NCBI GenBank assembly: GCA_963457525.1
Contig: OY734805.1
Location: forward strand, 982,984-1,046,983
Direction: 5' to 3'
DNA from: Parvibaculaceae bacterium
GTDB lineage: Bacteria; Pseudomonadota; Alphaproteobacteria; JAPOUT01
Length of the DNA stretch: 64,000 bases
Part shown: in pieces, positions 1 to 64,000 of the stretch
How positions within the stretch are numbered: position 1 is the first letter of the stretch
How the letters are laid out: every line of letters begins with the position of its first letter
Translations under genes and position numbers: made by a program
Notes under the pieces: model-generated
The model's input: the letters and a program-made list of their open reading frames with translations, nothing else
The model's database searches: none
Told to the model about the DNA's origin: nothing

Positions 1-297
1 TTGAAGCCGCTGCTTCAAATCCTCAATCAGGACTTCATCGTCCTGGAGAAAGACGCGGCCGTCCTTGGTGACGGAGACGGTGAGTATCTGCTGGTCGGCG
101 GGAAGCGAAGAGCTCTCGTTGCTTTTGGGAAGGTCGATGGGGACGCCGATGCTCAACAGCGGCGCGGCAATCATGAACACGATTAACAGCACCAGCATCA
201 CGTCGACAAAGGGCGTAACGTTTATCCGGCTCATCGGCGCGGGACGAATGCCCCGTCCGGCTCCCCGGCGACTTCTTCCTTGTGCGCTTAGCGACAT
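1..297 (-). CDS. tolR: TolR/ExbD biopolymer transport protein (partial, runs off window start)
   Basis: Minus-strand translation from ATG at 297 gives MSLSAQGRSRRGAG...MSRINVTPFVDVMLVLLIVFMIAAPLL, a typical ExbD/TolR TM helix. It lies immediately downstream of tolQ. Confidence 0.7.
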   Translation of the reverse strand, partial: MSLSAQGRSRRGAGRGIRPAPMSRINVTPFVDVMLVLLIVFMIAAPLLSIGVPIDLPKSNESSSLPADQQILTVSVTKDGRVFLQDDEVLIEDLKQRLQ

Positions 298-301
298 GTG
301 A

Positions 302-1003
302 TTAACGCTCCACGTTTTCGTAAAACAGGATGCCGGTGAACTCGTCGCAGAAAAGCTCCAGGCGTGCGACATACTCCCCGACCCGCTCGTTGAAGCGGTT
401 GTAGAACACCACCGCGGGAATCGCGACGAACAATCCGAGCGCCGTGGCAAAAAGAGCTTCGGCAATTCCCGGCGCAACGACGGCGAGCGAAGTGTCGCTC
501 GAAGTCGCTATCGCCTGAAAACTGTTCATGATTCCCCAAACCGTTCCGAACAATCCGACGAAGGGGGCGGTCGCGCCGATCGTCGCCAGCGACAGCAATC
601 GTTTTTGCAGGGGGTCGGTTTCCTTCGCCAGCGCAACGCTCAAAGATCTCTCAATGTGTTTGTCGAACGTCTGCCAGCCGACATCGACTCGGACGTTTTG
701 CACGCGTCTCCATTCGCGCATCCCCACCACGAACAACATTGCCATCGGATGCGATTTGCCCTGCGTCAGGGGCTTGTATAATTTTTCCAAGGGATGTCCC
801 GACCAGAACATCTCCTCGAAATCATCCGCGAGCAGGTGAAGCCGCCGCAATTCCATGTGCTTCTGCACCACGACCGCCCACGACCACACCGATGCCGCCA
901 GCAATCCAATCAGCACCGCCTTGATGAGCAGGTCCGCCTGGAGAAACAGGGACCATATGCTTACGCCCTCAATGCGGTTTAGAGAATCCGTTATTACTTC
1001 CAT
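302..1003 (-). CDS. tolQ: TolQ/ExbB proton-channel protein
   Basis: The 233-aa product shows MotA/TolQ/ExbB motifs ([13 protein letters not shown]-like ...[19 protein letters not shown]). It forms the conserved ybgC-tolQ-tolR order. Confidence 0.85.
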
Positions 1004-1079
1004 GTTTGACCTATCGATATTGGTTGAAAGACTCCGCTTGGTTGTTTATTGCCGAATCTCGCGCTCGAAGCAAGGGTTT

Positions 1080-1535
1080 TCACGGTTCCACGGGCGAATT
1101 CCCGCGCTCCAGCGCCGCAACGAGCGCCTCGGGGAATCGTTGCGCCCGGCCGCCCGGAATCGCCGCTACCACCACCACTTTCATGCGGCAGAGGAGGTCG
1201 CTTCCGCGTCGAATCGATTGGGCCATCTCCATGCGCGCCTTGGTGAGGCGGGCGACGCGCGTTTCCACTTCCAGCATGTCCGAGATTCGAGCCGCGCCGA
1301 GGTAGTCAATCTCCATTCGATAGACCATCAGCGCGACCGCCGGAGATGTCTCGCGCATCGCGGTGTGGTCGTAGCCGCACGCGCGTAAAAAGTCCGAACG
1401 GCCGCGCTCGGCGAAGCGCACATAGGATCCGTGGTAGACGACTCCGGTGTAGTCGGTGTCCTCGTGGTACACCCGCAGCCGGAGAACATGCACGCCGTTT
1501 TTTACGGCGCCTTCGGGATTATTCGTCCGGTTCAT
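1080..1535 (-). CDS. ybgC: Tol-Pal-associated acyl-CoA thioesterase YbgC (4HBT fold)
   Basis: [29 protein letters not shown] is the 4HBT/YbgC signature. The full ORF 1080..1667 overlaps ruvB, so the internal Met (MNRTNNPEG, 35 bp upstream of the ruvB stop) was chosen. Confidence 0.7.
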
Positions 1536-2601
1536 CGTCGCCGTCCTCGAAATCCAGCATCGGCGTACGCCCGGACGCCTCCGATGCAAGTGAAGCGGGA
1601 GGATCAATGCGCAGATATTCATAGGCGCTGCGCGCGGCCATTCGTCCGCGGGACGTTCGCAGCACAAACCCCTGCTGCATCAGGTAGGGCTCGATGATGT
1701 CCTCAACGGTGTCGCGCGGCTCGTTCAACATCGCCGCGAGAGTTTCGCCGCCGACGGGCCCGCCGTTAAAAGTATCGGCAAGGGCGCGCAGGTAGTTTCT
1801 GTCCATCTCGTCGAGGCCGCGCTCGTCGACTTCCATGCGCCGCAGCGCTTCATCGGCGATGGAGGCGTCAATCTCGGTCTTCCCGCCGACAAGCGCGAAG
1901 TCCCGAACGCGTCGAAGCAGCCTGTCGGCGATGCGCGGTGTTCCGCGCGCGCGCCGCGCTATCTCGGATACGCCCTCGGATGTAATCCGGATGTCGAGGA
2001 TGTTCGCGCCCCTTGCGACGATGCGGCACAATTCGGCTTCATTGTAGAAGTTAAGCCGTATGGGTATGCCGAAGCGGTCGCGCAGAGGCGTTGTCAGCAG
2101 GCCGGTTCGCGTCGTTGCGGCTATCAGCGTGAAGGGCGCGAGGTCGATGCGCACCGAACGCGCTCCCGGCCCCGAGCCGAGAATAAGATCGAGCTGCCGG
2201 TCTTCCATTGCGGGATAGAGCAGTTCCTCGACGCTGGGGGAAAGCCGGTGAATCTCATCGATGAAGAGAACGTCGCGGCGGTTTAAATTCGTCAGCAGCG
2301 CGGCAAGGTCGCCGCCTTTCTGCAGCACCGGTCCCGAAGTCGCATGAAGGTTTACGCCCAACTCGTTGGCGACAATGCGTGCAAGAGTCGTCTTGCCGAG
2401 TCCGGCGGGCCCGACCAGCAGAAGATGGTCCATCGCCTCGCCGCGCGAGCTTGCCGCCTTGATGAAGACGCCGAGGTTTTCCCGCGCGCGTTCCTGCCCG
2501 AGAAATTGCTCCAGCAATTGCGGCCGCGTGGTCATCTCGGCGGCGACGTCCCCCGCGCCCTCGCCGTCATGATTCTCGGGACTTACCAAACGCTCGGACA
2601 T
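1519..2601 (-). CDS. ruvB: Holliday junction branch-migration ATPase RuvB
   Basis: Walker [23 protein letters not shown] and Walker [11 protein letters not shown] are present. The length is 360 aa. Confidence 0.95.
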
Positions 2602-2611
2602 GGCTGCTTTC

Positions 2612-3229
2612 TCACGACGCCTTCGACAACAGTCGCAAACCCGCGCGAATCAACTCGGCGATGTTGATGTCGCCGTCCGCTTCGTCCGACTGCAGCACCC
2701 GCGCAATCGCGTCATGGGCCTGCGCGCGCGGATAGCCCAACCCTATCAACGCCGCGACGGCATCCTTGCGCTTGCGCACGCCGGCTTCGTCTTCCGCGTA
2801 AACCGCGGTATCGCCGCCGGGAGTTTCGGGAAGGTCCTTGTCTTTCAACTCGCTGGTGATGCGGCGGGCGAGGCGCGGACCGATGCCCGGCGCGTTTGTG
2901 AGGCGCGCCGAATCGTCCGCCCGCACGGATTGTGCCAGCGCCTCGGGCGAGAGCATTCCCAGCAGTGCGAGCGCCATGCGGGCGCCGATGCCCTGGACGC
3001 CCAGCAGCAGCACGAACCAGTCGCGCTCGCCCTCGTCGCTGAAACCATACAAGCGCGCCCTGTCCTCCTGCGTGATTTGCTCGGTCAGCAGACTGGCTTC
3101 TTCGCCGGCGATGGGCAGCGCGCTTAAAGTTCGCGCGGAACATTCCACCCGGTATCCGACGCCGCCGACGTCAAGAATGGCAAAGTTCGCGCCAATCTCG
3201 TCAATCCGGCCGCGCAGTTTCGCGATCAT
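2612..3229 (-). CDS. ruvA: Holliday junction DNA helicase RuvA
   Basis: [28 protein letters not shown]... matches the RuvA N-terminal OB domain. HhH motifs are present and it sits in ruvCAB order. Confidence 0.9.
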
Positions 3230-3759
3230 CGTGCCGCCGCCGATGCCGCCGCCCGGGCGGCTTGCTTTGCGCGCTCAAGGGGACGATGCTGCGCGTGACA
3301 GATGGCGACCGCGAGCGCGTCGGAGGCGTGCTCCGAATCCCCCGCAACGCCTGCAAGCAAACGCGCGACCATGTGGCGCACCTGCTGCTTGTCGGCGTGA
3401 CCGTAACCGACCACGGAGCTCTTGACCAGATTGGGCGCATATTCGCGTATGGGAATGCCGGCTTTTCCCGCGGTGATCATGCAGACGCCGCAGACTTTGC
3501 CGAGTTTCAATGCGGCGTTGGCGTCCAGATGGAAAAAACTGCTCTCCATTGCAATCTCGCTCGGCCGGAAGCGTTCGAAGACTTCCTGCAGCTTGTTGGA
3601 GATTTCCAGCAGGCGCGCCGATGTATCTTCGCCGCGCTTGGAGCGTATCGTTCCGTCGGATACGTGGCGCAGCCGCGTGCCTTGCGCCTCGATAACCCCC
3701 CAGCCCGTCGCCTGCAGGCCCGGATCGAGTCCCAACAATAACAAACCGTCCTTAGCCAT
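3226..3759 (-). CDS. ruvC: Crossover junction endodeoxyribonuclease RuvC
   Basis: LGLDPGLQATGWGVIE and the catalytic-Asp context are present. It overlaps ruvA by 4 bp. Confidence 0.9.
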   Translation of the reverse strand: MAKDGLLLLGLDPGLQATGWGVIEAQGTRLRHVSDGTIRSKRGEDTSARLLEISNKLQEVFERFRPSEIAMESSFFHLDANAALKLGKVCGVCMITAGKAGIPIREYAPNLVKSSVVGYGHADKQQVRHMVARLLAGVAGDSEHASDALAVAICHAQHRPLERAKQAARAAASAAAR

Positions 3760-4501
3760 CCGCCGAGATTCTCTCCATTATTTCGTCCGACATATCGAAG
3801 TTTGAATAAACTTGCTGGACGTCGTCGCTGTCTTCAAGGGCATCCAGCAATTTGAGCAGCGGGGCCGCATCCTCTTCGCCGACCGCAACGGACGTGTTCG
3901 CGCGCCATGCCAGACGGGTCGACTCCGCCGAACCGAAGCGCGACTCCAGCGCGCCGGAGACATCGTGGAGCGCGTCCGGCTCGCAGAAGAATTCGCAGGA
4001 CCCGTTCTCCAAAACATAATCGCTTGCGCCCGCGTCAATGGCCGCCTCGAGCATTTCGTCGCCTTTGGCGTCTTTGATCGAATGGACAATCGATCCGACC
4101 TGCTCGAACAGGAACGACACCGAACCCCTCTCTCCCATCGAGCCGCCCAGTTTGCCGAAGATGGCGCGCAACTCTCCCGCGGTGCGGTTGCGGTTGTTGG
4201 TGAGCGCTTCGACGATGACGCCGACGCCTCCGGGGGCGAAGCCTTCGTAGCGAATCGATTCATAATTGGCGGCATCGTCGTCGCGGGAGCGCTTGATGGC
4301 GCGCTCGATGTTGTCGTTGGGCATGTTGCACCCGCGCGCGTTGGCAATGGCCGAGCGCAGTCTCGGGTTGGCGGCGGGATCCGGGTTGGAGCGCGCGGCC
4401 GCGGTGATTTCGCGGGCGATCTTGCCGAACATGCCCGCACGTTTTTTGTCTTGCGCGCTTTTGCGGAATTGAATGTTTTTGAACTTTGAATGTCCCGCCA
4501 T
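3752..4501 (-). CDS. yebC: YebC/PmpR-family transcriptional regulator
   Basis: MAGHSKFKNIQFRKSAQDKKRAGMFGKIAREI is the hallmark YebC N-terminus. The position upstream of ruvC is conserved. Confidence 0.9.
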   Translation of the reverse strand: MAGHSKFKNIQFRKSAQDKKRAGMFGKIAREITAAARSNPDPAANPRLRSAIANARGCNMPNDNIERAIKRSRDDDAANYESIRYEGFAPGGVGVIVEALTNNRNRTAGELRAIFGKLGGSMGERGSVSFLFEQVGSIVHSIKDAKGDEMLEAAIDAGASDYVLENGSCEFFCEPDALHDVSGALESRFGSAESTRLAWRANTSVAVGEEDAAPLLKLLDALEDSDDVQQVYSNFDMSDEIMERISADG

Positions 4502-4503
4502 GG

Positions 4504-5325
4504 TTATGCCTCCCAGCGGGGGACGTTCTCGACGAGGTTGGCGCCGATGCGCAAAGGTTCAATTCGAACGGCGAGTCCCGTGCGGTCGTCGGTTTCGATC
4601 AACACGCCGCACAAAGTCGCCTCTCCCAGCGCCGGCGAGAAACTTCCCGAGGACATGGAACGGGTGAACCGCCGCAGGGGTTCGTCGATGTTCATGCCGA
4701 TGACGGAGTTGTAATCGCCGCACATGCCCGCATCGGTTTGGTATGCGGTTCCTCCGGGGAGGATTTGCGCGTCCGCGGTCGGAACGTGGGAATGGGTTCC
4801 GACCACCAGGGAAACATGGCTGTCGCAGAAATGCCCCATTGCCATTTTTTCGGCGGTGGCTTCGGCGTGAAAGTCGACGATGACGGCGTCGCAGTCGCGT
4901 CCGAGTGCGTGGTGTTTCAAGATTTCCTCCATGACCTGAAAGGGGTTGTCGAGAGCTTCCATGAAGATGCGGCCCATCAGATTGACGGTAAGCACGCGCT
5001 TGCCCGCCGCGGTTTCAAGGAGATGGTATCCGGACCCCGGAGTTCCCTGCGGGAAATTCGCCGGACGCAGCACCCGGGGCTCGCGCTCCATGTAGGGGAT
5101 GATTTCGCGCCTGTCCCAGACGTGGTTGCCGGTGGTGATGATGTCGATGCCGGCATCCAGCAGGTTTTCGGAAATTTTTTCGGTGATTCCGAATCCGCCC
5201 GCGGCGTTTTCGCCGTTGGCGATGACGAACTCGGCGCCGAGACGCTTGCGCAGACCGGCAATGCGTTGCAACAGCAACCCCCGGCCGCTTCGCCCCATGA
5301 TGTCTCCGAGAAAAAGAATCTTCAT
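4504..5325 (-). CDS. YmdB-like metallophosphoesterase (TIGR00282 family)
   Basis: MKILFLGDIMGRSGR...GNHVWD...VDFHAE are calcineurin-like motifs. The family assignment is by resemblance. Confidence 0.7.
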   Translation of the reverse strand: MKILFLGDIMGRSGRGLLLQRIAGLRKRLGAEFVIANGENAAGGFGITEKISENLLDAGIDIITTGNHVWDRREIIPYMEREPRVLRPANFPQGTPGSGYHLLETAAGKRVLTVNLMGRIFMEALDNPFQVMEEILKHHALGRDCDAVIVDFHAEATAEKMAMGHFCDSHVSLVVGTHSHVPTADAQILPGGTAYQTDAGMCGDYNSVIGMNIDEPLRRFTRSMSSGSFSPALGEATLCGVLIETDDRTGLAVRIEPLRIGANLVENVPRWEA

Positions 5326-5933
5326 GCGCGGTCCTCCCGTACGGAAACGACGCCGTCGGGCGTGAGGACGGCATCAAGGGGCTGGTCGTGCGGCTCGCGG
5401 GGAACCGCATCGATTTCCTGCTCGTTGAACGCCAAACCGAAGGCGCGCACGCGGGGATTTTTTGCGCGCATTTTTTCAAGGGCGCGGTCGTAATAGCCTC
5501 CGCCGTAACCGAGACGGAATCCGTCGCGGTCGAACGCCAGCAAGGGCACCAGCAAAATGTCGGGCTCTTTTAGAATTCCGTTTTCGGCGGGGGGAACGGG
5601 AATGTCGAACGCGCCGTCCGTCAAAGACGCGTCCGGAGTCCAAAAACGAAATTCCATCTCCGGCGTGTCCGCCTCGATGATTGCCGGAAGCGCAAGGGTG
5701 AATCCTTTTTGATGGAGAGCGTTCAAAAGGGGACGCGAGTCTATCTCGCCGCGCACGGGCAAATAACCGGTGATGTTTTTATCCGTCCCGGAACCCTCGA
5801 GCATGCCGAGTCCCGTCCGTGCGAGGCCTTCGGCGGCGGCATCAACGTTCCGTACGGATTTGCGCCGTTCGAACGCCTCGCGGCGCAATGCCTTCTTGTC
5901 GCGTTTGAGATTGGCTGGTACGGGCGAGAGCAT
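5322..5933 (-). CDS. 5-formyltetrahydrofolate cyclo-ligase
   Basis: The GYGGGYYDR motif is present in a 203-aa product. It overlaps the upstream gene by 4 bp. Confidence 0.8.
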   Translation of the reverse strand: MLSPVPANLKRDKKALRREAFERRKSVRNVDAAAEGLARTGLGMLEGSGTDKNITGYLPVRGEIDSRPLLNALHQKGFTLALPAIIEADTPEMEFRFWTPDASLTDGAFDIPVPPAENGILKEPDILLVPLLAFDRDGFRLGYGGGYYDRALEKMRAKNPRVRAFGLAFNEQEIDAVPREPHDQPLDAVLTPDGVVSVREDRA

Positions 5934-5936
5934 CCG

Positions 5937-6353
5937 CTAATCCGTGCGCTCTTCGTCCCGTGCCTCCTCCTGTTCGAGCAGATCGCTGAGGGTCTCGAGG
6001 CGTTGCGATGTGGCCTGGATGCGCTCGGCGATTTCGCTGTCGCCGCCTTCCTCTCCGCCGCCCCCGCCATTGCCATTGCCGTCAAAGCGCATTTGGTCGG
6101 GATTTTCCCCGTCGTCGGATTTTTTCTTGCCGCCGACGCGCTGGAGTTTCTCCTGGGCTTCGAGCAGTTCGTCGGCGACGGTCATGCCCGTCATTAACAG
6201 AAGTTGCGCATCGGGCATGTTTCCCAGCCGGGCGACCAACCGTGCTGCATGGCGATTGATGTGTGCCGCAAGAAAATGCGCTCTGCGCTCTTCACCTTCC
6301 GGACATTCCACCGAGTAGGATCGTCCTTGAATGCGGATGTCCACCTGCGGCAT
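5937..6353 (-). CDS. zapA: Z-ring-associated protein ZapA
   Basis: MPQVDIRIQGRSYSVECPEGEE...L..AA.IN is a ZapA N-domain followed by a coiled-coil tail. Synteny with 5-FCL matches E. coli zapA-(ssrS)-ygfA. Confidence 0.75.
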   Translation of the reverse strand: MPQVDIRIQGRSYSVECPEGEERRAHFLAAHINRHAARLVARLGNMPDAQLLLMTGMTVADELLEAQEKLQRVGGKKKSDDGENPDQMRFDGNGNGGGGGEEGGDSEIAERIQATSQRLETLSDLLEQEEARDEERTD

Positions 6354-6356
6354 GTC

Positions 6357-6614
6357 TTAAGCCTCCGATAGAGCCGTGCGAATTTCCCGGGTTGCCTGAA
6401 TGATTCGTCCGCCGTTTTCATGCGCACGTTTGCGTTCGCGATCGAGTTCGCTTTGCAAATGCGAGACTCGATTCTCCAAAGTCTCCTTGCTCGAGCGCAG
6501 GGATTTTATTTCTTGTGCGTCTCTTTCACGCGCTTGGAGTGCTTTCTCCAAACTCGTTGCGGCTCGCTCCAATGCTTTAAGCGCGTTGGTGTTTATGTCA
6601 TCGGGGGCGTTCAT
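6357..6614 (-). CDS. Small coiled-coil protein (DUF4164/ZauP-like zapA neighbour)
   Basis: The 85-aa product from the internal Met is heptad-rich (LEKALQARERDAQEIKSLRSSKETLENRVSHLQSELDRERK). The longer ORF overlaps the upstream gene. Confidence 0.4.
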   Translation of the reverse strand: MNAPDDINTNALKALERAATSLEKALQARERDAQEIKSLRSSKETLENRVSHLQSELDRERKRAHENGGRIIQATREIRTALSEA

Positions 6615-6705
6615 GGCTAGGGGAGAGCATACCCTCCATAGTTCCATTGCGTCAAGATGGAAACGTAGGGCGTGGGAGCAAGCGAGCCGCGCGCAAAATT
6701 GCGCC

Positions 6706-7926
6706 TTATATGACCTGCCCGGTTTGACGTTGCACGAACTCGGCCATGAGAGGTAACGCAAGGGCGTATTTGCCGTGACGATTGCGTTGGACAAATCCCT
6801 TTTGAATTAACAGATTCAGCATTTGCACGACATGGCTGGCGGAAAAACTTTTTTCCAAATCTTTTCCGGATTGTTCGGCAATTTCTTGAGCCGTAAATTC
6901 GCCTTCCAAAGTTTCTATGTTTGCAATGACCCGTATGAAATCACGTTGCCTGTCCGTCATCCGATCCCATCTTGGTGCAAAAAAATCTTGATCAAGTTTG
7001 CTTATGATTTCCCGGAACGGAATAGCGGGTTCTTGAAAAACGTCACCTCCGAGTATGTCAAATATCTCTTTGCAAATATATTGCAGGAAATAAGGATAGC
7101 CTCCGGAAAATTGAACGATGCCGTCTATGGTTGGCGCGGAAAGTCGAACCGGATTTTTTGTGAGTTCTATCGGCTTTTCGATTGCATCGCGAGCATCGCG
7201 GTCACTCAATTTGTCGAGGGTCAGAACTTCGAACATTCGCTCCGTATAGGTTCTCGCCTCATTAAGCCTTGGGAATAATACGGGCAACCCGGAAAAAATT
7301 ATCATAACCGGTGTGGTGCTGTGGTCGCGTTGCAGGGTTGAAAAGACATCCAGTAGCGTAGAAAGCGGGTACTGGCCGTTTTTTTCTTGATCCGATAGAT
7401 TTTGCGCTTCATCGTAAGCAAAAATAATCCCCTGTACGCTGCCGCCGTCCAGGAGATTCCGGGCGGTTTGAATCACCGCTTTGAGCTTGTCCCCCGTCAG
7501 CCCCGGCGTGCTTTCATAAATTCCCCATAAATCGCCGAAATCCAGGGGTATTTCGGTTTCCGTCTTCTCGGCGTTTTGGGAAGATGAGAACCCTACCGGG
7601 TTTTTTGATTGCCGTTTGCTGATGCGCGGGGTGAGGACCGAGGTCAGATCCGCCACAATGCGGCGAGCCATGTTTTCTTCCGTCATGCTTGCGGATTCGG
7701 AAATTTCGTTGTTTGCCCAGAGCCAGTGCTGCTCGTATGCAATCGGTTTGAACTCCTCCAACAAAACCGTTTTTCCGATACCGCGCAATCCCGTCAATAT
7801 CAGGTTCTTAAGAACCGGTCTTTGCTCGAGGATTTGCTTGAATTTATCCCGCTCTTTTGTTCTTCCGGCCAGGTAAACGGGTTGCTGCCCTGCCCCCGGA
7901 CGAAAGGGGTTTTGGTGTATTGCCAT
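6706..7926 (-). CDS. AAA+ ATPase of the PF01637/AAA_16 family with C-terminal wHTH-like region
   Basis: It contains NPFRPGAGQQPVYLAGRTKE, Walker A LTGLRGIGKT and Walker B IIFAYDEAQNL. The internal start at 7926 was chosen over the ORF start at 8388. Confidence 0.6.
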   Translation of the reverse strand: MAIHQNPFRPGAGQQPVYLAGRTKERDKFKQILEQRPVLKNLILTGLRGIGKTVLLEEFKPIAYEQHWLWANNEISESASMTEENMARRIVADLTSVLTPRISKRQSKNPVGFSSSQNAEKTETEIPLDFGDLWGIYESTPGLTGDKLKAVIQTARNLLDGGSVQGIIFAYDEAQNLSDQEKNGQYPLSTLLDVFSTLQRDHSTTPVMIIFSGLPVLFPRLNEARTYTERMFEVLTLDKLSDRDARDAIEKPIELTKNPVRLSAPTIDGIVQFSGGYPYFLQYICKEIFDILGGDVFQEPAIPFREIISKLDQDFFAPRWDRMTDRQRDFIRVIANIETLEGEFTAQEIAEQSGKDLEKSFSASHVVQMLNLLIQKGFVQRNRHGKYALALPLMAEFVQRQTGQVI

Positions 7927-8475
7927 GTCTGTGCCCGTTATTAAGTAAAATGTTGAGTAGAGCCTAAATTTAGCACAAATACTAAATTTGTCTAATAAAA
8001 AAATCGAACGCGAAAAACCGCGAAATTCCGAGGAAATATACCCTTCTTCAGCCAAAATCCGTTGCGATTCGCATTTCGACTCTGATTCGCAGAGGCATGT
8101 TTGCAGCCTGATTCGGCGGGCGAAGGGGACCGATTCGCCCCCCGGCCGGATGGTGTTTCGCCGTGGCGGGAATCGCGGGAGCGCAACCAAATCAGGGGTC
8201 TTGGCTCGGACGGGGCTTCTTGGTTGGAGTCGCATCTCAATCCGTCCGCGTCCTTTCCTCGCGCCGGAAAAAGGAGAAAGGAACCCGCCTTTTCGGACCG
8301 GCTTCCCCTTGACTTGCGTGGCTGTTGGGTTCACTCTTATGGGGTGAGACCTCGAATGTCCAAGGAACTCGGGGAACTCGCGCATCACACCACCGCCAAC
8401 GCATTCGGGTTACCTTAACACTGTGAGTATTTCCTCCTGCGCTTCTCTTTCGGATTTTGACGCCGCTTCTCGAAA
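7927..8475. other. 550-bp non-coding region upstream of tkt (AT-rich 5' part, GC-rich 3' part; candidate promoter, leader or sRNA)
   Basis: No credible ORF is present. The segment 7930-8000 is AT-rich and the rest is GC-rich with stem-forming runs. Confidence 0.3.
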
Positions 8476-10491
8476 ATGAACGAATCCCCTAACGAAGCAA
8501 GCGCGATTTCACACGCCGATATGGCGAATGCGTTGCGTGTTCTCGCCGTTGACGCGGTCGAGCGTGCCGCGAGCGGGCATCCGGGCATGCCGATGGGGAT
8601 GGCGGATGTGGCGTGTGTTTTGTTCACGCGATTTTTGAAATTTGATTCCCGGGCACCCGACTGGCTTGACCGTGACCGTTTTGTTTTATCGGCAGGGCAC
8701 GGTTCGATGCTGTTGTATGGATTGTTGCATTTGTGCGGCTATGAGGACATGCCGATGGACGAGATTGAGAAGTTTCGCCAGTTGAACTCGAAAGCCGCCG
8801 GACATCCGGAGTGGGGGGTGGCAGGAGGCATCGAGACCACCACCGGACCGCTCGGGCAGGGGCTTGCCAACGCCGTCGGGATGGCTTTGGGCGAGCGCGT
8901 CCTGAACGCCCGATTCGGCGATGACATTGTGAATCATCGCACATACGCGCTGGTTTCGGACGGAGACCTGATGGAAGGAATTTCCCATGAGGCGATTGCC
9001 CTTGCGGGGCATCTAAAGCTCGGCCGCCTGATTGTTTTGTGGGACGACAATCGCATTTCCATTGATGGCGAGACTTCATTGGCGGACAGCTCCAATGTCG
9101 GCATGCGTTTTAAATCCGCAGGCTGGCATGTTGCAGAGGTGGACGGACATGATCCCGAAGCAATCGAAGCCGCAATCGCCGCAGCCATCAAGACGGATGA
9201 ACCAAGCCTTGTGGCGTGCCGGACGATTATCGGTTACGGCGCGCCGAGCAAGCAGAACACCGCGGCTTGTCACGGGGCGCCCCTGGGAGAAGAAGAAGCC
9301 GCCGCCGCACGCAAGCAGCTGGGATGGCAGCACGTGCCGTTTGTCATACCCGAGCGGATTGTCGATGCATGGCGGTTGGCGGGCTTGCGGGGAGGACGCG
9401 ATCGTTCCGCCTGGCAAAAGCGCTTCGATGCTTTGCCCGAAGATGTCAACGAATCGTTTCGACGCATGATGGAGGGCGATTTGCCGTGCGGTTTGCCGGA
9501 AGCGTTTCGCAAGCACAAGAATGCGGTCGCACAGGCGAAGGAGGCAATTGCGACTCGCACGGCGTCACTTAACACGCTCGAAGCCATCGCGGACGTTGTG
9601 CCGGAACTGCTGGGCGGCTCGGCGGATTTGACCGGATCAACGGCGACATGTCCCGCAAAAATGTCGGCGATAACGCCGCAGGATTTTTCCGGAAGTTTTA
9701 TTCATTACGGCGTTCGCGAGCACGGGATGGTCGCGGCGATGAACGGCCTGGCGTTGCACGGGGGATGTATTCCCTACGGCGGAACCTTTCTTGTATTCGC
9801 GGACTATTGCCGGCCGGCTTTGCGCCTGGCGGCTTTGATGGGCGTGCGCGTGATATTGGTCGCAACGCATGATTCCATCGGCGTCGGCGAGGACGGACCA
9901 ACGCACCAGCCGGTCGAGCATCTCGCGAGTTTGCGCGCGATTCCAAACTTGCTCGTATTACGTCCGGCGGACGCTCTTGAGACCGCCGAATGCTGGGAAG
10001 TTGCACTCGCGCAAAAACATCGTCCGTCGGTTTTGGTGTTGTCTCGGCAGAAATTGCCGGCGGTTCGAACATCCATTCCGGACGAGAATCCCTGTTTGCG
10101 GGGGGCTTATGAATTATCGGGTTCGAGCGGGAACGCGCAAGTGAGTTTGCTGGCATCGGGATCGGAAGTGTCCATCGCACTCGAGGCCCAGGAAATTTTG
10201 CTGGGACGGGAGATATCGTCTAGGGTTGTTTCCGTTCCGTGTTTGAATCTTTTTGCCGAACAGGAACAGGCCTACCAGGAGGACGTGCTGGGTCCGGGGA
10301 CGATTCGCATTGCGGTGGAGGCCGGTGTTCGTTACGGCTGGGGCGCGTATGTCGGGGTTGAAGGCGACTTTTTGGGCATGCGTTCGTTTGGCGCGAGCGC
10401 GCCTGCGGGGGATTTATACAAGCACTTCGGCATCACCGCCGAAGAATTGGCAAAGTTGGCGCAAGAGCGTCTTGAGCGACGTTCAACTTAA
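8476..10491 (+). CDS. tkt: Transketolase
   Basis: TPP-binding GHPG, LGQGLANAVGMALGE and the full 671-aa length are present. Confidence 0.95.
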   Translation: MNESPNEASAISHADMANALRVLAVDAVERAASGHPGMPMGMADVACVLFTRFLKFDSRAPDWLDRDRFVLSAGHGSMLLYGLLHLCGYEDMPMDEIEKFRQLNSKAAGHPEWGVAGGIETTTGPLGQGLANAVGMALGERVLNARFGDDIVNHRTYALVSDGDLMEGISHEAIALAGHLKLGRLIVLWDDNRISIDGETSLADSSNVGMRFKSAGWHVAEVDGHDPEAIEAAIAAAIKTDEPSLVACRTIIGYGAPSKQNTAACHGAPLGEEEAAAARKQLGWQHVPFVIPERIVDAWRLAGLRGGRDRSAWQKRFDALPEDVNESFRRMMEGDLPCGLPEAFRKHKNAVAQAKEAIATRTASLNTLEAIADVVPELLGGSADLTGSTATCPAKMSAITPQDFSGSFIHYGVREHGMVAAMNGLALHGGCIPYGGTFLVFADYCRPALRLAALMGVRVILVATHDSIGVGEDGPTHQPVEHLASLRAIPNLLVLRPADALETAECWEVALAQKHRPSVLVLSRQKLPAVRTSIPDENPCLRGAYELSGSSGNAQVSLLASGSEVSIALEAQEILLGREISSRVVSVPCLNLFAEQEQAYQEDVLGPGTIRIAVEAGVRYGWGAYVGVEGDFLGMRSFGASAPAGDLYKHFGITAEELAKLAQERLERRST

Positions 10492-10494
10492 GAG

Positions 10495-12015
10495 ATGGAG
10501 AAAATAATGGTCACAGAAGCACCTTCGATGATGGATATGACTATGGATTTGCTTGGAAAAGCGGGCAAGAATGGAATGACAGTTTTAGACATAGCGACGA
10601 CTCTTTCACGACAAAATCAAAAAATTATTACAAAAAAACAGATTGGAGGAGTGTTTCATAGATTGCGCCGTGATTATCCCGTAGATATTAAAAATTTAGG
10701 AGGGGGAAAATTTGCTCTGTATCCAAAGAAAATGCCCTCGATAATGGATGAAGTTATGCATTTTCTTGATGTTGCAGGCGAACGCGGGCGGACGATTTCG
10801 GATATGGCGGATATACTTTCGCGGCAAAGAAAAAAAATCGTTACAAAGAAGCAAATCAGAAATGCGATTGATAGGTTGCGTGAATCCAGTAAACTCAGCG
10901 GTAATAAAGAACTCATCGAAAGCAACGGAGGGGAAGTGTTTGCTCTACGTAAAAAGAAAACCTCACGTAAAAGTGCGCATAAAAACACCTTGAAGACAGT
11001 GCCTATAAGAGTTGCGATTAACGGTTTTGGCAGAATCGGCCGGATGGTTGTGCGCGCAATAGTCGAGAGCGGGCGCAAGGACATTGAGGTTGTTGCGATT
11101 AACGATCTCGCGCAACCGCAGCAGGCGGCGCATTTGTTGCGTTATGATTCCGCCCATGGAGCGTTCTCCCATCCCGTATCTTTAAGCGGCGATGTTTTGA
11201 GCGTTGGCACGGCGTGCAAGAAGGCGAAGCTTTTCTCCGAGAGGGACCCGTCCAAACTTCCCTGGGGAAAGCTGAAGGTGGATGTGGTTCTCGAATGCAC
11301 CGGACGTTTCACCGCCCGCGACAAGGCCGCCGCGCATCTGGACGCCGGAGCCAAGCGCGTGCTTGTCTCGGCGCCGGCGACCAACGCCGATCTCACCGTC
11401 GTTTACGGGGTTAATCACAAATTGCTGCGCAAGGATCACCGGATTGTTTCGAACGCTTCGTGCACGACCAATTGCCTTGCGCCGGTCGCGCAGTTGATGC
11501 ACCAGCTCTGCGGCATTGAGCACGGACATATGACGACCATTCATGCGTATACCGGCGACCAGGCCCTCGTGGACATGCCGCACTCCGATCCGCGCCGCGC
11601 CCGCGCCGCCGCAGCCTCGATGATTCCGACGACCACCGGGGCCGCCCGCGCGGTCTCTCTCGTGCTGCCCGAACTCAAAGGCCGTCTGGACGGTGCCGCG
11701 GTGCGTGTTCCGGTGTTGAATGTTTCCGTTGTCGACCTCACTTTCCGTTCGGCAAAGGACACGGATGTTGCCTCGGTCAACCGCGCGATGAAGCGCGCCG
11801 CATCCTCGAAGAAGTGGCAGGGCATTCTGGGCGTCGTGGAGGAGCCGCTGGTATCGGTGGACTTCAACCACAATTCGCACTCTTCCATCTTCGATACCAC
11901 CCAAACGCAGATGCTCGGCAAGCGGCTGGTTCGTGTTGTTTCGTGGTACGACAACGAGTGGGGCTTTGCCAACCGGATGGGGGATGTTGCGGTGTGCCTG
12001 GGCGCACTGGGATAG
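10495..12015 (+). CDS. gap: Glyceraldehyde-3-phosphate dehydrogenase with ~165-aa N-terminal tandem winged-helix (H1/H5-like) extension
   Basis: The C-terminal 335 aa carry INGFGRIGR ... SNASCTTNCLAPV ... WYDNEWG, canonical for GAPDH. The N-terminal part is AT-rich, stop-free and contains two repeats. An alternative start is ATG 10507, which has a better SD. Confidence 0.85.
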   Translation: MEKIMVTEAPSMMDMTMDLLGKAGKNGMTVLDIATTLSRQNQKIITKKQIGGVFHRLRRDYPVDIKNLGGGKFALYPKKMPSIMDEVMHFLDVAGERGRTISDMADILSRQRKKIVTKKQIRNAIDRLRESSKLSGNKELIESNGGEVFALRKKKTSRKSAHKNTLKTVPIRVAINGFGRIGRMVVRAIVESGRKDIEVVAINDLAQPQQAAHLLRYDSAHGAFSHPVSLSGDVLSVGTACKKAKLFSERDPSKLPWGKLKVDVVLECTGRFTARDKAAAHLDAGAKRVLVSAPATNADLTVVYGVNHKLLRKDHRIVSNASCTTNCLAPVAQLMHQLCGIEHGHMTTIHAYTGDQALVDMPHSDPRRARAAAASMIPTTTGAARAVSLVLPELKGRLDGAAVRVPVLNVSVVDLTFRSAKDTDVASVNRAMKRAASSKKWQGILGVVEEPLVSVDFNHNSHSSIFDTTQTQMLGKRLVRVVSWYDNEWGFANRMGDVAVCLGALG

Positions 12016-12019
12016 GACG

Positions 12020-13255
12020 GTGCGTTCGTGGGGATTTTCGACGTTTGACGACCTCTTGAAAAGGGGCGCGTCGCAGGGGGATCGATGCTTGCTGCGTGTC
12101 GACTTAAACGTTCCGATGGACGGCTCTCGCGTTCTGGACGCCACCCGCTTCGAACGCGTTGCCCCGACCATCAAGGAACTTCGTGCGGCGGGTTTTCGAA
12201 TTGGACTGCTTTCGCATTTCGGCCGTCCGAAGGGGGAGGCGCGCGCGGACATGAGTCTCGAGCCGGTGGCAAAAGCGCTGGCCGGTCATCTTGGGCATCC
12301 GGTGGCATTCCTCGGCGATTGTGCCGGCGAGACGGGCGCGCAGGCGTTTTCAAAACTGTCGGCGGGTGATGTCGGCGTGTTCGAGAACACCCGTTTCCAC
12401 AAGGGTGAAAGCGACAACGATTCCGCTTTCGCGCAGGCGCTTGCGGGCAATGGCGATGTCTATGTCAATGATGCGTTTTCCGCGAGTCATCGCGCCCATG
12501 CTTCAATAGTCGGATTGGCCGGGCTGCTCCCGTGTTATATGGGGCGCGCGATGATGGGGGAGTTGGAAAGCCTCGAGCGTTACCTCGGCGGCAGCCTGTC
12601 GCGTCCGGCGATTGCATTGGTGGGCGGGGCAAAATTGACCGGCAAACTTTCGTTGCTGAAGGCGCTGGTTGAGCGTTTTGACGTATTGATACTGGGCGGG
12701 GGGATGGCGAATCTGTTTCTGGCGGCACGGGGAATCGGTGTCGGGTCGTCTTTGTACGAGCCCGAGCGCATCGGGGATGCGAAGGCTTTGGAGTTGTCGG
12801 CGCAAGAGCGTGGATGTAAATTATTGCTGCCCCGCGATGTGATAGTCGCGCGTGAATGCGTTGCGCACACGCCGACGCGTTCGGTGGATTTGTCGGAGGA
12901 TGCAGTTGGCGATGATGAAAAGATTTTGGATGTCGGCGAGGAGTCTTTGCGCGTGATGGCCGGGCATTTTGAGACGGCTTCAACGTTTGTGTGGAACGGG
13001 CCTTTGGGCGTGTTCGAGGTTCCGCCGTTTGACCAGGGAGGCGAGGTTGCCGCGCGACATGTTGCAATGCTGACGAGGCTGGGCTCAATGGTTTCGGTTG
13101 CGGGCGGAGGCGAGACGGCGATGTTGCTGGAACAGGCCGGTGCAATGGAAGATTTTTCTTACGTGAGCGCAGGGGGCGGGGCGTTTTTGTGCTGGCTTGA
13201 GGGTAAAGGTTTGGCGGGGGTGGACGCGGCACGGGCCGCTTGTGCAATCAACTAA
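12020..13255 (+). CDS. pgk: Phosphoglycerate kinase
   Basis: The product contains FDDLL...RVDLNVPMDG...FENTRFHKGE. A GTG start at 12020 with AGGA upstream was chosen, because the ORF start at 11933 overlaps gap. Confidence 0.85.
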   Translation: MRSWGFSTFDDLLKRGASQGDRCLLRVDLNVPMDGSRVLDATRFERVAPTIKELRAAGFRIGLLSHFGRPKGEARADMSLEPVAKALAGHLGHPVAFLGDCAGETGAQAFSKLSAGDVGVFENTRFHKGESDNDSAFAQALAGNGDVYVNDAFSASHRAHASIVGLAGLLPCYMGRAMMGELESLERYLGGSLSRPAIALVGGAKLTGKLSLLKALVERFDVLILGGGMANLFLAARGIGVGSSLYEPERIGDAKALELSAQERGCKLLLPRDVIVARECVAHTPTRSVDLSEDAVGDDEKILDVGEESLRVMAGHFETASTFVWNGPLGVFEVPPFDQGGEVAARHVAMLTRLGSMVSVAGGGETAMLLEQAGAMEDFSYVSAGGGAFLCWLEGKGLAGVDAARAACAIN

Positions 13256-13280
13256 TCATAGGAGTAAAGGAGTAAAGAAT

Positions 13281-14300
13281 ATGTCTGAGATGGATGAAAT
13301 AGCGCTGCGCATGGTTGCGCGAGGCAAGGGGATATTGGCCGCGGATGAAAGCAGCGGCACGATTGCCAAGCGTTTTGCCTCGATAAAAGTTGACTCGACG
13401 GAAGAAAAGCGCCGGGAGTATCGGGAACTGCTGTTCCGGTCGAACGATGCGTTGCGGGAGTGCATATCGGGAGTGATATTGTTCGATGAGACGCTGCGCC
13501 AAAACGCCGGGGACGGAACGCCGCTGGTTGACGTCATCCGCGGCACGGATGTTCTCGCCGGCATCAAGGTTGATCAAGGGCTCGTGCCCATCAAGGACGG
13601 CGACGTCGAAACCGTCACCAACGGTTTGGAGGGTCTGCCGGACCGTCTCAAAGAATATCGAGAGCTGGGCGCGGTGTTTACAAAGTGGCGCGCCGTATTC
13701 CACATCGGCGAGTCAACGCCTTCGAAGGACGCAATAACCCGAAACGCCGACCTTCTTGCGAAATACGCGAAATGCTGCCAGCAGGCCGGACTGGTTCCCA
13801 TCGTTGAACCGGAAGTGCTGATGGAAGGCGGCCACGACATCGAGAGTTGCAGCGATGCGAGCACTTCGGTTTTGCGCGAAGTTTTCGGAGCGCTCGGGCG
13901 CGAGGGCGTTCGTCTGGAGGCGACCGTGCTGAAGCCGAACATGGTGACGCCGGGGGATGCCTGCGCGCGCCGTGCCACGAGCGAGGAGATAGCCGAGAAG
14001 ACTCTCGCCTGTTTTCATAACACGGTTCCCGCGGCCGTTCCGGGCATAGCGTTTTTGTCGGGCGGGCAGAAGGATGTCGAAGCGACGGAAAACCTGAACG
14101 CCATTAACGCCCTTGCAAACGCTTCGGGCAAGGCGCCCTGGGCTTTGACCTTTTCGTTCGGACGCGCCCTTCAGGCCGGAGCGCTGCAGGCGTGGGGAGG
14201 CGAGGAAGCGAACATTCCGGCGGCGCAGGCGGAGTTTCACAAGCGCGCGCAGATGAATTCGAAGGCTTCCGTCGGGGAGTGGTCGGCCTCGATAGAATGA
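13281..14300 (+). CDS. fba: Fructose-bisphosphate aldolase, class I
   Basis: GKGILAADESSGTIAKRF is the class-I FBA Schiff-base family motif. The RBS is aaggagtaaag. Confidence 0.9.
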   Translation: MSEMDEIALRMVARGKGILAADESSGTIAKRFASIKVDSTEEKRREYRELLFRSNDALRECISGVILFDETLRQNAGDGTPLVDVIRGTDVLAGIKVDQGLVPIKDGDVETVTNGLEGLPDRLKEYRELGAVFTKWRAVFHIGESTPSKDAITRNADLLAKYAKCCQQAGLVPIVEPEVLMEGGHDIESCSDASTSVLREVFGALGREGVRLEATVLKPNMVTPGDACARRATSEEIAEKTLACFHNTVPAAVPGIAFLSGGQKDVEATENLNAINALANASGKAPWALTFSFGRALQAGALQAWGGEEANIPAAQAEFHKRAQMNSKASVGEWSASIE

Positions 14301-14962
14301 GCGTACGCGCCCGCCGACGGTTCACAAAAAATGACGGCGGGTTGTACCTTCTCACGCCGCCGCGTGTTTGCTTGCAAACGTTTCCCGACGCCTTGTCCCG
14401 GGCGTTGGAGGCGGGAGGCGTTTCGTGCCTGCAGATTCGCCTGAAATTCTCCCAAGATGAATCCCGGGATTCCGGGCGCGTTTGGCGTGAATGCGTCGGG
14501 GTTCTTGCGCCCCTGGCCCGGCGCTACGGCGTTTCGGTTTTGCTGAACGACGATGCGCGTCTTGCCGGCGCGTTGGGAGCGGACGGCGTTCATATCGGGC
14601 AGCAGGACGACGGCATGGATGCAGCGCGTGCATCGGTGGGCGAGGGCATTGTCGGCGTGACCTGCCATGACTCCCCGGAGCTGGCGCACGCGGCACAGGC
14701 TTCGGGGGCGGATTATGTTGCGTTTGGATCTTTTTTTGCGTCCCGCAACAAACCGGACGCGGTGCGCGCGCCTCTCGGGATTTTGTCGCACTGGCGCGAG
14801 AAGGGAAACATTCCCTGCGTTGCGATAGGGGGAATCACGGCGGGGAATGCGGCGGATTTGCTGCGTGCGGGCGCAGACTACCTAGCGGTGTGCGAGGGCG
14901 TATGGGGACACGCGGACGGGCCCGCGGCGGCGGTTGAAGAATTCGCGGTGCTGTTCGGTTAG
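14297..14962 (+). CDS. thiE: Thiamine-phosphate synthase ThiE
   Basis: The TMP-TENI fold (GADGVHIGQQD...VAIGGIT) is present. Its ATG overlaps the fba stop (ATGA). Confidence 0.85.
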   Translation: MSVRARRRFTKNDGGLYLLTPPRVCLQTFPDALSRALEAGGVSCLQIRLKFSQDESRDSGRVWRECVGVLAPLARRYGVSVLLNDDARLAGALGADGVHIGQQDDGMDAARASVGEGIVGVTCHDSPELAHAAQASGADYVAFGSFFASRNKPDAVRAPLGILSHWREKGNIPCVAIGGITAGNAADLLRAGADYLAVCEGVWGHADGPAAAVEEFAVLFG

Positions 14963-17940
14963 AAGTCGTATCGCAAACCGAAATTGACCCGGTAGGATTC
15001 GATCTCGTCGCCTTGCGAGGTTTCGAAGTCGCCGAAGAGAATCGCGCCGTTCCCTTTCGATAAAAAATCAACGGGATAGTTGAATCCCATACCGAGATCG
15101 ACGGCGACGTCTTCGATTTCATTGACGAAGGTTACGCCTGAAACATCGACGCTCGTCCTTCCGTCCAGGGGCACGCGCAGGTTGGCATCGGCGCGGAAGA
15201 ACGCGCCTGCCGCCGATGCGCCGATGCGCCCGACGAGCGTGTTTCCGTCTTTGAGCGAAACGCTCTGCCCCGCGGGCGCTTCGAACCCATTAAAGCCGAC
15301 GCGGCTCCATATGAGTTGCACCTGCGGCGTCAGGGTGACGGTTTCGAATTCGAAGTTGTATCCGATTTCTTGCGCCGCGCTGAATGCTAGAGCGCTGTTT
15401 CCGGATGCGAGGGTTCTGTTTTCGGCGCGGAGGTTGTTGTCGAAGGTTGCGAATCGGGTTTGCATGTCGGCGTAGAAGTCCTTGTACTTCCATAGCGCGT
15501 TGAGAGAGGCCGTAACAGTGTCGGTTTCGATTTTTCCCTTGCCGGTGGTCGCGGCAAGGTTCGTTTTCGCCGAGCCTATCGTGATGTCCGCATCGAGATT
15601 GAGTGTTTGCACAACGGGCATGTCCACGCCGAATCGCGCGCGTGAGTGCTCTATATCGAAGTCGGAGCCGAGCGTGGATCCGTTCGGCTCGAGACGGGTG
15701 TGCCTGGTTTCGACTTTCCCCCAGAAGGTTCTGCGGTTTGCATCCGCCCATTTACGCGCACTGAAGCGCCGGAGCATGGAGGAGGGCTGTGCAAGCTGTG
15801 TGAGGATAGCGGGATAGGCTTCGTGATTCTGAAGGCTTGGAGCGAATCCGCTTTCGTTCAGCGACCATGATTTTGCCGTCGCGTCATAGACGAGTTCGTA
15901 GGCGAAGGCTCCGTGGGAGAAGTTATCGACGCTGAAAGCATCGGCGCGGGAGGCTCCCCGGACGGAGATGATATTGTTGATATCGGTTCCGGGATCAATG
16001 CGGCCGTTTGCCCGGATTTCGAGGCTGCCGGTTTCATTGCCGGTGATGTCTCCGGTGATGATGAAGTGTCCGGGATTATCGAGTTGGAGGTCGATTGCCA
16101 GATCTCCGCCGGCCTGGAAGTTGCCGTCCAGTGTCGTGTCGCCGGCGACTTCGAGCACGCCGCCGTCGGGAACGGCGAGGCTTGCATCGCTTGCAAGCCG
16201 CAGGGTTGCACCGCGGAGTCGCAGCCGCCCGGAGGTGAAAGAGACGGCGTCGAATTCTTCACCGGCCTGCATTGCCCCGGTGAGTTCCCAGAGGCCGTTT
16301 CCGGTTTTCTCGAGGGTGCTGAATCCGTTGAGGGTCGAGAGATCGAATCCGCCTGCGTGCGCCGGGAGCGATGGAGTTCCGTTCCCGCTTTGTCCGTGCA
16401 GCATCGGGTGGTATTCGTTTGCCTGTGCGTTGACTGCATCGGCGAGTTCGAGGATTGCATCGCCGGATGCCGTGATAGCGTCCTCGATGCTGCTGCCGGG
16501 GCGCACAATGAGTCGTTGTGTTGTCCCGCCGCTCATGGAAATGCCGTCTCCGGAGTTGCTTTTGATTCGTCCGCCGACCTCAACGAGAATGTTTCCGGCT
16601 CCCCGGTGGTTGATGTCGATGCCTGCGTTTTCGGCATGGATGTATTCGTTTGCCGTGACGAAGATGTCTCCGGTGCTACTGTCTTTGTACGCATGGATTC
16701 CCCTGTCTCCTGCGTGAATTTGTTCGTTTGTCGTGATGGAGATGTTTCCGCCGTTGATTTGGCGCGTGTGTATGGCGCTTTCAATGTTTGTTTGGATGCG
16801 TCCGTTTGCCGTAATGAAGATGGATTCATTGCTCTCGTGCTGCACGTATATTCCGTCTTTTTCCGCGGTGACGTCGTTTGCGATGATATTGACGGTGCTC
16901 GAGCCTTGCTGTCTAACGTTGATTCCGTCTTCTTGTGCCGCGGTTATGCGTCCGTAGGCTTCGATGTTGACGGCTTCTGCGGTGGGGTCGTTTATGACTT
17001 TAATGGCATGGTCGCTGTTGGCGGCAAGAGTCGCGTTTTTTTGGATGGTAATGTTGACGTCTCTTCCATAACCGTGTGCGTAGATGACGTTTTTCTCGGC
17101 GGCGAGGTTTCCACCTTCCACCGTGACGTTGACGTCCTCCGAGTTACTGAGGGCATAAGCGTAGATTGCGCCGGCTCTTGCAGTGATGTTGTTATTTGTT
17201 GTGACATTGTTGCTCCCTGAAGCGGCGTGTCGTGCCATGATGGCGGGAGCGATCGTGCTTGCACTGTTCATGTCCCCGCTGACGTAAATGTGCGAATTCG
17301 TTCCGTATTGGTTGTAGGTGTAGACGAGGTTTCCGGTGCGGTCCCCCTCGCTTGACGTGTCTCCGGCCACGGTTAGCGTTAAAGTTCCCGTTCCTGCGTG
17401 TTCCAGCCGGACGGCGTGGCCGGCGGTGGTAATGATTCCATCGAAAAAGATTGCGGAGCGGCTTGTTCCGTTGATTGCGGCGGTCAAGTTTGCGGATTCC
17501 CGCCGGGTTTTAATCAGGATTCCATCGCGTCTGCCCGAGGCGTTTGTGTTGGTGGTGACGGTGACATCCCCGCTCCCCTGGTGGTCGAGGTGGATTCCGC
17601 GCAAGTTTCCCGTGATGGAGCCGCCGCCGTCCAGGTGGATGTTTGCGCCCGTGGAGTTCGTTGAGGTTGTAATAACCAGGCCGGAGCCTTGCTGTGTATG
17701 ATGGGAGAATTCCTCTTCGTCCGTGATGGAGAAAATTCCATCATGCGTGCCGGAGATCATTTGCGTCGTATCGGTTTGCATGTTCGCCGGGCCCGTGCAT
17801 GTGTAGGAACCGGCCGTTCCGGTGCATGTTCCCGCGAATGCGTCCGGGAGTGCCGCGCCGAGAAGGATGGGTGCGAAAGTTATGATTCCACGGGCTGTTT
17901 TGCGAAGGCGTCCGCCGCGCATGTTTTTGTTGGGGGTCAT
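14959..17940 (-). CDS. Large autotransporter (type Va) with β-helical passenger and C-terminal β-barrel
   Basis: The signal peptide is MRGGRLRKTARGIITFAPILLGAALPDAFA. Passenger repeats follow, and the C-terminus ...NFGLRYDF ends in Phe. The stop overlaps the thiE stop by 2 bp in convergent orientation. Confidence 0.75.
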   Translation of the reverse strand: MTPNKNMRGGRLRKTARGIITFAPILLGAALPDAFAGTCTGTAGSYTCTGPANMQTDTTQMISGTHDGIFSITDEEEFSHHTQQGSGLVITTSTNSTGANIHLDGGGSITGNLRGIHLDHQGSGDVTVTTNTNASGRRDGILIKTRRESANLTAAINGTSRSAIFFDGIITTAGHAVRLEHAGTGTLTLTVAGDTSSEGDRTGNLVYTYNQYGTNSHIYVSGDMNSASTIAPAIMARHAASGSNNVTTNNNITARAGAIYAYALSNSEDVNVTVEGGNLAAEKNVIYAHGYGRDVNITIQKNATLAANSDHAIKVINDPTAEAVNIEAYGRITAAQEDGINVRQQGSSTVNIIANDVTAEKDGIYVQHESNESIFITANGRIQTNIESAIHTRQINGGNISITTNEQIHAGDRGIHAYKDSSTGDIFVTANEYIHAENAGIDINHRGAGNILVEVGGRIKSNSGDGISMSGGTTQRLIVRPGSSIEDAITASGDAILELADAVNAQANEYHPMLHGQSGNGTPSLPAHAGGFDLSTLNGFSTLEKTGNGLWELTGAMQAGEEFDAVSFTSGRLRLRGATLRLASDASLAVPDGGVLEVAGDTTLDGNFQAGGDLAIDLQLDNPGHFIITGDITGNETGSLEIRANGRIDPGTDINNIISVRGASRADAFSVDNFSHGAFAYELVYDATAKSWSLNESGFAPSLQNHEAYPAILTQLAQPSSMLRRFSARKWADANRRTFWGKVETRHTRLEPNGSTLGSDFDIEHSRARFGVDMPVVQTLNLDADITIGSAKTNLAATTGKGKIETDTVTASLNALWKYKDFYADMQTRFATFDNNLRAENRTLASGNSALAFSAAQEIGYNFEFETVTLTPQVQLIWSRVGFNGFEAPAGQSVSLKDGNTLVGRIGASAAGAFFRADANLRVPLDGRTSVDVSGVTFVNEIEDVAVDLGMGFNYPVDFLSKGNGAILFGDFETSQGDEIESYRVNFGLRYDF

Positions 17941-18378
17941 GTTGTCTCCGTTTGAAATTGGTTCGATGGATGAACGAACGGACGACAATTGAGCGCTTAA
18001 TTTTGGATGTTATACGCACCCGGAAACTTAACGGGATGAAACTCCCCCTAGCAGGGCCGGGGAAAATAACCGCCGATTTTGCTTGTTTGTTTTTCTTAAA
18101 AGATTGGCAGGCGTCGCGAAACGCAACCATGCCGATCCGTAAAAAGCAAACAAGTAAAAAGACCGAGCAACCAACTCGAAAATTTTGACATGTTACTGAT
18201 TTGATTCGCGCGGGACGCGCACTTGGACGAATTCCGCTACGACTCGCCCTGCCCGATTCGCATTTTCCGAAGAAAGCGAAAATGCGTCCGCAAAGAGGCT
18301 TGGCCCGCAAATCCCGGCGGGGAAAGCCCGCTCCCCATATTCCCTAATTACAGGGAAAAGGGGACAACGTCAAGCCTT

Positions 18379-20814
18379 TTAAGTCCGCAGTCTCTCGTTC
18401 TCGGGATCAAAGGGCGATTCTTCCAGCACCGTCGCCTTGTGACGCTTGGAGAAAATCTCCACTTCCAGTTCGTTCCCGACGGTTTCGTTCCCCCGCTCGA
18501 CCATGGCCAGTGCGAGGGATTTGCCCAGGCGCCATCCGTATCCCCCGCTTGTGCAGCGCCCGACCATCTTGTCCCCGGAGAAGACGGGCTCGCTTCCCCG
18601 TGTATCGGTGTCCTCAATGCCGTGCACTTCAAGGGTCGCGAAAGCATAGCGGAATCCGCGTTCTTTCCATGCCAGGAGGCCCTCCCTTCCAATGAAGGCG
18701 TTTTTGTCGAGGCGCACGAAACGGTCCAGTCCCGATTCCAATGCCGCATATTCGATGGACAGCTCGCGCGGAATCAGCCGGTAGGATTTTTCCAAACGCA
18801 GCGAGTTCATCGCACGAATTCCGAACGGGCGGATGTCGAATTCTTTTCCGGCTTCCATGAGCAGGTCAAAAATGTGGTTTTGCATTTCGATGGGATGGTG
18901 AAGCTCCCAGCCCAGTTCCCCGACGAAGTTAACACGCAGGGCGTTTGCGTTTGCAACGCCCACATCAATGCGCTTGCCGGACAGCCACGGGAACGCTTGT
19001 GTTGATAAATCCGCGTCGGTGACTTTGGCGAGAACGTCCCGGGAACGGGGCCCCGCCAGCACCAACACGCCTTGCTGCGTTGTGATTTTATTGAGTTGCA
19101 CGCTTCCGTCGGACGGAAGCAGGCGCTCAAGGGTGTCGAAGTCGTGTCGTTCGAAGGCGCCGGCGGAGACGAGATAGAAGTTTTCCTCCCCGATTTTATA
19201 GACGGTGAATTCCGAGCGCACGCCCCCGTTGGTTGAGAGAAGATGGCACAACCCGAGCCGTCCGATTTTGCGCGGGATCCGGTTTGCGAGAATCGAATCA
19301 AGCCATCCCGCCGCTCCCGCGCCGGTGACTGTGAATTTGGAGAACGCCGACATATCGAGCAGCCCGACGTGTTCATGGACATGCTTGCATTCGTTTCCGA
19401 CATGTTCGAAATAGTTGGAGCGGCGGAAACTCCATTTGTCCTTAGCCTCAACGCCCTTGGGGGCGAACCAGTTGGGTCTTTCCCATCCGTAGACATGTCC
19501 GAACACGGCGCCGAGGTTTTTCATTCTGTCAAAACACGGCGTTTGCTTGAGCGGCCGCGCGGCGGCGCGCTCCTCGTCGGGGAAGTGAACGGTATAGACG
19601 TTGCGATAGGCTTCCTCGTTTTTTTCGCGCAGATATCCGCGCGTTGCATACGGACCGAATCGCCTCGGGTCGACGTCCATCATATCGATGCTGGGTTCGC
19701 CTTCGGTGATCCATTCGGCGAGCTGCCAGCCTGCGCCGGCCGCCGCCGTAACGCCGAAAGAGTGTCCTTCGTTGAGCCAAAAGTTTTTCAGGCCCCATGC
19801 CGGCCCGACGATTGGAGCGCCGTCGGGCGTATAGGGAATGGCGCCGTTGTAAACTTTCTTGACGCCGAGTTCGCCGAAGATGGGCACGCGTTCGATTGCG
19901 CCTTCGATGTGGGGCTCGAGTCGTTCCAGGTCTCCCTGGAAGAGTTCGTATTCGGCCTCGTCGTCCGGCCCGTCGACATAGCAGCACGGGGCGCCGACCT
20001 CGTAGGGACCGAGGATGAGCCCGCCTGCTTCTTCGCGCATGTAGAAGGCGGCCTTGGTGTCGCGGAGGACGCCCATTTCGGGTTCGCCGTTTGCCTTGCG
20101 TTCCTGGAGCGCCGGATGGGCTTCGGTGACGATGTATTGGTGTTCAACGGGGATGACGGGGATGTCGAGTCCGACCATGGCACCAGTCTTGCGGGCGAAG
20201 TTGCCGGTGGCGGTAATGACGTGTTCGCAGGTGATGTCGCCGCCTTCGGTTCGGACGAGCCACTCGCCCGAGGGTTTTTGTTCAATGGCGCGCACGGGAG
20301 TGCTTCGGTGGATTGTTGCGCCGTTTTCCCGTGCATAGTGGGCCATTGCCTGCGTGACCTCGTTGGGCTGGACGTATCCGTCTTTCGGGTGCCGGATGGC
20401 GCCGATGAGATCATCGGTCGTACAAAGGGGCCAGAGCTCCTTGACCTGTTCGGGCGTGAGAACTTCGACTTCGACTCCGATGGTTTTTGCGATGCCGACA
20501 TAGGCCATGAATTCGTCCCATCTGTCCTGTTCGGCTGCAAGCCGGATGTTGGAGACAAGACGCAGTCCCGTGTCCATTCCGGTTTCTTCTTGAAGCTTCG
20601 GGTAGAGGTTGAGGGTGTATTTGTGGATTTGGCCGACGGAGTAACTCATATTGAAAAGCGGAAGGAGTCCCGCGGCGTGCCAGGTTGAGCCCGATGTCAG
20701 TTCTTTCCGCTCGAGGAGCACGATGTCGCTCCAGCCCTTTTTTGCGAGGTGGTACAGGGTTGCGACACCGATGACTCCGCCGCCGATGACGACGGCTCTG
20801 GCTTGTGTTTTCAT
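18379..20814 (-). CDS. Dimethylglycine/sarcosine dehydrogenase family (FAD DAO domain + GcvT-like domain)
   Basis: The N-terminal VVIGGGVIGVATLYHLAKKG FAD motif and an 811-aa length with a C-terminal aminomethyltransferase-like domain are present. Confidence 0.85.
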   Translation of the reverse strand: MKTQARAVVIGGGVIGVATLYHLAKKGWSDIVLLERKELTSGSTWHAAGLLPLFNMSYSVGQIHKYTLNLYPKLQEETGMDTGLRLVSNIRLAAEQDRWDEFMAYVGIAKTIGVEVEVLTPEQVKELWPLCTTDDLIGAIRHPKDGYVQPNEVTQAMAHYARENGATIHRSTPVRAIEQKPSGEWLVRTEGGDITCEHVITATGNFARKTGAMVGLDIPVIPVEHQYIVTEAHPALQERKANGEPEMGVLRDTKAAFYMREEAGGLILGPYEVGAPCCYVDGPDDEAEYELFQGDLERLEPHIEGAIERVPIFGELGVKKVYNGAIPYTPDGAPIVGPAWGLKNFWLNEGHSFGVTAAAGAGWQLAEWITEGEPSIDMMDVDPRRFGPYATRGYLREKNEEAYRNVYTVHFPDEERAAARPLKQTPCFDRMKNLGAVFGHVYGWERPNWFAPKGVEAKDKWSFRRSNYFEHVGNECKHVHEHVGLLDMSAFSKFTVTGAGAAGWLDSILANRIPRKIGRLGLCHLLSTNGGVRSEFTVYKIGEENFYLVSAGAFERHDFDTLERLLPSDGSVQLNKITTQQGVLVLAGPRSRDVLAKVTDADLSTQAFPWLSGKRIDVGVANANALRVNFVGELGWELHHPIEMQNHIFDLLMEAGKEFDIRPFGIRAMNSLRLEKSYRLIPRELSIEYAALESGLDRFVRLDKNAFIGREGLLAWKERGFRYAFATLEVHGIEDTDTRGSEPVFSGDKMVGRCTSGGYGWRLGKSLALAMVERGNETVGNELEVEIFSKRHKATVLEESPFDPENERLRT

Positions 20815-20904
20815 TGTTCTACTCCGTGATTTGTTCCGGACGAAATATATTAATATCGAAGTCTAGGATGTTGTCAAAACTTTTGTCGGTCGCCCGGCTC
20901 AAAT

Positions 20905-21123
20905 CTATAACGTGCCATTCCTGCGCTTTCGCGCGATGACGGCATCCATTATTTCATCGAGTGTGCGCGTGCTTACGCCGCTTCTTTCACCTTCTTCAAG
21001 GGCGGCGCGAATGGCGGCAATCTCGGCCGGTGTTTCCTGTTTCCGAAGTCGGCGTTCGTGCATCAACGCCCGGCGCTTTTCGCTTTTATAATCAAAACGG
21101 CCGGGATGTTTCTCGTCAACCAT
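20905..21123 (-). CDS. Small protein resembling the C-terminal half of a ParD-type antitoxin (orphan)
   Basis: AAIRAALEEGERSGVSTRTLDEIMDAVIARKRRNG resembles the ParD/CC2985 C-half. No RHH N-half and no ParE toxin are adjacent. Confidence 0.3.
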   Translation of the reverse strand: MVDEKHPGRFDYKSEKRRALMHERRLRKQETPAEIAAIRAALEEGERSGVSTRTLDEIMDAVIARKRRNGTL

Positions 21124-21173
21124 TGGCGCTGTCCGCCTCCCGGCAACGGATTTGTTGAATTCGCGGGAAATTC

Positions 21174-21359
21174 CTAGCTTGCATCCTTCGGCTCGCGGAC
21201 TTTCCTGCCTCGGTACATTCCGGTCTTGAGATCAATATGGTGCGGACGGCGGAGCTCTCCGCTCTCCGCATCCTCAATATAGGCGGGACGCAGGAGTGCC
21301 ATGGAAGAGCGCCGAAGCCCTCGTTTGGAAGGGGTTGTTTTACGCTTGGGGACTGCCAT
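21174..21359 (-). CDS. rpmF: 50S ribosomal protein L32
   Basis: [18 protein letters not shown]...[18 protein letters not shown] is present. Confidence 0.9.
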
Positions 21360-21393
21360 TGTCTAAACTCCGGTTGATTCGCTATGCCCGATG

Positions 21394-22518
21394 TTACACC
21401 GCTTTCTTCAACAAGTCGAGAGGCTCGACCGCCTTCTCCCCGAGCGCGGCCCCGACGGCTTCATGCGCAATCTTTCCGCCCATCACGTTGAGGCCGTTTC
21501 GAAAATGAGGATCATCCAGCAAGGCCTTCGCATACCCCTTGTTGGCGAGGGTGACGACAAACGGCAGCGTTGCATTGTTGAGGGCGAGAGTTGAACTGTT
21601 CGCAACCGCCCCGGGCATGTTCGCGACGCAATAGTGGACGACGTCTTCAACGTTGTAGGTCGGATTGTCATGCGTGGTCGGCTTGGAAGTCTCGAAGCAT
21701 CCGCCCTGGTCAATGGCGATGTCGACAACCACCGTGCCCGCTTTCATCTCTTTGAGCATTTTGCGGGTGACAAGTTTCGGCGCGGAAGCTCCCGGCACCA
21801 ACACCGCGCCGATAACAAGATCGGCTTCAAAAACATAGCGTTCGATGTTTTCGATGGAACTGAAGATGGTTCGAAGGTGGGGTCCGAAGGCTTGATCGAG
21901 TTCGCGCAACCGGTGCGCGGAAATGTCGAGGATGCTCACATCCGCGCCAAGCCCGAGCGCCATGCGTGCCGCATTGGTGCCTGCAACGCCCCCGCCCAGG
22001 ATTGCAACCTTCGCAGGCGCGACACCGGGCGCGGCTCCGAGCAGCACGCCCCGTCCGCCCTGGTGGATTTCAAGGGTGTGGGCGCCGGCGTGCACGGACA
22101 TTCGTCCGGCGATTTCGCTCATGGGTGCAAGCAAGGGGAGTCCGCCGCGATCGGACGTGATGGTTTCGTAAGCAACGGCGATGCAGTTCGCATCCTTGAG
22201 TCCTTTCGCAAGTTCGGGTTCGGCGGCAAGGTGCAGGTAGGTAAAAAGAATCTGCCCGTCTCGAAGTTTTTTCCATTCGACTTCCTGGGGTTCCTTAACC
22301 TTGACGATCATCTCGGCCTTTTCGAAAACTTCGCTTGCATCGGCCGCGATGGTTGCGCCGATGTTTTTGTATTCCTCGTCCGTCATGCCGAGTTTCGCCC
22401 CCGCGTTTGTTTCAACCAGCACCTTATGTCCGTGATGGATGAGCTCACGCGCGCTTCCCGGCGTAAGTCCGACACGATACTCATGGGGTTTGATTTCCTT
22501 GGGCACTCCGATCAGCAT
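21394..22518 (-). CDS. ald: Alanine dehydrogenase
   Basis: MLIGVPKEIKPHEYRVGLTP...FTYLHLAAEPELA...IAIDQGGCFETS is present. Confidence 0.9.
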   Translation of the reverse strand: MLIGVPKEIKPHEYRVGLTPGSARELIHHGHKVLVETNAGAKLGMTDEEYKNIGATIAADASEVFEKAEMIVKVKEPQEVEWKKLRDGQILFTYLHLAAEPELAKGLKDANCIAVAYETITSDRGGLPLLAPMSEIAGRMSVHAGAHTLEIHQGGRGVLLGAAPGVAPAKVAILGGGVAGTNAARMALGLGADVSILDISAHRLRELDQAFGPHLRTIFSSIENIERYVFEADLVIGAVLVPGASAPKLVTRKMLKEMKAGTVVVDIAIDQGGCFETSKPTTHDNPTYNVEDVVHYCVANMPGAVANSSTLALNNATLPFVVTLANKGYAKALLDDPHFRNGLNVMGGKIAHEAVGAALGEKAVEPLDLLKKAV

Positions 22519-23540
22519 GGCGAATCCTTTCTTGTTTTGTTGGCCGCGCGGGCGCGCGGATGCGACTCCTCATATACACGCAAGAGGCTGTTGGTTTCCA
22601 GCTCCGTATAGACCTGCGTGCTCGAAAGGCTCGCATGTCCGAGAAGCTCTTGTATGGTTCTAAGGTCTCCGCCCGCATTTAGCAAATGCGTCGCGAAGGA
22701 ATGCCTCAGCGCATGGGGCGTTGCCTGGGGGGGCAATCGCAAATTCTCGCGCGCCCGAGCCATGCTCGCCCGCACGGCTCTCGTGCCGAGCCGCCGTCCT
22801 CGTTTGCCGAGAAAGAGGGGTGATTCGGGGTTGAGCGCAAACGGGCAGATTGCAACATATTGTTTGAGAGATTCGCGCACGGCAGGCAGCACCGGGACGA
22901 TTCGCTCCTTATCTCCCTTTCCGGTGACGGTGAGTCGCTCGCCCAGCGGCAGGATGTCCGCGTTCAGGCTCAACGCCTCGAAAGTTCGCAGGCCGCATCC
23001 ATACAACATCGCAAAGACGGCAACATCGCGCGCCGCGCACCAATCTTCCCTGGTTGAATTGTCGATGTCGGATTTTTCCAAAAGCGCGCGGGCATCTTCC
23101 TTGTCGATGGGCTTGGGCAGCAGGCGCGGAAGTTTCGGCATGCGGATGGCGTCCAGCGCGGACGCATCAATGCGGTCCTGCCGGTGAAGCCATCCCAGCA
23201 GAGAACGAATTCCGGACATTGATCGTGCCAGTGTGCGTGCGCCCAAGCCGTTGTATCGTCGTTGCGCAATAAAGGCGCGGATGTCCGATACAAGAATCTT
23301 TTTGGGCAGGTCGGGCGAGCCGCGATGGTCTTGCAGGAATGCAAGGAAGTCCCGCGCGTCCCCTTGATACTTCTGCACGCTTCCGGGAGCGAGCCGCTGC
23401 TCGATGGCAATGTATCGAAGCCATGCGGCAAGATCTTTGTGCGAGGACTTCTTTGCCGTCGGCGCAAGTGCGCGCGCCCGCTCGTCAAAGTCAAAATACG
23501 GAGATGAATCGATTGGAGGTGTTTTTGCGGAAGCTTTCAA
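22512..23540 (-). CDS. Tyrosine recombinase XerC/XerD family
   Basis: The C-terminal catalytic motifs ...HALRHSFATHLL...LGHASLSSTQVYTEL are present. The start is uncertain; TTG 23540 was chosen because the ATG at 23669 overlaps the upstream gene by ~120 bp. Confidence 0.8.
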   Translation of the reverse strand: MKASAKTPPIDSSPYFDFDERARALAPTAKKSSHKDLAAWLRYIAIEQRLAPGSVQKYQGDARDFLAFLQDHRGSPDLPKKILVSDIRAFIAQRRYNGLGARTLARSMSGIRSLLGWLHRQDRIDASALDAIRMPKLPRLLPKPIDKEDARALLEKSDIDNSTREDWCAARDVAVFAMLYGCGLRTFEALSLNADILPLGERLTVTGKGDKERIVPVLPAVRESLKQYVAICPFALNPESPLFLGKRGRRLGTRAVRASMARARENLRLPPQATPHALRHSFATHLLNAGGDLRTIQELLGHASLSSTQVYTELETNSLLRVYEESHPRARAANKTRKDSPC

Positions 23541-23550
23541 CTTTCTCGCC

Positions 23551-24210
23551 CTAGGGTATCGGCATATTTTGCCCGGTTGCTTTCCAGTCCTGCAAAAACT
23601 TTTCAAGACCCTTGTCCGTGAGAGGATGCTCAATGAGCGCTTCGAAGATTTTCGGCGGCAGGGTCGCAACGTCCGCGCCGATCAGCGCGGCATTCTTAAC
23701 ATGTTCGACATTGCGGATGGACGCGGCAAGAATTTCCGTTTCGAAACTGTAGTTGTCGTAAACCGATCGAATCTCCTCTATCAACTCCATGCCGTCGGCG
23801 CCGGTATCGTCAATGCGTCCGATGAAGGGCGAGATGAACATCGCGCCGGCTTTGGCCGCAAGCAACGCCTGATTCGCCGAAAAGCACAAAGTGACATTCA
23901 CGCCGATGTTTTCATCCGCGAGTTTGCGGCACGCGGTCATTCCTTCCCACGTGCAGGGCAGTTTCACCACGATGTTGTCGGCAAGGCTTGCAAGGTAGCG
24001 TCCCTGCCGATACATCTCCCCGGCTTCGGTCACAACGACCTCGGCGCTCACCGGTCCTTCAATCAGCGTGCAGATGTCACGCAAGACTTCTTCGAATCCT
24101 TTGTCCGATTGCGCCATCAGGGAAGGGTTGGTGGTGATGCCGTCTATCATCCCCGTCGGACGCAGTCGCGTGATATACTCAATGTCGGTGCTGTCGAGAA
24201 AAATCTTCAT
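23551..24210 (-). CDS. tal: Short-type transaldolase / fructose-6-phosphate aldolase (Fsa/TalC family)
   Basis: It contains [13 protein letters not shown] and has the 219-aa length typical of this family. Confidence 0.85.
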
Positions 24211-24273
24211 TGCCTAACTCCCTTGTGTATTGTCACATAAGTCTAGGGGAATCAGGAGGCTTGCGCTAGGGGT

Positions 24274-26508
24274 TTGTCGTCACTCATGAATGCTTCGAAA
24301 AAACCGCAGGTGAGGGTGCTCGTGCCGCTGGCCGTGCCCAAAGCCTACAGCTACGCCCTTCCCGAGGGCATGACCCTCGCCCCCGGCGACGTAGTGCGCG
24401 TGCCCCTGGCTTCGAAGGTGTGCACGGGGGTCGTCTGGGACGGTGCCGGGGACGGGGATATTGATGAAAAGCGGCTGCGGTACGTTCAGGAACACCTGCC
24501 GGTCCGACCCATCCCGAAGGAACTGCGGACGTTCATCGAATTCGTTTCGAAATACACGCTCCATCCTCTCGGCACCGTGTTGCGCCTCACATTGAGTGCG
24601 CCGAACGCGCTCAAGCCCCCTCCCGAGCGATTCGGATATGTCGCAACCGCAACAGCACCCAAGCCGATGACGCAAACGCGAAAACGGGTTCTTGACGTCC
24701 TCGAGCAGGAAAACGGCCCCATCGAACAAAGTGACTTGGTTAAGCGCGCAAAAGTCCGCGCCGAAGTGCCGCGCGCGATGGCGAAAGCCGGATGGCTGCG
24801 GCAGGTTCAAATGGACGGCGCGAGCGAAACCGCGCCGCACGATGCATACCAGCTCGCCCGGGAGAAAAGCGCTTTGCCTTCGTTGTCCCCCGATCAAGAA
24901 TCGCTCGTCTCCGTATTGCGCGAGGCGCTGAAAGACGGGGACGGCTGGGGGAAGGACGGCGCACGCGGCAACGGCTTCCTGCTGGACGGCGTCACGGGCT
25001 CGGGTAAAACCGAGGTTTATTTCGAAGCGATTGCTTCGATTTTGGAAGCAGGCAGGCAGGTGCTTGTGCTGCTGCCGGAAATCGCGCTCACCGAACAATT
25101 TCTCAAACGTTTCACCGCGCGCTTCGGCATCGAGCCTCTCGTATGGCACTCGGGGCTGACGCAGGCGCGACGGCGCGACGGCTGGAGGGCGGTTTCGAAC
25201 GGTTCGGCGCGCATGGTCGTCGGGGCGCGCTCGGCCCTGTTTCTTCCGTTCGAAACACTCGGGCTTATTGTTGTCGATGAAGAACACGAGCAGGCCTTCA
25301 AGCAAGACGACGGCGTTCTCTATCACGCGCGGGACATGGCCGTTGCGCGCGCTTGGCTCGGCGGCTTTCCGATTCTGCTCTCTTCGGCGACGCCGAGTTT
25401 GGAATCGCTGGAAAATGTCGAGCGCGGACGTCTGCAGCATTTGCGTCTGGGGGAGCGCTTCGGCGGCGCGTCGCAGCCGGATATTTCCATCATTGATTTG
25501 CGCGGCGAAACCACCGATTCGTCCCATTGGCTCGGCGAATCACTGGTTTCACTCATGCGCGAGACCCTCGAGCGGGGAGACCAGAGCCTTTTGTTTCTCA
25601 ATCGCCGGGGCTATGCGCCGGTTTCGCTGTGTCGCGCCTGCGGCGAGCGAATCACTTGTCCCAATTGCGATACATGGCTCGTTGAACATCGCTCCCGCGG
25701 CGGACTCTTGTGCCATCATTGCGGTTTTCGGCGCGCCTTGTTGCTCGAGTGTCCCGCCTGCGGAGAAAAGGAAAGTCTCGTGGCGTGCGGCCCCGGAGTC
25801 GAGCGCATTGCCGAAGAAACCGCCGCCTTGTTTCCGCAGGCGCGAATCGAGATTCTCTCTTCGGACAAAGTTTTCGGCGCGCGGGGTTACCAGGGCGCCA
25901 TCGAGCGAATCCTCGGACGCGAGGTCGATATCATCATCGGCACGCAAATCATTGCCAAAGGCCATCACTTTCCGCATCTCACGCTGGTCGGCATCGTTGA
26001 CGCCGACATCGGGCTTGGAAATGCGGACATGCGCGCAAGCGAGCGAAGCTATCAGCTGCTTCACCAGGTCATCGGACGTTGCGGGCGGGAGGAGCGCCCC
26101 GGACGGGCCTTGTTGCAAACCTGGATGCCCGAGCATCCCGTCATCCAGGCCCTTGCGCGCGGCGATCGCGACGGCTTCATAGAACAGGAGCGGTTTTTCC
26201 GCGAGCGCGCGGGTTTGCCGCCCTTCGGGCGGCTGGTTGCGGTGATTCTCTCCGATACCAGCGAGCAGAGAGTCAAGGACGCGGCGCAGGCTTTGAGCAA
26301 AGCCGTTCCCAGGGGGGAGGGTTTTGTGCTGCTGGGTCCCGCGCCGGCGGCCTTATACCGCCTGAGGGGGAAATTCCGGTATCGTTTCCTGTTGAGGGCG
26401 GGCCGAAACATCAACGCGCAGAGGCTGATTAGCGACTGGCTTGCCGGCGCCCGCCTGTCTTCCGGCACGCGTTTGGTTGTGGATGTCGACCCCTATTGGT
26501 TCGGTTGA
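24274..26508 (+). CDS. priA: Primosomal protein N' (PriA helicase)
   Basis: The helicase motif GVTGSGKTEVY and DEEH are present. The Cys-rich Zn motif CRACGERITCPNCDTWLVEH...CHHCG is also present. Confidence 0.9.
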   Translation: MSSLMNASKKPQVRVLVPLAVPKAYSYALPEGMTLAPGDVVRVPLASKVCTGVVWDGAGDGDIDEKRLRYVQEHLPVRPIPKELRTFIEFVSKYTLHPLGTVLRLTLSAPNALKPPPERFGYVATATAPKPMTQTRKRVLDVLEQENGPIEQSDLVKRAKVRAEVPRAMAKAGWLRQVQMDGASETAPHDAYQLAREKSALPSLSPDQESLVSVLREALKDGDGWGKDGARGNGFLLDGVTGSGKTEVYFEAIASILEAGRQVLVLLPEIALTEQFLKRFTARFGIEPLVWHSGLTQARRRDGWRAVSNGSARMVVGARSALFLPFETLGLIVVDEEHEQAFKQDDGVLYHARDMAVARAWLGGFPILLSSATPSLESLENVERGRLQHLRLGERFGGASQPDISIIDLRGETTDSSHWLGESLVSLMRETLERGDQSLLFLNRRGYAPVSLCRACGERITCPNCDTWLVEHRSRGGLLCHHCGFRRALLLECPACGEKESLVACGPGVERIAEETAALFPQARIEILSSDKVFGARGYQGAIERILGREVDIIIGTQIIAKGHHFPHLTLVGIVDADIGLGNADMRASERSYQLLHQVIGRCGREERPGRALLQTWMPEHPVIQALARGDRDGFIEQERFFRERAGLPPFGRLVAVILSDTSEQRVKDAAQALSKAVPRGEGFVLLGPAPAALYRLRGKFRYRFLLRAGRNINAQRLISDWLAGARLSSGTRLVVDVDPYWFG

Positions 26509-26850
26509 GGGAATTGCACGCTTCCTTTTGAAAAACGCCGATTTTTGAGGGAGGCGCCTTATGGAGACGGCAAAGCAAAACCCCGGGCGCTTGCTAGGCA
26601 GAGGCTATCCCGGGGTGCACGAGCCGAGTATAAATGTGGAAAGAAAAAAAGTCAATGGCAACCCAAAAGAACCCGACCCCCATTTCCAAGATTCCGTTCC
26701 GCAACGTCAGGCGCTTTTTCGCGCCCGGGGCTGTTTATTTCGCTTGCGGGAGCCGGAAAATCCCCCCGAATCTCCTCCTTGCCCCAAACGCCCCGCTGTG
26801 CTATCCCATACGCACAACCACCTATTCCAAACGAACCAGAGTGCAGGCCC

Positions 26851-27411
26851 TTGTCCACACCAAATATCGCAATTGCATCCGCGCCCGGACGATACGCAGC
26901 CGCCCTTTTCCAGCTCGCGAAAGACGGCAACGCCCTTGAGGCCGTTGCCGATGACATGGCCGCTCTTGAGAATCTTATCAAGGACAATCCGGACCTTCAT
27001 TTTGCCTTGACCAATCCGGATTTTCCAAAAACGCAAAAATACAAAACCCTCCAGACCATCTGCGACAAGCTTGATGCGCACAAACTTACACGAAACACCA
27101 TCGGCGTGCTCTCGCAAAACTCCCGCGTTGCCCTTATTGGCGAAGTTGCCGCCAGTTTTGCAAATCTTCTCGCCCACCATCGAAACCAGCAGCATGCCGA
27201 GGTCATCTCCGCCGCTCCCCTCAATCCGCAGCAGCAATCCCAAATTCGGGACTTGCTCGAGAAAAACATTGACGGCAAAATCAAACTTTCCCTCCTGACC
27301 GACCCGAAGATTCTCTCGGGAATCATCGTCAAGATCGGGAGTTTCATGATCGACACGTCGCTCAAAACAAAACTCGAAACCCTTGAAACCACAATGAAAG
27401 AAACAAACTAG
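26851..27411 (+). CDS. atpH: ATP synthase F1 delta subunit (OSCP)
   Basis: Translation from TTG 26851 gives [20 protein letters not shown]...; the 186-aa length is typical of delta. The longer ORF from 26545 is unlikely to be coding. Confidence 0.75.
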
Positions 27412-27412
27412 T

Positions 27413-28945
27413 ATGGACATCCAGACCGCCGAAATCTCCAAAATCCTCAAAGAGCAAATCCAGAACTTCGACCAGTCGCAGGCGCAAGTCGCCGAAATTG
27501 GACGGGTTCTCTCCGTTGGCGACGGCATCGCGCGGGTGCACGGACTTGATAACGTGCAGGCCGGTGAAATGCTCGAGTTCCCGAACAACGTCCGCGGAAT
27601 GGCGCTCAATCTCGAGCATGACAGCGTCGGAATCGTTCTCTTCGGACAAGACCAGAAGATCCAGGAAGGTGACACCGTCAAACGCACCGGCGAAATCGTC
27701 GAGGTTCCCGTGGGGCGCGGACTGCTCGGGCGGGTCGTGGACGCGCTTGGAAACCCCATTGACGGAAAGGGCCCCATCCAATCGGACGAGATGCGCCGTG
27801 TTGACGTCAAGGCGCCGGGAATCATCGCGCGGCAATCCGTTCACGAACCCATGCAGACGGGACTCAAAGCCGTGGACGCGCTCATTCCCATCGGAAGGGG
27901 GCAGCGCGAACTTATCATCGGCGACAGGCAGACCGGCAAGACCGCGGTTGCCATTGACGCCATCCTCAACCAGAAAGCGGTCAACGAAGGAAGCGATGAA
28001 TCCAAAAAACTCTACTGCATCTATGTAGCCATCGGACAGAAGCGCTCGTCCGTTGCAAACATCGTTCGCACCCTTGAAGAAAACGATGCCATGAAATACT
28101 CCATCGTCGTTGCCGCCACCGCGTCCGATCCGGCGCCGCTGCAGTTCCTCGCGCCCTTTACCGGATGCGTCATGGGGGAGTATTTCCGCGACAACGGTAT
28201 GCACGCACTCATCATTTACGATGATTTGTCCAAACAAGCCGTTGCGTACAGGCAGATGTCCCTGCTTCTGCGCCGTCCGCCCGGACGCGAAGCCTATCCC
28301 GGCGATGTTTTCTATCTGCATTCGCGCCTGCTTGAGCGCGCCGCCAAGCTCAACGAAGAGCACGGCTCCGGTTCCCTTACCGCCCTGCCCATCGTTGAAA
28401 CGCAGGCCAACGACGTCTCCGCTTACATTCCGACCAACGTGATTTCCATTACCGATGGACAGATATTCCTGGAAACCGATCTCTTCTATCAAGGCATCCG
28501 TCCCGCCCTGAACGTCGGGCTTTCGGTTTCGCGTGTGGGATCCTCCGCCCAGGTGAAGGCCATGAAGCAGGTCGCCGGACGCATTAAGGGCGAGCTCGCG
28601 CAATATCGGGAAATGGCCGCCTTCGCACAATTCGGCTCCGATTTGGACGCATCCACGCAAAAGCTTCTCGCCCGGGGATCGCGTCTGACCGAGCTTTTGA
28701 AACAGGCGCAGTTTTCCCCCCTCTCCATGGAGGAGCAGGTGGTCGTCATATTTGCGGGCGTCAACGGATACCTTGATGACCTGCCGCTCGAGAACGTCGG
28801 GCGCTTTGAAGAAGAGTTGTTGCGGTTTGTCCATGCCGAACACGGCGGTCTTATTGAAGACATTCGCAAGGAGCAGTCGCTCTCGGATGAAATCGAAAAC
28901 CGTCTGCGCGAGGCCGTAACCGCATTCGCCAAAACTTTCGCGTAA
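27413..28945 (+). CDS. atpA: ATP synthase F1 alpha subunit
   Basis: The P-loop [15 protein letters not shown] is present and the product is 510 aa. Confidence 0.97.
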
Positions 28946-28979
28946 ACACGGATCCACTGCAGGCACACGGGCACGAACA

Positions 28980-29876
28980 ATGGCAAGCCTCAAGGAATTG
29001 CGTAACCGCATCTCCTCGATTCAATCGACCAGAAAAATCACGCGCGCCATGCGCATGGTTGCCGCTTCCAAGCTGCGCACCTCGCAAGAGGCCGCGCAAG
29101 CCGCCCGTCCTTACGCGCAGCGCATGCGGGACCTTCTCGCCAAGCTCAGCACCCACATTGACGGCGGCGGCGCGTTGGCCGAGATGCCCTTGTTCGCCGG
29201 AACGGGCAAGGAAGAGAAGCATCTTTTCATCATTGCGACCGCCGACAGGGGCCTTTGCGGCGGCTTCAACACCTCGATCGTGCGCCTTGCCCGCGAGCGC
29301 ATCCGGCAGGTCGAGAACACCGGCGGGAAAGTCCAGGTCATCTGCGTCGGGCGCAAGGGTTTTGACATCCTCAAGCGCGAGTTCGGAGACCGCATTATCG
29401 AAAACTGGTCGCTCGCCTCGACGCGGCATGTCGAATACAAGCAGGTGCAGCAGATTTCCGCGCGCGTTGAGGAGATGTTCGAAGCCGGAGAGGTTGATGT
29501 CTGCGAACTCTTCTATGCGCATTTCCATTCGGTTTTAAGCCAGAAGCCCACGGCGCACCGTCTCATCCCCATGCGCTTGTCGCCGGAATCGGACGGGGAG
29601 GGCGCGCCGGAGTCGTCGGAGGCATCCGTTGAGTTCGAACCTTGGGAGGAAGAGCTTTTGGAGGCGCTTTTGCCGAAGGCGCTGCGCTCGCAGGTCTTTC
29701 AGGCGCTCCTCGAAAACGCCGCGAGTGAACAAGGCGCGCGCATGAGTGCTATGGACAATGCCACGCGGAACGCCGGCGAAATCGTTGACCGCCTGACCAT
29801 TGTTTACAACCGCACACGGCAAGCGGCCATTACCAAAGAGTTGATCGAGATCATTTCGGGCAGCGAGGCGCTCTAA
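28980..29876 (+). CDS. atpG: ATP synthase F1 gamma subunit
   Basis: MASLKELRNRISSIQSTRKITRAMRMVAASKLR is present. Confidence 0.95.
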   Translation: MASLKELRNRISSIQSTRKITRAMRMVAASKLRTSQEAAQAARPYAQRMRDLLAKLSTHIDGGGALAEMPLFAGTGKEEKHLFIIATADRGLCGGFNTSIVRLARERIRQVENTGGKVQVICVGRKGFDILKREFGDRIIENWSLASTRHVEYKQVQQISARVEEMFEAGEVDVCELFYAHFHSVLSQKPTAHRLIPMRLSPESDGEGAPESSEASVEFEPWEEELLEALLPKALRSQVFQALLENAASEQGARMSAMDNATRNAGEIVDRLTIVYNRTRQAAITKELIEIISGSEAL

Positions 29877-29878
29877 CC

Positions 29879-30544
29879 TTGCGGCAAATGAAGACATCGG
29901 GCGTCGAGGACCCGGAGGCGCAGATGGCACTGGCTTCGTGGCTGTGCAGTTGCATGGGGCACGACCTCGTCAATCCGCTCGCGGCCCTGCGCAACGGGCT
30001 TGAACTCCTTGAAGAAGAAGACGATGCCGAGATGCGCGCCGAAGCGCTGCAGCTGGTGGGCGCTTCGGCGGAACGCGCCCTTTCAAAACTGAATTTTTTC
30101 CGCTTGGCGTTCGGCGCGGGCGCATCGCTTCGAGCAACGACATCGCGCGAAGATGTTCTCGAGGCGACGGAGTGGATGCATGAGGAATCTTTTGATCTTC
30201 ACATCGACTCCTGGCGCGAGGAGATTCCCCGGGACATGTTGAAACTTCTGTTGCAAATGCTTTTGCTTGTGCGCGGATGCATTCCGCGCGGCGGCAGGCT
30301 TTGCGTTGCCGCCCTTGAGTGGGAAAACGGCAAGGGGCTTGTGGTAAGCGCGGAAGGCGCCGGTGCGGCGGCTCCCGAGAACATGGCGGAGCGTTTGAAG
30401 GAACCGTCCGCCCTGCCGGAAGACCTTCGCGGGTCGTTGCCGGCGTTTACGGCCAGGCTGCTCGCATCGAAGGGGATGCGCCTTGACGTGGAGAGCGCCG
30501 CCGACAAGGTGGCGTTGCGCGCGTATAAGGAGTCGGCGGCATGA
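29879..30544 (+). CDS. ChpT-like histidine phosphotransferase (HPT with degenerate HK-like fold)
   Basis: LCSCMGHDLVNPLAALRNGLELLEE...FFRLAFGA matches the ChpT H-box region. It starts 2 bp after the atpG stop. Confidence 0.65.
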   Translation: MRQMKTSGVEDPEAQMALASWLCSCMGHDLVNPLAALRNGLELLEEEDDAEMRAEALQLVGASAERALSKLNFFRLAFGAGASLRATTSREDVLEATEWMHEESFDLHIDSWREEIPRDMLKLLLQMLLLVRGCIPRGGRLCVAALEWENGKGLVVSAEGAGAAAPENMAERLKEPSALPEDLRGSLPAFTARLLASKGMRLDVESAADKVALRAYKESAA

Positions 30545-31239
30545 AAAGATTCCTGTCGGTTGCGTTGCTGTCGGTTGCGTTGTTGGGTTTTTCGGGTGCG
30601 ACGAAACTCTTTGCCGACATGCAGGTCTGGGAGGGCTGGGGAAGTTTCGGGATCTTCGGAGAACCGAAACCGGAGGTTTCCATGTCCGCGTGCGATGCCA
30701 TGGACATCACCGCCGTTAACGCCATTGGATTTATTTACCATCAAGTCTCCGAGCGCGCCCGCAATGCCACGCACATCGGATGGCGGTGGCGCGTTGACGA
30801 GGGCCCCGAGCCGACTTTTCTCGGCAAACGGCGGCAGGACCGTCCGATTTCCATCCATCTTCTCTTCGAGCCGCCCGAACTTGAGGGCGCTTACAGCGAA
30901 TGGCAATTGTGGCTTTCGGGCTTTCCCGAAGAAGCCCATGTACTCACTTATGTGTGGGGGAGTGCGAATGCGCCCGGATCGGTCCTGCTGAATCCGTACC
31001 ACGAACGCGGCAGACTCATCGTCCTGCGAAACGGCCTCGGCAATTACGGCGAGTGGCAGAACGAGCGCATCGATATTCGCGATGATTTCGAAACCCTGTT
31101 CGGCAAACCACTTCAGGAACTCGCATACATCGTTGTCTCGTCCGACACCGATGACAGCGATTCGGTCGCCAAGGTCTTGTTGCGCGAATTCTTTTTTGAA
31201 GACGAGACGGGCGAGCGTTTTTCTCCCTGCGAGGGCTAG
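30541..31239 (+). CDS. Secreted hypothetical protein (signal peptide; possibly DUF3047-like)
   Basis: The signal peptide is MKRFLSVALLSVALLGFSGA. It overlaps the upstream HPT gene by 4 bp. Confidence 0.45.
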   Translation: MKRFLSVALLSVALLGFSGATKLFADMQVWEGWGSFGIFGEPKPEVSMSACDAMDITAVNAIGFIYHQVSERARNATHIGWRWRVDEGPEPTFLGKRRQDRPISIHLLFEPPELEGAYSEWQLWLSGFPEEAHVLTYVWGSANAPGSVLLNPYHERGRLIVLRNGLGNYGEWQNERIDIRDDFETLFGKPLQELAYIVVSSDTDDSDSVAKVLLREFFFEDETGERFSPCEG

Positions 31240-32342
31240 AAGCCGCCGCCTTTATAGAGCCATCCCAACCGGGCATCGCGGAGTTGCTGCGGGGCAAGGC
31301 GTGCGAGGAATGCCGCCGACCGGCTCCAGGCCAGACGTCCCCAAAATCCCCGGCGATGAAAGACACGCCCCTGAAACAAAATCGCGCGGCGAACTTTTTT
31401 CAAGCGTTGGATCCGGTCCGGCGCGTCCAGCCCGCGCAGCCCTTCGCCTTTTTCCAAACTTTGCGCCAGGGCAAAGGCATCCTCAATGGCCATGCCCGCG
31501 CCTTGTGCAAGAAAGGGAAGCATCGGATGTGCGGCATCCCCCAGCAATCCGACCCGCCCGCGCGAGAATCGCTCCAAGATTTCGCTTTCAAACAATGTGT
31601 ATTTTTTCCAGGAAAGTTCCGGCAATCCTTTCAACCAGGTTTCAACGGGCGGGCGCTCATCTTCTTGCGCGAGCGCAACGAGATTGATGCGTTCTTTTCC
31701 GCGCATCGTATCGGGGAGCCGATAGGCAACCAGATGGCATCCCTTCGAACACCAGGCGCGGACATTGTTGTCCGGGACGACGGCGCCGTCGTCTGTCTGC
31801 GCGCGCCATGCGACATGCCCGCCGGGCAGGGGCGTCGTCTGTCGGGGAAACAGTTGTTTTCGAATGATTGAACCGACGCCGTCGGCGCCAAGGAGATAAT
31901 CGCCTTCGACGGTGCTGCCGTCGGTGCAATGGACGACAACGCCTTCATTTTGTTCTTCAAAGCCGGCGGCTTGTTTATGAAGCGGGGGATGTTTTAATTG
32001 CTGCCGCAGAATGTCGAGCAGATCGCCCCGGTGCAGGACAAGATAGGGCGCGCCGTAGAGTTTCTCGAGTGATTCTCCCAGGGGGATTCGATATGCCAAA
32101 GCGCCGGAGGCGGCATCGAGAATCTCGATTGCTTCGGGCTCAAAGGCGGCCGCACGCAAACGCGGTTCAACGCCGAGCGCTCGAAGGTGCCGGGTCGCAT
32201 TGGGAGCAAGCTGGATTCCGGCGCCCGCATCCTCGTCCGCATCGCGTTGCTCGAGCAAGACGCTCTCGATGCCTTTTGTCTGCAACGCCAGCGCCGCACA
32301 TAAGCCCGCAACACCGCCGCCACAGATGACAATCCTGCCCAC
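31236..32342 (-). CDS. FAD-dependent aromatic-ring monooxygenase (UbiH/salicylate-hydroxylase-like)
   Basis: The motifs are GRIVICGGGVAGLCAALAL, DG..S..R and GDAAH. Confidence 0.8.
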   Translation of the reverse strand: MGRIVICGGGVAGLCAALALQTKGIESVLLEQRDADEDAGAGIQLAPNATRHLRALGVEPRLRAAAFEPEAIEILDAASGALAYRIPLGESLEKLYGAPYLVLHRGDLLDILRQQLKHPPLHKQAAGFEEQNEGVVVHCTDGSTVEGDYLLGADGVGSIIRKQLFPRQTTPLPGGHVAWRAQTDDGAVVPDNNVRAWCSKGCHLVAYRLPDTMRGKERINLVALAQEDERPPVETWLKGLPELSWKKYTLFESEILERFSRGRVGLLGDAAHPMLPFLAQGAGMAIEDAFALAQSLEKGEGLRGLDAPDRIQRLKKVRRAILFQGRVFHRRGFWGRLAWSRSAAFLARLAPQQLRDARLGWLYKGGGF

Positions 32343-32351
32343 GAGCGCGTC

Positions 32352-33203
32352 TTAGATGGAGTAGTCCGGTTCTTGCGGGAACATGTGGTCCATTTCCAGT
32401 GCGGGCTCTTCGGATTGGTCGGGACAGTGAATGAGCCGCGCGGGAACGCCGACGGCGGTGCAATAGGGCGGGACGCTGCGCAGCACTATTGAGCCCGCGC
32501 CGATGCGCGCGCACTCGCCGATTTCGATGTTGCCCAATACCGTTGCGCCCGCCGAGAGCAGAACACCCCGACGAACTTTCGGATGGCGGTCGCCGCACTC
32601 CTTGCCGGTGCCGCCAAGTGTCACGCCGTGCAGCATGGAGACATTGTCCTCAACAACGGCGGTTTCGCCGATGACGACGCCGGTGGCGTGGTCAATCATG
32701 ATGCCCTTGCCTATCCGTGCGCCCGGATGGATGTCGACGCCGAAGCGCTCGGAGGAGCGGCTTTGCAAATGCAGCGCCAGCGTGCGTCGTTGTGACAGCC
32801 ATAGTTGCCGGGTGATTCGGTAGGCCTGCAGCGCGTGGAAGCCTTTGTAATAGAGGAAGGGCGTGAGTCGTTCGGTGCAAGCCGGATCGCGGTCAAGGAC
32901 GGCGTCCATGTCCCCGAGGCAGGCGTCCAGAATGCTTGCGTCGGTTTCGAGGGAGCCGGCGAGGTCGGCCCGTAACGTGTCTGCATCAAGGATGTCGTCG
33001 GCAAGTTTTCCGGCAAGGAGGTATCCGAGGGCGTCGGCGAAATTTTCGCGCTCGAGAATGGAGTCGCTCAAAAACTTTTTCAACTCCTTCTCGCGGTCGA
33101 TAATCTCGCGGGCTGCGTCTTGGAGCTCGCGCCAAAGCGAGTCCGCCGCTGCGGCCGGCGCGTGTGCGTTCTGCTTGCTCTGTTCGGGTATGGAAAGGGA
33201 CAT
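32352..33203 (-). CDS. cysE: Serine O-acetyltransferase
   Basis: The SATase N-domain and the hexapeptide repeat region GARIGKGIMIDHATGVVIGETAVVEDNVSMLHGVTLGG are present. Confidence 0.85.
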   Translation of the reverse strand: MSLSIPEQSKQNAHAPAAAADSLWRELQDAAREIIDREKELKKFLSDSILERENFADALGYLLAGKLADDILDADTLRADLAGSLETDASILDACLGDMDAVLDRDPACTERLTPFLYYKGFHALQAYRITRQLWLSQRRTLALHLQSRSSERFGVDIHPGARIGKGIMIDHATGVVIGETAVVEDNVSMLHGVTLGGTGKECGDRHPKVRRGVLLSAGATVLGNIEIGECARIGAGSIVLRSVPPYCTAVGVPARLIHCPDQSEEPALEMDHMFPQEPDYSI

Positions 33204-33430
33204 GCGCTTACCTCGTTCACCCCCTCTGTCGTTTTATACGTCTATCATAGACCAGAATGGCTTCGAAGGGAAATTGTTTTCGAGGAGGGAAAAATATCCG
33301 CGCTGTGAAAACCTCTTATGCTCCGAAATTTGATATGTAAGGCGAGGCATTCGGGCCTCTGTTCACAAAATGTAGAATCTGCCATTTTTGGATTCGCCAT
33401 CTTAGGTTGCGAAAGAGTGTTTGGTGTTTG

Positions 33431-33742
33431 TTATTGTTTTTCTTTTTCATCTCTTCCAAAAGCAACAGTAATACGCTGAAACACTCTCATTACAGGAGAA
33501 AAGAAAACAACGAAAAAAAGTATCTGAAGAATCCCTATTACCAAAGGGGCGCCCAAATTTGTTGCATCCGGTAAATATACAATGTCAATGCCAATGACAA
33601 TTGGGAGTAAAAATACAAGAGCTACATTGTAAAATTCTTCTTCCCATCTCTCATTATCGTTAGATTTTTCACTAATAGCCTTGTCTTCTTTACCCGGTTT
33701 TTCTGAATCGAGGTCGCTCAATATTCCATCGGTGTTAGCCAT
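33431..33742 (-). CDS. Small 2-TM membrane protein (candidate toxin partner of the Panacea protein)
   Basis: The 103-aa product has an acidic N-terminus and two hydrophobic helices, VALVFLLPIVIGIDIVYL and LVIGILQILFFVVFFSPVM. It overlaps the Panacea gene by 8 bp and lies in AT-rich DNA. Confidence 0.5.
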   Translation of the reverse strand: MANTDGILSDLDSEKPGKEDKAISEKSNDNERWEEEFYNVALVFLLPIVIGIDIVYLPDATNLGAPLVIGILQILFFVVFFSPVMRVFQRITVAFGRDEKEKQ

Positions 33743-34190
33743 TGTGTTTCCGCCTTTTCATTCGATTTTCATATTCTTTCTTAATCAGGTCACGAGGTAT
33801 TGCAATTCCGCGTTTCCTTTTTTCGTACACCTCGTGCCAAGCACCTTTTTCCCAGTGAGTGAATGACACGAGTGCCGCATCTGTTATTCCTTCGGCCGCA
33901 TCAATGGTTTCTTTCAAAATTTCAAATTCGTCTCCCTTGGTTACGCCACCATTTTTAGGAAATATATGACCGATAGAACTGGCGCCGTAAACTTTGCAGT
34001 AATGATATAACTCCGGTTCTACAGGTCCATGCTGCCACGCTTCAAAATTTTCCCTTATGAGATCTTTATCCGTCCTGCCCAGATAATACATGTGCGCGAT
34101 ATACAAGAGTTTTTGCAGCCTCAGGTTGGTTATTTTCCAGCCCGACAAATTGCAAAGTGTCTTGCCTGCGTCGATAGATGAAATTGTCAT
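33735..34190 (-). CDS. Panacea-domain (DUF4065, SocA-like) protein
   Basis: LRLQKLLYIAHMYYLGRTDKDLIRENFEAWQHGPVEPELYHY closely matches the Panacea/SocA core. The later motif ...FTHWEKGAWHEVY is also present. Confidence 0.75.
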   Translation of the reverse strand: MTISSIDAGKTLCNLSGWKITNLRLQKLLYIAHMYYLGRTDKDLIRENFEAWQHGPVEPELYHYCKVYGASSIGHIFPKNGGVTKGDEFEILKETIDAAEGITDAALVSFTHWEKGAWHEVYEKRKRGIAIPRDLIKKEYENRMKRRKHNG

Positions 34191-34234
34191 GTCGTTTCCT
34201 TTTTACAGATTCTACAGTGATTCGATGCAGGATG

Positions 34235-35164
34235 TCATTGTATCAGGCGGGTGAATCCATTCGCCGAATGGAGAGCGCATCGTGTGTTCCTTTTGTAGTG
34301 GTGACCATCCAAAAGGCTGCCGTATCGGCGAATATTCTCGCTTAGTTCTTCTTTCTCTCCATAGTCGTTGATTGCGAGGTGAATATCTCCATCGCGCAAC
34401 TCCCGCATCGGGATGCTATACCCGTGAGAATGCCATCTCGATATGCTTCCCAAGATTTCGGCGATGCTTTCGGCTCTTTCTTGTTTCATTTCCAGGGTTA
34501 CATCTTTCTTTTTGGTTTCCGTCTTTGCCCAATTTTTAAATTTATATTCGACCAGCCACTTTTTTATCAGTTCTTTTGAGCGTTCCATTGCTTGTTTAAC
34601 AGCAAACATATCTGCGGGGTCAAAGTTTTTAATCAAGAATAAAAGCTCCGCATCGCTCAAATCCCTTTCCTTGCTTTCCTTGATTAATTCGTCGTACTGA
34701 CGAAGATATCCTGCTCCGCGGATCCATTGTCCCTCGTCGTTTCTAAAGTACGGGTCTATCGGCCCCAATACGGAGTGATAATCCATGTATATGTTGTCGC
34801 CTGAAAGAACCAGCACCGTGCCGGCGGAATAAGCGTGGTTTGGAACGATGAAATCGACAATTTCAAAGTTATGCCGAAATACACGGCAGATGCGCTCTGC
34901 AACTTCTACGAATCCTCCGGGTGTTGCAATCATCACGACGAGGCGTTTGCTTAGCTCCCCCTTTTGTTTTTTCAAGAATTCAATATCGCGGCGAATCATG
35001 TCATCCAACCCTTGGTCAATGTGTCCGCAGATGGATATGACCTCTCCTTCGAGAATGTTTTCTATTTTTTCCCGAAATTGCGACAACGAAAATTCAATGA
35101 ATTGATGGACTTTTATGGTGTTTTGCATGGTTTTCTCCTTCCTGGAACGCGAGCGTATGGGCAT
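34235..35164 (-). CDS. SDH-family serine protease (PF01972 serine-dehydrogenase proteinase; ClpP/S49 fold)
   Basis: VVMIATPGGFVEVAERICRVFRHNFEIVDFIVPNHAYSAGTVLVLSGDNIYMDYHSVLGPIDP carries the nucleophile in the A-Y-S-A-G context. An alternative start is ATG 35128. Confidence 0.7.
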   Translation of the reverse strand: MPIRSRSRKEKTMQNTIKVHQFIEFSLSQFREKIENILEGEVISICGHIDQGLDDMIRRDIEFLKKQKGELSKRLVVMIATPGGFVEVAERICRVFRHNFEIVDFIVPNHAYSAGTVLVLSGDNIYMDYHSVLGPIDPYFRNDEGQWIRGAGYLRQYDELIKESKERDLSDAELLFLIKNFDPADMFAVKQAMERSKELIKKWLVEYKFKNWAKTETKKKDVTLEMKQERAESIAEILGSISRWHSHGYSIPMRELRDGDIHLAINDYGEKEELSENIRRYGSLLDGHHYKRNTRCALHSANGFTRLIQ

Positions 35165-35484
35165 CCCTACCCGAGATTAAGCAAGTATATTTATTTGCAG
35201 GGAGCGCCTCCGCCGACTCAAAAAGACACAACGTCTTTGCGCGGCGGTTCTTGGCAATTTATTCGCAGTGTGAAGTTCTAATCTTCTTCTGATTCTCCGA
35301 ATTTGAAGGAAACCCTACCTCGAAAAGATTCAAAAGTCAAGATCTTTTTTTTTGGTTGATGGCGCTTGGCAGAATTTCTACGGCTTGTTGATGCGAATTG
35401 GCTTGATTGGCGCCGTTTCCATTTTTTGCAGATATTCGGGGAAGATGATATAATGCATGTAATTGAAATAAAATCCATGGTAGA

Positions 35485-36489
35485 GTGATTCCTATGAATA
35501 CAATACGAATGGTTGTAGCGACCCTGCCGATGGCGTTTCTAACCGCATGCGGCGGCGGAGGCGGCGGAGGGGGTGCGGCATCGGCTCCTGCTCCTGCTCC
35601 TACTCCTACAATAGACGATGATAGCGTTCCCCCAGACTGGAGCTTGCTGACCGAGTTTGCAGAGCACGCGGATTCTCCAGTCCTGGAAGCCGTTAGAGGG
35701 ATCACAAGAGCGATGGGCGCGGATTTATTTTTAAGTCCGTTTGCGGAAGCGGGAAATTTAAACGAGACAAACCATACGAAGAATCTTGGAGTTTACTTTA
35801 CTACGTTGCCAGGTGGCGGTAATAGTCTGGTATTTAACATAGGTGTTTACGATGATATTTCCCTGGTGGAAGCCAATAATTTTTGGGCTACTAGAGATTA
35901 TACCTCCGTGACTACAACCGGTGTAGTCGTTGGTGATGTTACTCTTGCACGAAACAGATTAACCGGAACAAGATACCAAGGCATGTCTCGCATGGCAATC
36001 CAAACCTTTTCAGGGTGGTTGGACGGCAGTGTTTTTGGAACTTCGCGAATAGCGTTTGCGTATAGAACACCTGCTGAAGACTACAGGTTTGTTTCTCATA
36101 CTTCCGGTGTGCCCAGCAATTCTAGGCCAAGCGCAACGGGAACGGAAACTTCGGCAACATGGGAAGGTGTCACTGTCGCCTCAATAAAAGCCGATAGGGA
36201 ATTCATTCGAGGTGATGCAACTATTACTATCTCGGACCTTACAAATGCAGATGTCAATTTGAGGTTTGATAATTGGCATGATTTGGATAACGAAGAGTTA
36301 TCAACTATGCCGGCAATCACTTATGACAATTTGACGCTTACCAACGGGAGTTTTGGAGGATCCTCTCCCGACCAGGTCTTCGGACACTTTTATGGAACAG
36401 ACCATAACGAGGTCGGTGGATACTTCAACACTATGGATGTTACGGGAGCTTTTGGCGGGACGAGGCAACCGGCGGAATCATCCGAATAA
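35485..36489 (+). CDS. Surface lipoprotein with TbpB-C-lobe-like (PF01298-type) β-barrel domain
   Basis: The lipobox is AFLTAC, followed by a Gly/Pro-Ala linker. The C-terminal motif GHFYGTDHNEVGGYFNTMDVTGAFGGTRQ resembles the G.FYG...E.GG.F....GAFG.KRQ signature of TbpB, fHbp and HpuA. GC content is ~47%. Confidence 0.55.
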   Translation: MIPMNTIRMVVATLPMAFLTACGGGGGGGGAASAPAPAPTPTIDDDSVPPDWSLLTEFAEHADSPVLEAVRGITRAMGADLFLSPFAEAGNLNETNHTKNLGVYFTTLPGGGNSLVFNIGVYDDISLVEANNFWATRDYTSVTTTGVVVGDVTLARNRLTGTRYQGMSRMAIQTFSGWLDGSVFGTSRIAFAYRTPAEDYRFVSHTSGVPSNSRPSATGTETSATWEGVTVASIKADREFIRGDATITISDLTNADVNLRFDNWHDLDNEELSTMPAITYDNLTLTNGSFGGSSPDQVFGHFYGTDHNEVGGYFNTMDVTGAFGGTRQPAESSE

Positions 36490-36524
36490 AACCGTTAAAA
36501 ATTTTTTCGATGTGCGGTTTTGCC

Positions 36525-37742
36525 TTAATCCAGTAAAAGCGCATCTATGCTCTCGCCTTTGTCGCGGGCTTTGTCAAACGGGGGACGGACGGCAAACGCA
36601 TCGGCATGCGCGAGCATCGACAGGCGCGCGCTGTCCTGGCTTTCGAATGGCGTAATAAAATAAGCCTGTTCGTCGGCATCCCATATAAGTTTTGCGCGCA
36701 TATATTCCTGTCGCTCGTTGTTGGCGGGGAGCGAACGAGTCAAACGCGCGCAAACGCGGGAAAGTCCGTTCACGGTTGCGCCTTGCATTTTCGCAAGCGC
36801 CGGCCGTAAAAATATCTCGGCGCACACCATCGTCGATACCGGATTGCCGGGCATTCCAAGCGCACGTGTTTTCTCCCGCATTGCAAACAACAAGGGCTTT
36901 CCCGGGCGCACGGCAACGCCGTGAAAGCAAATGTCAAAGCCGCTTGCCTCAAGGGCGGAGCGGGTGAGATCGTGCTCGCCGACGGAGGCGCCTCCCATGG
37001 TCACGAGGAAGTCACAGTCTTTCGCCTTATCGATGGCTTTGCCGATGGCATTGACGTCGTCGGGCGCGATGCCGATATCGAGCGCATCGCAGTCGAGTTT
37101 TTCGAGGAATGCAACCATCCCGATGCTGTTAGAAGAGGGCAGTTTGTTTTTGTTGTTTTCTTCAACGGCCGCAAGCTCGTTGCCGAGCGCGAGCACCGCG
37201 ACCCGGGGTTTGCGGCGCACATCCACATCCACATGTCCCATTGCCGCAAGAAGAGCGAGATCGCGTTCGCGCAGACGATGTCCGGCGTTGAGGAGTTCGT
37301 CGCCTTCGGCGAAGTCGCTGCCCTTACGGCGGACATAACGGCCGGTTTGCGCGGCTTGTGAAAAAGTGACGCGCTTGCCGTCCTGTCGCGCGTTTTCCTG
37401 GATGAGTATGGCATCGGCGCCGCGGGGTAGCCGCGCACCGGTAAAGATGCGCATGGTTTCGCCCGCCTGAATGGCCGCATCGGTTTGTTCGTCTCCGGCT
37501 GCAATCGATCCGGCAAGCGAAAGACTCGCGCCCGTTTGCGCGACATCTTCGCTGCGAACGGCGTAGCCGTCCATAGCGGAAACATCAAAGGCGGGGTGGC
37601 TTCGATGCGCGCATGCGTTCTCGCACAAGACTCTCCCGCGCGCCCGCACAAGCGAGACGCTCTCCGGGGGCAATGGCTCGATGCTCTCCAGCATCTGCTC
37701 GAGAGCGGCGTCCACCGACAACAACTTGCGTGCCTGTGTCAT
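36525..37742 (-). CDS. moeA: Molybdopterin molybdotransferase MoeA
   Basis: MoeA N, MoCF-binding (MGGASVGEHD-like) and C-terminal domains are present in a 405-aa product. Confidence 0.9.
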   Translation of the reverse strand: MTQARKLLSVDAALEQMLESIEPLPPESVSLVRARGRVLCENACAHRSHPAFDVSAMDGYAVRSEDVAQTGASLSLAGSIAAGDEQTDAAIQAGETMRIFTGARLPRGADAILIQENARQDGKRVTFSQAAQTGRYVRRKGSDFAEGDELLNAGHRLRERDLALLAAMGHVDVDVRRKPRVAVLALGNELAAVEENNKNKLPSSNSIGMVAFLEKLDCDALDIGIAPDDVNAIGKAIDKAKDCDFLVTMGGASVGEHDLTRSALEASGFDICFHGVAVRPGKPLLFAMREKTRALGMPGNPVSTMVCAEIFLRPALAKMQGATVNGLSRVCARLTRSLPANNERQEYMRAKLIWDADEQAYFITPFESQDSARLSMLAHADAFAVRPPFDKARDKGESIDALLLD

Positions 37743-37745
37743 TAA

Positions 37746-38222
37746 TTAAGGAGCGCTCCATTCACCGCTTTTACCGCCGGATTTTTTCAACAAGCGGATG
37801 TCACCGATGTGCATGGCGCGGTCAACGGCTTTCGCCATGTCGTAGACGGTCAGGCATGCGACTGTGACCGCATGCAGCGCTTCCATCTCCACGCCCGTGG
37901 GCCCCTTGGAGCGAACGGTCGCGGTTACCTCGATGGCGGGGACATCCTTCTCGCAAGCGGCGAGTTGGAGTTCGACGGATGTCAGCGTGAGCGGATGGCA
38001 TAGGGGTATCGCATCGCTCGTGCGCTTGGCCGCAAGGATGCCGGCAAGCCGCGCGGTCGCAAGAACGTCTCCCTTGGCGATGCCGCCGCCCTGAATCTGC
38101 TCGAGAGTTTCGCGCTTCATGGTGATGCGTCCTTGGGCAACGGCAGTGCGATGGGTGTCGTCTTTGTCGGAGACATCAACCATGCGCGCGGCGCCGTGTT
38201 CATCGAGGTGGGAGAGTTTCAT
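37746..38222 (-). CDS. moaC: Cyclic pyranopterin monophosphate synthase MoaC
   Basis: [16 protein letters not shown]...[14 protein letters not shown] is present. Confidence 0.9.
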
Positions 38223-39010
38223 CGGGGTAAAAGCGTTCGTGTTGCGGTTTCGATGTTGTCGGCGCGCATGAGGCTCTCGCCCACGAGCGCACAGTGAATG
38301 CCGGCCCCGGCGAGGCGCTTGATGTCGTTGGCGGTTTCGATGCCGCTTTCGGATATGACGAGTCGTCCGTCGGGAATATGCGCGCGCAGGCGCTCGCTGA
38401 CTTCAAGCGAGGTATGAAAGGTCTTAAGGTCGCGATTGTTGATTCCGATGAGAGGCGTTTTCAGTCGCAAGGCGCGTTGGAGTTCGTCTTCATTGTGAAC
38501 TTCGACCAGCACGTCCATGCCATGGCCGTGCGCGGCTTCTTCGAGTTCCGCGGCTTGCGCATCCGAGAGCATTGCAAGGATCAGGAGAACGCAGTCGGCA
38601 TGAAGCGCCCGGGCCTCGTGAATTTGGTACGGCTCGAAAAGAAAATCCTTGCGCAGCACGGGAAGGGCGCACGCTTGCCGGGCGCGGGTGAGGTAGTCCG
38701 GCGCACCCTGGAAGTAGCGGCTGTCCGTCAACACTGAAAGACATGCGGCGCCGCCTTCGGCATAGGCGCGGGCGATGTCTTCGGGAACAAAATCGGGGCG
38801 CAAGAGTCCCTTCGAGGGACTCGCCTTCTTGCATTCTGCAATCAGCCCGAGCCCGCGCTCGCGCACGCCCGTCTCAAGAGCGGCGCGAAAAGAACGAACT
38901 TTCGGCGCGGCTTTCGCGGCTTCCATGATGTCGTTTTCGCCGCGCGCCTGCTTTGCCGCATCAACCTCCGTGCGCTTGTGGGTGACGATTTCTTCAAGCA
39001 GGGAATTCAT
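38219..39010 (-). CDS. trpC: Indole-3-glycerol-phosphate synthase
   Basis: [14 protein letters not shown]...LVEVH motifs are present. Confidence 0.9.
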
Positions 39011-40026
39011 GAGTCTTCATTCGAGACGGAAACAAGCAGTTCCAGGCGCCGCTTTGCTTCGCCGCTGTCGAGAGCCTCGGTTGCGCGTTGGAAACTATCG
39101 CGGATGTCGTCGCTGTCGCCGGCAACGGTCAAGGCCGCCGCGGCGTTGAAAAGCACGACATCCCGATAGGAGGACTTTTCCCCATCGAGAAGGGATTCGA
39201 GCGCCTTGGCGTTTTCGGCCGGTTCGCCTCCGCGAAAATCATTAATGTCGGCGCGGGCCAATCCGACCTCTTCGGGCGCGAGTTCGAAATTTCGAATTTT
39301 TCCATCGCGCAATTCGGTGATGTCGTTGACGCCGGAGGTGGAGAGTTCATCAAGGCCGTCGGCGCCGTGAACGACCCATGCGCGCTCGCTTCCGAGATTT
39401 GAGAGCGCATGTGCAAGATGCGGCAGCCACGCTTTGGAAAACACCCCCAGCAGTTGCCGTTTGGCGGAAGCCGGATTGCAGAGCGGTCCGAGCAGGTTGA
39501 AGATGGAGCGCGTTGCAAGTTTTGCGCGCACCGGTCCGACATGCTTCATAGCGGGATGATGATTGGGCGCGAACAGGAATCCGATGCCGGCTTTGTTCAT
39601 GCATTTTTCAATTTTTTCAAGGGGGATGTCGGGACGCACGCCAAGCGCGCGCAACACGTCCGCCGAACCGCACTTGGAGGATGCCGCCTTGTTTCCGTGC
39701 TTGGCAACGGGCACTCCGCATGCGGCAACGACGAAGGCTACGGCGGTGGAGATGTTGTAGGTGTTTTGGCCGCTTCCCCCGGTTCCGCAGGTATCGATTG
39801 CGCCGGGAGGAGCCTGCACTTTGAGGGACTTTTCGCGCATGACCCGGGTTGCGGCGGTGATCTCGTCAACGCTTTCGCCGCGGGTTCGAAGCGCCATGAG
39901 GAAGCCGGCGATTTCGACTTCTTCGGCCTCGCCCGACATCAGGTAAGCGAAGGCTTGTTCGGCCTCTTCCTGGGAGAGCATGCTGCCGTCTGCGACTTTG
40001 TTGAGCAGGGGCGTGAGGATGCTCAT
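39007..40026 (-). CDS. trpD: Anthranilate phosphoribosyltransferase
   Basis: DTCGTGGSGQNTYNISTAVAFVVAACG is present. Confidence 0.9.
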   Translation of the reverse strand: MSILTPLLNKVADGSMLSQEEAEQAFAYLMSGEAEEVEIAGFLMALRTRGESVDEITAATRVMREKSLKVQAPPGAIDTCGTGGSGQNTYNISTAVAFVVAACGVPVAKHGNKAASSKCGSADVLRALGVRPDIPLEKIEKCMNKAGIGFLFAPNHHPAMKHVGPVRAKLATRSIFNLLGPLCNPASAKRQLLGVFSKAWLPHLAHALSNLGSERAWVVHGADGLDELSTSGVNDITELRDGKIRNFELAPEEVGLARADINDFRGGEPAENAKALESLLDGEKSSYRDVVLFNAAAALTVAGDSDDIRDSFQRATEALDSGEAKRRLELLVSVSNEDS

Positions 40027-40640
40027 GCCGGTTCGGGCGTGTTGATGCCGACAAGGGCGGCGAAGTTTGTAAGAATTTGGCGTCCGTGTTGCGAGGCGAT
40101 GGACTCGGGATGGAACTGTACGCCAAACAGCGGGAATTCCTTATGGCGCAATGCCATGAGAATGCCGTCCTGGTTGCGTGCGGTGATTTCGAGTTGCGGC
40201 GGGACGCTTTCAGGATCAACTATCAAGGAGTGGTAACGCGTTGCCTCGAACCCGCCTTCGATGTTTTCGAAGATGCCGCTGCCGTCATGCCGGATGACAT
40301 CGAGTTTGCCGTGCATGGGTTCCGGACCGCGGATAATGTTTGCGCCGAATGCCTGCGCAATGGCATGGTATCCGAGGCACACGCCGAAGAAGGGGAAGCG
40401 TCCGTTGCTTTCGCGCACGAGGTCGAGACAGATGCCGGCATGGTCGGGGTCCTTGGGGCCCGGCGAAAGAACGACCGCCCGGGGTTTGAGTGCGAGCGCT
40501 TCTTGGACGCTCAGGGCGTCGTTGCGCTCAACGCGGGTTTCAAGTCCGATGTCGCCGAGGAGATGGACGAGGTTATAGGTGAAACTGTCGTAATTATCGA
40601 TGAGGAGAATCATGGCGTGAGCGGTGTTGTTGCTTGACAC
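40023..40640 (-). CDS. trpG: Anthranilate/aminodeoxychorismate synthase glutamine amidotransferase component
   Basis: MILLIDNYDSFTYNLVHLL...GVCLGYHAIAQAFG...QFHPES forms the triad GATase. Confidence 0.85.
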   Translation of the reverse strand: MSSNNTAHAMILLIDNYDSFTYNLVHLLGDIGLETRVERNDALSVQEALALKPRAVVLSPGPKDPDHAGICLDLVRESNGRFPFFGVCLGYHAIAQAFGANIIRGPEPMHGKLDVIRHDGSGIFENIEGGFEATRYHSLIVDPESVPPQLEITARNQDGILMALRHKEFPLFGVQFHPESIASQHGRQILTNFAALVGINTPEPA

Positions 40641-40671
40641 CTATTTGTAGCACATTAATCCCCTGAAGCCC

Positions 40672-41466
40672 TTATGTTTTGTGAACGTCAAGGTTTCGGA
40701 TGCTTGGATTGTTTCCGGTCAGCGGATTTGCGGGATCCCATCGCAGGCGAATGATTCGAACGCGTGCGTCCAGGGCGTCGTAAAGAAGCAGCCGTCCGAC
40801 AAGGCTTGTGCCAAGGGAAAGAATTTCCTTGATCGCCTCCAGCGCCTGCATTGAACCCATCACGCCGGTAAGGGCGCCGAGAATGCCTTCTTGCTCGCAA
40901 GGCGTTTCGGGTTCGCCGGTGTCCGGCACCAGGCAGCGGTAGCAGGGATTCGGGTTGCCGTCCGCGTCTTTTTCGTAGGCGCGGATGGTGGTGAGCTGTC
41001 CTTCAAACGCACCGACCGCCGCCGATATCAACGGACGTTTTGCAAAATAACATGCATCATTCACAAGAAAGCGCGTGGCGAAATTATCGCAACCGTCCAG
41101 CACCACATCGTAACCGCCGACAAGATCAAGGGCATTGCCGGCATTGATGCGCATCGTGTGCGCTTCAACCTTCACTTCGGGGTTGAGACGCTTGAGCGTT
41201 TGTTGCGCGCTTTCGGTTTTTGTTTGTCCGACGGCATCGGTGTCAAAAAGAATCTGCCGTTGCAGGTTGGAAAGGGCGACGGTGTCGTCATCGACAATGC
41301 CGATGGTGCCGACGCCCGCGGCCGCAAGATACATTGCCGCCGGCGCTCCCAGGCCTCCCGCTCCGATTAGCAGGACCTTCGAGCGCAGAAGTTTCTCCTG
41401 TCCCTCGCCGCCGACTTCGCGCAGGAGTATATGGGGAGCGTAGCGCTCGAGTTGTTCGGGGCGCAC
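40672..41466 (-). CDS. moeB: Molybdopterin-synthase adenylyltransferase MoeB (ThiF/MoeB family)
   Basis: VLLIGAGGLGAPAAMYLAAAGVGTIGIVDDD and CxxC motifs are present. Confidence 0.8.
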   Translation of the reverse strand: MRPEQLERYAPHILLREVGGEGQEKLLRSKVLLIGAGGLGAPAAMYLAAAGVGTIGIVDDDTVALSNLQRQILFDTDAVGQTKTESAQQTLKRLNPEVKVEAHTMRINAGNALDLVGGYDVVLDGCDNFATRFLVNDACYFAKRPLISAAVGAFEGQLTTIRAYEKDADGNPNPCYRCLVPDTGEPETPCEQEGILGALTGVMGSMQALEAIKEILSLGTSLVGRLLLYDALDARVRIIRLRWDPANPLTGNNPSIRNLDVHKT

Positions 41467-41469
41467 GAC

Positions 41470-42399
41470 TCAAAGGCCCTCGAACAGCGCGGTGGAAAGA
41501 TAACGCTCGGCGAACGAGGGCAGGATGACGATGATGCGCTTGTTCGCCATCTCCGGGCGTCCGGCAATCTCCATCCCCGCCGCAACCGCGGCGCCCGACG
41601 AGATGCCGCAGGCGATGCCTTCTTTTTTTGCCAGCTGTCTTGCGGTTTCAAAAGCGGTCTCGTTGCCGATGGTGATGATTTCGTCGATGAGGGAGGAGTC
41701 CATGTTCGCGGGAATGAAGCCCGCGCCAATGCCTTGAATCTTGTGCGGGCCCGGGGGGCTTCCGGAAAGAACGGCGCTGTCTTCGGGCTCGACCGCGACC
41801 ATGCGCAGGCTCTCGCGGCGGGGTTTCAACGCGCGGGCGAGTCCCGTGAAGGTTCCGCCGGTTCCCACTCCTGCAACGATGGCGTCTATGTTGCCGTCGG
41901 TGTCGCGCCAGAGTTCTTCGGCGGTGGTGTCGAAGTGGACGCGCGGATTGGCGGGATTGTCGAACTGTTGGGGCATGACCGAATCGGGGTGCGTCTTTAA
42001 CAATTCATGCGCGCGCGCGACCGCTCCGGCCATTCCCTCTTTCGCGGGCGTGAGCTCAATCTCGGCGCCGAGCAGTACAAGCATTTTGCGCCTCTCCACC
42101 GACATGCTCTCGGGCATGCATAAGATGAGACGGTATCCTTTTGCCGCGCACACGAAGGCGAGGGCGATGCCCGTATTGCCGGAGGTCGGCTCGATGATGC
42201 ATGTGCCGGCATTGATGCGGCCGTCGCGCTCAAGGGATTCGATCAGGGCGAGGCCTATGCGATCCTTGACGCTCGACATGGGGTTGAAGAATTCAAGCTT
42301 GAGAAGAATCTCACCGGCAAGGTTTGCCTCCCGGGCCATCCGGTTGAGGCGCACAAGCGGAGTGTTGCCGATGGTCTGGGTGATGTCTTCGTAAATCAT
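41470..42399 (-). CDS. cysK: Cysteine synthase (O-acetylserine sulfhydrylase)
   Basis: [19 protein letters not shown]...SVKDRIG...GTGGT are present. The internal start was chosen over the ORF start at 42471. Confidence 0.85.
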
Positions 42400-42409
42400 C
42401 TCGGAGGGG

Positions 42410-42853
42410 TCAGATGGTGAAGTCGAAGCCTTTGGTGTCGGCGTTTTCCTGTTCGGCGCAGAGATCCTCAATGGTGATGTTGTCGAGGCGCGCGAGGAAG
42501 TCGGTTTCCGCCTCCGCGCAGATTTTCTCGAGAATGGTCATGCCGCAATTTACGTTTTTGCTTTTGGCGGGTTTGCCGTCGGGGCCGAAAGTCTGCGTGG
42601 CCGCGACGATGCGCAGGATTTCGCCCACGGGAATGCGTCTGCGCTCGCGCGCGAGCATGTATCCGCCCTTGGGTCCGCGAACGCCCTTGAGGATGCCTTC
42701 GTTTGCAAGTTGCTGCATGACTTTTTCGAGATAGCGCTGCGGCCGTCCGATTCGCGCGGCGATTTCGCTCGAGCGCACCGGGTCGGGACGCGCATTGCAC
42801 GCGATATCGAGAATTGCCTCGAGGGTCGAGACGGCTTTGGTTGAAAGCAGCAT
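42410..42853 (-). CDS. Rrf2-family transcriptional regulator (IscR/CymR-like)
   Basis: An N-terminal wHTH and a 147-aa length are consistent with this family. The position upstream of cysK suggests a CymR-like role. Confidence 0.8.
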
Positions 42854-43347
42854 TATGAACCGCCTTCCCGGTCGGACGCGGCCAGCGGGACATCGCCGCC
42901 GGCCATGTCGCCGCCGGTGGAGCCGAAGCCCTTGTCGCCGCGCGCGCTTGTCGGGTCAAACCGCTCGGTCCATTTGATGTGTTCGACGCGGGCCAGCACG
43001 AGCTGGGCGATGCGCATGCCGCGGGTGATTTCAAGCGTCTCGTCGCCGTGGTTAATGAGAAGCACTTGCAACTCGCCCCGGTAATCGGAATCGATGGTGC
43101 CGGGCGCGTTCAAAACGCTTACGCCGTGCTTGCGTGCGAGTCCCGAACGCGGGCGAATCTGCGCTTCGTGTCCCGGGGGCAGGGCGATTGCAACGCCGGT
43201 GGGAACGCATGCGCGCTTGCCCGGCTGCAGGGATATCGCCGCGTCCACGGCGGCGTGTAGATCCATTCCCGCGGCGCCTTTCGAATGATAGTCCGGCAGC
43301 GGCAATCCCTCGCCGTGGGGAAGTCGTTGAATGCCCACTTCGATCAT
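42853..43347 (-). CDS. dut: dUTP diphosphatase
   Basis: Motifs [14 protein letters not shown] and C-terminal [10 protein letters not shown] are present. There is a 1-bp overlap (TAATG) with the rrf2 start. Confidence 0.85.
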
Positions 43348-44588
43348 GACGCTTTTGCAAACCTCTCGGCAATGCGGTCCACCAGGCGGCGCGCGACCAG
43401 TCTCTTGTCGCCGGTGAATTCTTCGAAACTGTCGTCGTTCGAGGTAACGAGTTGCAACCGCGTGTTCTCGCTTCCCATCGCATCGATGGAGTTGGCAACG
43501 ATCCAGTCGCATCCTTTGCGCTCGCGCTTGGCGCGCGCGTATGCGAGAACTTCCTGCGCATCGCCGCTTTCCGCGGCGAAGCCCACCACCAGTTCGGGGC
43601 GGCCGTCTTTGCGTTTTGAAAGTTCCGCGAGAATGTCGGGATTTTCCACCAGTTCCAAAGTCACCGGCGCGTTGTTGCCGCGCTTGCGAATCTTGCCGTC
43701 AAAGGGCTCGCGCATGCGCCAGTCGCCCACCGCCGCCGTCATCACGGCGACATCAACGGGCAGGGCCCGGGTGCAGGCGTTGAACATTTGCGTTGCGCTC
43801 TCGACATCGAGGGTTTCGACGCCCTTGGGAGCGGGCTGCCCGCAGGGGCCTCTCACCAGAAGCGTGTCCGCGCCCGCCTGCGCCAGGGCCGAAGCGATTG
43901 CATGGCCTTGGCGGCCCGACGAGCGATTCGTGATGTAGCGGAGCGAATCGATCGCCTCGAAGGTCGGGCCCGCGTTCACCAGCGCCCTGCGTCCCGCAAG
44001 GGGTTTGTGCGCGGGCGCCACCATTGAGGCGGCGGCGCGGAGAATCTCGTCCACTTCCGCCATGCGCCCGACCCCGACATCGCCGCAGGCGGTATCGCCC
44101 TCGTTGGGACCGACGAGATCAACGCCGTCGCCGAGCAAGCGCGCGAGATTGCGCTGTGTTGCGGGATGGCTCCACATGTTCGGATTCATTGCGGGCGCGA
44201 GCAGGAGGGGCGCATCGCTTGCCAGCAGCGTTGCAGCGGCGAGGTCGTCGGCCGCGCCCGATGCCATCCGCGCAATGAGGTTGGCGCTCGCGGGTGCGAC
44301 AATCACCACGTCGCCGAAGCGTGCGAGTTCGATGTGACTCATTCCCGTGCTGTCGGATTCGGCGGACGCATCAAAAAGTTCTTCGCGCACCGGCGCGCCG
44401 CTCAAGGTTGCCAGCGACAAGGGCGTGACGAATTCCCTGCCTCCCGGGGTGAGAATGGCTTGGACTTTCGCTCCGGATTCCCGAAGCCGCCTTGCGAGTT
44501 CGAGACTCTTGTAGGCGGCAATGCCTCCGCCGACAATTAACAGAATGTTTTTACCGCTTAGCGCTTTCAACGCCAATGCCTTTTCCAT
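43344..44588 (-). CDS. coaBC: Bifunctional phosphopantothenoylcysteine decarboxylase/synthetase
   Basis: The flavoprotein N-domain [15 protein letters not shown] and a CoaB C-domain are present. The internal Met at 44588 was chosen over the ORF start at 44879. Confidence 0.9.
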
Positions 44589-44589
44589 C

Positions 44590-46122
44590 TCAAGACATCC
44601 TTCCCAAAAACCATCCGGCGACTCCCATGAGCACGCCCCCCGACAACAAGCCTCCCAGCCAGATGATAGCATAAACGATGCGGCTTTCCCGTACGTCGGA
44701 AACAGGGGCCGCGCGTTCTTCCATGCGCCGCAGAATTTGCGCGAGGGTTTCCATGGCCGCGGGCGCTTCGCGCAGCACATCCGAGAACTGCGACAGGCGC
44801 GCCTGAAAGCCGAGATTCCTTTCCATCCACCGCCGTGCGACCGGCGTTGCGCTCTCCCACATGTTGTGTTCCGGATCAAGGCTGCGCGCCACGCCTTCGA
44901 CCACGACCATTGTTTTTTGCAGCAACAGCAGCCGCGGCTGCGTGGGCATGTCGAAGCGCGCGGTGACCTGGAAGAGCTGCAGCAGCAGACGGCTCATGGA
45001 GATGTCGGTTGCGTCCTTGTCGGTGATGGGCTCGCCGATGGAGCGCAGCGCCAGGGAGAAGTCGTCAATGTTCTGGTGGTTCGGCACGTATCCCAGACGG
45101 AAGTGAAGTTCGGCGACGCGCCGATAGTCGCGCTGCAGGAATCCGTGCAGAACGCCGGCGAGGAATTGCCGCTCGAGCACATCGAGCCTGCTCATGATTC
45201 CAAAATCAACGGCGACAATTTTACCGTCGTTCTCCACGAACAAATTGCCCGGATGCATGTCGGCGTGGAAGAAGCCGTCTTCCATCGCCTGCCTGAGAAA
45301 GATTTGAATGATTCGGGCGGCGAGTTCCTTGGTGTCGTGACCGGCCGCGCGTATCTCGTCGATGTCGGAAAGCGGGATTCCCTCGACCCAGTCGGTCGTC
45401 AAAACCCGTTGCGAAACCCTTTGCCAGTCGGGTGCGGGGACGCGAAAGCCGCTGCCGGGCTCGATGTTTTCGGCGGCTTCGCTCAGGGCCGCGGCCTCCA
45501 TGCGCAGGTCCATTTCCTGTCGGACGCTTGCCGCGAGGGTTTCCACGACTTGAACCGGGCGCAGCCGGCGCGCGGGTTTGGACAGTCTCTCGATCCAGCG
45601 CGCGATCCAGAAGAAATCCGACAAGTCGCGTTCGAAACGTTTCTCGATTCCCGGGCGCAGCACTTTCACGGCGACTTCGCGTCTTTTGCCGCCTTGCACG
45701 GGCAGGCGGCAGCGGTGCACCTGCGCTATCGAGGCGGCGGCGACCGCGTCGCCGATTTCGCCGAACAGGGTTTCGGCGTGGGTGCCGAATTCCTGCTTGA
45801 TGGTTTCGACGGCTTTCTCGCGCTCGAAGGGCGGCAACCTGTCCTGCAGCACGCTTAAATCCTCGGCGAGCGTTTCGCCGATGATGTCCGCGCGGGTGGC
45901 AAGGAATTGTCCGAGTTTAACGTAACTGGGGCCGAGTCTTTCGAGTGCGTTGGAAAGCCGAATCACGCGCGCGCTTGTCTTGGTTGATCGTTTCGCCAGC
46001 AGGCGTGCGAGTATTTGCAGCGAGCGCGGCGGCTTTATCTGCGCATTGTCGTTAAGGAAGTCAAAAGCATCCAGGCGCAGCATCACGAAGGCGGCGCGTA
46101 TGAGACGTGCTATGGCAAACAT
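44590..46122 (-). CDS. ubiB: Ubiquinone biosynthesis protein kinase UbiB (ABC1/ADCK family)
   Basis: GPSYVKLGQFLATRAD...IAAASIAQVH...FFHADMHPGN are present. Confidence 0.9.
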   Translation of the reverse strand: MFAIARLIRAAFVMLRLDAFDFLNDNAQIKPPRSLQILARLLAKRSTKTSARVIRLSNALERLGPSYVKLGQFLATRADIIGETLAEDLSVLQDRLPPFEREKAVETIKQEFGTHAETLFGEIGDAVAAASIAQVHRCRLPVQGGKRREVAVKVLRPGIEKRFERDLSDFFWIARWIERLSKPARRLRPVQVVETLAASVRQEMDLRMEAAALSEAAENIEPGSGFRVPAPDWQRVSQRVLTTDWVEGIPLSDIDEIRAAGHDTKELAARIIQIFLRQAMEDGFFHADMHPGNLFVENDGKIVAVDFGIMSRLDVLERQFLAGVLHGFLQRDYRRVAELHFRLGYVPNHQNIDDFSLALRSIGEPITDKDATDISMSRLLLQLFQVTARFDMPTQPRLLLLQKTMVVVEGVARSLDPEHNMWESATPVARRWMERNLGFQARLSQFSDVLREAPAAMETLAQILRRMEERAAPVSDVRESRIVYAIIWLGGLLSGGVLMGVAGWFLGRMS

Positions 46123-46126
46123 TCGG

Positions 46127-46882
46127 TTAGATCCTCCACGCCTGGTGCAGCGTGACGATGCCCCCGCTGAGCCGCCGGTATTTGGCGTGTCGAAACCCGG
46201 CGGCTTCGACCATCGCGTTGAAGCGGTGCGGGGAGGGAAACCGCTTGATGCTCTCGACCAGATAGCGGTAGGGCTCGCGTTCGCCGACGACGATCTCGCC
46301 GAGTTTGGGAATCACATGCTCGGAATAAAGCGAGTAGGCCTGTTCGAGTCCGGGAAGACGGGGCTGTGAAAATTCCAGGCAGAGGAACCTGCCGCCCGGG
46401 CGCAGCACCCGGAATGCTTCTTCGAGGGCGGTCTCAATGCAGGCGGCGTTGCGGATGCCGAAGGCGACGGCGTAGACGTCGAAGCTGCATGCCGCAAACG
46501 GAGTTTTTTCCGCGGGCGCGCACAGCAGCCGCAGTCGCGCGCGCGCGTCTTCCTCGAGCGGCATTGCGTCGATGCGCTTGCGCGCGATGTTGAGCATTTC
46601 GGGGTTGGGGTCGCACAGGGTTATCGAGGTTTTGCGTCCGGCGCGCTCGAAGCATCGAAGCGCGATGTCGCCGCTGCCGGCGGCCATGTCGAGAATCTCG
46701 CGCTTGGCGGAGATTGCGCCGCGCGGAATTATCTTCTCCACGAAATTTTGCTTCCATGCGCGGTGCAGTCCCAGCGACATGAGATCGTTCATGAGGTCGT
46801 AGCGCTCGGCGACGCGCTCGAACACCCCGTGGATGTATTCGCGTCGTTTTGAGGGTTCCGGAAAGGCTTTATCGGGGGACAT
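46127..46882 (-). CDS. ubiE: Ubiquinone/menaquinone C-methyltransferase UbiE
   Basis: VFERVAERYDLMNDLMSLGLHRAWK...DMAAGSGD are present. The internal start was chosen. Confidence 0.9.
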   Translation of the reverse strand: MSPDKAFPEPSKRREYIHGVFERVAERYDLMNDLMSLGLHRAWKQNFVEKIIPRGAISAKREILDMAAGSGDIALRCFERAGRKTSITLCDPNPEMLNIARKRIDAMPLEEDARARLRLLCAPAEKTPFAACSFDVYAVAFGIRNAACIETALEEAFRVLRPGGRFLCLEFSQPRLPGLEQAYSLYSEHVIPKLGEIVVGEREPYRYLVESIKRFPSPHRFNAMVEAAGFRHAKYRRLSGGIVTLHQAWRI

Positions 46883-47152
46883 GGGGGGCTGGCTCGGGGG
46901 TTGAAAACTCCGGTTTTGTGATGAATGCGGCCCTCGGGCGCGGGAGAATCGCGGGAGAATCGCGCATGCCCGCAAGCATAAGGCAGGTGGGAGGGTAATG
47001 CTAGACGGCAAATTTGGGAATTTTCGAGGGAAAATCTGCCTTTAGCGGTTGCAAATTAGTGTTTTGGGGGGTAGATTCGCCTTTATCGCAACAGCGGGGC
47101 GGGGAAGGTGTGTGGGGAATTTCCCCTTTAGGACAGGTATCGGAAGTAGCTG

Positions 47153-50100
47153 GTGAGAAAGATGAAACAAGGTGGTGTTTTGCGAAATCGGATGTGTCTG
47201 CGGGCACCAAAGCTGCCGCTCGCCCTTTCGCTTGCGGCAATTTTGCTGGCCGGCTGCGGCGGGAGCGGAGGGGATCGCTTCGTCGGCCCGGGCAGTCCGC
47301 CGCCGCGCGAGCCGACTACCGAGGATCGCGAGGGACGTGCGGAGGAGATTTTGAAGGGGCTGGAGTTTCTCAACCAGACGGACATGCGGCTCGTGTTTGT
47401 GGAAGAGATGGAGGACGAAGACGGGGACGGAAACGGTGACGGGACCGGGAATGGCAACGGAAACGGCAACGGCAACGGCAACGGGGACGAAAACGAGGAA
47501 GAAGTCATGCGGAAGGTGTCGCCTTCCGAGTTGCAACGCATCAACGCGCATCATGCTTACGGATACACCCACAGGGGAGCCGAGTTGCTGGACGAAACCG
47601 GAGACATCAGCGGTTTCGGTGTTTACGTTGGCGTAGGCGGATTGGGACTGGAGCACAACCACGAGAAAATCCTGGGACGCTTATTCCAATCGGCTGTGCC
47701 CTATCCCGAGGATGCTTTTGACGTGTTGCGCATAGACACGGACGCTATGGCGAACCAGGAGTTCAGCGCCCAGGAACTGCTGGCGAGTCTCGATAAGTTT
47801 GGCGACATTGATGCCGTTGAAGAAAGTTTCGAAGCGCGCAAAAAGGCTTTGGTGCGCTCGCTTACCTCCCAATACTACAGTGATGACGAGGCCGCCAATA
47901 GTTATCCGGATCAGGATCGGGTTCATGCGGATTACATCATTCATATCGATGACATCAAGGACCTGACCGATGACGGTTTCGATGACCAGAAGCGATTCAC
48001 ATACCTGCGCAACATTTTGAACTGGGCGGAAGAAAATGATTTCACCGGTCCGGACGACTTCGATCCCGAAGACCCTACCGCGGATCCCCCTATCGCGGGC
48101 GACGGCACAACGGACAAGGACCTGACAGACAACTTCCGTTATATCCAAGCGGTGTGCGCGGACAAGGGAAACTACTCAAGCGGGGCGGTTACGGATTGCC
48201 CCTCCGACAGGCCGCATTTTATCGACTTCGGCGACCGTACGCCGGGGGGTCGTGATTTGCGTTTGATTCCCGATTTTTCGCAACGGCTTCTCGGTTCGCA
48301 GGCCCCCGGACTGATAGCGAACGAGCGCAACATTCACCTTGCCAATCTCTCCTCCCTCCCCGTTGAAGAAGAGAACGAAGACCTTACGGACGACCTTACG
48401 GAACTTCTGGCATTGAGGGCAATAGACGACCTTACGACCCCCGAGGAAAAGATTGAGCGCGCGCGCGAACTGCTCCCCGACCGCATCACGGAAGCAACGC
48501 CGCAGGAGCCGGAAGATATTGACGGCATTCAGAGCATTATCAACGTGCGCATCCGAGAGTTGCTGAAAATACTCGAGGTAGCGCTGGATATTCCGGAAGA
48601 CCCGGAAGCCGATCCATCCAACACGGAGAGCGAGTTAAGCCCGAAGGCTCGCATTGACAGGCGCATTGAGATTTTGTTCGCGAACCTGCGGTTCACGCCT
48701 GCGGAAGGGCCGGTGCACGGCGTCGCCTTTGGAAGCAGGATCGTTCCCCACGTCGCCAACGCCGTGCTCAGAATCGAGTGCGCCGGCGACAATGAAGAAA
48801 CCACCCCTTGCCTGGTGGCGGGCGATATTCGCAAGCCGGACGACCCGCGCACCGATCCGGACATTGACCTCGACAAATTATTCGCCGACTACATCAATGC
48901 CATTCCCGGTCCCACCGATGAGGCGGTGGATGCCGGCACGAGCGGTGACGGTGTCGAGCGGGGGGTGGATATCTTTCTGCTGGACGCGGTGGTCGAAGGC
49001 AACGGCATTGTGGGAGGCGATAGTAGAAAGACTTTCCTCAATACCCATCTTGATGAAACGCTGGCGGCGATTGAAGAATTCCTTGAACGGCGCAACAATC
49101 CGGTCATGGTCGTGCGCTCGGGTTACGGCGGTTTCGAGGGAAAACCCGATCCCGCATCGCCCGATCCCGATAACGTCATACGGGGGCCCCGAACCCTCGC
49201 CGCGCTGCCCTATCGTTACGAGACCTGCACGCAGGAAAATGTTGATGTGGACTGCCGAAACTTCCGCGGGCGAATGCTTACGGCAGCGGCCCTCAACATG
49301 CACAACAACGAGCTTCACGAAAACTCGCCGCGTTGTGGAAATCTGCCGAACGATTGGATCTCCAGAATCCACGGACGTCACTACTGCCTAACCGCTCCCG
49401 GCGACCGTCTCCGCATCAACGGCATGCTTGCATCGGACGACAACGGTGACGAAACCGTCGATCTAACCGCGGGATTCCGCAACGGCAGCAACGAGAAGCA
49501 GCCGGACGGCAGCGACGAGGATCCGGACGAATACCAGGTCGATCTGGGAGCGGCCTCCTTTGTCGCCGGATCCCTGGCGGTGCTGTCCGAGCGGTTTCGC
49601 GGACAACTCTCCGGACGCGAACTTGCATTGCGTCTCGTCAACACAGCCGACCAGGACATCTTCTACGACGACGACACACTGCTTACCGATACACCCCGTC
49701 CCACCGAGGAAGAAATGAATGATCCCGACATCATGGCGGCAGTGGAACAGGAACGCCGCACGGCGATTGAAGAGACTTATGGCGCGGGCTTGATTGATTT
49801 GGAAGCAGCGAGTGAAGTCATCGGCGAAGAGGTTGTGCGCATCCCCTCGTCCTCGGCAAGCAGGAACAAGCCGGCTTCGGCGGTGTCAACATACACGGCC
49901 ACCAAGGTGACAGCGAGCCCGGCATTCGGCGACAGCCTCGCCCTGGCGCTGTACGGCCGCGAAATCGTCACCTTCGATGAATGGGACGCGCCCTTCTGGC
50001 GTCCGTTGTCGTGGCTGGTTTCAACATCAACGAACCGGCGCTCCCTGCTCGAGCGTCGCGAGGGCGCTTCCGCTTCCGGTGCGCGCTTCGTGCCGCTGGA

Positions 50101-51067
50101 GGACGGCGGCCTGCTGGCGTTCACGACCTATCAGGACGACAAATTGTTTTCGGATGATCGCGGCAGCGGGCGCTGGGCGGAGCGTTACCGGGACGATGAT
50201 TTGGCGCAAGAACACAAGATCGAACTCTCCCTGCGCCAGCCCGTTGACGACGGCTTTGAAACCGAACTGCTTTTTGCAACCGGCCAAATCGCCGAACTGC
50301 CGCTTGGCCTGAACGCCGAGCAGGACTTCACGCATCCCTATCTCGGTTTTGCCGGCGAGGGAGTCGGTGCGGGAGGTTCGATGGCATTGGGCGCGGGCCG
50401 CGTCACCGCGCTGGGATTTTCCGGCAGCCAGGACGAAGGCGAGGAAACCTACGCCGCGCACGGCGGCCTGCTGGAATACTCCTTCGCGCCGTCCCCGTCG
50501 CTGAAAGTCGGAATGCAAACCGGTGCGCTTATTGAAGAGGAGCGCGCATTGGGATTGCGCTCGAGCGGCGCCTTCGGAAAAATAGGCACCACTTCCACGG
50601 TGTTCGCCGGTGTTTCCGTGGAAGGCGAGTTGGATGCGAACTGGCGTTTTCGTGCGCAGGCCCTGGGCGGACGGGCAAACCTGTCCGCGCCCTCCGTTGG
50701 CTTGGTGGACGATTTTTCGGGCGTTGCGACCAGTGCGTTCCGGCTGGGCATCGAGGGCTTCGGGCTGTTGCGTGAATCGGATGAATTCTCGCTGTTTGTC
50801 TCCCAGCCCCTGCGCGTCGAGAGCGGTTCGGTGGCGCTTGTCGTTCCTGTCGGGCGCACGCGGGACGGCGCGTTGCTGTCCGAGCGCATTGAAGGCGTCT
50901 CGCTTGCACCGGGCGGACGCGAGATTGAGGTTTCCGCCCGCTACGAGTTTAACCTCACCAGCGACCTTGCCTTGGGATTCGATGCCGGCATTGTCCGCGA
51001 CGGCGGGCATATCCGAGCACAGGCAATCGAGTTTTACGGCTTGGGAGACCTGCACTTCCATTTTTAA
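47153..51067 (+). CDS. Lipoprotein autotransporter, subtilase-like (S8) paralog with degenerate catalytic Ser motif and acidic repeat-rich N-region
   Basis: The lipobox is LLAGC. The region RCGNLPNDWISRIHGRHYCLTAPG...LGAASFVAGSLAV is homologous to the downstream gene, but GTSFASP is replaced. The last ~280 aa are a paralogous β-barrel-like domain ending ...LHFHF. Confidence 0.7.
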   Translation: MRKMKQGGVLRNRMCLRAPKLPLALSLAAILLAGCGGSGGDRFVGPGSPPPREPTTEDREGRAEEILKGLEFLNQTDMRLVFVEEMEDEDGDGNGDGTGNGNGNGNGNGNGDENEEEVMRKVSPSELQRINAHHAYGYTHRGAELLDETGDISGFGVYVGVGGLGLEHNHEKILGRLFQSAVPYPEDAFDVLRIDTDAMANQEFSAQELLASLDKFGDIDAVEESFEARKKALVRSLTSQYYSDDEAANSYPDQDRVHADYIIHIDDIKDLTDDGFDDQKRFTYLRNILNWAEENDFTGPDDFDPEDPTADPPIAGDGTTDKDLTDNFRYIQAVCADKGNYSSGAVTDCPSDRPHFIDFGDRTPGGRDLRLIPDFSQRLLGSQAPGLIANERNIHLANLSSLPVEEENEDLTDDLTELLALRAIDDLTTPEEKIERARELLPDRITEATPQEPEDIDGIQSIINVRIRELLKILEVALDIPEDPEADPSNTESELSPKARIDRRIEILFANLRFTPAEGPVHGVAFGSRIVPHVANAVLRIECAGDNEETTPCLVAGDIRKPDDPRTDPDIDLDKLFADYINAIPGPTDEAVDAGTSGDGVERGVDIFLLDAVVEGNGIVGGDSRKTFLNTHLDETLAAIEEFLERRNNPVMVVRSGYGGFEGKPDPASPDPDNVIRGPRTLAALPYRYETCTQENVDVDCRNFRGRMLTAAALNMHNNELHENSPRCGNLPNDWISRIHGRHYCLTAPGDRLRINGMLASDDNGDETVDLTAGFRNGSNEKQPDGSDEDPDEYQVDLGAASFVAGSLAVLSERFRGQLSGRELALRLVNTADQDIFYDDDTLLTDTPRPTEEEMNDPDIMAAVEQERRTAIEETYGAGLIDLEAASEVIGEEVVRIPSSSASRNKPASAVSTYTATKVTASPAFGDSLALALYGREIVTFDEWDAPFWRPLSWLVSTSTNRRSLLERREGASASGARFVPLEDGGLLAFTTYQDDKLFSDDRGSGRWAERYRDDDLAQEHKIELSLRQPVDDGFETELLFATGQIAELPLGLNAEQDFTHPYLGFAGEGVGAGGSMALGAGRVTALGFSGSQDEGEETYAAHGGLLEYSFAPSPSLKVGMQTGALIEEERALGLRSSGAFGKIGTTSTVFAGVSVEGELDANWRFRAQALGGRANLSAPSVGLVDDFSGVATSAFRLGIEGFGLLRESDEFSLFVSQPLRVESGSVALVVPVGRTRDGALLSERIEGVSLAPGGREIEVSARYEFNLTSDLALGFDAGIVRDGGHIRAQAIEFYGLGDLHFHF
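47450..47488 (+). repeat. Hexanucleotide (AACGGC/AATGGC)n microsatellite encoding (GN)n
   Basis: The tract aatggcaacggaaacggcaacggcaacggcaacgg lies in frame inside the subtilase-like lipoprotein. Confidence 0.6.
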
Positions 51068-51093
51068 TAGAAACGCTATAGGCTTGCCGTATT

Positions 51094-54000
51094 ATGTTCT
51101 TTTATAGCATGGACAAATTAGCGAGACGCTTACACTTGGGAGGGGGCTTTTTCATTGCCTCTCCGGCGAAGGGGCGGAGGACGGTAGAACGCGCGCCAAG
51201 GGCAAAAAAGGCGGTTTTCCTTCCGGTTGTTGCGGGTCTGGCGTTTTGTCTGCTCGTCGGTTGCGGCGGAGGCGGAGGGGACATCACGGGCGCGCATATT
51301 GGCACGGGTTTGCCCGGCGGGGATGAAGACGCCCGCCAGCTGACCGATCTTCCCGCCCGGCCCGGTCCTCCCGAGGACAGGGGGGATGTTGAACTGTCCC
51401 TCATTAATCCCGCTCGTCCGGACGGTGCAGGGAGAGGTTTGCTCAATTGGAGAAATGTGTATCAGATCCAAGCGCCGTTTGCGTGGCTCCGTTGTCCGGA
51501 TGGACAGTATAAGTGCAGTGCAGCCGGCCCAGGGATTGTCGTTGGCATTATGGAAGAGGTGAATCATTTCCACGAGTCTTTTCTTTTTGATAACCCAGAT
51601 GTGACGGGTGAGGTGGTTTACCCACAAACAAAGGTTCACCTAGCCAGCGTTTTCGGATCACCTTATCCGACGAATGCACCCGCGCCAGCCGAAAACCTCA
51701 TTGTTAACTGGGAGGATTTCACCTTTGATAGGGGGGGAGAATATCCCGAATATCCCTGTTTGTTGGAGTACGGCATTCCTTGTCCCGTGCAAGACGGCAC
51801 CCAAAAATATTTTCTGCGGCTTGACGCGAGCCGCGGCGGCGGGCTTCAAGTGTTGCCGGGCAAGAACAACACAATTGAATCCATTGAATGTTACAATGAA
51901 AGAGGACAACCCAATCTGGGCAATCCGCGATGCAGATTTGATTCCCAGGGAAACCTTCGTGTTATTTTTGTTCAAGATGTATGTCCCGTATTTAATGGCA
52001 GTTACGCATGTCCCGAGTTCGGCGCATCCCACGGCACCGGCGTTGCAGGCACCGCCGTGTCTCATTCTATTACGCTAGGAATGCGAGACGAAACCGGTTT
52101 CCGAGGCGTTGCCTATCACGCGACGCTTCTCGTCTATGCGCGACCTTTGCGGATTGCCGGGCTTCCCGCCTCTTTTGCCGACCACGCCAGGTATCTCCTG
52201 GACGCTCCGGCCGCGGCCGATGTTTATAATTTCTCGCATACCTTCGGCACGCAAGTCCAAGGAACCTCCGGTGCTTTCGCGGACCGGGTGCGCTCGCCCC
52301 GGAGCGGTTTCTCCCAACTCGCTGTCGCCTTAAGATGTTTGGGCACATCTCAAACAAGTTCGTGCTCCAATGAAGAGGCCACGCCCTTTATTGCGGCATC
52401 CGGCAACGACGGCGAAGCTTTTCCGCGCTTTCCGGCGGCACTGCCGGTGTTCTTTGATTATTTACGCGGGCAGGTTCTCGCGGTCACGGCGACGGACAAT
52501 ACCGGCGTAATTACCCCCTATGCGAATCGTTGCGGCGCGTTGCCTTCGGACTGGAACAGGAACACTCAGGGACGACATTATTGCCTCGCGGCTCCCGGAG
52601 GCGCTAATGTGGCCCCCATCGGGCAAAATCGGTTTTGGGTGTCGGGCCCCGCAGAAGGGGTGTATTCGCCGGTCTTGGGAACCTCCTTTGCCTCGCCGGT
52701 GGTTGCGGGAGGGTTTGCTGTCGTGAAGGAACATTTTCGCGACGATGACGGTATGGATACCATGAGCGATCGGGAACTTCTCCTTCGTCTGGTAAATACG
52801 GCAAATAACACGAATTGTGCAAGGGAGGCGAACCGTAACGAAGACGGCCCGTGCGACGTTTGGGGTCCCGGCGTCCTGATGGGTGATTACAGCAACGAGG
52901 CGGTCTATGGTGCCGGCCTGCTCGACCTTAATGCAGCGACCGCTCCGGTCGGGATGCAGCGCATGTCCGCCTTCGGCGACGTCAACGGGGGGATCACCTA
53001 TGATTTCGATGTGACATCATTGACGACATCGGCGGCCTTCGGCGACGCGTTCCAACGGGCATTGCACGCCCAGAAGATTGCCGTCTTCGATGAACTTAAT
53101 GCCCCGTTTTGGTATCCGCTCGCTACGCTCATGACAACGACGGCAAGCCGTGAAACCCTTCAAGAGCGCCACGCGCGCCTGTTCGATCGCGACAATGCGC
53201 CGATCGAGACGGCGTTCGGCGGCCGGCTTGCGCTGACATCAACGCACACCGGCTCGTCCGAACAAATCGATATGTCCCTGCGGCAGCCCGTCGATTCGAT
53301 CGCGCAGACGGAACTGCTGCTGACGGCGGGAGATCTCTCCACCGCGCCGCTCGGACTTCACGACGACAAATCCTTCGCACATCCCTATCTCCACTTTGCC
53401 GGCGAGGGCGTCGGCCTAGGCGGTTCGTTGCAACTCGGCGCGGGACGGCTCACGGCGATGGGATTCACAAGCGGCAGCGCGAGCGTTCCCGAGGACATAC
53501 CCGTTGAAGCCCACGGGGGCATGGTAGAATACGCACTCGAACCACTCGAGGGTGTTGCGCTCGGCGTGCAAGCGGGTGCAATGGTGGAGGGCTCGCGTGC
53601 GCTGGGACTGCTTCCGGAAGGCGGCTTCGGCGCGTTGGGCGAATCTTCCACGGCGTTTGCGGGAGTCTCCCTGGACGGCTCGTTGGAGGACGGCTGGCGC
53701 TTTCGCGCAAGCATGCTCTTCGGACGCACGAATCTTGATACGCCCTCCATCGGTTTGCTTGCGACAAGTTCGAGTCTCGAAAGTTCGGCGTTTCGTTTTG
53801 CCTTTGAGGGAAGCGATGTTCTCCTGGATGCGGACCGGGTAGACGTTTTCGTCGCGCAACCCTTGCGCATCGAAGGCGGCGATGCGGATTTCATCGTTCC
53901 TGTTTCGCGCACGCCTTCGGGTTTGGTCACGCGCGAGCGGATCTCCGGCGTTTCGCTTGAGCCGGGCGGCCGGGAGTTGGAATTCGGCACGCGCTACGAG

Positions 54001-54120
54001 ATGCAAGTGCGCGAAGACATTGTTGCAACCGGGGGCGTCGGCATCGTTCACGAGGGCGGGCATTCGAAGTGGCAAGAAACCGAGCTTTACGGCTTGGCAA
54101 ATCTGCGCATCGAGTTTTAA
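51094..54120 (+). CDS. Lipoprotein autotransporter subtilase (S8; NalP/SphB1-like)
   Basis: The lipobox is LLVGCGGGGG. The His motif SHGTGVAGTAV and Ser motif LGTSFASPVVAG are recognisable. The C-terminal β-barrel-like domain ends ...LRIEF. It starts 26 bp after its paralog. Confidence 0.75.
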   Translation: MFFYSMDKLARRLHLGGGFFIASPAKGRRTVERAPRAKKAVFLPVVAGLAFCLLVGCGGGGGDITGAHIGTGLPGGDEDARQLTDLPARPGPPEDRGDVELSLINPARPDGAGRGLLNWRNVYQIQAPFAWLRCPDGQYKCSAAGPGIVVGIMEEVNHFHESFLFDNPDVTGEVVYPQTKVHLASVFGSPYPTNAPAPAENLIVNWEDFTFDRGGEYPEYPCLLEYGIPCPVQDGTQKYFLRLDASRGGGLQVLPGKNNTIESIECYNERGQPNLGNPRCRFDSQGNLRVIFVQDVCPVFNGSYACPEFGASHGTGVAGTAVSHSITLGMRDETGFRGVAYHATLLVYARPLRIAGLPASFADHARYLLDAPAAADVYNFSHTFGTQVQGTSGAFADRVRSPRSGFSQLAVALRCLGTSQTSSCSNEEATPFIAASGNDGEAFPRFPAALPVFFDYLRGQVLAVTATDNTGVITPYANRCGALPSDWNRNTQGRHYCLAAPGGANVAPIGQNRFWVSGPAEGVYSPVLGTSFASPVVAGGFAVVKEHFRDDDGMDTMSDRELLLRLVNTANNTNCAREANRNEDGPCDVWGPGVLMGDYSNEAVYGAGLLDLNAATAPVGMQRMSAFGDVNGGITYDFDVTSLTTSAAFGDAFQRALHAQKIAVFDELNAPFWYPLATLMTTTASRETLQERHARLFDRDNAPIETAFGGRLALTSTHTGSSEQIDMSLRQPVDSIAQTELLLTAGDLSTAPLGLHDDKSFAHPYLHFAGEGVGLGGSLQLGAGRLTAMGFTSGSASVPEDIPVEAHGGMVEYALEPLEGVALGVQAGAMVEGSRALGLLPEGGFGALGESSTAFAGVSLDGSLEDGWRFRASMLFGRTNLDTPSIGLLATSSSLESSAFRFAFEGSDVLLDADRVDVFVAQPLRIEGGDADFIVPVSRTPSGLVTRERISGVSLEPGGRELEFGTRYEMQVREDIVATGGVGIVHEGGHSKWQETELYGLANLRIEF

Positions 54121-54218
54121 GAAAAGACGCCGCAGGCCGGCCGTGCCTGTTTCCATGATACGGGACGTGCAGAGGACGCCCTCCTTTGAGGCGTCCTTTC
54201 TTTTTATCCGAAATTCAT

Positions 54219-54440
54219 CGAAAGAAGCCCCGGCAAAATCTTTTGGATGATGCCGAGGCTTCTCCCCTTCGAGTTGAGTTCTTTGGTTTGCAGACAACCA
54301 CGAAGGTTTATTCGTAACTAATAGATTCTAGTTTAACGGGAAACTCAAGACTTTTTTTCCTTAAATCCGCCTATCCGTTAATTGCCAACGGAAAACGGGG
54401 GGATTTCAAATGTTGATTTTTGCCTTGCCGGACGTCTTGC
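54219..54440 (+). repeat. Copy A of a ~230-bp conserved non-coding element (hairpin block plus downstream blocks)
   Basis: Four to five collinear blocks are shared with 62708-62960, e.g. gaaagaagccccggcaaaatcttttggatgatgccgaggcttctccccttcgagttgagtt and aattgccaacggaaaacgggg. Confidence 0.65.
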
Positions 54441-54787
54441 TAATTCCGGCAGAGTTACTTTTAGGACTCAGCCATGAGCAAAATTACGAAAAAGACAGCC
54501 TGGCGTAATATAACCGGTTTGGCGGTGAGGGGTTTTAGAACCTCCATATACCCAATCTATCCCCCTCGCCGCCTCTTCTCCGATAATTCCTGCCAAGGTC
54601 CGTAATAATCCCGTAAGGCATTTCATCACAGTCATTGCATTGTTCGGGTTGGTGTTTTTGTCCGCGGATTTCGTTCAAGCTCAACGCCGGATTTTGCCGA
54701 ATCGGTTGAATTCTGCTACAAATAACCCGTTCGCGACTGCATTGAAAACGGCAATCGGGACGCTAGAGTGGGAATCGGAGGCACCGC

Positions 54788-56320
54788 ATGGAGTTTCTCG
54801 AATATTCCGGGGCAGTTTTTACTCCTTGGTCCATGCTGATTCTTGTAATCGGCACCGTTGGCGGACTCATACTCGGGGCAACGCCGGGGTTAAGCCCGAC
54901 GATGGCGGTCGCGCTTCTCATACCCTTCACCTTCAAAATGGAACCCGCCCACGGCCTTATTTTGTTGGGCGCGGCCTACACCTCTTCGGTTGCCGGGGGC
55001 GCAATCAGCGCAATTCTCCTTAAAATTCCGGGGGCGCCTGCAAATATCGCGACCGCGCTGGACGGTTTTGCAATGGCTCAAAAAGGCGAAGCCGCAAAAG
55101 CCTTGCAGATGTGTTTTTTGTCTTCGGCCTTTGGTGGCATCATCGGAATATTCGTGCTGATATTCCTGACCCCCATACTGGCCGCCTGGGCGCTGAAGTT
55201 CGGGCCGTCGCATCTGTTCTGGATTGCCATTTTCGGCGTGACGATCATCGCGACGCTTGATTCAAAATCGGTGGTCAAGGGTCTTCTTTCCGGCTGTCTC
55301 GGTCTTTGGATATCGACCATAGGCTTTGATCCGATACAAGGCGTCGAACGTTTTACCTTCACGGAACATTTGGACGGCGGCGTTCATGTCATTGCCGCGT
55401 TAATCGGCCTGTTCGCAATTCCGCAAATCGTGGAGATGCTGGAAACCGGCCGGAAGAAAAAAGACATGACGCTAATGAAAACGTCGCATCACAGCATATG
55501 GGCTTCCGTGCGGGAGGTCTTTGGAAAAGTACGGGCCCTTTTCATCGGGAGCTTCGTCGGTGTTTTCATAGGTTTGATTCCCGGTGCGGGCGGACAAATT
55601 GCAGGCATCGTGTCCTACGACCAGACTCGAAAATTCAGTCCGAATCGCAAGGCGTTCGGCACCGGAGAAAGCGAAGGCGTCGTAGCCGCGGAGTCGGCGA
55701 ACAACGCCATGGTCGGGCCGTCGCTCGTGCCGCTGTTGACGCTGAGCGTGCCCGGAAGCCCCACCGCCGCCGTTCTGCTCGGCGGATTGTTAATCCACGG
55801 AATCTTCCCGGGACCCGACTTGTTCACGGTACACGCGGACGTCACCTGGACTTTCATTAACTCCATGTTGATCGGCCAGATTCTCATGCTGTTGTTCGGT
55901 CTCTATATCGCGCGCCTGGCAGCCAAGATTGTCTTGATACCGCCGCCCTTTCTCGCCGCCGGCATTTTAATACTCGCCGTATTCGGGTCGTATTCGGTGC
56001 AGCATTCCCTTTCCGATGTCTTCGTCATGTTCACCCTCGGACTGGGCGCGTATTTTCTGGAAAAATTCGGGTTTACCGCTACGCCCATGGTGCTCGGGAT
56101 TATTCTGGGACCGATCGCCGAAGCCAATTATATCCAGGGCAGGATTATCGCCCAGGTGGGCGACGGCATGGTGTCGTACTTCTTAACGGGCCCCCTGAAC
56201 ATCACCCTTTATGTTCTTTGCCTTGCCTCGATTGCTTATAGCGTGTTCATGGAAATCCGCTCCGGCAGGCAAACGGCCCTCTCCGGAAAAACGAAGCAAA
56301 GAAAAACGAGGCGAAAATGA
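54788..56320 (+). CDS. tctA: Tripartite tricarboxylate transporter large permease TctA
   Basis: The 510-aa polytopic product carries TctA family motifs GATPGLSPTMAVALLIP...IPGAPANIATALDG. Confidence 0.9.
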   Translation: MEFLEYSGAVFTPWSMLILVIGTVGGLILGATPGLSPTMAVALLIPFTFKMEPAHGLILLGAAYTSSVAGGAISAILLKIPGAPANIATALDGFAMAQKGEAAKALQMCFLSSAFGGIIGIFVLIFLTPILAAWALKFGPSHLFWIAIFGVTIIATLDSKSVVKGLLSGCLGLWISTIGFDPIQGVERFTFTEHLDGGVHVIAALIGLFAIPQIVEMLETGRKKKDMTLMKTSHHSIWASVREVFGKVRALFIGSFVGVFIGLIPGAGGQIAGIVSYDQTRKFSPNRKAFGTGESEGVVAAESANNAMVGPSLVPLLTLSVPGSPTAAVLLGGLLIHGIFPGPDLFTVHADVTWTFINSMLIGQILMLLFGLYIARLAAKIVLIPPPFLAAGILILAVFGSYSVQHSLSDVFVMFTLGLGAYFLEKFGFTATPMVLGIILGPIAEANYIQGRIIAQVGDGMVSYFLTGPLNITLYVLCLASIAYSVFMEIRSGRQTALSGKTKQRKTRRK

Positions 56321-56793
56321 ACGGATTGCAAAACCTTCTAAAGCGGTTGCCGGATGCTGTTCCCGTGGGACTGGTGCTGGTTTTTTCCCTCTGGGTCGCA
56401 TTTGTCAGCTTCAATGTGGAAGACCCGATGCCTTATCTGTTTCCAAGGCTTATCTCCGTCGCCTTGGTGGCTCTCTCGGCGCTGGCATTGGTTCGATGCC
56501 TGCAGGGCAAGGAACAAAGCAACCGAACCGTTACGACCGGGCTGATCAAAAACGTCTCCGCGGGAATTGCGGTGATGGCCGTGTTCGTTTTCTTCGCCGC
56601 CGAGTTTCTCGGGTTTTACGCCGCGTCCGCCTTGGCGTTTCTTGCAATTGTCACATTTTACGACCCTTCCTCCCATGCCGAATTGCGCACATGGGTCAGG
56701 CGGGTCGGCGCAATGATCGGCTTTCTCGCCGTCATGTACGGACTTTTCACCCTTCTGCTGAAAGTCCAAATTCCCCGGGGGCTGCTCATATGA
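56317..56793 (+). CDS. tctB: Tripartite tricarboxylate transporter small permease TctB
   Basis: The 158-aa product has 4 TM helices. It overlaps tctA by 4 bp. Confidence 0.7.
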   Translation: MNGLQNLLKRLPDAVPVGLVLVFSLWVAFVSFNVEDPMPYLFPRLISVALVALSALALVRCLQGKEQSNRTVTTGLIKNVSAGIAVMAVFVFFAAEFLGFYAASALAFLAIVTFYDPSSHAELRTWVRRVGAMIGFLAVMYGLFTLLLKVQIPRGLLI

Positions 56794-56839
56794 GAGCGGT
56801 CTCAATTTCCAACAACATCCCTAAAAGGAGGACATTACA

Positions 56840-57799
56840 ATGAAACGTATACTTACATTAATAGTCGCGATGCTCGCTGTTTCATACGGCGGCGCTGCTC
56901 TTGCCCAGGATTATCCCGACCGTCCCATCAGCGTCATGGTTTCATACGGCGCGGGCGGCGCGACGGATTTTCAAGCGCGAATCGTAACAATGGTTGCCGG
57001 CAACGAGGAATACCTCGGCCAGCCGATTGTCATTTTGAACAGGCCGGGCGCCGGCGGCAGGGTCGGGTGGAATCATTTCGCCTCGAAAGCCAAAGCGGAC
57101 GGTTATGAAATGGCCGCCTACAACGTGCCGCACTTTATCGCCCAGTCGATAAAATTTGACACCAAGTACAACATCGACAATCTCGAACCGATTGCCAATT
57201 GGGGCGCGGACCCCGCCGTGTTTGTCGTGGGCAAGGACAGCCCGTTTGACACGATGGCCGATGTTGTGGAGTACGCCAAAGCCAATCCCGAAAAGATCAC
57301 GGTCTCGGGCGCGGGACTCTTTGTCGGCCATCACATCGCGTTTCTTCAAATTCAAAAGGAAACAGGGGTGAAGATGACTTACGTGCCGTCCAAAGGCGGC
57401 GGAGCGGCCGCCCTTAAATCCGTCATAGGCGGACAAGTCATGGCGGGCATCAACAATCTGTCCGACGCATTCCGCAGCCGCGACAATTTGAAGATTCTCG
57501 GCGTTGCCGACAACCGGCGGGACAAGGAATTCCTGCCCGACGTTCCGACCTTCAAGGAGCAAGGGTTCAACGTGGATGATTCTTCGGTGAATTACCGCGG
57601 CATCATGGTTCGCAAGGGCACGCCGCAGGAGGTTATCGACAAATTGGCGGCGCAAGTTCCCAAGATGTTTGAGAACGACCGCGTCAAAAAGCAAATGGCG
57701 AAAGCCGGATCTCCGCTTCGTGTTTTAAACCGCGATCAAGTGAAAGCGATGTGGGAAGAGCGTCAGGTTTTTCTCACCGAATTGCTGAAAGGGTTGTAA
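56840..57799 (+). CDS. tctC: TctC/Bug-family periplasmic substrate-binding protein
   Basis: The signal peptide is followed by YPDRPISVMVSYGAGGATD, the Bug-family N-motif. Confidence 0.85.
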   Translation: MKRILTLIVAMLAVSYGGAALAQDYPDRPISVMVSYGAGGATDFQARIVTMVAGNEEYLGQPIVILNRPGAGGRVGWNHFASKAKADGYEMAAYNVPHFIAQSIKFDTKYNIDNLEPIANWGADPAVFVVGKDSPFDTMADVVEYAKANPEKITVSGAGLFVGHHIAFLQIQKETGVKMTYVPSKGGGAAALKSVIGGQVMAGINNLSDAFRSRDNLKILGVADNRRDKEFLPDVPTFKEQGFNVDDSSVNYRGIMVRKGTPQEVIDKLAAQVPKMFENDRVKKQMAKAGSPLRVLNRDQVKAMWEERQVFLTELLKGL

Positions 57800-57981
57800 G
57801 CGCCCCGTCCGACGAGCCCGGGATTTCGTAAAAATTATTTTTACCGAACTCCCGGGCCGGATGCGGTTCTTGTCGTCGACAATTTTTGCCGGCCGCGTTG
57901 CGCGGGCGGCTGTCGGCGATTGCCCCGGGACAAAGAAACATCAAACGTGAATATGACTGCATAACGGGAATCAATAGAACA

Positions 57982-59379
57982 ATGCCGACAGAAAAAGAAA
58001 TTATTAATGCCCTTGTCCTCAAGGCCCGCGCCGCCATGGATGCGTTCTCCGGAGCCGGCCAGGCGCGTGTGGACGAGGCGGTTACCGCCTTGGCGTGGTC
58101 CATTTACGAACCCGGGCGCGCACGGGAGCTGGCGGAGCTTGCCGTCCGGGATACGGGGCTCGGCAATGTCGAAAGTAAAATAACCAAGAACAGGCGTAAA
58201 ACATTCGGCTGCTTGCGCGATTTAATGCGGGTCAAAACCATCGGCCTGATCGAGGAGATTCCGGAAAAGGGACTCGTCAAATACGGCAAGCCGGTCGGCG
58301 TCGTTGCCGCCGTCACGCCGTCTACAAATCCTGCGGCAACGCCGGTCAACAAGGCCATGTTTGCGGTTAAAGGGGGCAATGCGGTAATCATCGCCCCTTC
58401 GCCCGCCGGTCTGGAGACCACCACCGCGACGGTAAAATACATGCGGGAGGAGTTGGAGAAAATCGGATTGCCCGCCGATCTTGTCCAGGTGCTGCCCGCG
58501 CCCGTGAACAAGGCGTTGACCCGGGAGCTCATGGAAGTCGCGGACCTGGTGGTGGTGACGGGATCGCAGAACAATGTCCGGGGCGCTTATTCTTCCGGCA
58601 CGCCGGCAATCGGCGTCGGCGCGGGCAACGTGCCGGTGGTAATTGATGAAACCGCTGATTTTAAGGCGGCCGCTGAAAAAATCTGCGCCTCCAAGATTTT
58701 TGACAATGCGACTTCATGTTCGTCGGAGAATTCCTTGATCATCCTGGACAGCGCATATGACCGGGCGATGGACGCGCTCAAGAACGCCGGCGGGTATCTC
58801 TGCTCGGCCGAAGAAAAGGAAGCGGTTCGAAATTCCCTGTGGGTGGACGGCCATCTCAATCGGCGCGTAATTGCAAAAGACGCACCGGTTCTCGCGGAAG
58901 TGTTCGGACTGGGCAAGGGCGCGGCGGAATCGAAATTTTTCATGGTGGAAGAAGGCGATGTTGATCCGAAAAGCAAATTTACCGATGAAAAACTATCGCT
59001 CGTCCTGGCGGTCTATCGCGCAAAGGACATGGACGAGGTTGTGAGGCAGCTCAACTCGATTCTCGCCGTATGCGGCAGGGGGCACTCGGTGGGGATTCAC
59101 ACCGAAACGCCGGAGCACGCCGCAAGGCTTGCCGAAGAAATCGATGTCGTCCGCGTTCTTGTAAACCAGGCCCACACGTTCGGGAACGGGGGCAGCTTTG
59201 ACAACGGGTTGAACTTCACGCTGTCGATGGGATGCGGAACCTGGGGCGGAAATTCGATTACCGAAAACCTCAACTACAAGAATTTCATCAACGTCACCCA
59301 TCTCGCCAAAACCATCCCCGAAGACAAGCCGACCGAAGAGGAGATGTTCGGCGGGCACTGGGCGAAGACGGGAAGATAG
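57982..59379 (+). CDS. CoA-acylating aldehyde dehydrogenase (SucD/EutE/SauS-like)
   Basis: This is an ALDH-superfamily protein with the catalytic Cys context TSCSSENSLII. The internal Met at 57982 follows an RBS-like aatagaacaATG. Confidence 0.8.
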   Translation: MPTEKEIINALVLKARAAMDAFSGAGQARVDEAVTALAWSIYEPGRARELAELAVRDTGLGNVESKITKNRRKTFGCLRDLMRVKTIGLIEEIPEKGLVKYGKPVGVVAAVTPSTNPAATPVNKAMFAVKGGNAVIIAPSPAGLETTTATVKYMREELEKIGLPADLVQVLPAPVNKALTRELMEVADLVVVTGSQNNVRGAYSSGTPAIGVGAGNVPVVIDETADFKAAAEKICASKIFDNATSCSSENSLIILDSAYDRAMDALKNAGGYLCSAEEKEAVRNSLWVDGHLNRRVIAKDAPVLAEVFGLGKGAAESKFFMVEEGDVDPKSKFTDEKLSLVLAVYRAKDMDEVVRQLNSILAVCGRGHSVGIHTETPEHAARLAEEIDVVRVLVNQAHTFGNGGSFDNGLNFTLSMGCGTWGGNSITENLNYKNFINVTHLAKTIPEDKPTEEEMFGGHWAKTGR

Positions 59380-59383
59380 CGGC

Positions 59384-60514
59384 ATGAATTTTGAAGAACA
59401 TGCCGCAAAGCCGCTTCTCGCGGCCGCGGGAATCAAAATACCGGCAAGCGTGCTTGTCCGGGACGGCGAGGCGGCCGCCGAGGCCGCCCGGAAGCTCGGC
59501 GCTTGCATCGTCAAGGCCCAAGTGCCGACCGGCAAACGCGGCAAGGCGGGCGGCATCAAGCCCGCGGATACGCCCGCGGAGGCAAAAGCCCGCGCGGCTG
59601 CCATTCTGGGAATGGAAATAGACGGCCATGTCGTGGAGAAGGTTTTGATTGAGGAAAAATCCGACATCAAGCGCGAATACTACGCGGCGGTGTTGAACGA
59701 TCCGTCCAGCAAGGGACCCGTAGTCCTATTTTCGACCGAGGGCGGGATGGACGTTGAAGAAATTGCCGCAAAGACCCCGGAGAAGCTGCGCAGGGCGGCG
59801 GTGGATGTTCGGCGGGGGTTTTCCCGCGAGGAGGCCTTGGCGCTGCTGGACGGTCTGGATCTTTCGGGCATCGAAGAGGTTGTTTCCGACACGCTTGAAA
59901 AACTCTACCGGGCATATGCGGCCGGTGATGCGGAATTGCTGGAAATCAATCCGCTCGCCGTTACGGAATCGCGTGAAGTGGTCGCGTTGGATTGCAAATT
60001 TGTTTTGGATGATTCCGCGATCAAGCGCCGGGAGGAACTGGCCGGACAAGGAACTCCCGAAAAACTTACAGGGCTGGAGGCGCGGGGCGAAGAAGCGGGA
60101 ATCAAATACATAGAACTGGACGGCGACGTTTGCGTGCTGGCGAACGGCGCGGGTCTCACCATGACGACCATGGATGTCGTGCGGCATCACGGCGGCGCGC
60201 CGGCCAACTTTTGCGAAATCGGGGGCGAGGCCTACACCAAGGCCGCGACCGCTTTGGACATCGTGCTTTCCAAACCGGGAATCAAAACCCTGGTGGTTAA
60301 TTTTTGCGGCGCGTTTGCAAGGTGCGATGTCATGATGGACGGCTTTTTGGCCGCGTGGGAATCCCTGCAACCGGAAATCCCGGTGTTTTTCTCGATCGCC
60401 GGCACCGGCGATGAAGAAGCAATCAAAATGCTTAAAGAACGGCTTTCCATGGAGCCGTTGCCCGACATGGACATGGCCTGCGAGGCGGCCGTCCGTTCCG
60501 CCCGGGAGTCTTGA
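59384..60514 (+). CDS. ADP-forming acyl-CoA synthetase β-subunit (succinyl-CoA synthetase β-like, ATP-grasp)
   Basis: An N-terminal ATP-grasp domain (MNFEEHAAKPLL...GKRGKAGGIK) and a C-terminal CoA-ligase domain are present. Confidence 0.85.
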   Translation: MNFEEHAAKPLLAAAGIKIPASVLVRDGEAAAEAARKLGACIVKAQVPTGKRGKAGGIKPADTPAEAKARAAAILGMEIDGHVVEKVLIEEKSDIKREYYAAVLNDPSSKGPVVLFSTEGGMDVEEIAAKTPEKLRRAAVDVRRGFSREEALALLDGLDLSGIEEVVSDTLEKLYRAYAAGDAELLEINPLAVTESREVVALDCKFVLDDSAIKRREELAGQGTPEKLTGLEARGEEAGIKYIELDGDVCVLANGAGLTMTTMDVVRHHGGAPANFCEIGGEAYTKAATALDIVLSKPGIKTLVVNFCGAFARCDVMMDGFLAAWESLQPEIPVFFSIAGTGDEEAIKMLKERLSMEPLPDMDMACEAAVRSARES

Positions 60515-61386
60515 AAATGATAATCCCCCGAAAGGACACGCGCATCATCGTCCAGGGAATTACGGGCAAGCAGGGAAGTTTTTGGACCGAACGAATGCAG
60601 GAATACGGCGCCGCCGTCGTGGGCGGCGTTAATCCGAAAAAAAGCGGCACCATCCATTGCGGCGTGCCGGTTTACGGCAGCGCCGGGGAAGCCGCGAACG
60701 ACGGGTTTGATGCGTCCGTTCTGTTTATTCCGCCTTTGGGCGTCAAGGCTGCGGTTCTTGATGCAATCGAAGCGGGTGCGAAAATGGTGCTTGTCCTTAC
60801 GGAACATGTTCCGGTTCAAGATGTCATGTATGTCCTGGCCGCCGCGAAGGAAGCCGGCACCCGGATCGTTGGACCGAACACCGCGGGATGCGTAACGGTC
60901 GGGGAGACCTTCATGGGTTTCATGCCGGCTTTCAATCAACGAATTTTCAAGAAGGGAAGCGTTGGTGTTCTGTCCCGGTCCGGCAGTCTCGGAACTCTCT
61001 TGTGCCAAAATATTGTTTCGGCCGGTTTTGGACAATCGGCCTTTGTCGGCATAGGCGGCGATACAATCATCGGCACGACCACCCGGGACGCCGTTGAGGC
61101 GCTGGATAAACTTCCGGGAACCGAAGCGATTGTCCTGGTGGGAGAAATCGGCGGGGACATGGAGGAAAGCGCCGCCGAATACATTGCGGGCATGGAGAAG
61201 CCCGTTGTCGCATTCATTGCGGGCAGTGCGGCTCCGAGCGGTAAAAAAATGGGACATGCCGGCGCCATCATCAGCGGCGGCAGAGGTACATACGGGTCCA
61301 AAAAAGCCGCGCTGGAATCCGCAGGCGTGCACGTGTTGGCGACTCCGGTTCATGTCGGCGACGCCTTGCGGGAAGCATTGGGTTAA
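60511..61386 (+). CDS. ADP-forming acyl-CoA synthetase α-subunit (SucD-like)
   Basis: IIVQGITGKQGSFWTE...SRSGSLGTL...MGHAGAI (phospho-His loop) is present. It overlaps the upstream gene by 4 bp. Confidence 0.85.
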   Translation: MKMIIPRKDTRIIVQGITGKQGSFWTERMQEYGAAVVGGVNPKKSGTIHCGVPVYGSAGEAANDGFDASVLFIPPLGVKAAVLDAIEAGAKMVLVLTEHVPVQDVMYVLAAAKEAGTRIVGPNTAGCVTVGETFMGFMPAFNQRIFKKGSVGVLSRSGSLGTLLCQNIVSAGFGQSAFVGIGGDTIIGTTTRDAVEALDKLPGTEAIVLVGEIGGDMEESAAEYIAGMEKPVVAFIAGSAAPSGKKMGHAGAIISGGRGTYGSKKAALESAGVHVLATPVHVGDALREALG

Positions 61387-61540
61387 AATTGAATCTGTCC
61401 GCCAAAACGCGGCGATTTGCGAGGGTTTTTCCAGCTTGAAATTTAAATCTTGCAATTAATCATAGCAGTTTTTGCGATGATTAATCTTGATTTTGCGGGG
61501 AATAGCCCCCATAATCGTCTTAAATTTTGCGGTGATTGAC

Positions 61541-62683
61541 ATGTGGATCCACGAACACCAAAACTGGACGGACCTTATATGGGAAGCCGAAGCCCTTGCT
61601 TCTAAATTGGCGGATGTAAGCCACCGCCAGGGGGTTCTGCTTGGTCGAATGGAAGGGCTAGGGTTTGAATTAAAACGCGAGGCCAACCTCAATACGCTGA
61701 CCAATGATGTGGTTAAATCCTCGGCCATCGAAGGTGAAATTCTAAATCCGGAAGAAGTTCGATCTTCCATTGCCCGCAGGCTGGGCATGGACTTTGCCGG
61801 GCTTGTTCCCGCAAGCCGTGACGTGGAAGGCATTGTTGAGATGATGCTGGATGCCACGCAAGAGCTTTCCAAGCCATTGACGAGGAAGCGCATGTTTGCC
61901 TGGCACGCAGCCATGTTTCCGACGGGGATGAGTGGAATGCATCGGATCACAGTTGGCAATTGGCGTACCGCGGAGGTGGATCCCATGCGGGTTGTTTCCG
62001 GTCCTATCGGCAAAGAAAAGGTTCATTTTGAAGCACCGGGCGCAGACCGCCTGGACAAGGAAATGAAAACGTTTCTGGATTGGTTTAATAGCAGAAGAGA
62101 CATCAACCCCTTGATTAAAGCGGGCATTGCCCACCTGTGGTTTGTCACCATTCATCCTTTTGAAGACGGCAACGGGCGTATTGCCAGGGCGATCAGTGAC
62201 ATGGCAATGGCTCGCGCCGATGGAACGAAAGATCGTTTTTACAGTTTGTCCTCCCAGATCGCGGCAGAACGCAAGCACTATTACAATCAGCTTGAGAAGC
62301 AGCAACGTGCGACACCTGATATCACGGGCTGGCTTTCATGGTTTTTGGATTGTTTTGGGCGGTCCATTGCCAATGCCGATATCACGCTCGGCAATGTTCT
62401 TTTCAAGGCGCGTCTCTGGGATTTTATCAACCGGAAGCCCGTGAATGATAACCAACGTTTAATCGTTAACCGGATGCTTGAGGATAATTTTGAAGGCTTC
62501 ATGAACACCTCCAAATACGCCAAGATGGCCAAATGCTCAAAAGACAAGGCATACCGGGATATTCAGGAATTGAAAGAAAGAAAAATTTTCATACAAAACC
62601 CCGGTGCCGGACGCAGTACGAGTTACAGATTGCCGGATCGAGAGGAGACGCGGCATTTGCTTGGCGGGACCTTAAATGAATGA
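61541..62683 (+). CDS. Fic-family protein with DUF4172 N-terminal domain
   Basis: The Fic motif HPFEDGNGRIARA is present. The N-terminus MWIHEHQNWTDLIWEAEAL is DUF4172-like. Confidence 0.85.
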   Translation: MWIHEHQNWTDLIWEAEALASKLADVSHRQGVLLGRMEGLGFELKREANLNTLTNDVVKSSAIEGEILNPEEVRSSIARRLGMDFAGLVPASRDVEGIVEMMLDATQELSKPLTRKRMFAWHAAMFPTGMSGMHRITVGNWRTAEVDPMRVVSGPIGKEKVHFEAPGADRLDKEMKTFLDWFNSRRDINPLIKAGIAHLWFVTIHPFEDGNGRIARAISDMAMARADGTKDRFYSLSSQIAAERKHYYNQLEKQQRATPDITGWLSWFLDCFGRSIANADITLGNVLFKARLWDFINRKPVNDNQRLIVNRMLEDNFEGFMNTSKYAKMAKCSKDKAYRDIQELKERKIFIQNPGAGRSTSYRLPDREETRHLLGGTLNE

Positions 62684-62707
62684 CTGCCGATTTGTCTGTG
62701 TGTTCGC

Positions 62708-62960
62708 CGAAAAAGCCCCGACAAAATCTTTTGGATAATGCCGGGGCTCCCTTCGAGTTGGGTTTGTCCGTTTGATTGGTTTACAGACGTGTGCCATCTG
62801 TTCGTACTCCGGCAACGTAATCAAGCTGTTTTTCCGGTAAATCCGGGCACTTATGCAATTGCCATCGGAAAACGGGTGGTTTCGGGGAGTGGAAAAACCG
62901 CCGGAACGCGGGAAAAAATTGCGAATCGCTTGTGATTTTTGCCGGAAATGCGCCGGTAAT
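62708..62960 (+). repeat. Copy B of the ~230-bp conserved non-coding element
   Basis: The blocks gaaaaagccccgacaaaatcttttggataatgccggggctcccttcgagttgggtt ... ggtttacagac ... tttttccggtaaatccggg ... aattgccatcggaaaacgggtgg ... tgatttttgccgg are shared with copy A. Confidence 0.65.
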
Positions 62961-63435
62961 TCGGGGATCTTCGATGCGGCTTGGGGCGTGGACGCGCCCC
63001 ATAACGACCGGGCAACGGGAATCATGCCGATTCGCCCGCCTCCGGAGATGCAAAAAACGGCCGATAACGCCGCTTCCATCGTCAAATATCCCGACCAAAC
63101 ACGGGGGGCGCTCCTGCTGTTTCACGGGTCGCGATTTTCTTGGTCGCACGCTCACGGGCATGTTGTAAATTCCCCGGATTTTCGCCGGAAATCGCGCTAA
63201 CTTCCCCGAAATTATCGCAAAAACAGGCGGTTTTCCGTCGCCGGTTGCCGCACGCCCCGCGCCCCAGGGTGAATTCATACCGGTTAAAACTGTGTCATTC
63301 TTGCCACACGATTTTGATAAAAATACGATTCGGGCGTTTTTCTGTTGGCATTGCGCGGAAAATTGCACATTGTGTATGTGTGGCAAGTAAGCCACGATTC
63401 TTACCTAACCAAAATATGAGGATGGAGAAATACAA

Positions 63436-64000
63436 ATGAGAAAAGTTTTACTAGGAACAACGGCTTTCGTCGCTGCCTCTGTGGTTGCTTCGGGAGCCTC
63501 TGCGCAGTCCCTTGAGGACCGCATTCGCACTCTTGAAGAGTCCATGCTGATGGGTTCTCCCGGATCCGGCTTTGATGTCGGCGTGTCGGGTTACATGCAC
63601 GGTGGATTCTTCCTCGTGGACATTGACGACAACCCCGCAACCACGGCGGAAGAGGATTACGGCAGCACCGATGTCAAAATCGGTGCAACGGAGATCCACT
63701 TCACCGCAACAGGACAGCTCGACAACGGAATCGAAGTCGGTGGTCGTGTTGAACTTGAAGGCACAACGCAAACCGACCAGATTGACGAAACCTACATCTG
63801 GGCGGAAGGCGGTTTCGGTCGCATGGTCATCGGTGCCGAAAACGGCCCCTCGTACCTGATGCACTACTCGGCCCCCTGGATTGCCGGCGTCAACGGTGTT
63901 GACTCCCCGAACTACCGCTACACGACGCATGGCGGAGCTGCCCGCACCAACACGCAAACCCTGATTGCGTCGGATGCGAATAAGATCACTTATTTCACTC
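63436..64000 (+). CDS. Alphaproteobacterial general porin (partial, runs off window end)
   Basis: Signal peptide MRKVLLGTTAFVAASVVASGASAQS and LEDRIRTLEE...SGYMHGGFF are present. The RBS is gaggatggag. No stop is seen within the window. Confidence 0.65.
   Translation, partial: MRKVLLGTTAFVAASVVASGASAQSLEDRIRTLEESMLMGSPGSGFDVGVSGYMHGGFFLVDIDDNPATTAEEDYGSTDVKIGATEIHFTATGQLDNGIEVGGRVELEGTTQTDQIDETYIWAEGGFGRMVIGAENGPSYLMHYSAPWIAGVNGVDSPNYRYTTHGGAARTNTQTLIASDANKITYFT

Follow-up and report, generated by a model that had tools for sequence, protein, structure and literature searches.

The window analysed here, a 64,000-nucleotide stretch of a contig from a Parvibaculaceae bacterium, encodes, as judged from its sequence, a genuine in-frame chimera in which two winged-helix (WH) domains, followed by a short linker rich in Lys, precede the type I GAPDH of the tkt-gap-pgk-fba operon. 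Comparison with related loci indicates that the fusion is read as one protein, from gap's own Shine-Dalgarno (SD) sequence and ATG. The slot between tkt and gap is polymorphic, with nothing in it, a single separate WH gene, or two WH domains fused to gap, and its state can differ among strains that are 99.5% identical. We favour, with a probability of roughly 55%, a joint explanation in which the chimera is genuine, arose by the history proposed below, and carries nucleic-acid-binding WH domains that work with GAPDH.

The fused open reading frame and its start codon

The open reading frame (ORF) spans 10495..12015 on the forward strand and holds no stop across 506 aa, as the original prediction had stated; its conserved start codon is, however, the ATG at 10507, with GGAG at 10497-10500, six nt 5' of it. 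In L001, a contig from a different species (84% nucleotide identity), a TGA directly follows the ATG equivalent to the window's 10495. The sole conserved product is a WH-WH-GAPDH protein of 502 aa plus stop (10507..12015, forward strand), and the same length is found in the public protein call for the window's genome (P0001), in L001, and in P0149. The SD-ATG motif GGAGAAAATAATGG (10497..10510, forward strand), located by regular expression and alignments, has a homologue directly 5' of gap in all unfused relatives; in L094, GGAGGAAATATGG lies directly 5' of a 341-aa gap. This homology indicates that translation of the fusion relies on the ribosome-binding site and start codon native to gap.

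The neighbouring genes are those of a glycolytic operon, all on the forward strand. Upstream lies tkt, a transketolase of 671 aa (8476..10491) identified from its ORF and from L001 and L094 orthologues with Transketolase Pfam domains; its TAA stop is 15 nt 5' of the fused ORF start. The next operon gene downstream is pgk (12020..13255, with an inferred GTG start), assigned from its frame and from the PGK Pfam domain of orthologues, followed by a class I fructose-bisphosphate aldolase (13281..14300), an ORF whose orthologues carry PF00274. The C-terminal part of the fused protein had been described as canonical GAPDH, and residues ~171-506 do match TIGR01534, Gp_dh_N and Gp_dh_C. This body (11005..12015, forward strand) scored 422.1 bits against TIGR01534 (cutoff 367.2), which identifies it as a type I GAPDH, and matched Gp_dh_N (PF00044) at E = 2.7e-35 and Gp_dh_C (PF02800) at E = 1.9e-60. 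The motifs GFGRIGR (within NGFGRIGR, at 11020) and SCTTNC (at 11458) are in frame, and WYDNE is also present. Between the window's GAPDH body and the unfused P0138, 1 of 332 residues differs.

The composition of the extension is distinct from that of its surroundings. The first ~500 nt of the ORF contain 37-43% GC, against ~58-62% in the flanks, and GC3 is 0.37 in the extension versus 0.73 in the gap body. That this AT-rich segment is nevertheless stop-free had been noted before, and its openness proved far beyond chance: given the base composition, an open frame has a probability of ~5e-6, not one of 20,000 shuffles kept the frame open, and 9 and 14 stops interrupt the two alternative frames.

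It is very improbable that the extension is an artefact, either untranslated, with GAPDH made from an internal start only, or concealing a frameshift. Such a reading could draw on the NCBI annotation (PGAP) of L001, which calls a GAPDH of 346 aa from an internal ATG, and on the in-frame TTG at 10990 and GTG at 10999 of the window, the codons that the original prediction had offered as additional starts. However, neither codon is accompanied by an SD, and L001 has TCG and ACA in their place. The ancestral gap start and its SD are gone at the fusion, where GTG without SD stands in the window and ACA in L001, and the sole conserved SD-ATG is the one at 10497-10509. L001 encodes the same in-frame 502-aa ORF with zero indels over 498 nt, and P0149 (502 aa) and P0143, from other assemblies, are likewise fused; the frame runs without stop or frameshift from extension to GAPDH in at least four independent assemblies. 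Substitutions track codon position, 42 of 85 falling at third positions. By shortening the L001 protein to 346 aa, PGAP kept the feature out of sight in the public annotation.

Winged-helix repeats and their gap-linked family

The extension was expected to consist of two repeats of ~70 aa, and these are readily recognised: WH1 (10525..10737) and WH2 (10738..10959), both on the forward strand, share 43% identity (BLASTP E = 2e-17). Structure prediction with AF2 returned a winged-helix fold for both, with pLDDT 90 for the single domain (WH1) and 78 for the tandem model, in which WH2 has the same H-b-H-H-bb topology. Each repeat is predicted to comprise a helix, a short strand, a helix, a helix and a beta-hairpin, corresponding to the H1-(b1)-H2-H3-b2-b3 topology of the winged-helix superfamily. 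With a pI of 10.3 and a net charge of +17, the extension is strongly basic; within the module, helix 3 belongs to the better conserved parts. Next to WH2 lies a Lys/Arg-rich linker, KKKTSRKSAHKNTLKTVP (10960..11004, forward strand; DNA CATAAAAACAC), delimited by comparing the junction with unfused relatives. The basic stretch before GAPDH comprises ~15-20 residues, and the junction of WH2, linker and GAPDH reads FALR/KKK...VPIRVAINGFGR. The linker DNA matches the WH-gap spacer of unfused relatives, and the tails of P0124 and P0126 read MKHKNTRKK; this match suggests that the linker is a relic of that spacer.

The repeats had been likened to the globular domain of linker histones H1/H5. The winged-helix part of that comparison is borne out by AF2, but the kinship is not, and we give next to no credence to a bacterial homologue of the H1/H5 domain. 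What the module has in common with H1/H5 is the generic winged-helix fold with three helices and the basic residues that come after it, here a short Lys-rich segment after the wing; in addition P0130, a distant relative with two such WH domains, carries a Lys/Ala/Pro-rich tract recalling H1 tails. H1/H5 identity was rejected on Pfam profile, profile-profile comparison, structural-neighbour ranking and motif register. Neither the whole extension nor the individual repeats matched PF00538 at E <= 10, whereas a GH5 positive control matched this profile at E = 1.9e-27, and hhalign of profile A4 against H1/H5 globular domains (A5) returned a probability of 0.2% over 1 aligned column. H1/H5 was not among the closest structural neighbours of the module, and the SRQ motif of the window repeats sits in a different helix register from that of GH5. 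The long Lys/Ala/Pro-rich C-terminal tail of H1/H5 also has no counterpart in the short basic linker of the window.

Both repeats fall within a small WH family that is lineage-restricted, low in GC and fast-evolving, and for which there is no Pfam model. The repeat profile A3 recovered P0121-P0126 at E = 3.7e-29 to 5.9e-18, and profile A4 recovered P0127, P0128, P0129 and P0131 at E = 2.4e-16 to 3.3e-07; in pairwise comparisons, the window extension matched P0121 at E = 1e-8 and P0127 at E = 7e-10. The family was recovered through profiles from repeat units, the extension as query being insufficient: a word-indexed search of 5.8 billion proteins with the extension alone yielded zero relatives, as did scans of genome and metagenome contig collections with the extension alignment. 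When the genome contig collection was scanned with the GAPDH body, the best relatives reached at most 65% identity, indicating that the clade has no species representative in that collection. Searches of Pfam, NCBIfam, PHROGs, PADLOC and PDB sequences gave no significant match for the extension or the family, and Foldseek against viral structures returned nothing below E = 7e-3.

The free-standing members of this family are 69-94 aa long and lie almost always in the tkt-gap slot of related contigs, so that the fusion joins this small protein to GAPDH. Their hosts are related sponge- and coral-associated alphaproteobacteria, and the source of the window is likewise one of these, and uncultured. 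The order tkt-WH-gap, on the same strand, was found in L005, L006, L008, L009 and L010, with the free WH gene overlapping the gap start in L008. In the short contigs L003 and L007 the WH gene is directly 5' of gap and the tkt side lies beyond the reach of the contig, while in the window and L001 the same slot upstream of gap holds the fused WH. Position and orientation are constant across lineages whose WH genes have diverged to ~30-37% identity, the sole exception being P0128, a family member in L011 without gap linkage.

More distant relatives match HTH_11, HTH_24 and MarR-type models, and P0130 reaches 30.2 bits with HTH_11 (PF08279), a model that gave no match for the window repeats or their close family. 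Among eight sequences (the two window repeats and P0121-P0126), five matched RPA_C (PF08784; best E = 0.0055) and three DUF3489 (PF11994; best E = 0.008), all below the gathering cutoffs, so that these matches do not establish membership. The likeness lies in helix 1 followed by an 'LL.K.G..G' turn, and neither model gives gap-specific functional information. Candidates rejected as relatives were an ORF of 246 aa that separates gap from pgk in L004, which is methyltransferase-like with an NPPF motif, and the C-terminal WH of an upstream AAA_16 ATPase, which gave no tblastn match as a paralogue of the repeats.

Strain variation and proposed history of the tkt-gap slot

A survey of gap orthologues found the extension in L001 and found its presence to vary among strains: L093, L094 and L095 share 99.5% identity with the window, yet they read tkt, 14 nt, gap, and the extension is absent. 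Based on blastn breakpoints against these three conspecifics, the presence/absence segment spans 10511..11006 (forward strand), 496 nt versus 13 nt, a net difference of 483 nt or 161 codons. SNP maps place a tract of raised divergence around the indel (9960..11820), with ~1.7-2.4% divergence compared with ~0.2-0.3% over the rest of 13 kb, or ~8-fold. Either recombination or an old haplotype would account for this tract. The GAPDH body of the unfused P0139 is identical to that of L001. Polarisation of flanking SNPs with outgroups found derived states mixed in both haplotypes, and for this reason the direction of donation cannot be inferred.

We propose that a foreign WH gene was gained 5' of gap; in some relatives the stop of such a gene overlaps or closely precedes the gap start. 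The acquired gene would then have been duplicated in tandem, and a deletion of ~23 nt, taking the WH stop codon together with gap's SD and ATG, would have welded it to gap. Alleles may later have been exchanged through homologous recombination.

Putative function and alternative readings

The closest structures to the extension are DNA-binding wHTH domains, and its fold, charge and gene neighbourhood suggest that nucleic acid is the probable ligand of the basic WH module, which would work together with GAPDH; the pairing of two such WH domains with a Lys/Ala/Pro-rich tract in P0130 and the HTH_11, HTH_24 and MarR-type matches of more distant relatives point to the same ligand. The WH domains would bind nucleic acid, most likely DNA, acting together with the enzyme: assembled as a tetramer, the fused GAPDH would expose eight WH domains and be anchored to DNA, or else the oligomeric or ligand state of GAPDH could govern WH binding. 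Local control of the tkt-gap-pgk-fba operon would be the most economical role, with BirA-type enzyme/repressors and CggR as analogues, and the module is perhaps an operon-local regulator. Since conspecific strains lack the module, any function is dispensable and the module is accessory. Profile and sequence searches gave no significant match to any characterised DNA-binding family. The operator search returned no candidate, and the region upstream of tkt is devoid of inverted repeats. The extension contains a single inverted repeat (10726-10735 / 10758-10767), which is not conserved in L001, and one sigma-70-like site within WH2 (10868-10895), which is not above chance. A terminator scan of tkt-gap found none, and no Rfam family was detected in the window or in the conserved spacer of L005.

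Several known systems resemble parts of this arrangement. BirA is a bifunctional biotin-protein ligase and repressor of the bio operon. Like the window's fusion, BirA and NiaR join a small N-terminal HTH_11-type wHTH to a metabolic enzyme or a sensor/ligand-binding body; however, hhalign against the E. coli BirA N-domain gave a probability of 0.3%, with no detectable sequence kinship, and these proteins have one WH, whereas the window's has two, uses GAPDH as the enzyme, is strain-variable, and is a putative DNA binder. CggR, the repressor of the central glycolytic genes in Bacillus subtilis, belongs to the SorC/DeoR family, measures ~340 aa and includes an effector domain for sugar phosphates. 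Its gene encodes a wHTH protein, lies directly 5' of gapA and is co-transcribed with it in a glycolytic operon, which makes it a positional analogue of the free WH genes in L003-L010; these differ in encoding proteins of 69-94 aa that consist of a WH only, are unrelated in sequence, and have a hypothetical regulatory role. Meanwhile, the TPI-GAPDH of stramenopiles is a natural N-terminal fusion showing that GAPDH can bear a folded domain at this end and still be an operational enzyme (PMC3527533), although there the partner is glycolytic and the hosts are eukaryotes, as opposed to a putative nucleic-acid-binding partner in a bacterium.

Substitution patterns indicate that selection acts on the extension and that it is real. 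For the pair of window and L001, omega is 0.28 for the extension (Fisher p = 2-3e-7) and 0.12 for WH1 (p = 2e-7), with 0.51 for WH2 and 0.40 for the linker, neither significant; dS matches between extension (0.46) and gap (0.43). In all 10 pairwise comparisons that were computable, omega was below 1. Because the extension lies 5' of an essential enzyme and uses its sole start, upkeep of the frame alone is no evidence of WH function. This bears on a possible though doubtful alternative, namely that an accessory or selfish low-GC gene in a recombination-prone slot was welded to gap by deletion and is translated but contributes nothing to GAPDH or regulation, persisting because its disruption would abolish gap expression. 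Its presence or absence among strains with 99.5% identical flanks, its foreign, unameliorated composition, the weak constraint on WH2 and linker, and the frame openness enforced by gap's own start would all fit such a passenger, as would the free-standing copies, which evolve much faster than both flanks (omega 0.3-0.7, dS 2-5 times that of gap). Against it stand the constraint on WH1 and an omega below 1 throughout, the stable position and orientation of the WH gene across lineages, and a fused form kept intact in two species since their split. Moreover, no transposase, integrase or repeat hallmarks were found, and tblastn against plasmid and phage collections gave no match to the WH module.

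An unlikely alternative is that the tandem WH acts without binding nucleic acid, as a protein-protein adaptor that docks GAPDH (or, in relatives, the free WH) onto a protein or complex, as do the WH domains of ScpB, ESCRT-II and cullins. ScpB is an SMC-kleisin accessory protein with two tandem WH domains. It shares with the module a tandem-WH layout of ~165 aa and was its top whole-module Foldseek match (E = 9.5e-6), followed by other tandem-WH scaffolds (RPC34, ESCRT-II subunits and YceH), and both the fusion to an enzyme and the adjacent free copies, overlapping gap in L008, fit a physical partnership. However, superposition of the two domains gave a low TM-score of 0.31, meaning that the module does not reproduce how the ScpB domains are arranged; PF04079, the ScpB model, was unmatched at E <= 10; and the module is fused to GAPDH and has tkt, pgk and fba as neighbours rather than scpA/smc. 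The strongly basic charge and the conservation of helix 3 also argue against a pure adaptor, and no gene in the loci examined varies together with the cassette as a partner would.

BirA, PutA and NadR, in which an enzyme is fused to a regulator, are textbook examples of metabolism connected directly to transcription, and GAPDH is the best-known 'moonlighting' enzyme. The original prediction had called a fusion of GAPDH with a nucleic-acid-type module unusual; a full-text literature search brought up no bacterial GAPDH naturally joined to a wHTH or nucleic-acid-binding module. More tentatively, the small WH proteins could be dedicated GAPDH partners, an unrecognised DNA/RNA-binding family coupling the state of GAPDH to gene expression, with the window's fusion as the natural 'Rosetta stone' for joint action of the two parts; among the symbionts of sponges and corals, the empty, separate and fused alleles would then persist as an old polymorphism that diversifying or balancing selection may maintain. 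The case is an example of a foreign low-GC gene welded to the start of an essential gene, and it illustrates how public annotation can conceal such a fusion. It also constitutes a natural experiment, with the plain enzyme and the WH-WH fusion within one species and a separate gap-adjacent gene in sister lineages. This makes it testable whether central carbon metabolism in these bacteria is controlled by a small WH protein that acts on DNA or RNA together with GAPDH.

The fused gap reading frame and its conservation

The gap gene of the window lies in a forward-strand ORF open for 506 codons (10495..12015), as the original prediction described. Its C-terminal ~336 residues are a type I GAPDH (TIGR01534, 422 bits against a cutoff of 367; both Gp_dh_N and Gp_dh_C matched) with the motifs NGFGRIGR, SCTTNC and WYDNE, and the window holds no second gap gene. 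The first ~500 nt have a GC content of 37-43% vs 58-62% in the flanks, and GC3 is lower in the extension (0.37) than in the gap body (0.73) or tkt (0.65). The claim that this AT-rich segment is nevertheless free of stops was borne out: the chance of 165 open codons at its composition is P ~5e-6, none of 20,000 shuffles remained open, and the two alternative frames contain 9 and 14 stops. It is made of two tandem repeats of ~70 aa, as also predicted (WH1 and WH2, 43% identical, BLASTP E = 2e-17), followed by a Lys/Arg-rich linker. The proposed start required correction, as the start conserved between the window and L001, a locus of a different species, is ATG 10507, with GGAG 6 nt upstream. ATG 10495 falls within the Shine-Dalgarno (SD) region, and its L001 equivalent is immediately followed by TGA. 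The product is thus 502 aa long, the length stored for the protein of the window genome (P0001).

L001 is from a MAG labelled Hyphomicrobiales bacterium (GCA_026708445.1), whose operon DNA is 84% identical to the window. It encodes the same 502-aa fused ORF, with 83% identity and no indels over the 498-nt extension, and fusions of the L001 type occur in two more assemblies (P0149, 502 aa, and P0143), which establishes the in-frame fusion as genuine. Between the window and L001, omega (Nei-Gojobori) was 0.28 for the extension (38 synonymous and 47 non-synonymous differences; Fisher p = 2-3e-7) and 0.07 for GAPDH. Their dS values were equivalent (0.46 and 0.43, respectively), so the extension has diverged together with gap while remaining a coding sequence. 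Omega of the separate segments was 0.12 in WH1 (p = 2e-7), 0.51 in WH2 (p = 0.06) and 0.40 in the linker (not significant). At the level of codon substitutions, these comparisons show a translated WH-WH-GAPDH chimera under purifying selection, strongest on WH1.

The original prediction also allowed for canonical GAPDH made from an internal TTG/GTG, which the comparison does not support: where the ancestral gap start was, the window has GTG and L001 has ACA, neither preceded by an SD, and the in-frame ATG chosen by PGAP in L001 (346 aa) reads CTA in the window. Translating the whole 502-aa ORF is the sole conserved route to GAPDH from the fused alleles, and it is very unlikely that the fusion is an assembly or annotation artefact or that GAPDH is made only from an internal start. 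The public record of the L001 protein (MCY4034517.1, L001:5001-6041) annotates GAPDH from that internal ATG, with 346 aa. As 156 in-frame codons upstream of it are left out, no public protein record of that MAG shows the fusion.

Fold of the repeats and a family of small winged-helix genes

Sequence searches with the extension gave no significant match in Pfam, NCBIfam, PHROGs, PDB sequences or PADLOC. AlphaFold2 predicted, for each repeat of the tandem extension, a helix, a short strand, two helices and a beta-hairpin (pLDDT 78 without alignment; 90, with pTM 0.76, for a single repeat with the family alignment). In these models the topology is that of a winged helix (WH). Foldseek placed tandem-WH proteins at the top for the tandem model, namely ScpB (E = 9.5e-6), then RPC34, ESCRT-II subunits and YceH. 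The predicted winged-helix character was therefore upheld, and the proposed kinship with the globular domain of linker histones H1/H5 was not supported. PF00538 did not match the extension at E <= 10, while it matched an H5 control at 1.9e-27, which validates that sequence; compared by hhalign with an H1/H5 alignment, the family profile reached a probability of 0.2%, and linker histones were missing from both structural-neighbour lists. The shared 'SRQ' sits at the C-terminus of helix 2 in the model but opens helix 2 in GH5, which puts the two motifs in different registers.

Searching with a profile of five repeat units retrieved six free-standing proteins, 75-89 aa in length (P0121-P0126; E = 4e-29 to 6e-18). 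An exhaustive HMMER search added P0127, P0128, P0129 and P0131 (69-94 aa), along with relatives that hold several repeats, P0130 among them. In the close family (P0121-P0129, P0131) no protein exceeds the gathering cutoff of a Pfam model, and generic HTH models were reached only by distant relatives with multiple repeats, including P0130 and P0132-P0136. Every one of these sequences originates from a Tara Pacific sample or a sponge metagenome/MAG; the nearest species representatives in a GTDB-based collection have GAPDHs at most 65% identical. P0130 (247 aa, L092:5001-5744, sharing its Tara sample with L004) joins a ~100-aa Lys/Ala/Pro-rich tract, resembling a histone H1 tail, to two WH repeats ending in the RGPW-plus-basic family motif. 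It is collinear with the tandem module of the window (31% over 123 residues, E = 1e-7), and its gene lies away from gap, between CTP_transf_like (cytidylyltransferase-family) and MoCF_biosynth genes.

Most of the small genes sit beside gap, in a markedly uniform setting. In L005, L006 and L008 tkt is followed by a conserved spacer of 665-740 nt, the WH gene and gap, and in L003 and L007, both short contigs, the WH gene is directly upstream of gap. The distance to gap in this group is 34-37 nt, except in L008, where the WH gene overlaps the gap start (TAATG). In L009 and L010 it overlaps the tkt end and stops 12 nt before gap. P0128 is the exception, being encoded between an aminotransferase gene and dps, and in the more distant orthologues L002 (GAPDH 84%) and L004 (75%) tkt is followed directly by gap. 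Fusion to GAPDH in one genome and a position overlapping gap or at most 37 nt upstream of it in relatives suggest, by Rosetta-stone reasoning, that the WH protein probably acts together with GAPDH.

Among L003-L008, the WH proteins are 60-73% identical vs 96-99% for the adjacent GAPDHs; WH dS is 2-5 times gap dS in five of six pairs, with WH omega of 0.3-0.7. The WH genes of L003, L005, L006 and L008 (e.g. L005:6001-6234) form a local divergence hotspot relative to gap, with omega of 0.58-0.72 in some pairs. This pattern, from few sequences, suggests allele exchange or diversifying selection. The spacer between tkt and the WH gene (L005:5263-6000, L006:5261-6000, L008:5336-6000, L003:1-240) aligned better than the WH gene itself. 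It contains only short ORFs (50-79 aa) and no Rfam match, and could be a promoter/leader, a non-coding RNA or a small protein.

Polymorphism of the fusion and further genes at the operon

The proposed survey of gap orthologues gave a divided picture: L001, P0149 and P0143 carry the extension, and L093-L095, P0138 and P0139 are unfused. L093, L094 (GCA_026708405.1) and L095 ('ROBB21' sponge metagenome) are conspecific assemblies that match the window at 99.5% identity across 6 kb on the left side and 7 kb on the right, with alignment breakpoints precisely at 10510 and 11007. In these assemblies tkt is followed by 14 nt with GGAGG and the ATG of a 341-aa gap, so that 496 nt in the window correspond to 13 nt (net +161 codons). 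Only 1 of 332 residues distinguishes the unfused P0138 from the GAPDH body of the window, and the body of the unfused P0139 is identical to that of L001, so both species are polymorphic for the fusion. Divergence between the window and the insert-less conspecifics rises to 2.4% in 9960-10506 and 1.7-1.8% in 11007-11820, vs 0.2-0.3% elsewhere, and flanking SNPs place derived states on both haplotypes. On these alignments, the raised divergence marks either an imported recombination tract or an old polymorphism that has been maintained. A second small divergence cluster, with four substitutions relative to L094 (8215-8230) and a nearby 1-nt indel (8138), lies in the GC-rich AAA_16-tkt region against a background of 99.7% identity.

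The motif GGAGNNAAT(A)ATGG lies directly before gap in every unfused locus and before the WH-WH-gap ORF in the fused loci, and the DNA encoding the linker (CATAAAAACAC...) matches the spacer found between WH and gap where the two are separate. Both fit a history in which the upstream WH gene would first have been duplicated, and a ~23-nt deletion removing stop, SD and ATG would then have joined the pair to gap.

An AAA_16-type ATPase (~405 aa, reverse strand and divergent, 6706-7923, start approximate; GC 45-52%) with a winged-helix-like C-terminal tail (GKYALALP) lies upstream of tkt in the window, L001 and L093-L095. It is absent from L002, L005 and L006, where the ZapA-side genes are closer to tkt, and looks like a second accessory insertion beside the operon; tblastn ruled it out as a paralogue of the WH repeats. 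Between gap and pgk of the more distant relative L004, a 246-aa ORF with an NPPF motif (L004:5127-5867) suggests a DNA methyltransferase-like protein, another sign that the intergenic slots of the operon accept foreign genes. Downstream of thiE, the reverse strand carries a 1009-aa ORF (14959-17988) whose L001 orthologue has Autotransporter PF03797; its counterpart in the 99.5%-identical assemblies is 993 aa, the called length differing slightly between strains.

Possible role and significance

The basic charge of the extension (pI 10.3, net +17), its closest structural neighbours, which are DNA-binding wHTH domains, and the pairing in P0130 of two WH domains with a Lys/Ala/Pro tract lead us to infer that the module probably binds nucleic acid. 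Type I GAPDH is a tetramer, and the chimera would thus display eight WH domains. The most economical role would be a GAPDH-dependent regulator or tether acting locally on the operon, to which we give a probability of roughly one in three. BirA offers an architectural parallel, and CggR, encoded upstream of gapA in Bacillus, a parallel in gene position. No operator, promoter or RNA element backing a specific model was found. The main rivals to the regulator or tether are a translated but inert passenger cassette, which the absence of the module from conspecific strains favours and the selection on WH1 speaks against, and a protein-protein adaptor, favoured by the tandem-WH proteins heading the Foldseek list, from ScpB to YceH.

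Fusions of wHTH domains to enzymes are of a known kind, and N-terminal fusions of GAPDH exist, as in TPI-GAPDH (PMC3527533). A full-text literature search found no report of a bacterial GAPDH-wHTH fusion or of a small WH family linked to gap, and among the best 120 GAPDH homologues only the window protein has such an extension. The evolutionary picture of this fusion is unusually clear and testable, but its role is a predicted one and conspecific strains do without the module.

Follow-up and report, generated by a model that had tools for sequence, protein, structure and literature searches.

The locus lies on the forward (+) strand of the 64-kb stretch of DNA that was analysed (hereafter the window). 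Its left boundary is priA, the gene for the primosomal helicase N' (24274..26508, +; Pfam domains PriA_3primeBD, DEAD and PriA_C), which also lies upstream of atpH in the related loci L005, L092 and L097 and not in L091. Three genes for subunits of the F1 ATP synthase follow, namely atpH (delta/OSCP subunit; about 26845..27411, +, the exact start being uncertain; PF00213, 159.7 bits), atpA (alpha subunit; 27413..28945, +; PF00006, PF00306 and PF02874) and atpG (gamma subunit; 28980..29876, +; PF00231 over its full length, 326.5 bits). They are contiguous and co-oriented, with a gap of 1 nt between atpH and atpA and of 34 nt between atpA and atpG. The OSCP match spans residues 15-184 of the 188 aa of AtpH, and the gene calls of relatives are 183-186 aa long.

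atpG is the last atp gene of the cluster. It is followed by a gene for a histidine phosphotransferase (HPT) of the ChpT family (29879..30544, +; 221 aa) and by one for a DUF3047 protein with a signal-peptide-like N-terminus (30541..31239, +; PF11249). The right boundary is a convergent gene for an FAD-dependent monooxygenase (31236..32342, - strand; PF01494, 94.8 bits), whose 3' end and the DUF3047 stop share 4 bp; the gene is found at this place in L005 and L006 too, and also in L096, which lacks HPT. Rfam and tRNA scans of the 64-kb window were empty. An earlier note on this DNA had described a ChpT-type HPT 2 bp after the atpG stop and, overlapping it by 4 bp, a signal-peptide-type protein. 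Both descriptions were borne out: the PF10090 profile search that the note proposed matched the HPT at 54.2 bits (residues 106-209; cut-off 22.9), the second junction is an ATGA overlap, and the N-terminus of the DUF3047 protein is, by eye, of the signal-peptide type.

The F1 operon and its missing genes

A phmmer search with AtpA, run on every six-frame open reading frame of 80 aa or more in the window, found no alpha/beta-family member other than AtpA itself, and when nearly all the other frames of the 64 kb were scanned with Pfam, no beta or epsilon subunit turned up. Nor was atpD or atpC present in the flanks (up to 10 kb on either side) of any related locus. These searches uphold the earlier observation that the atp cluster ends at atpG, with atpD and atpC absent from the window. 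The two missing genes must presumably lie elsewhere in the genome.

That atpHAGDC is the rule in Alphaproteobacteria, as the earlier note had also held, is backed by a survey in which epsilon, beta, gamma, alpha and delta were kept together in 89.1% of the Alphaproteobacteria covered (PMC5709465). In other phyla operons are known to break between gamma and beta, and in Cyanobacteria and Bacteroidetes they do so as a rule (PMC5709465); the layout of those two groups, with gamma, alpha and delta separated from beta and epsilon, is cut at the same point as the locus in the window. Compared with the alphaproteobacterial operon (e.g. that of Rhodobacter capsulatus), atpH, atpA and atpG in the window likewise stand in the standard order with tight spacing, but the locus lacks atpD and atpC, whose place is taken by non-atp genes, DUF3047 with or without HPT. 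A further point of comparison is the atp operon of Rhodobacter (Rhodopseudomonas) blasticus, in which, as Tybulewicz, Falk and Walker reportedly described in 1984, an unidentified frame ('gene X') separates atpG from atpD. There, as in the window, a non-atp frame directly follows atpG, but atpD and atpC come after gene X.

The window was assembled from metagenome data, and atpD and atpC have not been located, both of which would fit a chimeric contig or a binning error that hides a true genome with atpD after atpG. We give such an artefact practically no chance. The downstream neighbour of atpG is not atpD in any of at least nine independent assemblies, from different assemblers and projects, that share the gene order at HPT identities of 55-100%, and on the strength of these many assemblies misassembly was ruled out. 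In addition, GC3 stays uniform from one side of the junction to the other (0.77, 0.72 and 0.68), and the reading frames are uninterrupted and evolve under purifying selection.

The non-atp genes appear to share a transcription unit with atpHAG. No terminator-like site was found on the + strand from the end of atpG to the end of DUF3047. Because the spacing is tight and such a site is lacking from this interval, HPT and DUF3047 are likely to be co-transcribed with atpHAG, as the tail of its mRNA. A simple promoter scan returned no + strand promoter, not even upstream of atpH, and is therefore blind here, also to an internal promoter in atpG.

The start of HPT is not certain in the window. Its first in-frame start is a TTG 2 bp after the atpG stop. 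Two ATG codons are alternatives, one at 29888, 11 nt beyond the stop, and one at 29924, which lies behind GGAGG-N5 and is a good candidate. Only the TTG start is present in L005, L011, L097 and L098; L006 has an ATG 11 nt after the stop. Between atpG and HPT most relatives have a gap of 2-11 nt, and the window one of no more than 47 nt; the HPT-DUF3047 overlap of the window is replaced by a 21-nt gap in L006. Since a GAGG precedes the TTG by 11 nt, translational coupling of HPT to atpG is possible, in which case translation of HPT would depend in part on ribosomes finishing atpG. The production of HPT would then be constitutive, along with that of a strongly expressed housekeeping operon.

Relatives and the order of events

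The lineage to which the window belongs is an uncultured marine alphaproteobacterial one, whose MAGs are labelled 'Hyphomicrobiales bacterium' by NCBI. Eight ENA contigs (L001-L004 among them) carry an identical HPT in the same gene order, and the order recurs in five further assemblies: the NCBI MAGs L005 and L011, the TARA contig L006, and L097 and L098. HPT identity among the relatives that share the order is 81-100%, and also 55%. The order persists over a synonymous divergence that is saturated (dS of about 1.7-2.1). HPT and DUF3047 are under purifying selection (dN/dS 0.12-0.21; 0.15-0.21 for HPT).

Four more distant members of the lineage, with AtpG proteins 73-78% identical, have atpHAG directly followed by DUF3047 without HPT. 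In these loci the gap between atpG and DUF3047 is 3 nt (L091), 4 nt (L092), 28 nt (L093) or 31 nt (L096), and the AtpG C-terminus (...EIISGSEAL) is identical in relatives with and without HPT. The outer flanks differ among the HPT-less loci. L096 shares with the window a flank of the FAD-dependent monooxygenase gene, cysE and moeA, and because its downstream genes are those of the window we regard L096 as an empty site. Overall, the link between atpG and DUF3047 is present in at least five different outer contexts.

The existence of HPT-less relatives with atpHAG-DUF3047 indicates that the operon was broken after atpG, and atpG joined to DUF3047, before HPT arrived. As these loci are already broken, HPT neither replaced atpD and atpC nor caused the break. 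Of the two downstream genes it is DUF3047, and not HPT, that is more stably partnered with atpG. In a neighbour-joining tree of AtpG (200 bootstraps; one protein and this method only), the lineage was monophyletic in 100% of replicates, the clade containing HPT was recovered in 74.5%, this clade together with the HPT-less L093 group in 89%, and the HPT-less loci as a monophyletic group in 0.5%. With moderate bootstrap support, the AtpG tree favours one gain of HPT over several losses.

We therefore take the probable history of the locus to be a rearrangement of the housekeeping F1 operon peculiar to this lineage, to which a gene insertion was added later. By these comparisons the common ancestor of the lineage already had atpHAGDC broken after atpG and, at a distance of 3-31 nt behind atpG, the gene for a DUF3047 beta-sandwich protein that is predicted to be secreted. 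A gene of the chpT family was then inserted once, in the sub-clade that includes the window, exactly into the short atpG-DUF3047 spacer, with the junctions kept very tight.

The phosphotransferase as a member of the ChpT family

HPT resembles the ChpT of the CckA-ChpT-CtrA/CpdR phosphorelay, as known from Brucella abortus (4QPJ and 4QPK) and Caulobacter crescentus (CC_3470; 4FMT and 4FPP). Like it, HPT is a stand-alone protein of about 210-220 aa with a DHp-like helical hairpin that carries the H-box histidine and a CA-like alpha/beta domain after it. At the sequence level the match covers the full length, to Brucella ChpT 4QPJ with an E-value of 2.1e-25 (query residues 16-213 to chain residues 44-240) and Caulobacter ChpT 4FMT with one of 9.5e-15. 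An AF2 model of HPT (pLDDT 83.6) has helices at residues 12-46 and 50-78, and the top seven Foldseek matches to this model are all ChpT structures (best 4QPJ, 4QPK and 4FMT) with TM scores of 0.70-0.76, while true kinases score about 0.5.

The residues H28, D29 and P33 of the H-box (HDxxxP) are invariant across 14 homologues, canonical ChpTs included, and the RLAFG and PRGG motifs are likewise invariant in the alignment. H28 is the predicted phospho-histidine. A HisKA match at residues 26-69 (25.6 bits) falls just below its cut-off of 26.9. HATPase_c gave no match in HPT at E-values up to 0.01, and the alignment shows no N, G1 or G2 box, features by which the CA-like domain is predicted not to be an ATP-binding kinase domain.

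HPT differs from ChpT in its divergent CA-like domain, in its scores below cut-off and in its site 2 bp after atpG rather than beside eipA and ctrA. The usual arrangement in Brucella is eipA-chpT-ctrA (bioRxiv 10.1101/442541), and the canonical context of chpT (eipA/ctrA) is present in L007, L010 and L063. This neighbourhood, often with fliI/fliJ or che genes, is typical of chpT and not strictly defining. We also considered a chpT-atpD link suggested by atpA-like tblastn matches 1-8 kb from canonical chpT loci and rejected it: in L063, the one of the eight loci that was looked at, the match is FliI, together with FliJ. Adjoining FliI/FliJ in L063 is an OmpR-type response regulator, probably CtrA.

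These differences raise the question of whether HPT might be an extra, diverged paralogue of ChpT that serves another pair of hybrid kinase and response regulator or acts as a pseudo-kinase-like adaptor, with the true chpT beside eipA and ctrA. HPT does fall below both NCBIfam ChpT equivalog cut-offs (136.8 against 240 for NF046018 and 111.4 against 225 for NF046025); scores on NF046018 are 134-142 bits for HPT, against 235-300 for ChpTs whose genes lie in the usual neighbourhood, beside eipA, an inositol-monophosphatase gene or ctrA. However, ChpT-family proteins of Jannaschia and Magnetospirillum score 88 and 99 bits on the same models, which indicates that the equivalog cut-offs are specific to Brucella/Rhizobiales and to Caulobacter and that scores below them are normal outside these groups. 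The two parts of the protein point in different directions. The CA-like domain is only 23-24% identical to that of canonical ChpT, as a paralogue might be, but the hairpin (residues 16-80) is 62-63% identical to those of eipA-adjacent ChpTs, above the 41-60% found between canonical ChpTs of different groups. It is the phosphotransfer hairpin that carries partner specificity in two-component proteins.

Position again fits a paralogue: HPT is absent from the junction in sister lineages, its site is non-canonical, and ORF and Pfam scans found no eipA, ctrA or fliI in the 64-kb window. Yet a genome-contig search with HPT returned a single match from the one genome of the clade (JAPOUT01) among the best 80 of 578, with no second ChpT match from that genome among these 80, which is weak evidence against a paralogue. 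On balance we consider a paralogue a serious but unlikely alternative. Under the rearrangement and insertion that we prefer, HPT would most likely still behave like ChpT, with a dimeric helical hairpin whose H28 is phosphorylated from the receiver domain of the hybrid kinase CckA and passes the phosphate to CtrA or CpdR.

The DUF3047 protein and the meaning of the arrangement

The DUF3047 protein scores 98.2 bits on PF11249 (cut-off 27) over residues 53-212. Its hydrophobic N-terminus, MKRFLSVALLSVALLGFSGATKLFA, reads by eye as MKR, a hydrophobic core and then KLFA|D, and a comparable hydrophobic N-terminus is found in 33 of the 33 aligned homologues. In the structural model this part is a lone N-terminal helix (residues 2-23) of lower pLDDT, and the protein is predicted to be a secreted beta-jelly-roll. 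It recalls the concanavalin-A-like lectin/glucanase jelly-roll folds (GH12, GH11, GH16 and CBMs) but is only 4-13% identical to any solved structure. A sequence search of the PDB gave no match and no catalytic residues could be assigned; the literature searched contained nothing on the function of DUF3047 beyond one metagenome correlation study.

The atpG-linked DUF3047 proteins form a separate orthologue set, with at least 50% identity within the set and the next matches at about 35%. Cys51 and Cys230 are invariant in and specific to the atpG-linked proteins of this lineage. A JGI metagenome scan with DUF3047 gave one distant match, the lineage being essentially absent there.

The earlier note had gone further and proposed that a signalling protein is co-regulated with ATP synthase expression. 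A functional tie, in which HPT and perhaps DUF3047 would connect a phosphorelay to the expression, energy state, assembly or regulation of ATP synthase, might account for the tight junctions (2-11 nt and the 4-nt overlap) that are conserved across a dS of more than 1.6, and the persistence of the atpG-DUF3047 link in its different outer contexts suggests selection to keep DUF3047 in the operon. Nevertheless, HPT is missing from the junction in the four sister loci, which shows that ATP synthase can do without it, and the DUF3047 protein looks secreted or periplasmic, whereas F1 is cytoplasmic. More distant homologues of ChpT and of DUF3047 (e.g. L094 for the latter) are not near atp genes, the CtrA box (TTAA-N7-TTAA) has zero matches in the window, and no link of ChpT or DUF3047 to ATP synthase was found in the literature searched. 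We consider this functional tie improbable, and nothing in the results points to it. A related adaptive account, in which placement ties the amounts of DUF3047, and in the sub-clade also of HPT, to those of the F1 stalk and alpha subunits in a fixed ratio and so couples flow through the CtrA pathway or an envelope function to investment in ATP synthase, seems to us very improbable. In our preferred account of rearrangement and insertion, the tie to ATP synthase would be one of gene placement and expression only, not of biochemistry.

The locus is therefore best described as a real but fairly ordinary operon rearrangement, and the current view of ATP synthase and of phosphorelays is unchanged by it unless a functional link is shown. 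Were the adaptive reading true, it would constitute a previously undescribed link from energy metabolism to the alphaproteobacterial cell-cycle phosphorelay. As it stands, the locus offers a clean natural example of an essential, stoichiometry-sensitive F1 operon divided in a class that normally keeps it whole, and of an unrelated gene, for a protein predicted to be secreted, that has become its stable passenger. The uncharacterised DUF3047 family gains from it a conserved operon context. A gene for a cell-cycle phosphotransferase that is normally linked to eipA and ctrA has been placed precisely in a spacer of roughly 30 nt, and the empty site survives for comparison. In Brucella, CtrA binds the eipA promoter. 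If HPT is the sole ChpT of these bacteria, its expression would have moved from the eipA-side locus to a housekeeping promoter, and the lineage would be of interest for the rewiring of the CtrA network in symbiotic or marine Alphaproteobacteria.

Gene order at the atp locus

From the ORF listing and Pfam scans, priA (24274-26508, + strand) is followed on the same strand by atpH (about 26845-27411; OSCP, 160 bits), atpA (27413-28945) and atpG (28980-29876; PF00231, 326 bits), then by the 221-aa histidine phosphotransferase gene HPT (29879-30544) and a gene for a 232-aa DUF3047 protein (30541-31239; PF11249, 98 bits) with the hydrophobic N-terminus MKRFLSVALLSVALLGFSGATKLFA. Beyond these lie a FAD-monooxygenase gene in convergent orientation (31236-32342, - strand) and cysE. 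The TTG of HPT stands 2 bp past the TAA stop of atpG, and HPT and the DUF3047 gene overlap at ATGA. The ORFs, Pfam matches and sequence thus bear out the earlier note, which had described atpH-atpA-atpG, an HPT-like gene 2 bp on and an overlapping signal-peptide gene; the PF10090 HPTransfase match on which its reading of HPT depended is present at 54.2 bits (cut-off 22.9). A phmmer search with AtpA against every six-frame window ORF of at least 80 aa matched only atpA itself, and Pfam scans of nearly all other window ORFs detected no β or ε subunit. Therefore, atpD and atpC are absent from the window, as the note had also stated, and atpD does not stand directly downstream of atpG.

In Cyanobacteria and Bacteroidetes the β-ε unit is as a rule apart from γ-α-δ (PMC5709465), so a cut between γ and β is known in bacteria, yet it is a minority state in Alphaproteobacteria. 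In our literature search, neither chpT nor DUF3047 turned up as reported neighbours of atp genes. In Rhodobacter blasticus, an unidentified reading frame is reported to separate atpG from atpD in the atp operon.

Three HPT starts are possible in the window, namely TTG 29879, ATG 29888 and ATG 29924, the last preceded by GGAGG-N5. Both ATG positions are ACG in the related HPT-carrying locus L005, where the remaining start is the TTG 2 bp past the atpG stop; gene calls at L011, L097 and L098 likewise start HPT 2 nt past that stop, and in L006 an ATG 11 nt past it aligns with residue 4. The first helix of the AF2 model begins at residue 12, ahead of M16. Judging from these starts and the helix position, HPT more probably begins at one of the upstream codons, 2-11 nt from atpG; a 47-nt gap in the window organism alone is the less likely alternative. 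A GAGG lies within atpG, 11 nt upstream of the TTG, and no terminator-like site was found on the + strand from the end of atpG to the end of the DUF3047 gene. Judged from sequence, co-transcription of HPT and the DUF3047 gene with atpHAG is likely, and translational coupling between atpG and HPT is possible.

HPT and the ChpT family

Searching the PDB with phmmer matched Brucella ChpT (4QPJ, E 2e-25) over the whole of HPT, and Caulobacter ChpT (4FMT and 4FPP) at E about 1e-14. The AlphaFold model (pLDDT 83.6) forms a two-helix hairpin followed by an α/β domain, and its best seven Foldseek matches are all ChpT structures (TM 0.70-0.76, true kinases about 0.5). HPT and canonical ChpTs have H28, D29, P33, RLAFG and PRGG in common. 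Among Pfam models, HisKA scores 25.6 bits, slightly below its cut-off of 26.9, and HATPase_c has no match. The nearest NCBIfam models are two ChpT equivalogs, both below cut-off (136.8 vs 240 and 111.4 vs 225); in calibration, ChpTs adjoining eipA, an inositol-monophosphatase gene or ctrA, the usual neighbourhood, score 235-300, other atpG-linked clade members 134-142, and Jannaschia and Magnetospirillum ChpT-family proteins only 88-99.

Compared domain by domain, the hairpin (residues 16-80) shares 62-63% identity with those of eipA-adjacent ChpTs. This is about as much as it shares with the L006 member of the same clade (66%) and more than canonical ChpTs of different groups share (41-60%), whereas the CA-like domain is only 23-24% identical to eipA-adjacent ChpTs. 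These identities place HPT in the ChpT family, with its partner-recognition hairpin conserved and its back domain diverged. Analogy suggests that H28 would receive phosphate from a CckA-type receiver and that HPT would hand it on to receivers of the CtrA or CpdR type.

ChpT homologues further removed from HPT have the expected gene neighbours and match the Brucella arrangement eipA-chpT-ctrA (bioRxiv 10.1101/442541). EipA and ChpT are followed in L007 by che genes, an OmpR-type response regulator (probably CtrA) and FliJ, and in L010 by RuvC; an inositol-monophosphatase gene adjoins ChpT in L012 and L063, the latter also having an OmpR-type response regulator and FliI/FliJ. Among the best 80 of 578 genome-scan loci, neither atpG nor DUF3047 was found near ChpT, save in the clade's own genome. 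Some canonical chpT loci have atpA-like matches nearby; in the one locus checked (L063), this is FliI, not AtpD. The window has a tolQ / 4HBT thioesterase / ruvB / ruvA / ruvC / yebC cluster (302-4501), and the position held by yebC there is held in L010 by canonical chpT and eipA, immediately upstream of ruvC.

Other features of the window

A 1304-aa ORF (47153-51067, +) with no Pfam or NCBIfam match is directly followed by a 1008-aa subtilase ORF (Peptidase_S8; 51094-54120, +), and the two (47153-54120) may encode paired large secreted proteins. A 1009-aa ORF (14959-17988, -) ends in an autotransporter beta-barrel (TIGR01414, 99 bits), and its passenger region has no Pfam match. As listed, the GAPDH ORF carries about 170 aa ahead of Gp_dh_N (10495-11005). 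This N-terminal extension coincides with a kilobase of low GC (0.48) and high GC skew (0.21) that lies between the transketolase and gap genes; the true start probably lies further downstream, and the spacer is roughly 500 bp long. From zapA to transketolase, a stretch of GC 0.48-0.54 holds a 560-aa AAA_16 / AAA_22 ATPase ORF (6706-8388, -) and may be acquired DNA. A gene for a Fic/DOC-family protein with an N-terminal DUF4172 domain (61487-62683) follows a TctABC transporter cluster and a pair of CoA-ligase genes whose domains are of the succinyl-CoA-synthetase type (ATP-grasp_2/Ligase_CoA and CoA_binding/Ligase_CoA).

Relatives with and without HPT

An identical HPT protein is found on eight ENA contigs (four shown) in the order priA-atpH-atpA-atpG-HPT-DUF3047-FADmo(-)-cysE(-). 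Two NCBI MAGs that bear the label 'Hyphomicrobiales bacterium' (L005, JAPOUV01, and L011, JAPOUT01; HPT 81-82% identical) also have the window order, as do L097 and L098 (81%) and TARA contig L006, whose HPT identity is only 55%; this recurrence rejects an assembly artefact. Synonymous divergence between the window and L006 is saturated (dS 1.7-2.1), and dN/dS is low for HPT (0.15 and 0.21) and DUF3047 (0.13 and 0.12); atpA and atpG stand at 0.03-0.07. HPT and the DUF3047 gene are thus real genes under purifying selection. The lineage is rare in public data, with one GTDB species representative; it is essentially absent from JGI metagenomes and otherwise occurs only in ENA/TARA and Logan contigs. 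About 340 nt separate priA from atpH in the window, vs 1.3-2 kb in relatives, and the L097 spacer has tblastn matches to the PriA C-terminal region (50-57% identity) that look like duplicated priA 3' fragments. The regions concerned are L097 5248-5616 and L005 5700-6970.

AtpG homologues form a distinct lineage at 99-73% identity and then fall to about 61% (ordinary Hyphomicrobiales-like AtpG). Looking up those of 73-79% identity yielded four loci with neither HPT nor atpD: L091 and L092 read atpH-atpA-atpG-DUF3047 with gaps after atpG of 3 and 4 nt (the L092 start being our reading), and L093, cut upstream within atpA, and L096, whose contig begins inside atpG, read atpG-DUF3047 with gaps of 28 and 31 nt. 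Their outer flanks vary, with ChaC or priA upstream and an alcohol dehydrogenase, a large helicase or a TylF methyltransferase downstream. The downstream genes of L096 are identical in kind to those of the window (FAD monooxygenase, cysE, moeA); in L096 the site of the HPT insertion is empty.

Only 63 nt separate cysE from moeA in L096, so the low-GC island between them in the window (33204-36524; GC 0.445-0.46 vs about 0.60 in the flanks) is an insertion. It carries a SocA/Panacea antitoxin-domain gene (33735-34190, -), an overlapping 103-aa hydrophobic ORF (33431-33742, -), a ClpP-like SDH-type/NfeD serine protease (34235-35164, -) and a 334-aa protein whose N-terminus is poly-Gly and lipoprotein-like (35485-36489, +). 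L005 has a shorter version.

An NJ tree of AtpG (200 bootstraps) recovers the lineage as monophyletic (100%), gathers the HPT-containing loci in one clade (74.5%) and joins this clade to the HPT-less L093 group (89%); only 0.5% of replicates make the HPT-less loci monophyletic. Parsimony therefore favours a single gain of HPT. DUF3047 orthologues at least 50% identical sit on atpG-linked contigs where these were checked or matched by length, the next matches are about 35% identical, and the distant DUF3047 gene of L094 has unrelated neighbours. Taken with the HPT-less loci, the tree and these orthologues indicate that the ancestor of the lineage already had the break after atpG and the junction of atpG with DUF3047, that both outlasted several flank rearrangements, and that HPT is a later, precise insertion.

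The gene order reported in the earlier note thus stands and its interpretation is supported in part; a coupling of CtrA signalling to ATP-synthase expression through the placement of HPT found no positive support, and we regard it as highly improbable. Most likely, the F1 operon would have split ancestrally, with DUF3047 as a stable operon passenger, and a chpT-family gene would then have been inserted once between atpG and DUF3047, where it would now ride on atpHAG transcription and probably still act as a ChpT.

Follow-up and report, generated by a model that had tools for sequence, protein, structure and literature searches.

The low-GC islet between cysE and moeA in the analyzed stretch of DNA (64,000 nucleotides from a Parvibaculaceae bacterium, hereafter "the window") is most likely a mosaic of two independent units and not a three-gene machine. 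One unit is a putative toxin–antitoxin (TA) pair of the PanA–PanT type, which consists of a Panacea protein (PanA) and a small protein with two transmembrane (TM) segments. It would have been inserted into a variable slot beside the second unit, a protease that is an orphan copy of a widespread protease–peptide module and apparently only a neighbor of the pair. The identities of the genes are established, the two units are distributed separately, and the protease is under purifying selection.

The low-GC islet and its site

The GC content, determined for segments of 300 nt, was 0.61-0.65 before position 33,200, fell to 0.37-0.48 across 33,200-36,350, and was back to at least 0.59 past about 36,800, with a surrounding level of about 0.60. 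This tract is the deepest and longest of its kind in the whole window. The drop behind cysE that had been described in the initial annotation was thus confirmed, but the right border, which had been placed at 35,484, was not: the tract continues to moeA at 36,525 and ends at about 36,520. The islet therefore also takes in the divergent lipoprotein gene, which has a GC content of 0.44-0.53. The lipoprotein matched the Pfam family TbpB_B_D with an E-value of 8e-4, below the cutoff. A GGC repeat is present at 35,549-35,570. An ORF of 66 codons at 35,278-35,478 was rejected as a gene; it belongs to no family, and its homology to the sister genomes is only partial.

At least 22 contigs, which stem from several sponge metagenomes and from NCBI MAGs, contain the same arrangement with an identity of 99.5-99.8%, and therefore an assembly artefact is excluded. 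A search of Rfam at a permissive threshold (32,800-36,900) gave no match, a search for tRNA genes and for repeats, direct or inverted, at the borders of the insertion revealed nothing convincing, and the PADLOC models did not match any of the four islet proteins.

In sister Hyphomicrobiales MAGs (L001-L005 and L012), CysE and MoeA are 87-89% identical to the proteins of the window at the amino acid level. These genomes contain the protease (79-83% amino acid identity) at the same moeA–cysE site, and they lack PanA, the TM protein and the lipoprotein. Comparison with the sisters showed that the genome-specific DNA comprises exactly two segments (Table 1), one of which is exactly the PanA–TM pair. 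Sister homology ends about 15-22 bp past the protease stop codon and restarts about 90 bp upstream of cysE; the first segment thus occupies a variable slot that is bordered by the protease stop and the region upstream of cysE. Flanking repeats were not found around it. The low GC content and the absence from the same site in the sister genomes bear out the earlier proposal that the low-GC DNA is accessory and was horizontally acquired.

Table 1. Features of the islet, with positions in the window
Feature	Position	Strand	Basis and remarks
925-bp segment missing from sister genomes (exactly the PanA–TM pair)	33295..34219		blastn of the moeA–cysE interval against L001-L005
Putative PanT-type membrane toxin, 103 aa	33,431-33,742	-	ORF, hydropathy, position after PanA
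Putative PanA-type antitoxin, 151 aa, essentially a bare Panacea/DUF4065 domain	33,735-34,190	-	Pfam PF13274
Promoter-like site, ATGACA-18 nt-TAGAAT, 10/12 matches	34209..34238	-	Consensus scan, protease/PanA junction
SDH-family ClpP-fold serine peptidase, 297 aa, Ser101 in AYSAG	34,235-35,128	-	Pfam PF01972
Second genome-specific low-GC segment	35387..36528		blastn against sister genomes; same islet; carries the lipoprotein gene
Lipoprotein gene, 334 aa	35,485-36,489	+	Lipobox, poly-Gly linker, weak TbpB-like C-terminal barrel

The Panacea protein and its small membrane partner

PanA matched the Pfam profile PF13274 (SocA_Panacea) over its full length (profile positions 1-113 of 113) with an E-value of 3.8e-16 and 60.4 bits (cutoff 25.7), in agreement with the Panacea/DUF4065 assignment of the initial annotation. 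It contains the GPV signature (WQHGPVEPELY), and the residues G55, P56, and V57 are invariant among 12 homologues with identities of 45-73%. The GPV motif has been reported to be critical for neutralization by PanA (PMC8832971). Hyphomicrobiales MAGs encode a protein identical to PanA, with the annotation DUF4065 protein. With the NCBIfam model SocA_antitoxin (NF047745), PanA reached 90.4 bits, which is under the equivalog cutoff of 190 bits, and it is thus not a SocA equivalog.

The description of the adjacent gene product as a small protein of 103 aa with two TM segments, the gene of which overlaps the Panacea gene by 8 bp, agreed with the ORF, the sequence and the hydropathy profile. The overlap is ATGGCTAA, with the TM start lying over the PanA stop. 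The two hydrophobic segments comprise residues 36-60 and 60-88; the N-terminal half is acidic and charged, and D, E, and K abound in the first 35 residues. The protein matched no family in Pfam, NCBIfam, PHROG, or PADLOC, and a word-indexed homology search retrieved its own cluster only. An exhaustive single-sequence phmmer search among 1.84 billion representative proteins yielded 7 relatives. Homology to the E. coli-type PanT was not detected: an hhalign comparison of the window-type TM family (A5) with the E. coli-type PanT family (A6) gave a probability of 0.1% and an E-value of 0.65.

The two-gene unit of PanA and the TM protein recurs in no fewer than 12 further loci, which come from different metagenomes, and in a Bordetella phage; this supports the view that the two are an antitoxin/toxin-like pair. 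Genes for TM homologues immediately follow those for PanA homologues in L006 (two pairs), L007, L009, L011, L102, L105-L108, and L117 as well as in the Bordetella phage vB_BaM-IFTN6. In L006, L007, L009, and L011, the PanA homologues are 52-73% identical to PanA, each is followed by an overlapping gene for a TM homologue of 107-118 aa, and the genes upstream differ. Downstream of more distant PanAs, with identities of 29-48%, small proteins are again encoded that have a charged N-terminus and TM segments (mostly two) at the C-terminus. Some of these partners fall in the family of a gene annotated as PanT in the E. coli phage PhiR47_1, and relatives of the E. coli-type PanT are paired with PanAs that are 29-34% identical to that of the window. 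Among 36 loci with PanA relatives, nearly all complete ones encode a small two-TM protein, the gene of which overlaps or abuts the Panacea gene. The partner gene thus lies within 100 nt and is conserved in at least two species, as is typical of TA-like loci.

PanT toxins that depolarise the membrane and combine a charged N-terminus with C-terminal TM helices have been validated experimentally (Kurata et al. 2022, PMC8832971). The pair of the window resembles the PanA–PanT systems in several respects: the antitoxin consists of a Panacea domain alone, with the GPV motif and no N-terminal domain, the antitoxin gene precedes the toxin gene with a short overlap, such pairs are found on chromosomes and in temperate phages, and the small partner combines a charged N-terminal half with two TM helices at the C-terminus. 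The last is the architecture of the membrane PanTs of the clusters T3 (E. coli STEC O31) and T12 (Bartonella apis, PanT WP_077993242.1; PMC8832971). It differs in that the TM protein has a small close family and no detectable homology to the E. coli-type PanT.

By analogy with these systems, the pair would be type II-like and the 103-aa protein would be toxic: its two C-terminal helices would insert into the inner membrane and dissipate the membrane potential. The Panacea protein, presumably translationally coupled to it, would neutralize the toxin by direct binding to the soluble, charged N-terminal part, and a dedicated protease would not be needed. Neutralization by PanA has been reported to be independent of ClpXP and Lon and to involve complex formation (PMC8832971). 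Furthermore, Panacea was predicted to contact one membrane PanT in the region before its TM segment, and mutagenesis supports this prediction (PMC10440598).

It appears unlikely that the pair is not a TA system at all, and that the TM protein is a harmless membrane protein, e.g. an immunity or exclusion factor, while Panacea has another role. Eight of 25 predicted PanT toxins were non-toxic in E. coli (PMC8832971), the TM family matches no characterised family, and one population variant (L095) contains a 1-bp deletion that leads to a frameshift in the TM gene. However, the TM gene is conserved directly after PanA, usually with an overlap, over an identity range of 23-73%, the PanA–TM module is also found in a temperate phage, and the validated membrane-depolarising PanTs share its architecture (PMC8832971).

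The protease and its own module

The protease gene starts with an ATG at 35,128 that is preceded by AGGAGA, and the resulting length agrees with that of all homologues; an alternative in-frame ATG upstream, at 35,164, would give a protein of 309 aa. Gene calls of 254 aa in two NCBI MAGs do not represent a truncated protease, because they turned out to be different start-codon calls on the same gene sequence. The assignment to PF01972 and the ClpP fold, with AYSAG as nucleophile motif, held up: the protein matched PF01972 (SDH_protease) with an E-value of 1.5e-14 and 54.1 bits (cutoff 31.3), it also matched NfeD1b_N and, weakly, CLP_protease, and the serine of the motif aligns with the catalytic serine of ClpP. 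An AF2 model had a pLDDT of 91.8, and a Foldseek search with this model returned a probability of 1.00 for 6m4b, 4kwb, and ClpP. The best folds in the PDB were those of the stomatin-specific protease 1510-N, SppA, and ClpP. All 39 family-invariant residues are retained.

The ClpP/crotonase-like fold and the nucleophilic serine in a G/A-x-S-x-G turn are shared with SDH_protease, SppA, NfeD, and 1510-N. In contrast to these, the window protease belongs to a distinct cytoplasmic subfamily of 295-300 aa with a long helical C-terminal extension. Its score with the NCBIfam model Clp_like_SDH was 59 bits, far under the equivalog cutoff of 250 bits. A further difference is that the subfamily is, outside this genome, characteristically paired with a peptide gene.

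The relatives of the protease were examined in 79 genomic loci and 67 viral contigs. In 62 of the 79 genomic loci, a gene for a peptide of 56-89 aa abuts the protease stop codon (identified with an HMM; motif [LF]P[YF][SG]..W), and in 45 a small basic protein is encoded upstream of the protease. A small ORF abuts the protease stop in 60 of 66 viral loci. At least 596 species-representative genomes contain the module, and it is likewise present on plasmids and in prophages. One protease–peptide pair is that of E. coli pSM107_MCR (NZ_CP130669.1, 37,482-38,555). On an E. coli IncI2 plasmid, the protease–peptide pair directly follows a gene for a CI-like repressor, and in other genomes the module adjoins ubiquitin-like or TIR defence genes. 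PADLOC did not match representatives of the protease, the peptide, and the basic protein from other genomes, and the literature on the SDH/ClpP-like family and its defence or TA contexts yielded no published function for the subfamily. The module of protease and peptide, often together with the basic protein, thus appears to be uncharacterised.

The window does not contain this canonical module. The peptide HMM found no match in any frame of the 64 kb, both canonical partners are absent, no small peptide gene abuts the protease stop, and PanA occupies the downstream position. In the sister loci, a peptide gene of the LPYSS type and a C-terminal protease fragment are present at the position of the lipoprotein gene; neither the basic protein nor PanA is encoded there, and only the peptide gene is found, about 360 bp upstream of the protease. 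The dN/dS values of the protease gene, compared with the sister copies, were 0.10-0.16, similar to those of cysE (0.12-0.13) and moeA (0.11-0.14). Therefore, the protease is maintained with or without the PanA–TM pair.

The most likely history is that the protease was already present at the site in the common ancestor with the sister lineages, that the protease of the window has since lost its module partners (the peptide and the small basic protein), and that the PanA–TM pair was inserted downstream of the protease gene as a 925-bp block, possibly with its own promoter. The promoter-like site at the protease/PanA junction may, judged from its sequence, serve this purpose; 7 such sites were found in the region, and 5.4 were expected by chance.

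Proposed joint function of the protease and the putative TA pair

The initial annotation had interpreted the three genes as one self-contained unit of toxin, adaptor, and protease, with the TM protein as the toxin and PanA as a proteolytic adaptor like SocA; the SDH protease would degrade the toxin or PanA. The genomic arrangement speaks for this idea: all three genes share a strand, with a gap of 44 bp and an overlap of 8 bp, no terminator-like site was found between the protease and PanA genes, and the arrangement is stable on the at least 22 contigs of one population. In addition, SocA, a Panacea protein, acts as a ClpXP adaptor (PMC8832971). The SocAB system of Caulobacter crescentus, a type VI TA system, indeed has a Panacea-domain antitoxin, and a protease takes part in the control of the toxin. 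However, the partner in the window is a small membrane protein and not a clamp inhibitor of the SocB type, and the window protease has an SDH/S49-like ClpP fold, lacks an unfoldase, and is not linked to PanA in other genomes.

The distribution of the genes already largely refutes the three-gene module. The triplet is confined to one species-level population, and it was found neither at the 36 PanA loci nor at the 146 protease loci. A six-frame search with the protease HMM revealed no SDH protease in any of the 36 PanA-relative loci. In 19 non-redundant loci of PanA relatives, 32 upstream ORFs were scanned against Pfam; of the 27 families matched, 25 were listed, and none of these was a ClpP/SDH family. 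Conversely, in most of its loci the protease family has other conserved partners, and the sister MAGs have kept the protease without PanA and the TM protein at the same site. Moreover, the tested PanAs bind directly, independent of ClpXP and Lon (PMC8832971), and PanA scores under the SocA equivalog cutoff. The genes are thus unlinked elsewhere, an outcome that the initial annotation itself had named as refuting its proposal, and therefore the triad is not supported; we regard it as highly improbable.

Panacea genes were found near relatives of the protease in one of the 79 genomic loci (L051) and one of the 67 viral loci (L142), in differing arrangements and without the TM protein. In L051, the Panacea gene is upstream and overlaps the protease start, in the slot that is normally held by the small basic protein; in L142, a separate pair of PanA and a partner of 157 aa is encoded upstream of the protease. 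In L030, a gene for a ThsB-type TIR protein occupies the slot of the basic protein. These loci raise the prospect that PanA has two roles, being the antitoxin of the TM protein and also a stand-in for the lost partner of the protease. The locus would then be a toxin–antitoxin–toxin arrangement with the protease as a growth-inhibiting effector. The slot replacements in L051 and L030 are in line with this, the position of the IncI2 pair after a CI-like repressor, a typical prophage slot for defence or exclusion, would fit an effector-like role, and the window protease has remained under purifying selection without both canonical partners. On the other hand, the PanA of the window groups with PanAs that have no conserved partner other than the TM protein, and its similarity to the L051 PanA is remote (50% identity over 44 aa). 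Also, because the protease is conserved in the sister genomes without PanA or the basic protein, it is probably not strongly toxic alone, and the literature on the protease family in defence and TA contexts offers nothing relevant. A dual role of PanA thus seems very unlikely.

Slightly more doubtful still is the extended version, in which PanA was recruited to control both a ClpP-fold protease and a membrane toxin, and the protease, with or without the peptide, is a conditionally toxic or defence effector. The small partner of the protease could then be swapped for a Panacea protein (L051) or a TIR protein (L030), and the window would contain a toxin–antitoxin–toxin hybrid that formed after the protease had lost its own partner.

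Several observations nevertheless count against two independent units. The 44-bp gap on the same strand lacks a terminator-like site, and co-transcription of the protease and PanA genes with some functional cross-talk is possible. In three independent lineages, namely those of the window, L051, and L142, Panacea proteins are encoded beside members of the protease family, which, by a rough estimate, exceeds what random placement would give, and in L051 the Panacea gene overlaps the protease start. In addition, the lineage of the window lost the usual peptide partner of the protease and gained PanA. As for the TA part, the deletion in the TM gene of the variant L095 and the lack of detectable homology of the TM family to the E. 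coli-type PanT also weigh against it.

With two independent units as the favored explanation, the PanA–TM pair is one more Panacea–membrane-toxin pair in a large known family, and the case shows that genes which adjoin one another in a low-GC islet can be mistaken for an operon. More interest attaches to the protease–peptide module, which is very widespread and might merit tests for a function in defence or addiction.

Low-GC tract between cysE and moeA

The GC content, determined in 300-nt windows, fell from 0.61-0.65 to 0.37-0.48 directly past cysE and stayed low as far as moeA; this interval is the deepest low-GC tract of the 64-kb window. The initial annotation had recognized the fall at cysE, but it had drawn the right-hand limit too narrowly, as the divergent lipoprotein gene shares the tract. 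Further, shorter patches of low GC content (0.48-0.50) at 7,000-8,000, 10,000-11,000, and 62,000-63,000 may be additional accessory insertions.

The three minus-strand ORFs and the 8-bp overlap between the genes of the Panacea protein (PanA) and the small two-TM protein (TM protein) were borne out. A Pfam search also agreed with the proposed domains, i.e. PF01972 for the protease (E 1.5e-14) and PF13274 over the full length of PanA (E 3.8e-16). The same search yielded no family for the TM protein, which has a charged N-terminal half followed by two C-terminal hydrophobic segments in its hydropathy profile. The AlphaFold model of the protease was confident (pLDDT 91.8) and resembled the 1510-N stomatin-specific protease, SppA, and ClpP, with the serine of the AYSAG motif aligned to the ClpP nucleophile. 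The lipoprotein has an LTAC lipobox and a linker rich in Gly and Ala, for which a GGC repeat (35,549-35,570) codes. Its population variants are 327 to 333 aa long, and its C-terminal barrel gave a weak TbpB-like match below the cutoff (E 8e-4).

Features of the cysE-moeA interval and of the equivalent site in sister genomes (window coordinates unless a locus is named)
Feature	Position	Strand	Remarks
cysE	32,352-33,203	minus	left flank of low-GC tract
window-specific segment	33,295-34,219		exactly the Panacea-TM pair; from DNA comparison with sister loci
TM protein gene	33,431-33,742	minus	103 aa; 8-bp overlap with PanA gene
PanA gene	33,735-34,190	minus	151 aa
protease gene	34,235-35,128	minus	297 aa; ATG behind AGGAGA, length as in all homologues
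window-specific segment	35,387-36,528		lipoprotein gene; from DNA comparison with sister loci
lipoprotein gene	35,485-36,489	plus	divergent, low-GC, genome-specific
moeA	36,525-37,742		right flank of low-GC tract
protease fragment and LPYSS-type peptide gene	L001 5,344-5,650; L004 5,154-5,503		also in L002, L003, L005, L012
109-aa coiled-coil protein gene	L004 6,818-7,147; L005 and L012 5,775-6,104		slot downstream of protease

The same site in sister genomes

Relatives of the protease (79-83% identity) were found at the same spot between moeA and cysE in sister Hyphomicrobiales MAGs from sponge metagenomes, whose moeA and cysE products are 87-89% identical to those of the window. None of the sister moeA-cysE loci examined contained a Panacea, TM or lipoprotein gene. 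DNA homology extended through moeA, broke off, and resumed about 260 bp upstream of the protease gene; past the protease stop codon it ended after about 15-22 bp and restarted about 90 bp upstream of cysE. These breaks thus delimit the two window-specific segments listed in the table. The lipoprotein gene takes the place of a C-terminal protease fragment (32-aa-equivalent) and an intact gene for a 76-79-aa LPYSS-type peptide, which in the sisters separate moeA from the intact protease gene and are evidently the remnant of a second, tandem copy of the protease module. The slot downstream of the protease contained different DNA in each sister lineage, with runs of N in L002 and L003. In three sister loci it encodes a tail-anchored coiled-coil protein with LRADH(E/G)KAVGG repeats, a single C-terminal TM segment, and a weak CCDC90/DUF1640-like match.

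The dN/dS values of the protease gene (0.10-0.16) revealed purifying selection, as in the flanking housekeeping genes, and the window protease retained all 39 family-invariant residues. Together with the sister loci, these results indicate that the protease is retained whether or not a lineage has the Panacea-TM pair. The full triplet was seen in one population only, on at least 22 contigs, of which the 10 compared were 99.5-99.8% identical. In one variant of the locus from this population (L095, with three similar contigs), the TM gene has lost 1 bp from a T-run (window-equivalent 33,519). The loss shortens the product to 83 aa and reflects either inactivation of the toxin or an error in sequencing the homopolymer.

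Partners of PanA and of the protease in other genomes

Homologues of PanA with 52-73% identity occurred in unrelated contexts, e.g. beside ABC transporter, pgm/pfkB or HipA genes, and each was followed by an overlapping gene for a 107-118-aa protein with the architecture of the TM protein and 23-49% identity to it. In total, 36 PanA-relative loci were collected, 30 of them through a metagenome scan. Where a locus extended far enough downstream, it nearly always encoded a small protein whose N-terminus is charged and whose C-terminal part has TM segments, mostly two. Bordetella phage vB_BaM-IFTN6 has a member of the window-type TM family after a "SocA family protein", and the genes behind distant PanAs (29-34% identity) encode relatives of what is annotated as PanT, the toxin partner, in E. 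coli phage PhiR47_1. A six-frame search with the protease HMM gave no match in any of the 36 loci, and no ClpP or SDH family was among the 25 of 27 matched families listed for 32 upstream ORFs of 19 non-redundant PanA loci (Pfam). The recurrence of a Panacea protein with a small two-TM protein marks the pair as an autonomous, mobile two-gene module. One 6.4-kb metagenomic contig (L006) harbors two divergent PanA and two-TM copies on opposite strands, at 480-1,326 (-) and 4,001-4,760 (+).

The protease belongs to a large family that comprises more than 4,400 clusters, occurs in at least 596 species-representative genomes, and has partners of its own. In 79 genomic loci from many phyla, the gene that abuts the protease stop codon nearly always encodes a hydrophilic protein of 56-89 aa, whose C-terminus contains a [LF]P[YF][SG]..W-type motif. 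This gene was recognized by an HMM in 62 loci (E <= 1e-3), 37 of which had served to build that HMM. A small ORF also abutted the stop codon in 60 of 66 viral-contig loci. Upstream of the protease, 45 of the 79 genomic loci encoded a small basic protein ending in GGLKGGKARA..LS.EERSEIARKAAxARW. Neither protein has a family in Pfam, NCBIfam or PADLOC, and neither was found in the window. The TM family was absent from every protease locus examined. IS transposases frequently bordered the protease module, which also matches PHROG 11747, a group of unknown function.

Pfam profiles run on 145 neighboring ORFs revealed Panacea in at most one genomic protease locus (L051, 4,477-6,110). There, the module has its typical peptide gene behind the protease, whose start is overlapped by the Panacea gene. 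The same position is held by a ThsB-type TIR gene in L030 (4,480-6,082) and by DUF6527 in L017, L023, and a Rhizobium gallicum plasmid, in which multiubiquitin/ThiF-JAB/DUF6527 genes of a ubiquitin-like system precede the protease module. The varying gene at the protease start looks like modular partner swapping. The L051 and L030 arrangements would accord with Panacea being a partner of the protease unit, a role that PanA of the window might have taken after the protease had lost its own partners; we regard this as very improbable. In a viral locus (L142), a separate pair of Panacea and a 157-aa protein lies upstream of the protease-peptide pair.

Probable juxtaposition of two accessory units

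The best explanation of the triplet is the juxtaposition of two accessory units. The proposed triad of toxin, Panacea adaptor, and dedicated protease was not supported, as the sister, PanA, and protease loci examined all revealed that the genes are unlinked outside this genome. Of about 147 lineages sampled, three independent ones had Panacea next to a protease of this family, each in its own arrangement. A rough estimate puts this above the level of random placement, as expected if both units belong to a shared pool of defence or addiction genes that gather in the same hotspots. Read-through from the protease gene into PanA is possible, because the 44 bp between them contain no terminator-like site. 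A promoter-like site at the junction (34,238-34,209), of a kind no commoner here than by chance, may drive the PanA-TM pair.

The toxin-antitoxin assignment of the pair fared better, as it is a recurrent two-gene unit and fits published PanA-PanT systems, although homology between E. coli-type PanT and the TM family of the window was not detectable. In such systems, PanA neutralizes through complex formation, and ClpXP and Lon are not needed (PMC8832971). For one membrane PanT, Panacea was predicted to bind the region before the TM segment, and mutagenesis supported the prediction (PMC10440598). By analogy, the 103-aa protein would act as a membrane toxin, and PanA would restrain it by directly binding its soluble N-terminal half. 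The gene comparisons thus support the view that the pair adds another member to a known kind of toxin-antitoxin system.

We found no literature on the protease module. On the E. coli IncI2 plasmid pSM107_MCR (NZ_CP130669.1, 37,482-39,323; L135), a protease homologue of 300 aa with 34% identity is encoded directly downstream of a CI-like repressor of the LexA family in a lambdoid region, together with a peptide of 56 aa. In lambda, rexAB occupies the slot downstream of the CI repressor, and other lambdoid phages have exclusion or defence genes at this position. The location of the plasmid-borne pair at the rexAB position suggests a prophage-encoded role in exclusion or defence. The protease module looks like an undescribed defence- or toxin-antitoxin-like module that deserves a separate study of its own.

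Follow-up and report, generated by a model that had tools for sequence, protein, structure and literature searches.

A tandem pair of lipoprotein subtilase paralogues, one of them a pseudoprotease, with predicted 16-strand outer-membrane barrels in a marine Hyphomicrobiales bacterium

The window (the whole 64,000-nt stretch of DNA analysed) comes from a marine Hyphomicrobiales bacterium and contains two neighbouring open reading frames on the + strand, A upstream and B downstream, with the following limits and flanking signals:

47153..51067, + strand: gene A, lipoprotein pseudo-subtilase with a predicted C-terminal outer-membrane barrel (1304 aa counted from GTG 47153)
51068..51093, + strand: A-B spacer of 26 nt, read from the sequence
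51094..54120, + strand: gene B, lipoprotein subtilase with a predicted Glu-His-Ser triad and a predicted C-terminal outer-membrane barrel (1008 aa)
54173..54207, + strand: terminator-like hairpin 3' of B, found by reading the sequence (AGGACGCC, a 9-nt loop, GGCGTCCT, then TTCTTTTT)

The reading frame of A runs through 1304 codons without interruption, and ATG 47162, which is preceded by a GGTGAG Shine-Dalgarno-like box, is a likelier start than GTG 47153. For gene B, inspection of the sequence gave no start codon nearer the hydrophobic signal region. A and B are likely co-transcribed. Promoter-like and terminator-like matches were not commoner than in shuffled sequence; the hairpin 3' of B was overlooked by the terminator scanner because its 9-nt loop exceeds the limit of 8 nt. 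The two proteins are paralogues with homologous subtilase cores, as the initial annotation had stated: BLASTP aligns them at 38% identity over 644 aa (A679-1304/B444-1008, E 2e-112). Its claim of homologous C-terminal domains with a final Phe was likewise borne out, since the last 395 aa of the two proteins are 46% identical and they terminate in HFHF (A) and RIEF (B).

Each protein begins with a candidate lipid anchor:

47243..47257, + strand: lipobox LLAGC of A, residues 31-35, followed by GGSGG; read from the sequence, with L31-C35 invariant in 5/5 A-type sequences
51250..51264, + strand: lipobox LLVGC of B, residues 53-57, followed by GGGGG; C57 is at least 90% conserved in the family

Upstream of each motif lie a basic n-region and a hydrophobic stretch, so that both A and B carry a lipoprotein signal peptide with its lipobox Cys, and acylation is predicted on this basis. 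A Cys-Gly(n) tether of this kind is typical of surface lipoproteins. The picture of two adjacent lipobox genes 26 bp apart, forming a tandem pair of subtilase and outer-membrane-barrel paralogues, thus holds.

Between its tether and its C-terminal region, A contains a subtilase domain in which all the catalytic positions have changed:

47525..49813, + strand: degenerate, insertion-expanded S8 (subtilase) domain of A, residues about 125-887
47639..47641, + strand: G163 at the catalytic Asp position (Asp to Gly); Gly is kept in all A-clade proteins
48290..48292, + strand: L380 in place of the catalytic His (His to Leu); in the hmmalign alignment, LLGSQAPGLIA lies opposite sHGTaVAGiiA of the family HMM
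49124..49126, + strand: Y658 at the oxyanion-hole Asn position (Asn to Tyr); RSGYGG against AAGNxG
49544..49546, + strand: L798 at the catalytic Ser position, by ungapped alignment with the following helix

The catalytic columns were defined with a family HMM built from 50 canonical relatives, in which the His column of the remaining A-clade proteins holds Leu or Asp (hmmalign). An alternative path through this HMM places D788 rather than L798 of A at the Ser position; neither path leaves the conserved Ser there. We also considered the sequence PVHGVAFG (residue 522 of A) as a retained catalytic His motif and rejected it, as the family HMM matches it to the hGVAxxA strand, which in every relative comes after the His helix. 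In place of the Ser motif A has DLGAASFVAG (DLGAAAFVAG and DLYAAAYLAG in orthologues), so the degeneracy that the initial annotation noted for this motif is confirmed, and the S8 alignment it called for extends the loss to Asp, His and Asn, leaving A without all four catalytic residues. A had no Pfam match, and its AlphaFold model retains the S8 fold. The first 700 aa, described earlier as an acquired acidic N-region, are indeed acidic (20% Asp+Glu; pI of mature A 4.4), but they are not foreign: they constitute a degenerate and expanded part of the same S8 domain, in which remnants of the S8 Asp strand, His helix and Asn loop are recognisable with insertions between them. The insertions that A has acquired are acidic, mostly helical and amount to about 450 aa.

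A is nevertheless maintained. Outside a hypervariable patch its dN/dS is 0.06-0.11 and it is under purifying selection; the barrel of B has a dN/dS of 0.05, and both barrels are nearly frozen. By comparison, residues 61-400 of B, the N-terminal half of its protease domain, evolve fast (dN/dS 0.82), a value that, like the other estimates, rests on few substitutions (26.5 non-synonymous versus 10.5 synonymous for this segment). The gene order ubiB-ubiE, A, B recurs in the window and in loci L001, L002, L003 and L007, with three B-type genes in L003, and A stands upstream of a B-type gene even where the A orthologues are only 55-62% identical. A orthologues at 45-62% identity keep the same substitutions, the lipobox, the fold and the barrel. 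An adjacent B is not strictly required, since P0057, a more distantly related A-type protein, is encoded with no B-type gene beside it. A contig scan with the A alignment, using search patterns drawn from the N-terminus, returned three loci only.

These observations weigh on the idea that A is a decaying relic of the tandem duplication with no function of its own. The loss of every catalytic residue, the lack of a Pfam match, the acidic low-complexity insertions and the unstable repeat described below would all suit decay. However, a relic would hardly keep 1304 uninterrupted codons, a dN/dS of 0.06-0.11 outside the patch, shared substitutions with an intact lipobox, fold and barrel in orthologues of 45-62% identity, a conserved place upstream of B-type genes, and an S8 fold in the model. 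We strongly disfavour decay and regard it as extremely improbable. With all four catalytic positions replaced and selection maintaining the gene, A is a pseudoprotease.

Sequence variation in A is concentrated in two segments of its N-terminal part:

47413..47499, + strand: imperfect hexanucleotide/dodecanucleotide repeat, in frame, encoding G[DNT] dipeptides (TRF: periods 6 and 12, 76-78% matches)
47640..48230, + strand: mosaic hypervariable patch, about aa 163-360, with a nucleotide divergence from L001/L002 of 12-26%, where the background is about 0.5-1%

Within the patch dS is 0.44 and dN 0.13, compared with a dS of 0.02-0.04 elsewhere, and the patch is recombined. The repeat had been described as an (AACGGC)n tract at 47450-47488; a GN-encoding tract in frame is present, but its (NG)6 core spans 47450-47485, reads AAT GGC AAC GGA (AAC GGC)x3 AAC GGG, and includes only three perfect units. 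As a candidate for length variation it stood up to comparison: the tract measures 26 aa in the window, 30 aa in L001 and 36 aa in L002, three near-identical genomes in which all alleles are in frame. L001 and L002 are almost identical over about 12 kb apart from the repeat. Copy number thus differs among close strains, as at contingency loci, although these lengths are read from three metagenome assemblies only, a type of assembly known to collapse or expand repeats artificially. The A orthologues P0054 and P0055 lack the tract, so it lies outside the conserved design of A.

A simple-sequence repeat in a 5' coding region whose copy number differs among near-identical genomes might suggest a switch for gene A like that of NalP, whose on/off switching depends on a frameshifting homopolymer tract, and the initial annotation had drawn this likeness. 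We found no frameshifting tract of the NalP style. With a unit of 6 nt (or 12 nt), and with length differences in multiples of 3 nt that preserve the reading frame of each of the three alleles, slippage cannot shift the frame or switch A off and changes its length alone; moreover, only three units are perfect and orthologues lack the tract. An on/off role for the repeat is accordingly most improbable, and the comparison with phase-variable NalP falls.

Gene B keeps most of what A has lost, with one substitution in the triad:

51553..51555, + strand: E154 at the catalytic Asp position (GIMEEVN), opposite D32 in the subtilisin BPN' alignment and opposite the Asp in the family HMM
52030..52032, + strand: H313, catalytic His (SHGTGVAG)
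52405..52407, + strand: N438, oxyanion-hole Asn (SGNDG)
52684..52686, + strand: S531, catalytic Ser (GTSFASP)

The downstream copy had been described as retaining its His and Ser motifs, and HGTGVAG, GTSFASP and Asn438 are indeed present, but Glu154 occupies the place of the catalytic Asp. A pairing of BPN' Asp32 with Met153 of B was rejected, as column-by-column alignment gives Glu154. This column holds Glu in 46/56 sequences, Asp in 6/56 and Gly in 4/56, the last being the A-type sequences, and the residue after it is variable. Glu at the Asp position is conserved across the whole B clade; among 205 family proteins the combination DHNS occurs in 107 and EHNS in 50, and the A clade lacks all four residues. 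The subtilisin alpha/beta fold (family S8, PF00082) is present, and neither A nor B has the complete Asp-His-Ser triad with its oxyanion Asn; because of the residues at these positions, we class A as a pseudo-member and B as a variant member of S8. Since His313, Asn438 and Ser531 are kept and Glu154 is clade-wide, B is most likely an active protease with a predicted Glu-His-Ser triad, although the change from Asp to Glu might lower or abolish its activity. The literature searched contained no description of a Glu-His-Ser S8 enzyme.

The C-terminal part of each protein is predicted to form a barrel, joined to the protease domain by a short junction:

52942..53223, + strand: junction region of B, residues 617-710, motif AFGDxxxRAL...FDELxAPFW, conserved across the barrel-linked family
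50111..51064, + strand: C-terminal beta-barrel of A, residues about 987-1304, 16 predicted strands, ending HFHF
53224..54117, + strand: C-terminal beta-barrel of B, residues 711-1008, 16 predicted strands, ending RIEF

In the AlphaFold (AF2) models of A and B the barrel has 16 long strands each (pLDDT about 85-95 in the barrel), and the junction of B consists of mixed short strands and helices of 4-6 residues each (DSSP). The best structural matches of the barrel models are 16-strand porins, and the barrels are closer to porins and to barrels that export exopolysaccharides (PgaA, BcsC, PelB) than to translocators: the autotransporter barrels AaaA, EstA and EspP are weak Foldseek matches, and CdiB and TamA score no better than porins. 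Porins such as Omp32, OprP, chitoporin and PorB differ in being stand-alone trimeric channels with no enzyme fused, and at 5-12% identity they have no sequence relationship to the A/B barrel. Profile searches with Pfam and NCBIfam on full proteins and isolated C-terminal domains (E up to 10) gave no barrel match; PF03797 matched neither A, B nor any of 50 relatives, isolated C-terminal domains at E 10 included, and TIGR01414 gave no match. The junction and C-terminal 395 aa had no POTRA or other Pfam match at E up to 10, and the [VI]RG[FY] motif is absent from A and B. A phmmer search of B against PDB sequences gave no match, and threonine synthase, the sole match (E 0.057) when a profile of the C-terminal alignment was run against them, was dismissed as chance. 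An OprB match appeared in one of 50 relatives and was not recovered among the seven longest members.

The barrel defines an unannotated family that comprises more than 1,700 clusters at 50% identity and is almost confined to S8 peptidases, over a thousand of which carry it under the bare database label 'S8 family serine peptidase'. It is widespread in marine and symbiotic diderm bacteria, SAR86, Nitrospira and sponge symbionts among them. Relatives carry fn3, He_PIG (Ig-like), Calx-beta and Ank modules of extracellular type N-terminal to the protease, and the motif SNRCG...C(L)AAPG is common to the wider family.

NalP and SphB1 are lipidated subtilase autotransporters (PMC9977779), and the initial annotation had placed A and B with them. 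The proteins from Neisseria meningitidis and Bordetella pertussis are alike to A/B in their lipobox and Gly-rich tether, their autotransporter-associated S8 subtype, their C-terminal outer-membrane barrel with an aromatic final residue, and a likely role in surface-protein processing (PMC9977779, PMC9289746). One could thus read A and B as classical type Va proteins with 12 strands and a lumenal alpha-helix, too divergent for Pfam or TIGRFAM, the AlphaFold barrel being wrong. The NalP/SphB1-like succession of lipobox and Gly run (PMC9977779), the autotransporter Ssp as the best structural match of the protease domain, the family-wide SNRCG...C(L)AAPG motif, the final Phe with hydrophobic residues alternating at the C-terminus, and the weak matches to AaaA, EstA and EspP all fit. 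However, a 12-strand translocator of the PF03797/TIGR01414 type was not found (E 10; 50 relatives for PF03797), and two independent models show 16 long strands each. About 100 residues separate the S8 domain from the barrel, which leaves no room for a beta-helix stalk, and in the models, by DSSP, no stalk, autochaperone or lumenal helix was detected and no beta-helix or long helix precedes strand 1, although a linker may still thread the barrel. Ssp from Serratia marcescens (PDB 8e7f), by contrast, has a 248-residue beta-helix under its protease, a classical translocator and a canonical Asp-His-Ser triad, and is no lipoprotein. NalP and SphB1 differ further in that no pseudo-enzyme partner has been described for either and that B has Glu for the triad Asp; relative to NalP, the tract of A stays in frame. 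Type Va membership is therefore not upheld, and we consider it improbable. Type Vd proteins (PlpD, FplA) likewise join, in one polypeptide, an enzyme passenger at the N-terminus to a 16-strand barrel at the C-terminus (PMC9289746), and the models give A and B the 16-strand barrel of type Vd/Omp85 translocators. The POTRA domain and the Omp85 signature (Bac_surface_Ag; loop-6 VRGF/Y motif) were not found. A literature search for 16-strand subtilase autotransporters gave general reviews only.

The side of the membrane on which the protease domains lie is a separate matter. BcsC, PgaA and OmpM combine an N-terminal periplasmic domain with a C-terminal barrel. If A and B followed this plan, nothing would be translocated: both proteins would face the periplasm, with the lipid in the inner leaflet of the outer membrane and the barrel as anchor or porin. 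The barrel is closer to porins and to PgaA, BcsC and PelB than to translocators, an even strand number puts the barrel N-terminus in the periplasm by default, and neither POTRA, lumenal helix nor autochaperone was detected; the architecture is also compatible with a protease that faces the periplasm from a porin-like anchor. Surface exposure of the S8 domains is instead suggested by analogy and by evolutionary patterns. Modules such as the fn3, He_PIG, Calx-beta and ankyrin domains of relatives typify extracellular proteins, Cys-Gly(n) tethers are usual in surface lipoproteins, and a fast, mosaic passenger with a variable repeat on a frozen barrel is the pattern of an exposed antigen. The near-exclusive occurrence of the barrel on S8 domains also suggests a dedicated export role. 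On balance we find the periplasmic arrangement rather unlikely.

We therefore favour, with moderate confidence, a pair of lipid-anchored proteins on porin-like barrels, one a dead subtilase (A) and the other a likely active one (B). A and B would stem from an ancient duplication and form a probably co-transcribed outer-membrane lipoprotein pair sharing one plan, namely a lipobox signal peptide, a Gly-rich tether, an S8 domain of the Ssp/NalP type, a junction of ~100 aa and a 16-strand barrel of ~300 aa. The barrel may insert via BAM and present the protease domain at the cell surface much as an autotransporter would, the N-terminal lipid providing a second anchor like that of NalP and SphB1. 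B would process surface or host proteins, and A could serve as its non-catalytic partner, for instance as a scaffold that binds substrates or ligands, as a regulator or as a decoy. The repeat may tune the tether length or antigenicity of A rather than its expression. The suggested role of A draws on the Csp proteins, in which the pseudoproteases CspA and CspC control the active subtilase CspB (PMC7200643). That system of Clostridioides difficile comprises one active subtilase and two pseudoprotease paralogues; unlike A and B, these are soluble Gram-positive spore proteins without lipid anchor or barrel. More speculatively, the junction and 16-strand barrel may represent a new S8-dedicated, autotransporter-like secretion or display module unlike types Va to Vf (with no 12-strand translocator, POTRA or Omp85 signature), and A and B a fixed enzyme/pseudo-enzyme surface pair in which the dead, hypervariable, acidic A directs or shields the Glu-His-Ser protein B; we offer this reading only tentatively.

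Subtilase autotransporters are among the least understood autotransporters (PMC9289746). A and B share a lipid anchor and a protease subtype with NalP and SphB1, yet their barrel differs and no curated model annotates it. If this barrel exports its protease, it would constitute a new architecture in type V-like secretion; if it does not, the family would form a new class of periplasmic proteases tethered to the outer membrane. Within family S8, which is defined by its Asp-His-Ser triad, the predicted clade-wide Glu-His-Ser triad is an exception that can be put to the test. The locus may also illustrate, in nature, how an in-frame repeat together with a recombined patch can diversify only the presumably exposed part of a protein, and A, the conserved dead partner, would correspond in a Gram-negative bacterium to the Csp pseudoprotease system.

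Two adjacent genes encode paralogous lipoproteins, designated A (upstream) and B (downstream), in which a subtilase (S8, PF00082) or pseudo-subtilase passenger precedes a predicted C-terminal barrel. The locus is arranged as follows.

Upstream of A, opposite strand: ubiE and ubiB
47153-51067, plus strand: gene A, an open reading frame of 1304 aa from a GTG
51094-54120, plus strand: gene B, an open reading frame of 1008 aa
54788-57799, downstream of B: tctA, tctB and tctC (Pfam E 3e-137, 5e-16 and 5e-38, respectively), with a 4-nt tctA/tctB overlap

For A, the ATG at 47162, preceded by a GGTGAG box, is a likelier start than the GTG. The genes are separated by 26 nt, and their products align at 38% identity (A679-1304 with B444-1008, E 2e-112) and at 46% over the C-terminal 395 residues; no third copy was found within the window. 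The lipoboxes, LLAGC in A and LLVGC in B, are each followed by a Gly run, and the proteins end in HFHF and RIEF, respectively. Open reading frames, alignment and termini thus agree with the initial annotation, which had described adjacent, lipobox-bearing paralogues with a final Phe. By sequence, A and B are paralogues, and they belong to a known kind of protein, the lipidated subtilases that carry an outer-membrane barrel. The N-terminus of B (51094-51250) is unusually long, extending about 40 aa ahead of the hydrophobic core of the signal peptide, and no alternative start codon was present nearer that core; the extension shares the motif FFIxSPxKxRRT with the homologue P0002. Long antisense reading frames within A and B (206-344 aa; 50027-51061, 53416-54297 and 47042-47662, all minus strand), which have no homologue support, are best explained as by-products of a G+C-rich coding strand.

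The catalytic residues of B were placed by alignment with subtilisin BPN' and with a family HMM derived from 50 canonical relatives. B retains His313 (SHGTGVAG), Asn438 (SGNDG) and Ser531 (GTSFASP), so the earlier reading that its His and Ser motifs are kept holds, while the S8 alignment reveals that the acid position, Asp32 in subtilisin, is occupied by Glu154 (GIMEEVN). In a 56-sequence alignment, 46 sequences have Glu in this column, 6 have Asp and the 4 A-type sequences have Gly; the adjoining Glu155 is freely replaced by Ala or Gly. Because the position is conserved as Glu, and occasionally Asp, the alignment speaks for a working Glu-His-Ser triad in B. The readout among 205 family proteins is D-H-N-S in 107 and E-H-N-S in 50, the latter group taking in two members outside the B clade. 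Our literature search found no description of a Glu-His-Ser S8 enzyme.

In A, the initial annotation had noted replacement of the Ser motif; the alignment confirms this and extends it to the Asp, His and Asn positions.

Asp position: Gly163, VGviDsG replaced by VGVGGLG
His position: Leu380, sHGTaVAGiiA replaced by LLGSQAPGLIA
Asn position: Tyr658, AGN replaced by SGY
Ser position: Leu798 (ungapped) or Asp788 (HMM path), GTSfAAPlVsG replaced by DLGAASFVAG

Neither candidate Ser position carries a conserved Ser in A-type proteins, the orthologues reading DLGAAAFVAG and DLYAAAYLAG. We rejected HGVAFG (residue 522) as a catalytic His motif; it is the strand that comes after the His helix throughout the relatives. 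Since counterparts of the catalytic motifs can be placed along A, what had been read as an acquired acidic region of about 700 aa is instead part of that S8 domain, namely its N-terminal two thirds, stretched by acidic, mostly predicted helical insertions, which amount to about 210 aa separating the Asp strand from the His helix and about 120 aa beyond that helix. Mature A has a pI of 4.4 and a net charge of about -121.

The same four substitutions recur in full-length A orthologues at 62% and 55% identity and in the distant A-type proteins P0056, P0057, P0059, P0061 and P0062 (about 45%). Compared with L001, a near-identical genome from a metagenome assembly (97.8% nucleotide identity), A has a dN/dS of 0.06-0.11 outside one patch, and ubiB 0.08; by these sequence measures A is maintained, not decaying. 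The order ubiB-ubiE, A, B-type gene is found at every syntenic locus (the window, L001, the similarly close L002, and the related L003 and L007). In L007 (a Tara metagenome) the gene after A carries GIMEEVN, HGTGVAS and SGTSFAAP, and in L003 (a related MAG; 6549-14434) A is followed by three tandem B-type genes, against one in the window. Several further contigs carry two or three B-type copies as well, so the putatively active copy expands and contracts by tandem duplication. The distant P0057 gene has no B neighbour. Elsewhere in the family, P0112, P0122, P0139, P0157 and P0189 have independently lost at least one catalytic residue (DYNA, DHDA, SWDS, DSDQ and GNDS), P0157 combining its degraded set with ankyrin repeats at the N-terminus; it seems that pseudo-subtilases evolved several times among barrel-linked S8 proteins.

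Two variable segments lie within A.

47413-47499: in-frame G[DNT] dipeptide tract, with an (NG)6 core at 47450-47485
47640-48230 (600 nt, aa 163-360): patch diverging by 12-26% from L001 and L002

The tract holds only three perfect AACGGC units; its length is 26 aa in the window, against 30 and 36 aa in L001 and L002, respectively. The proposal of slipped-strand length variation is therefore supported by the comparison across genomes, but the analogy with on/off phase variation is not, every allele being in frame. Because L001 and L002 differ here and are otherwise almost identical across about 12 kb, the tract is the fastest-changing site of the locus, with the reservation that all three sequences come from metagenome assemblies; the whole acidic segment is missing from the 55-62% identity orthologues. 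In the patch, dS reaches 0.44 against 0.02-0.04 in the flanks, which indicates that recombination brought this segment in from a divergent allele. In B, dN/dS is 0.82 for the N-terminal half of the protease domain (26.5 non-synonymous versus 10.5 synonymous changes) and 0.05 for the barrel. Together, the A patch and the fast half of the B protease point to pressure on the passenger.

Between B and tctA, 54121-54787 (about 670 bp, AT-richer by eye) contains no convincing gene.

54173-54207: terminator-like hairpin, near the start of the gap

Directly downstream of B, L001 (GCA_026708505.1) carries a 2.3-kb AbiEi/AbiEii (abortive-infection/toxin-antitoxin) cassette (L001:12116-14427), whose counterpart in the window is only about 200 bp (54373-54574), indicating an insertion/deletion polymorphism adjoining the locus; the gap may be the scar of this cassette.

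The initial annotation had called the pair autotransporters. Neither PF03797 nor TIGR01414 matches A or B, and the isolated C-terminal 395 aa match no Pfam model even at E 10. AlphaFold predicts 16 long strands (B 711-1006; A about 987-1302; pLDDT mostly 85-95 in both models), joined to the protease by only about 100 residues with the conserved motif AFGDxxxRAL...FDELxAPFW and with neither a beta-helix nor a long helix predicted. The domain is thus not a classical autotransporter barrel. A type Vd/Omp85 assignment also fails, with no POTRA or Bac_surface_Ag match and no VRGF/Y motif. Searching 1.84 billion proteins with a two-sequence profile of the domain matched 1736 cluster representatives (761 at E <= 1e-10), nearly always C-terminally in proteins of 700-1000 aa; in 50 of these, PF00082 occurred in 48 and PF03797 in none, and a few added N-terminal ankyrin, fn3, He_PIG or Calx-beta domains. 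In a 90%-identity database, more than 1100 matched proteins had PF00082 as their sole precomputed Pfam domain and, where named, bore no label beyond 'S8 family serine peptidase'; among their sources are SAR86, Nitrospira, Candidatus Spongiihabitans, Parvularculales and Fodinicurvata. Foldseek matched AaaA, EstA and EspP only weakly, with target-normalised TM-scores below those of porins. The main rival reading, in which a porin-like barrel anchors a protease facing the periplasm, we consider unlikely; a fast-evolving passenger on a barely changing barrel is what an exposed domain carried by a membrane anchor would be expected to show.

What we infer beyond the observed architecture, catalytic status, selection, synteny and polymorphism concerns export, cleavage and partnership. 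The barrel would enter the outer membrane and display the lipid-tethered protease on the cell surface, as NalP and SphB1 do. B would cleave surface or environmental proteins, and A may be a non-catalytic partner that serves in binding or regulation or as a decoy; a bacterial precedent is CspB, an active subtilase whose partners CspA and CspC are pseudoproteases (PMC7200643). The initial finding was real and largely well read, and to it the alignments and models add a conserved pseudo-subtilase with all four catalytic residues lost, a predicted clade-wide Glu-His-Ser triad and a barrel family without a curated model, with 16 predicted strands and almost exclusive to S8 proteins, each undescribed to our knowledge. 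Should the barrel turn out to be a secretion module in its own right, the finding would gain importance.
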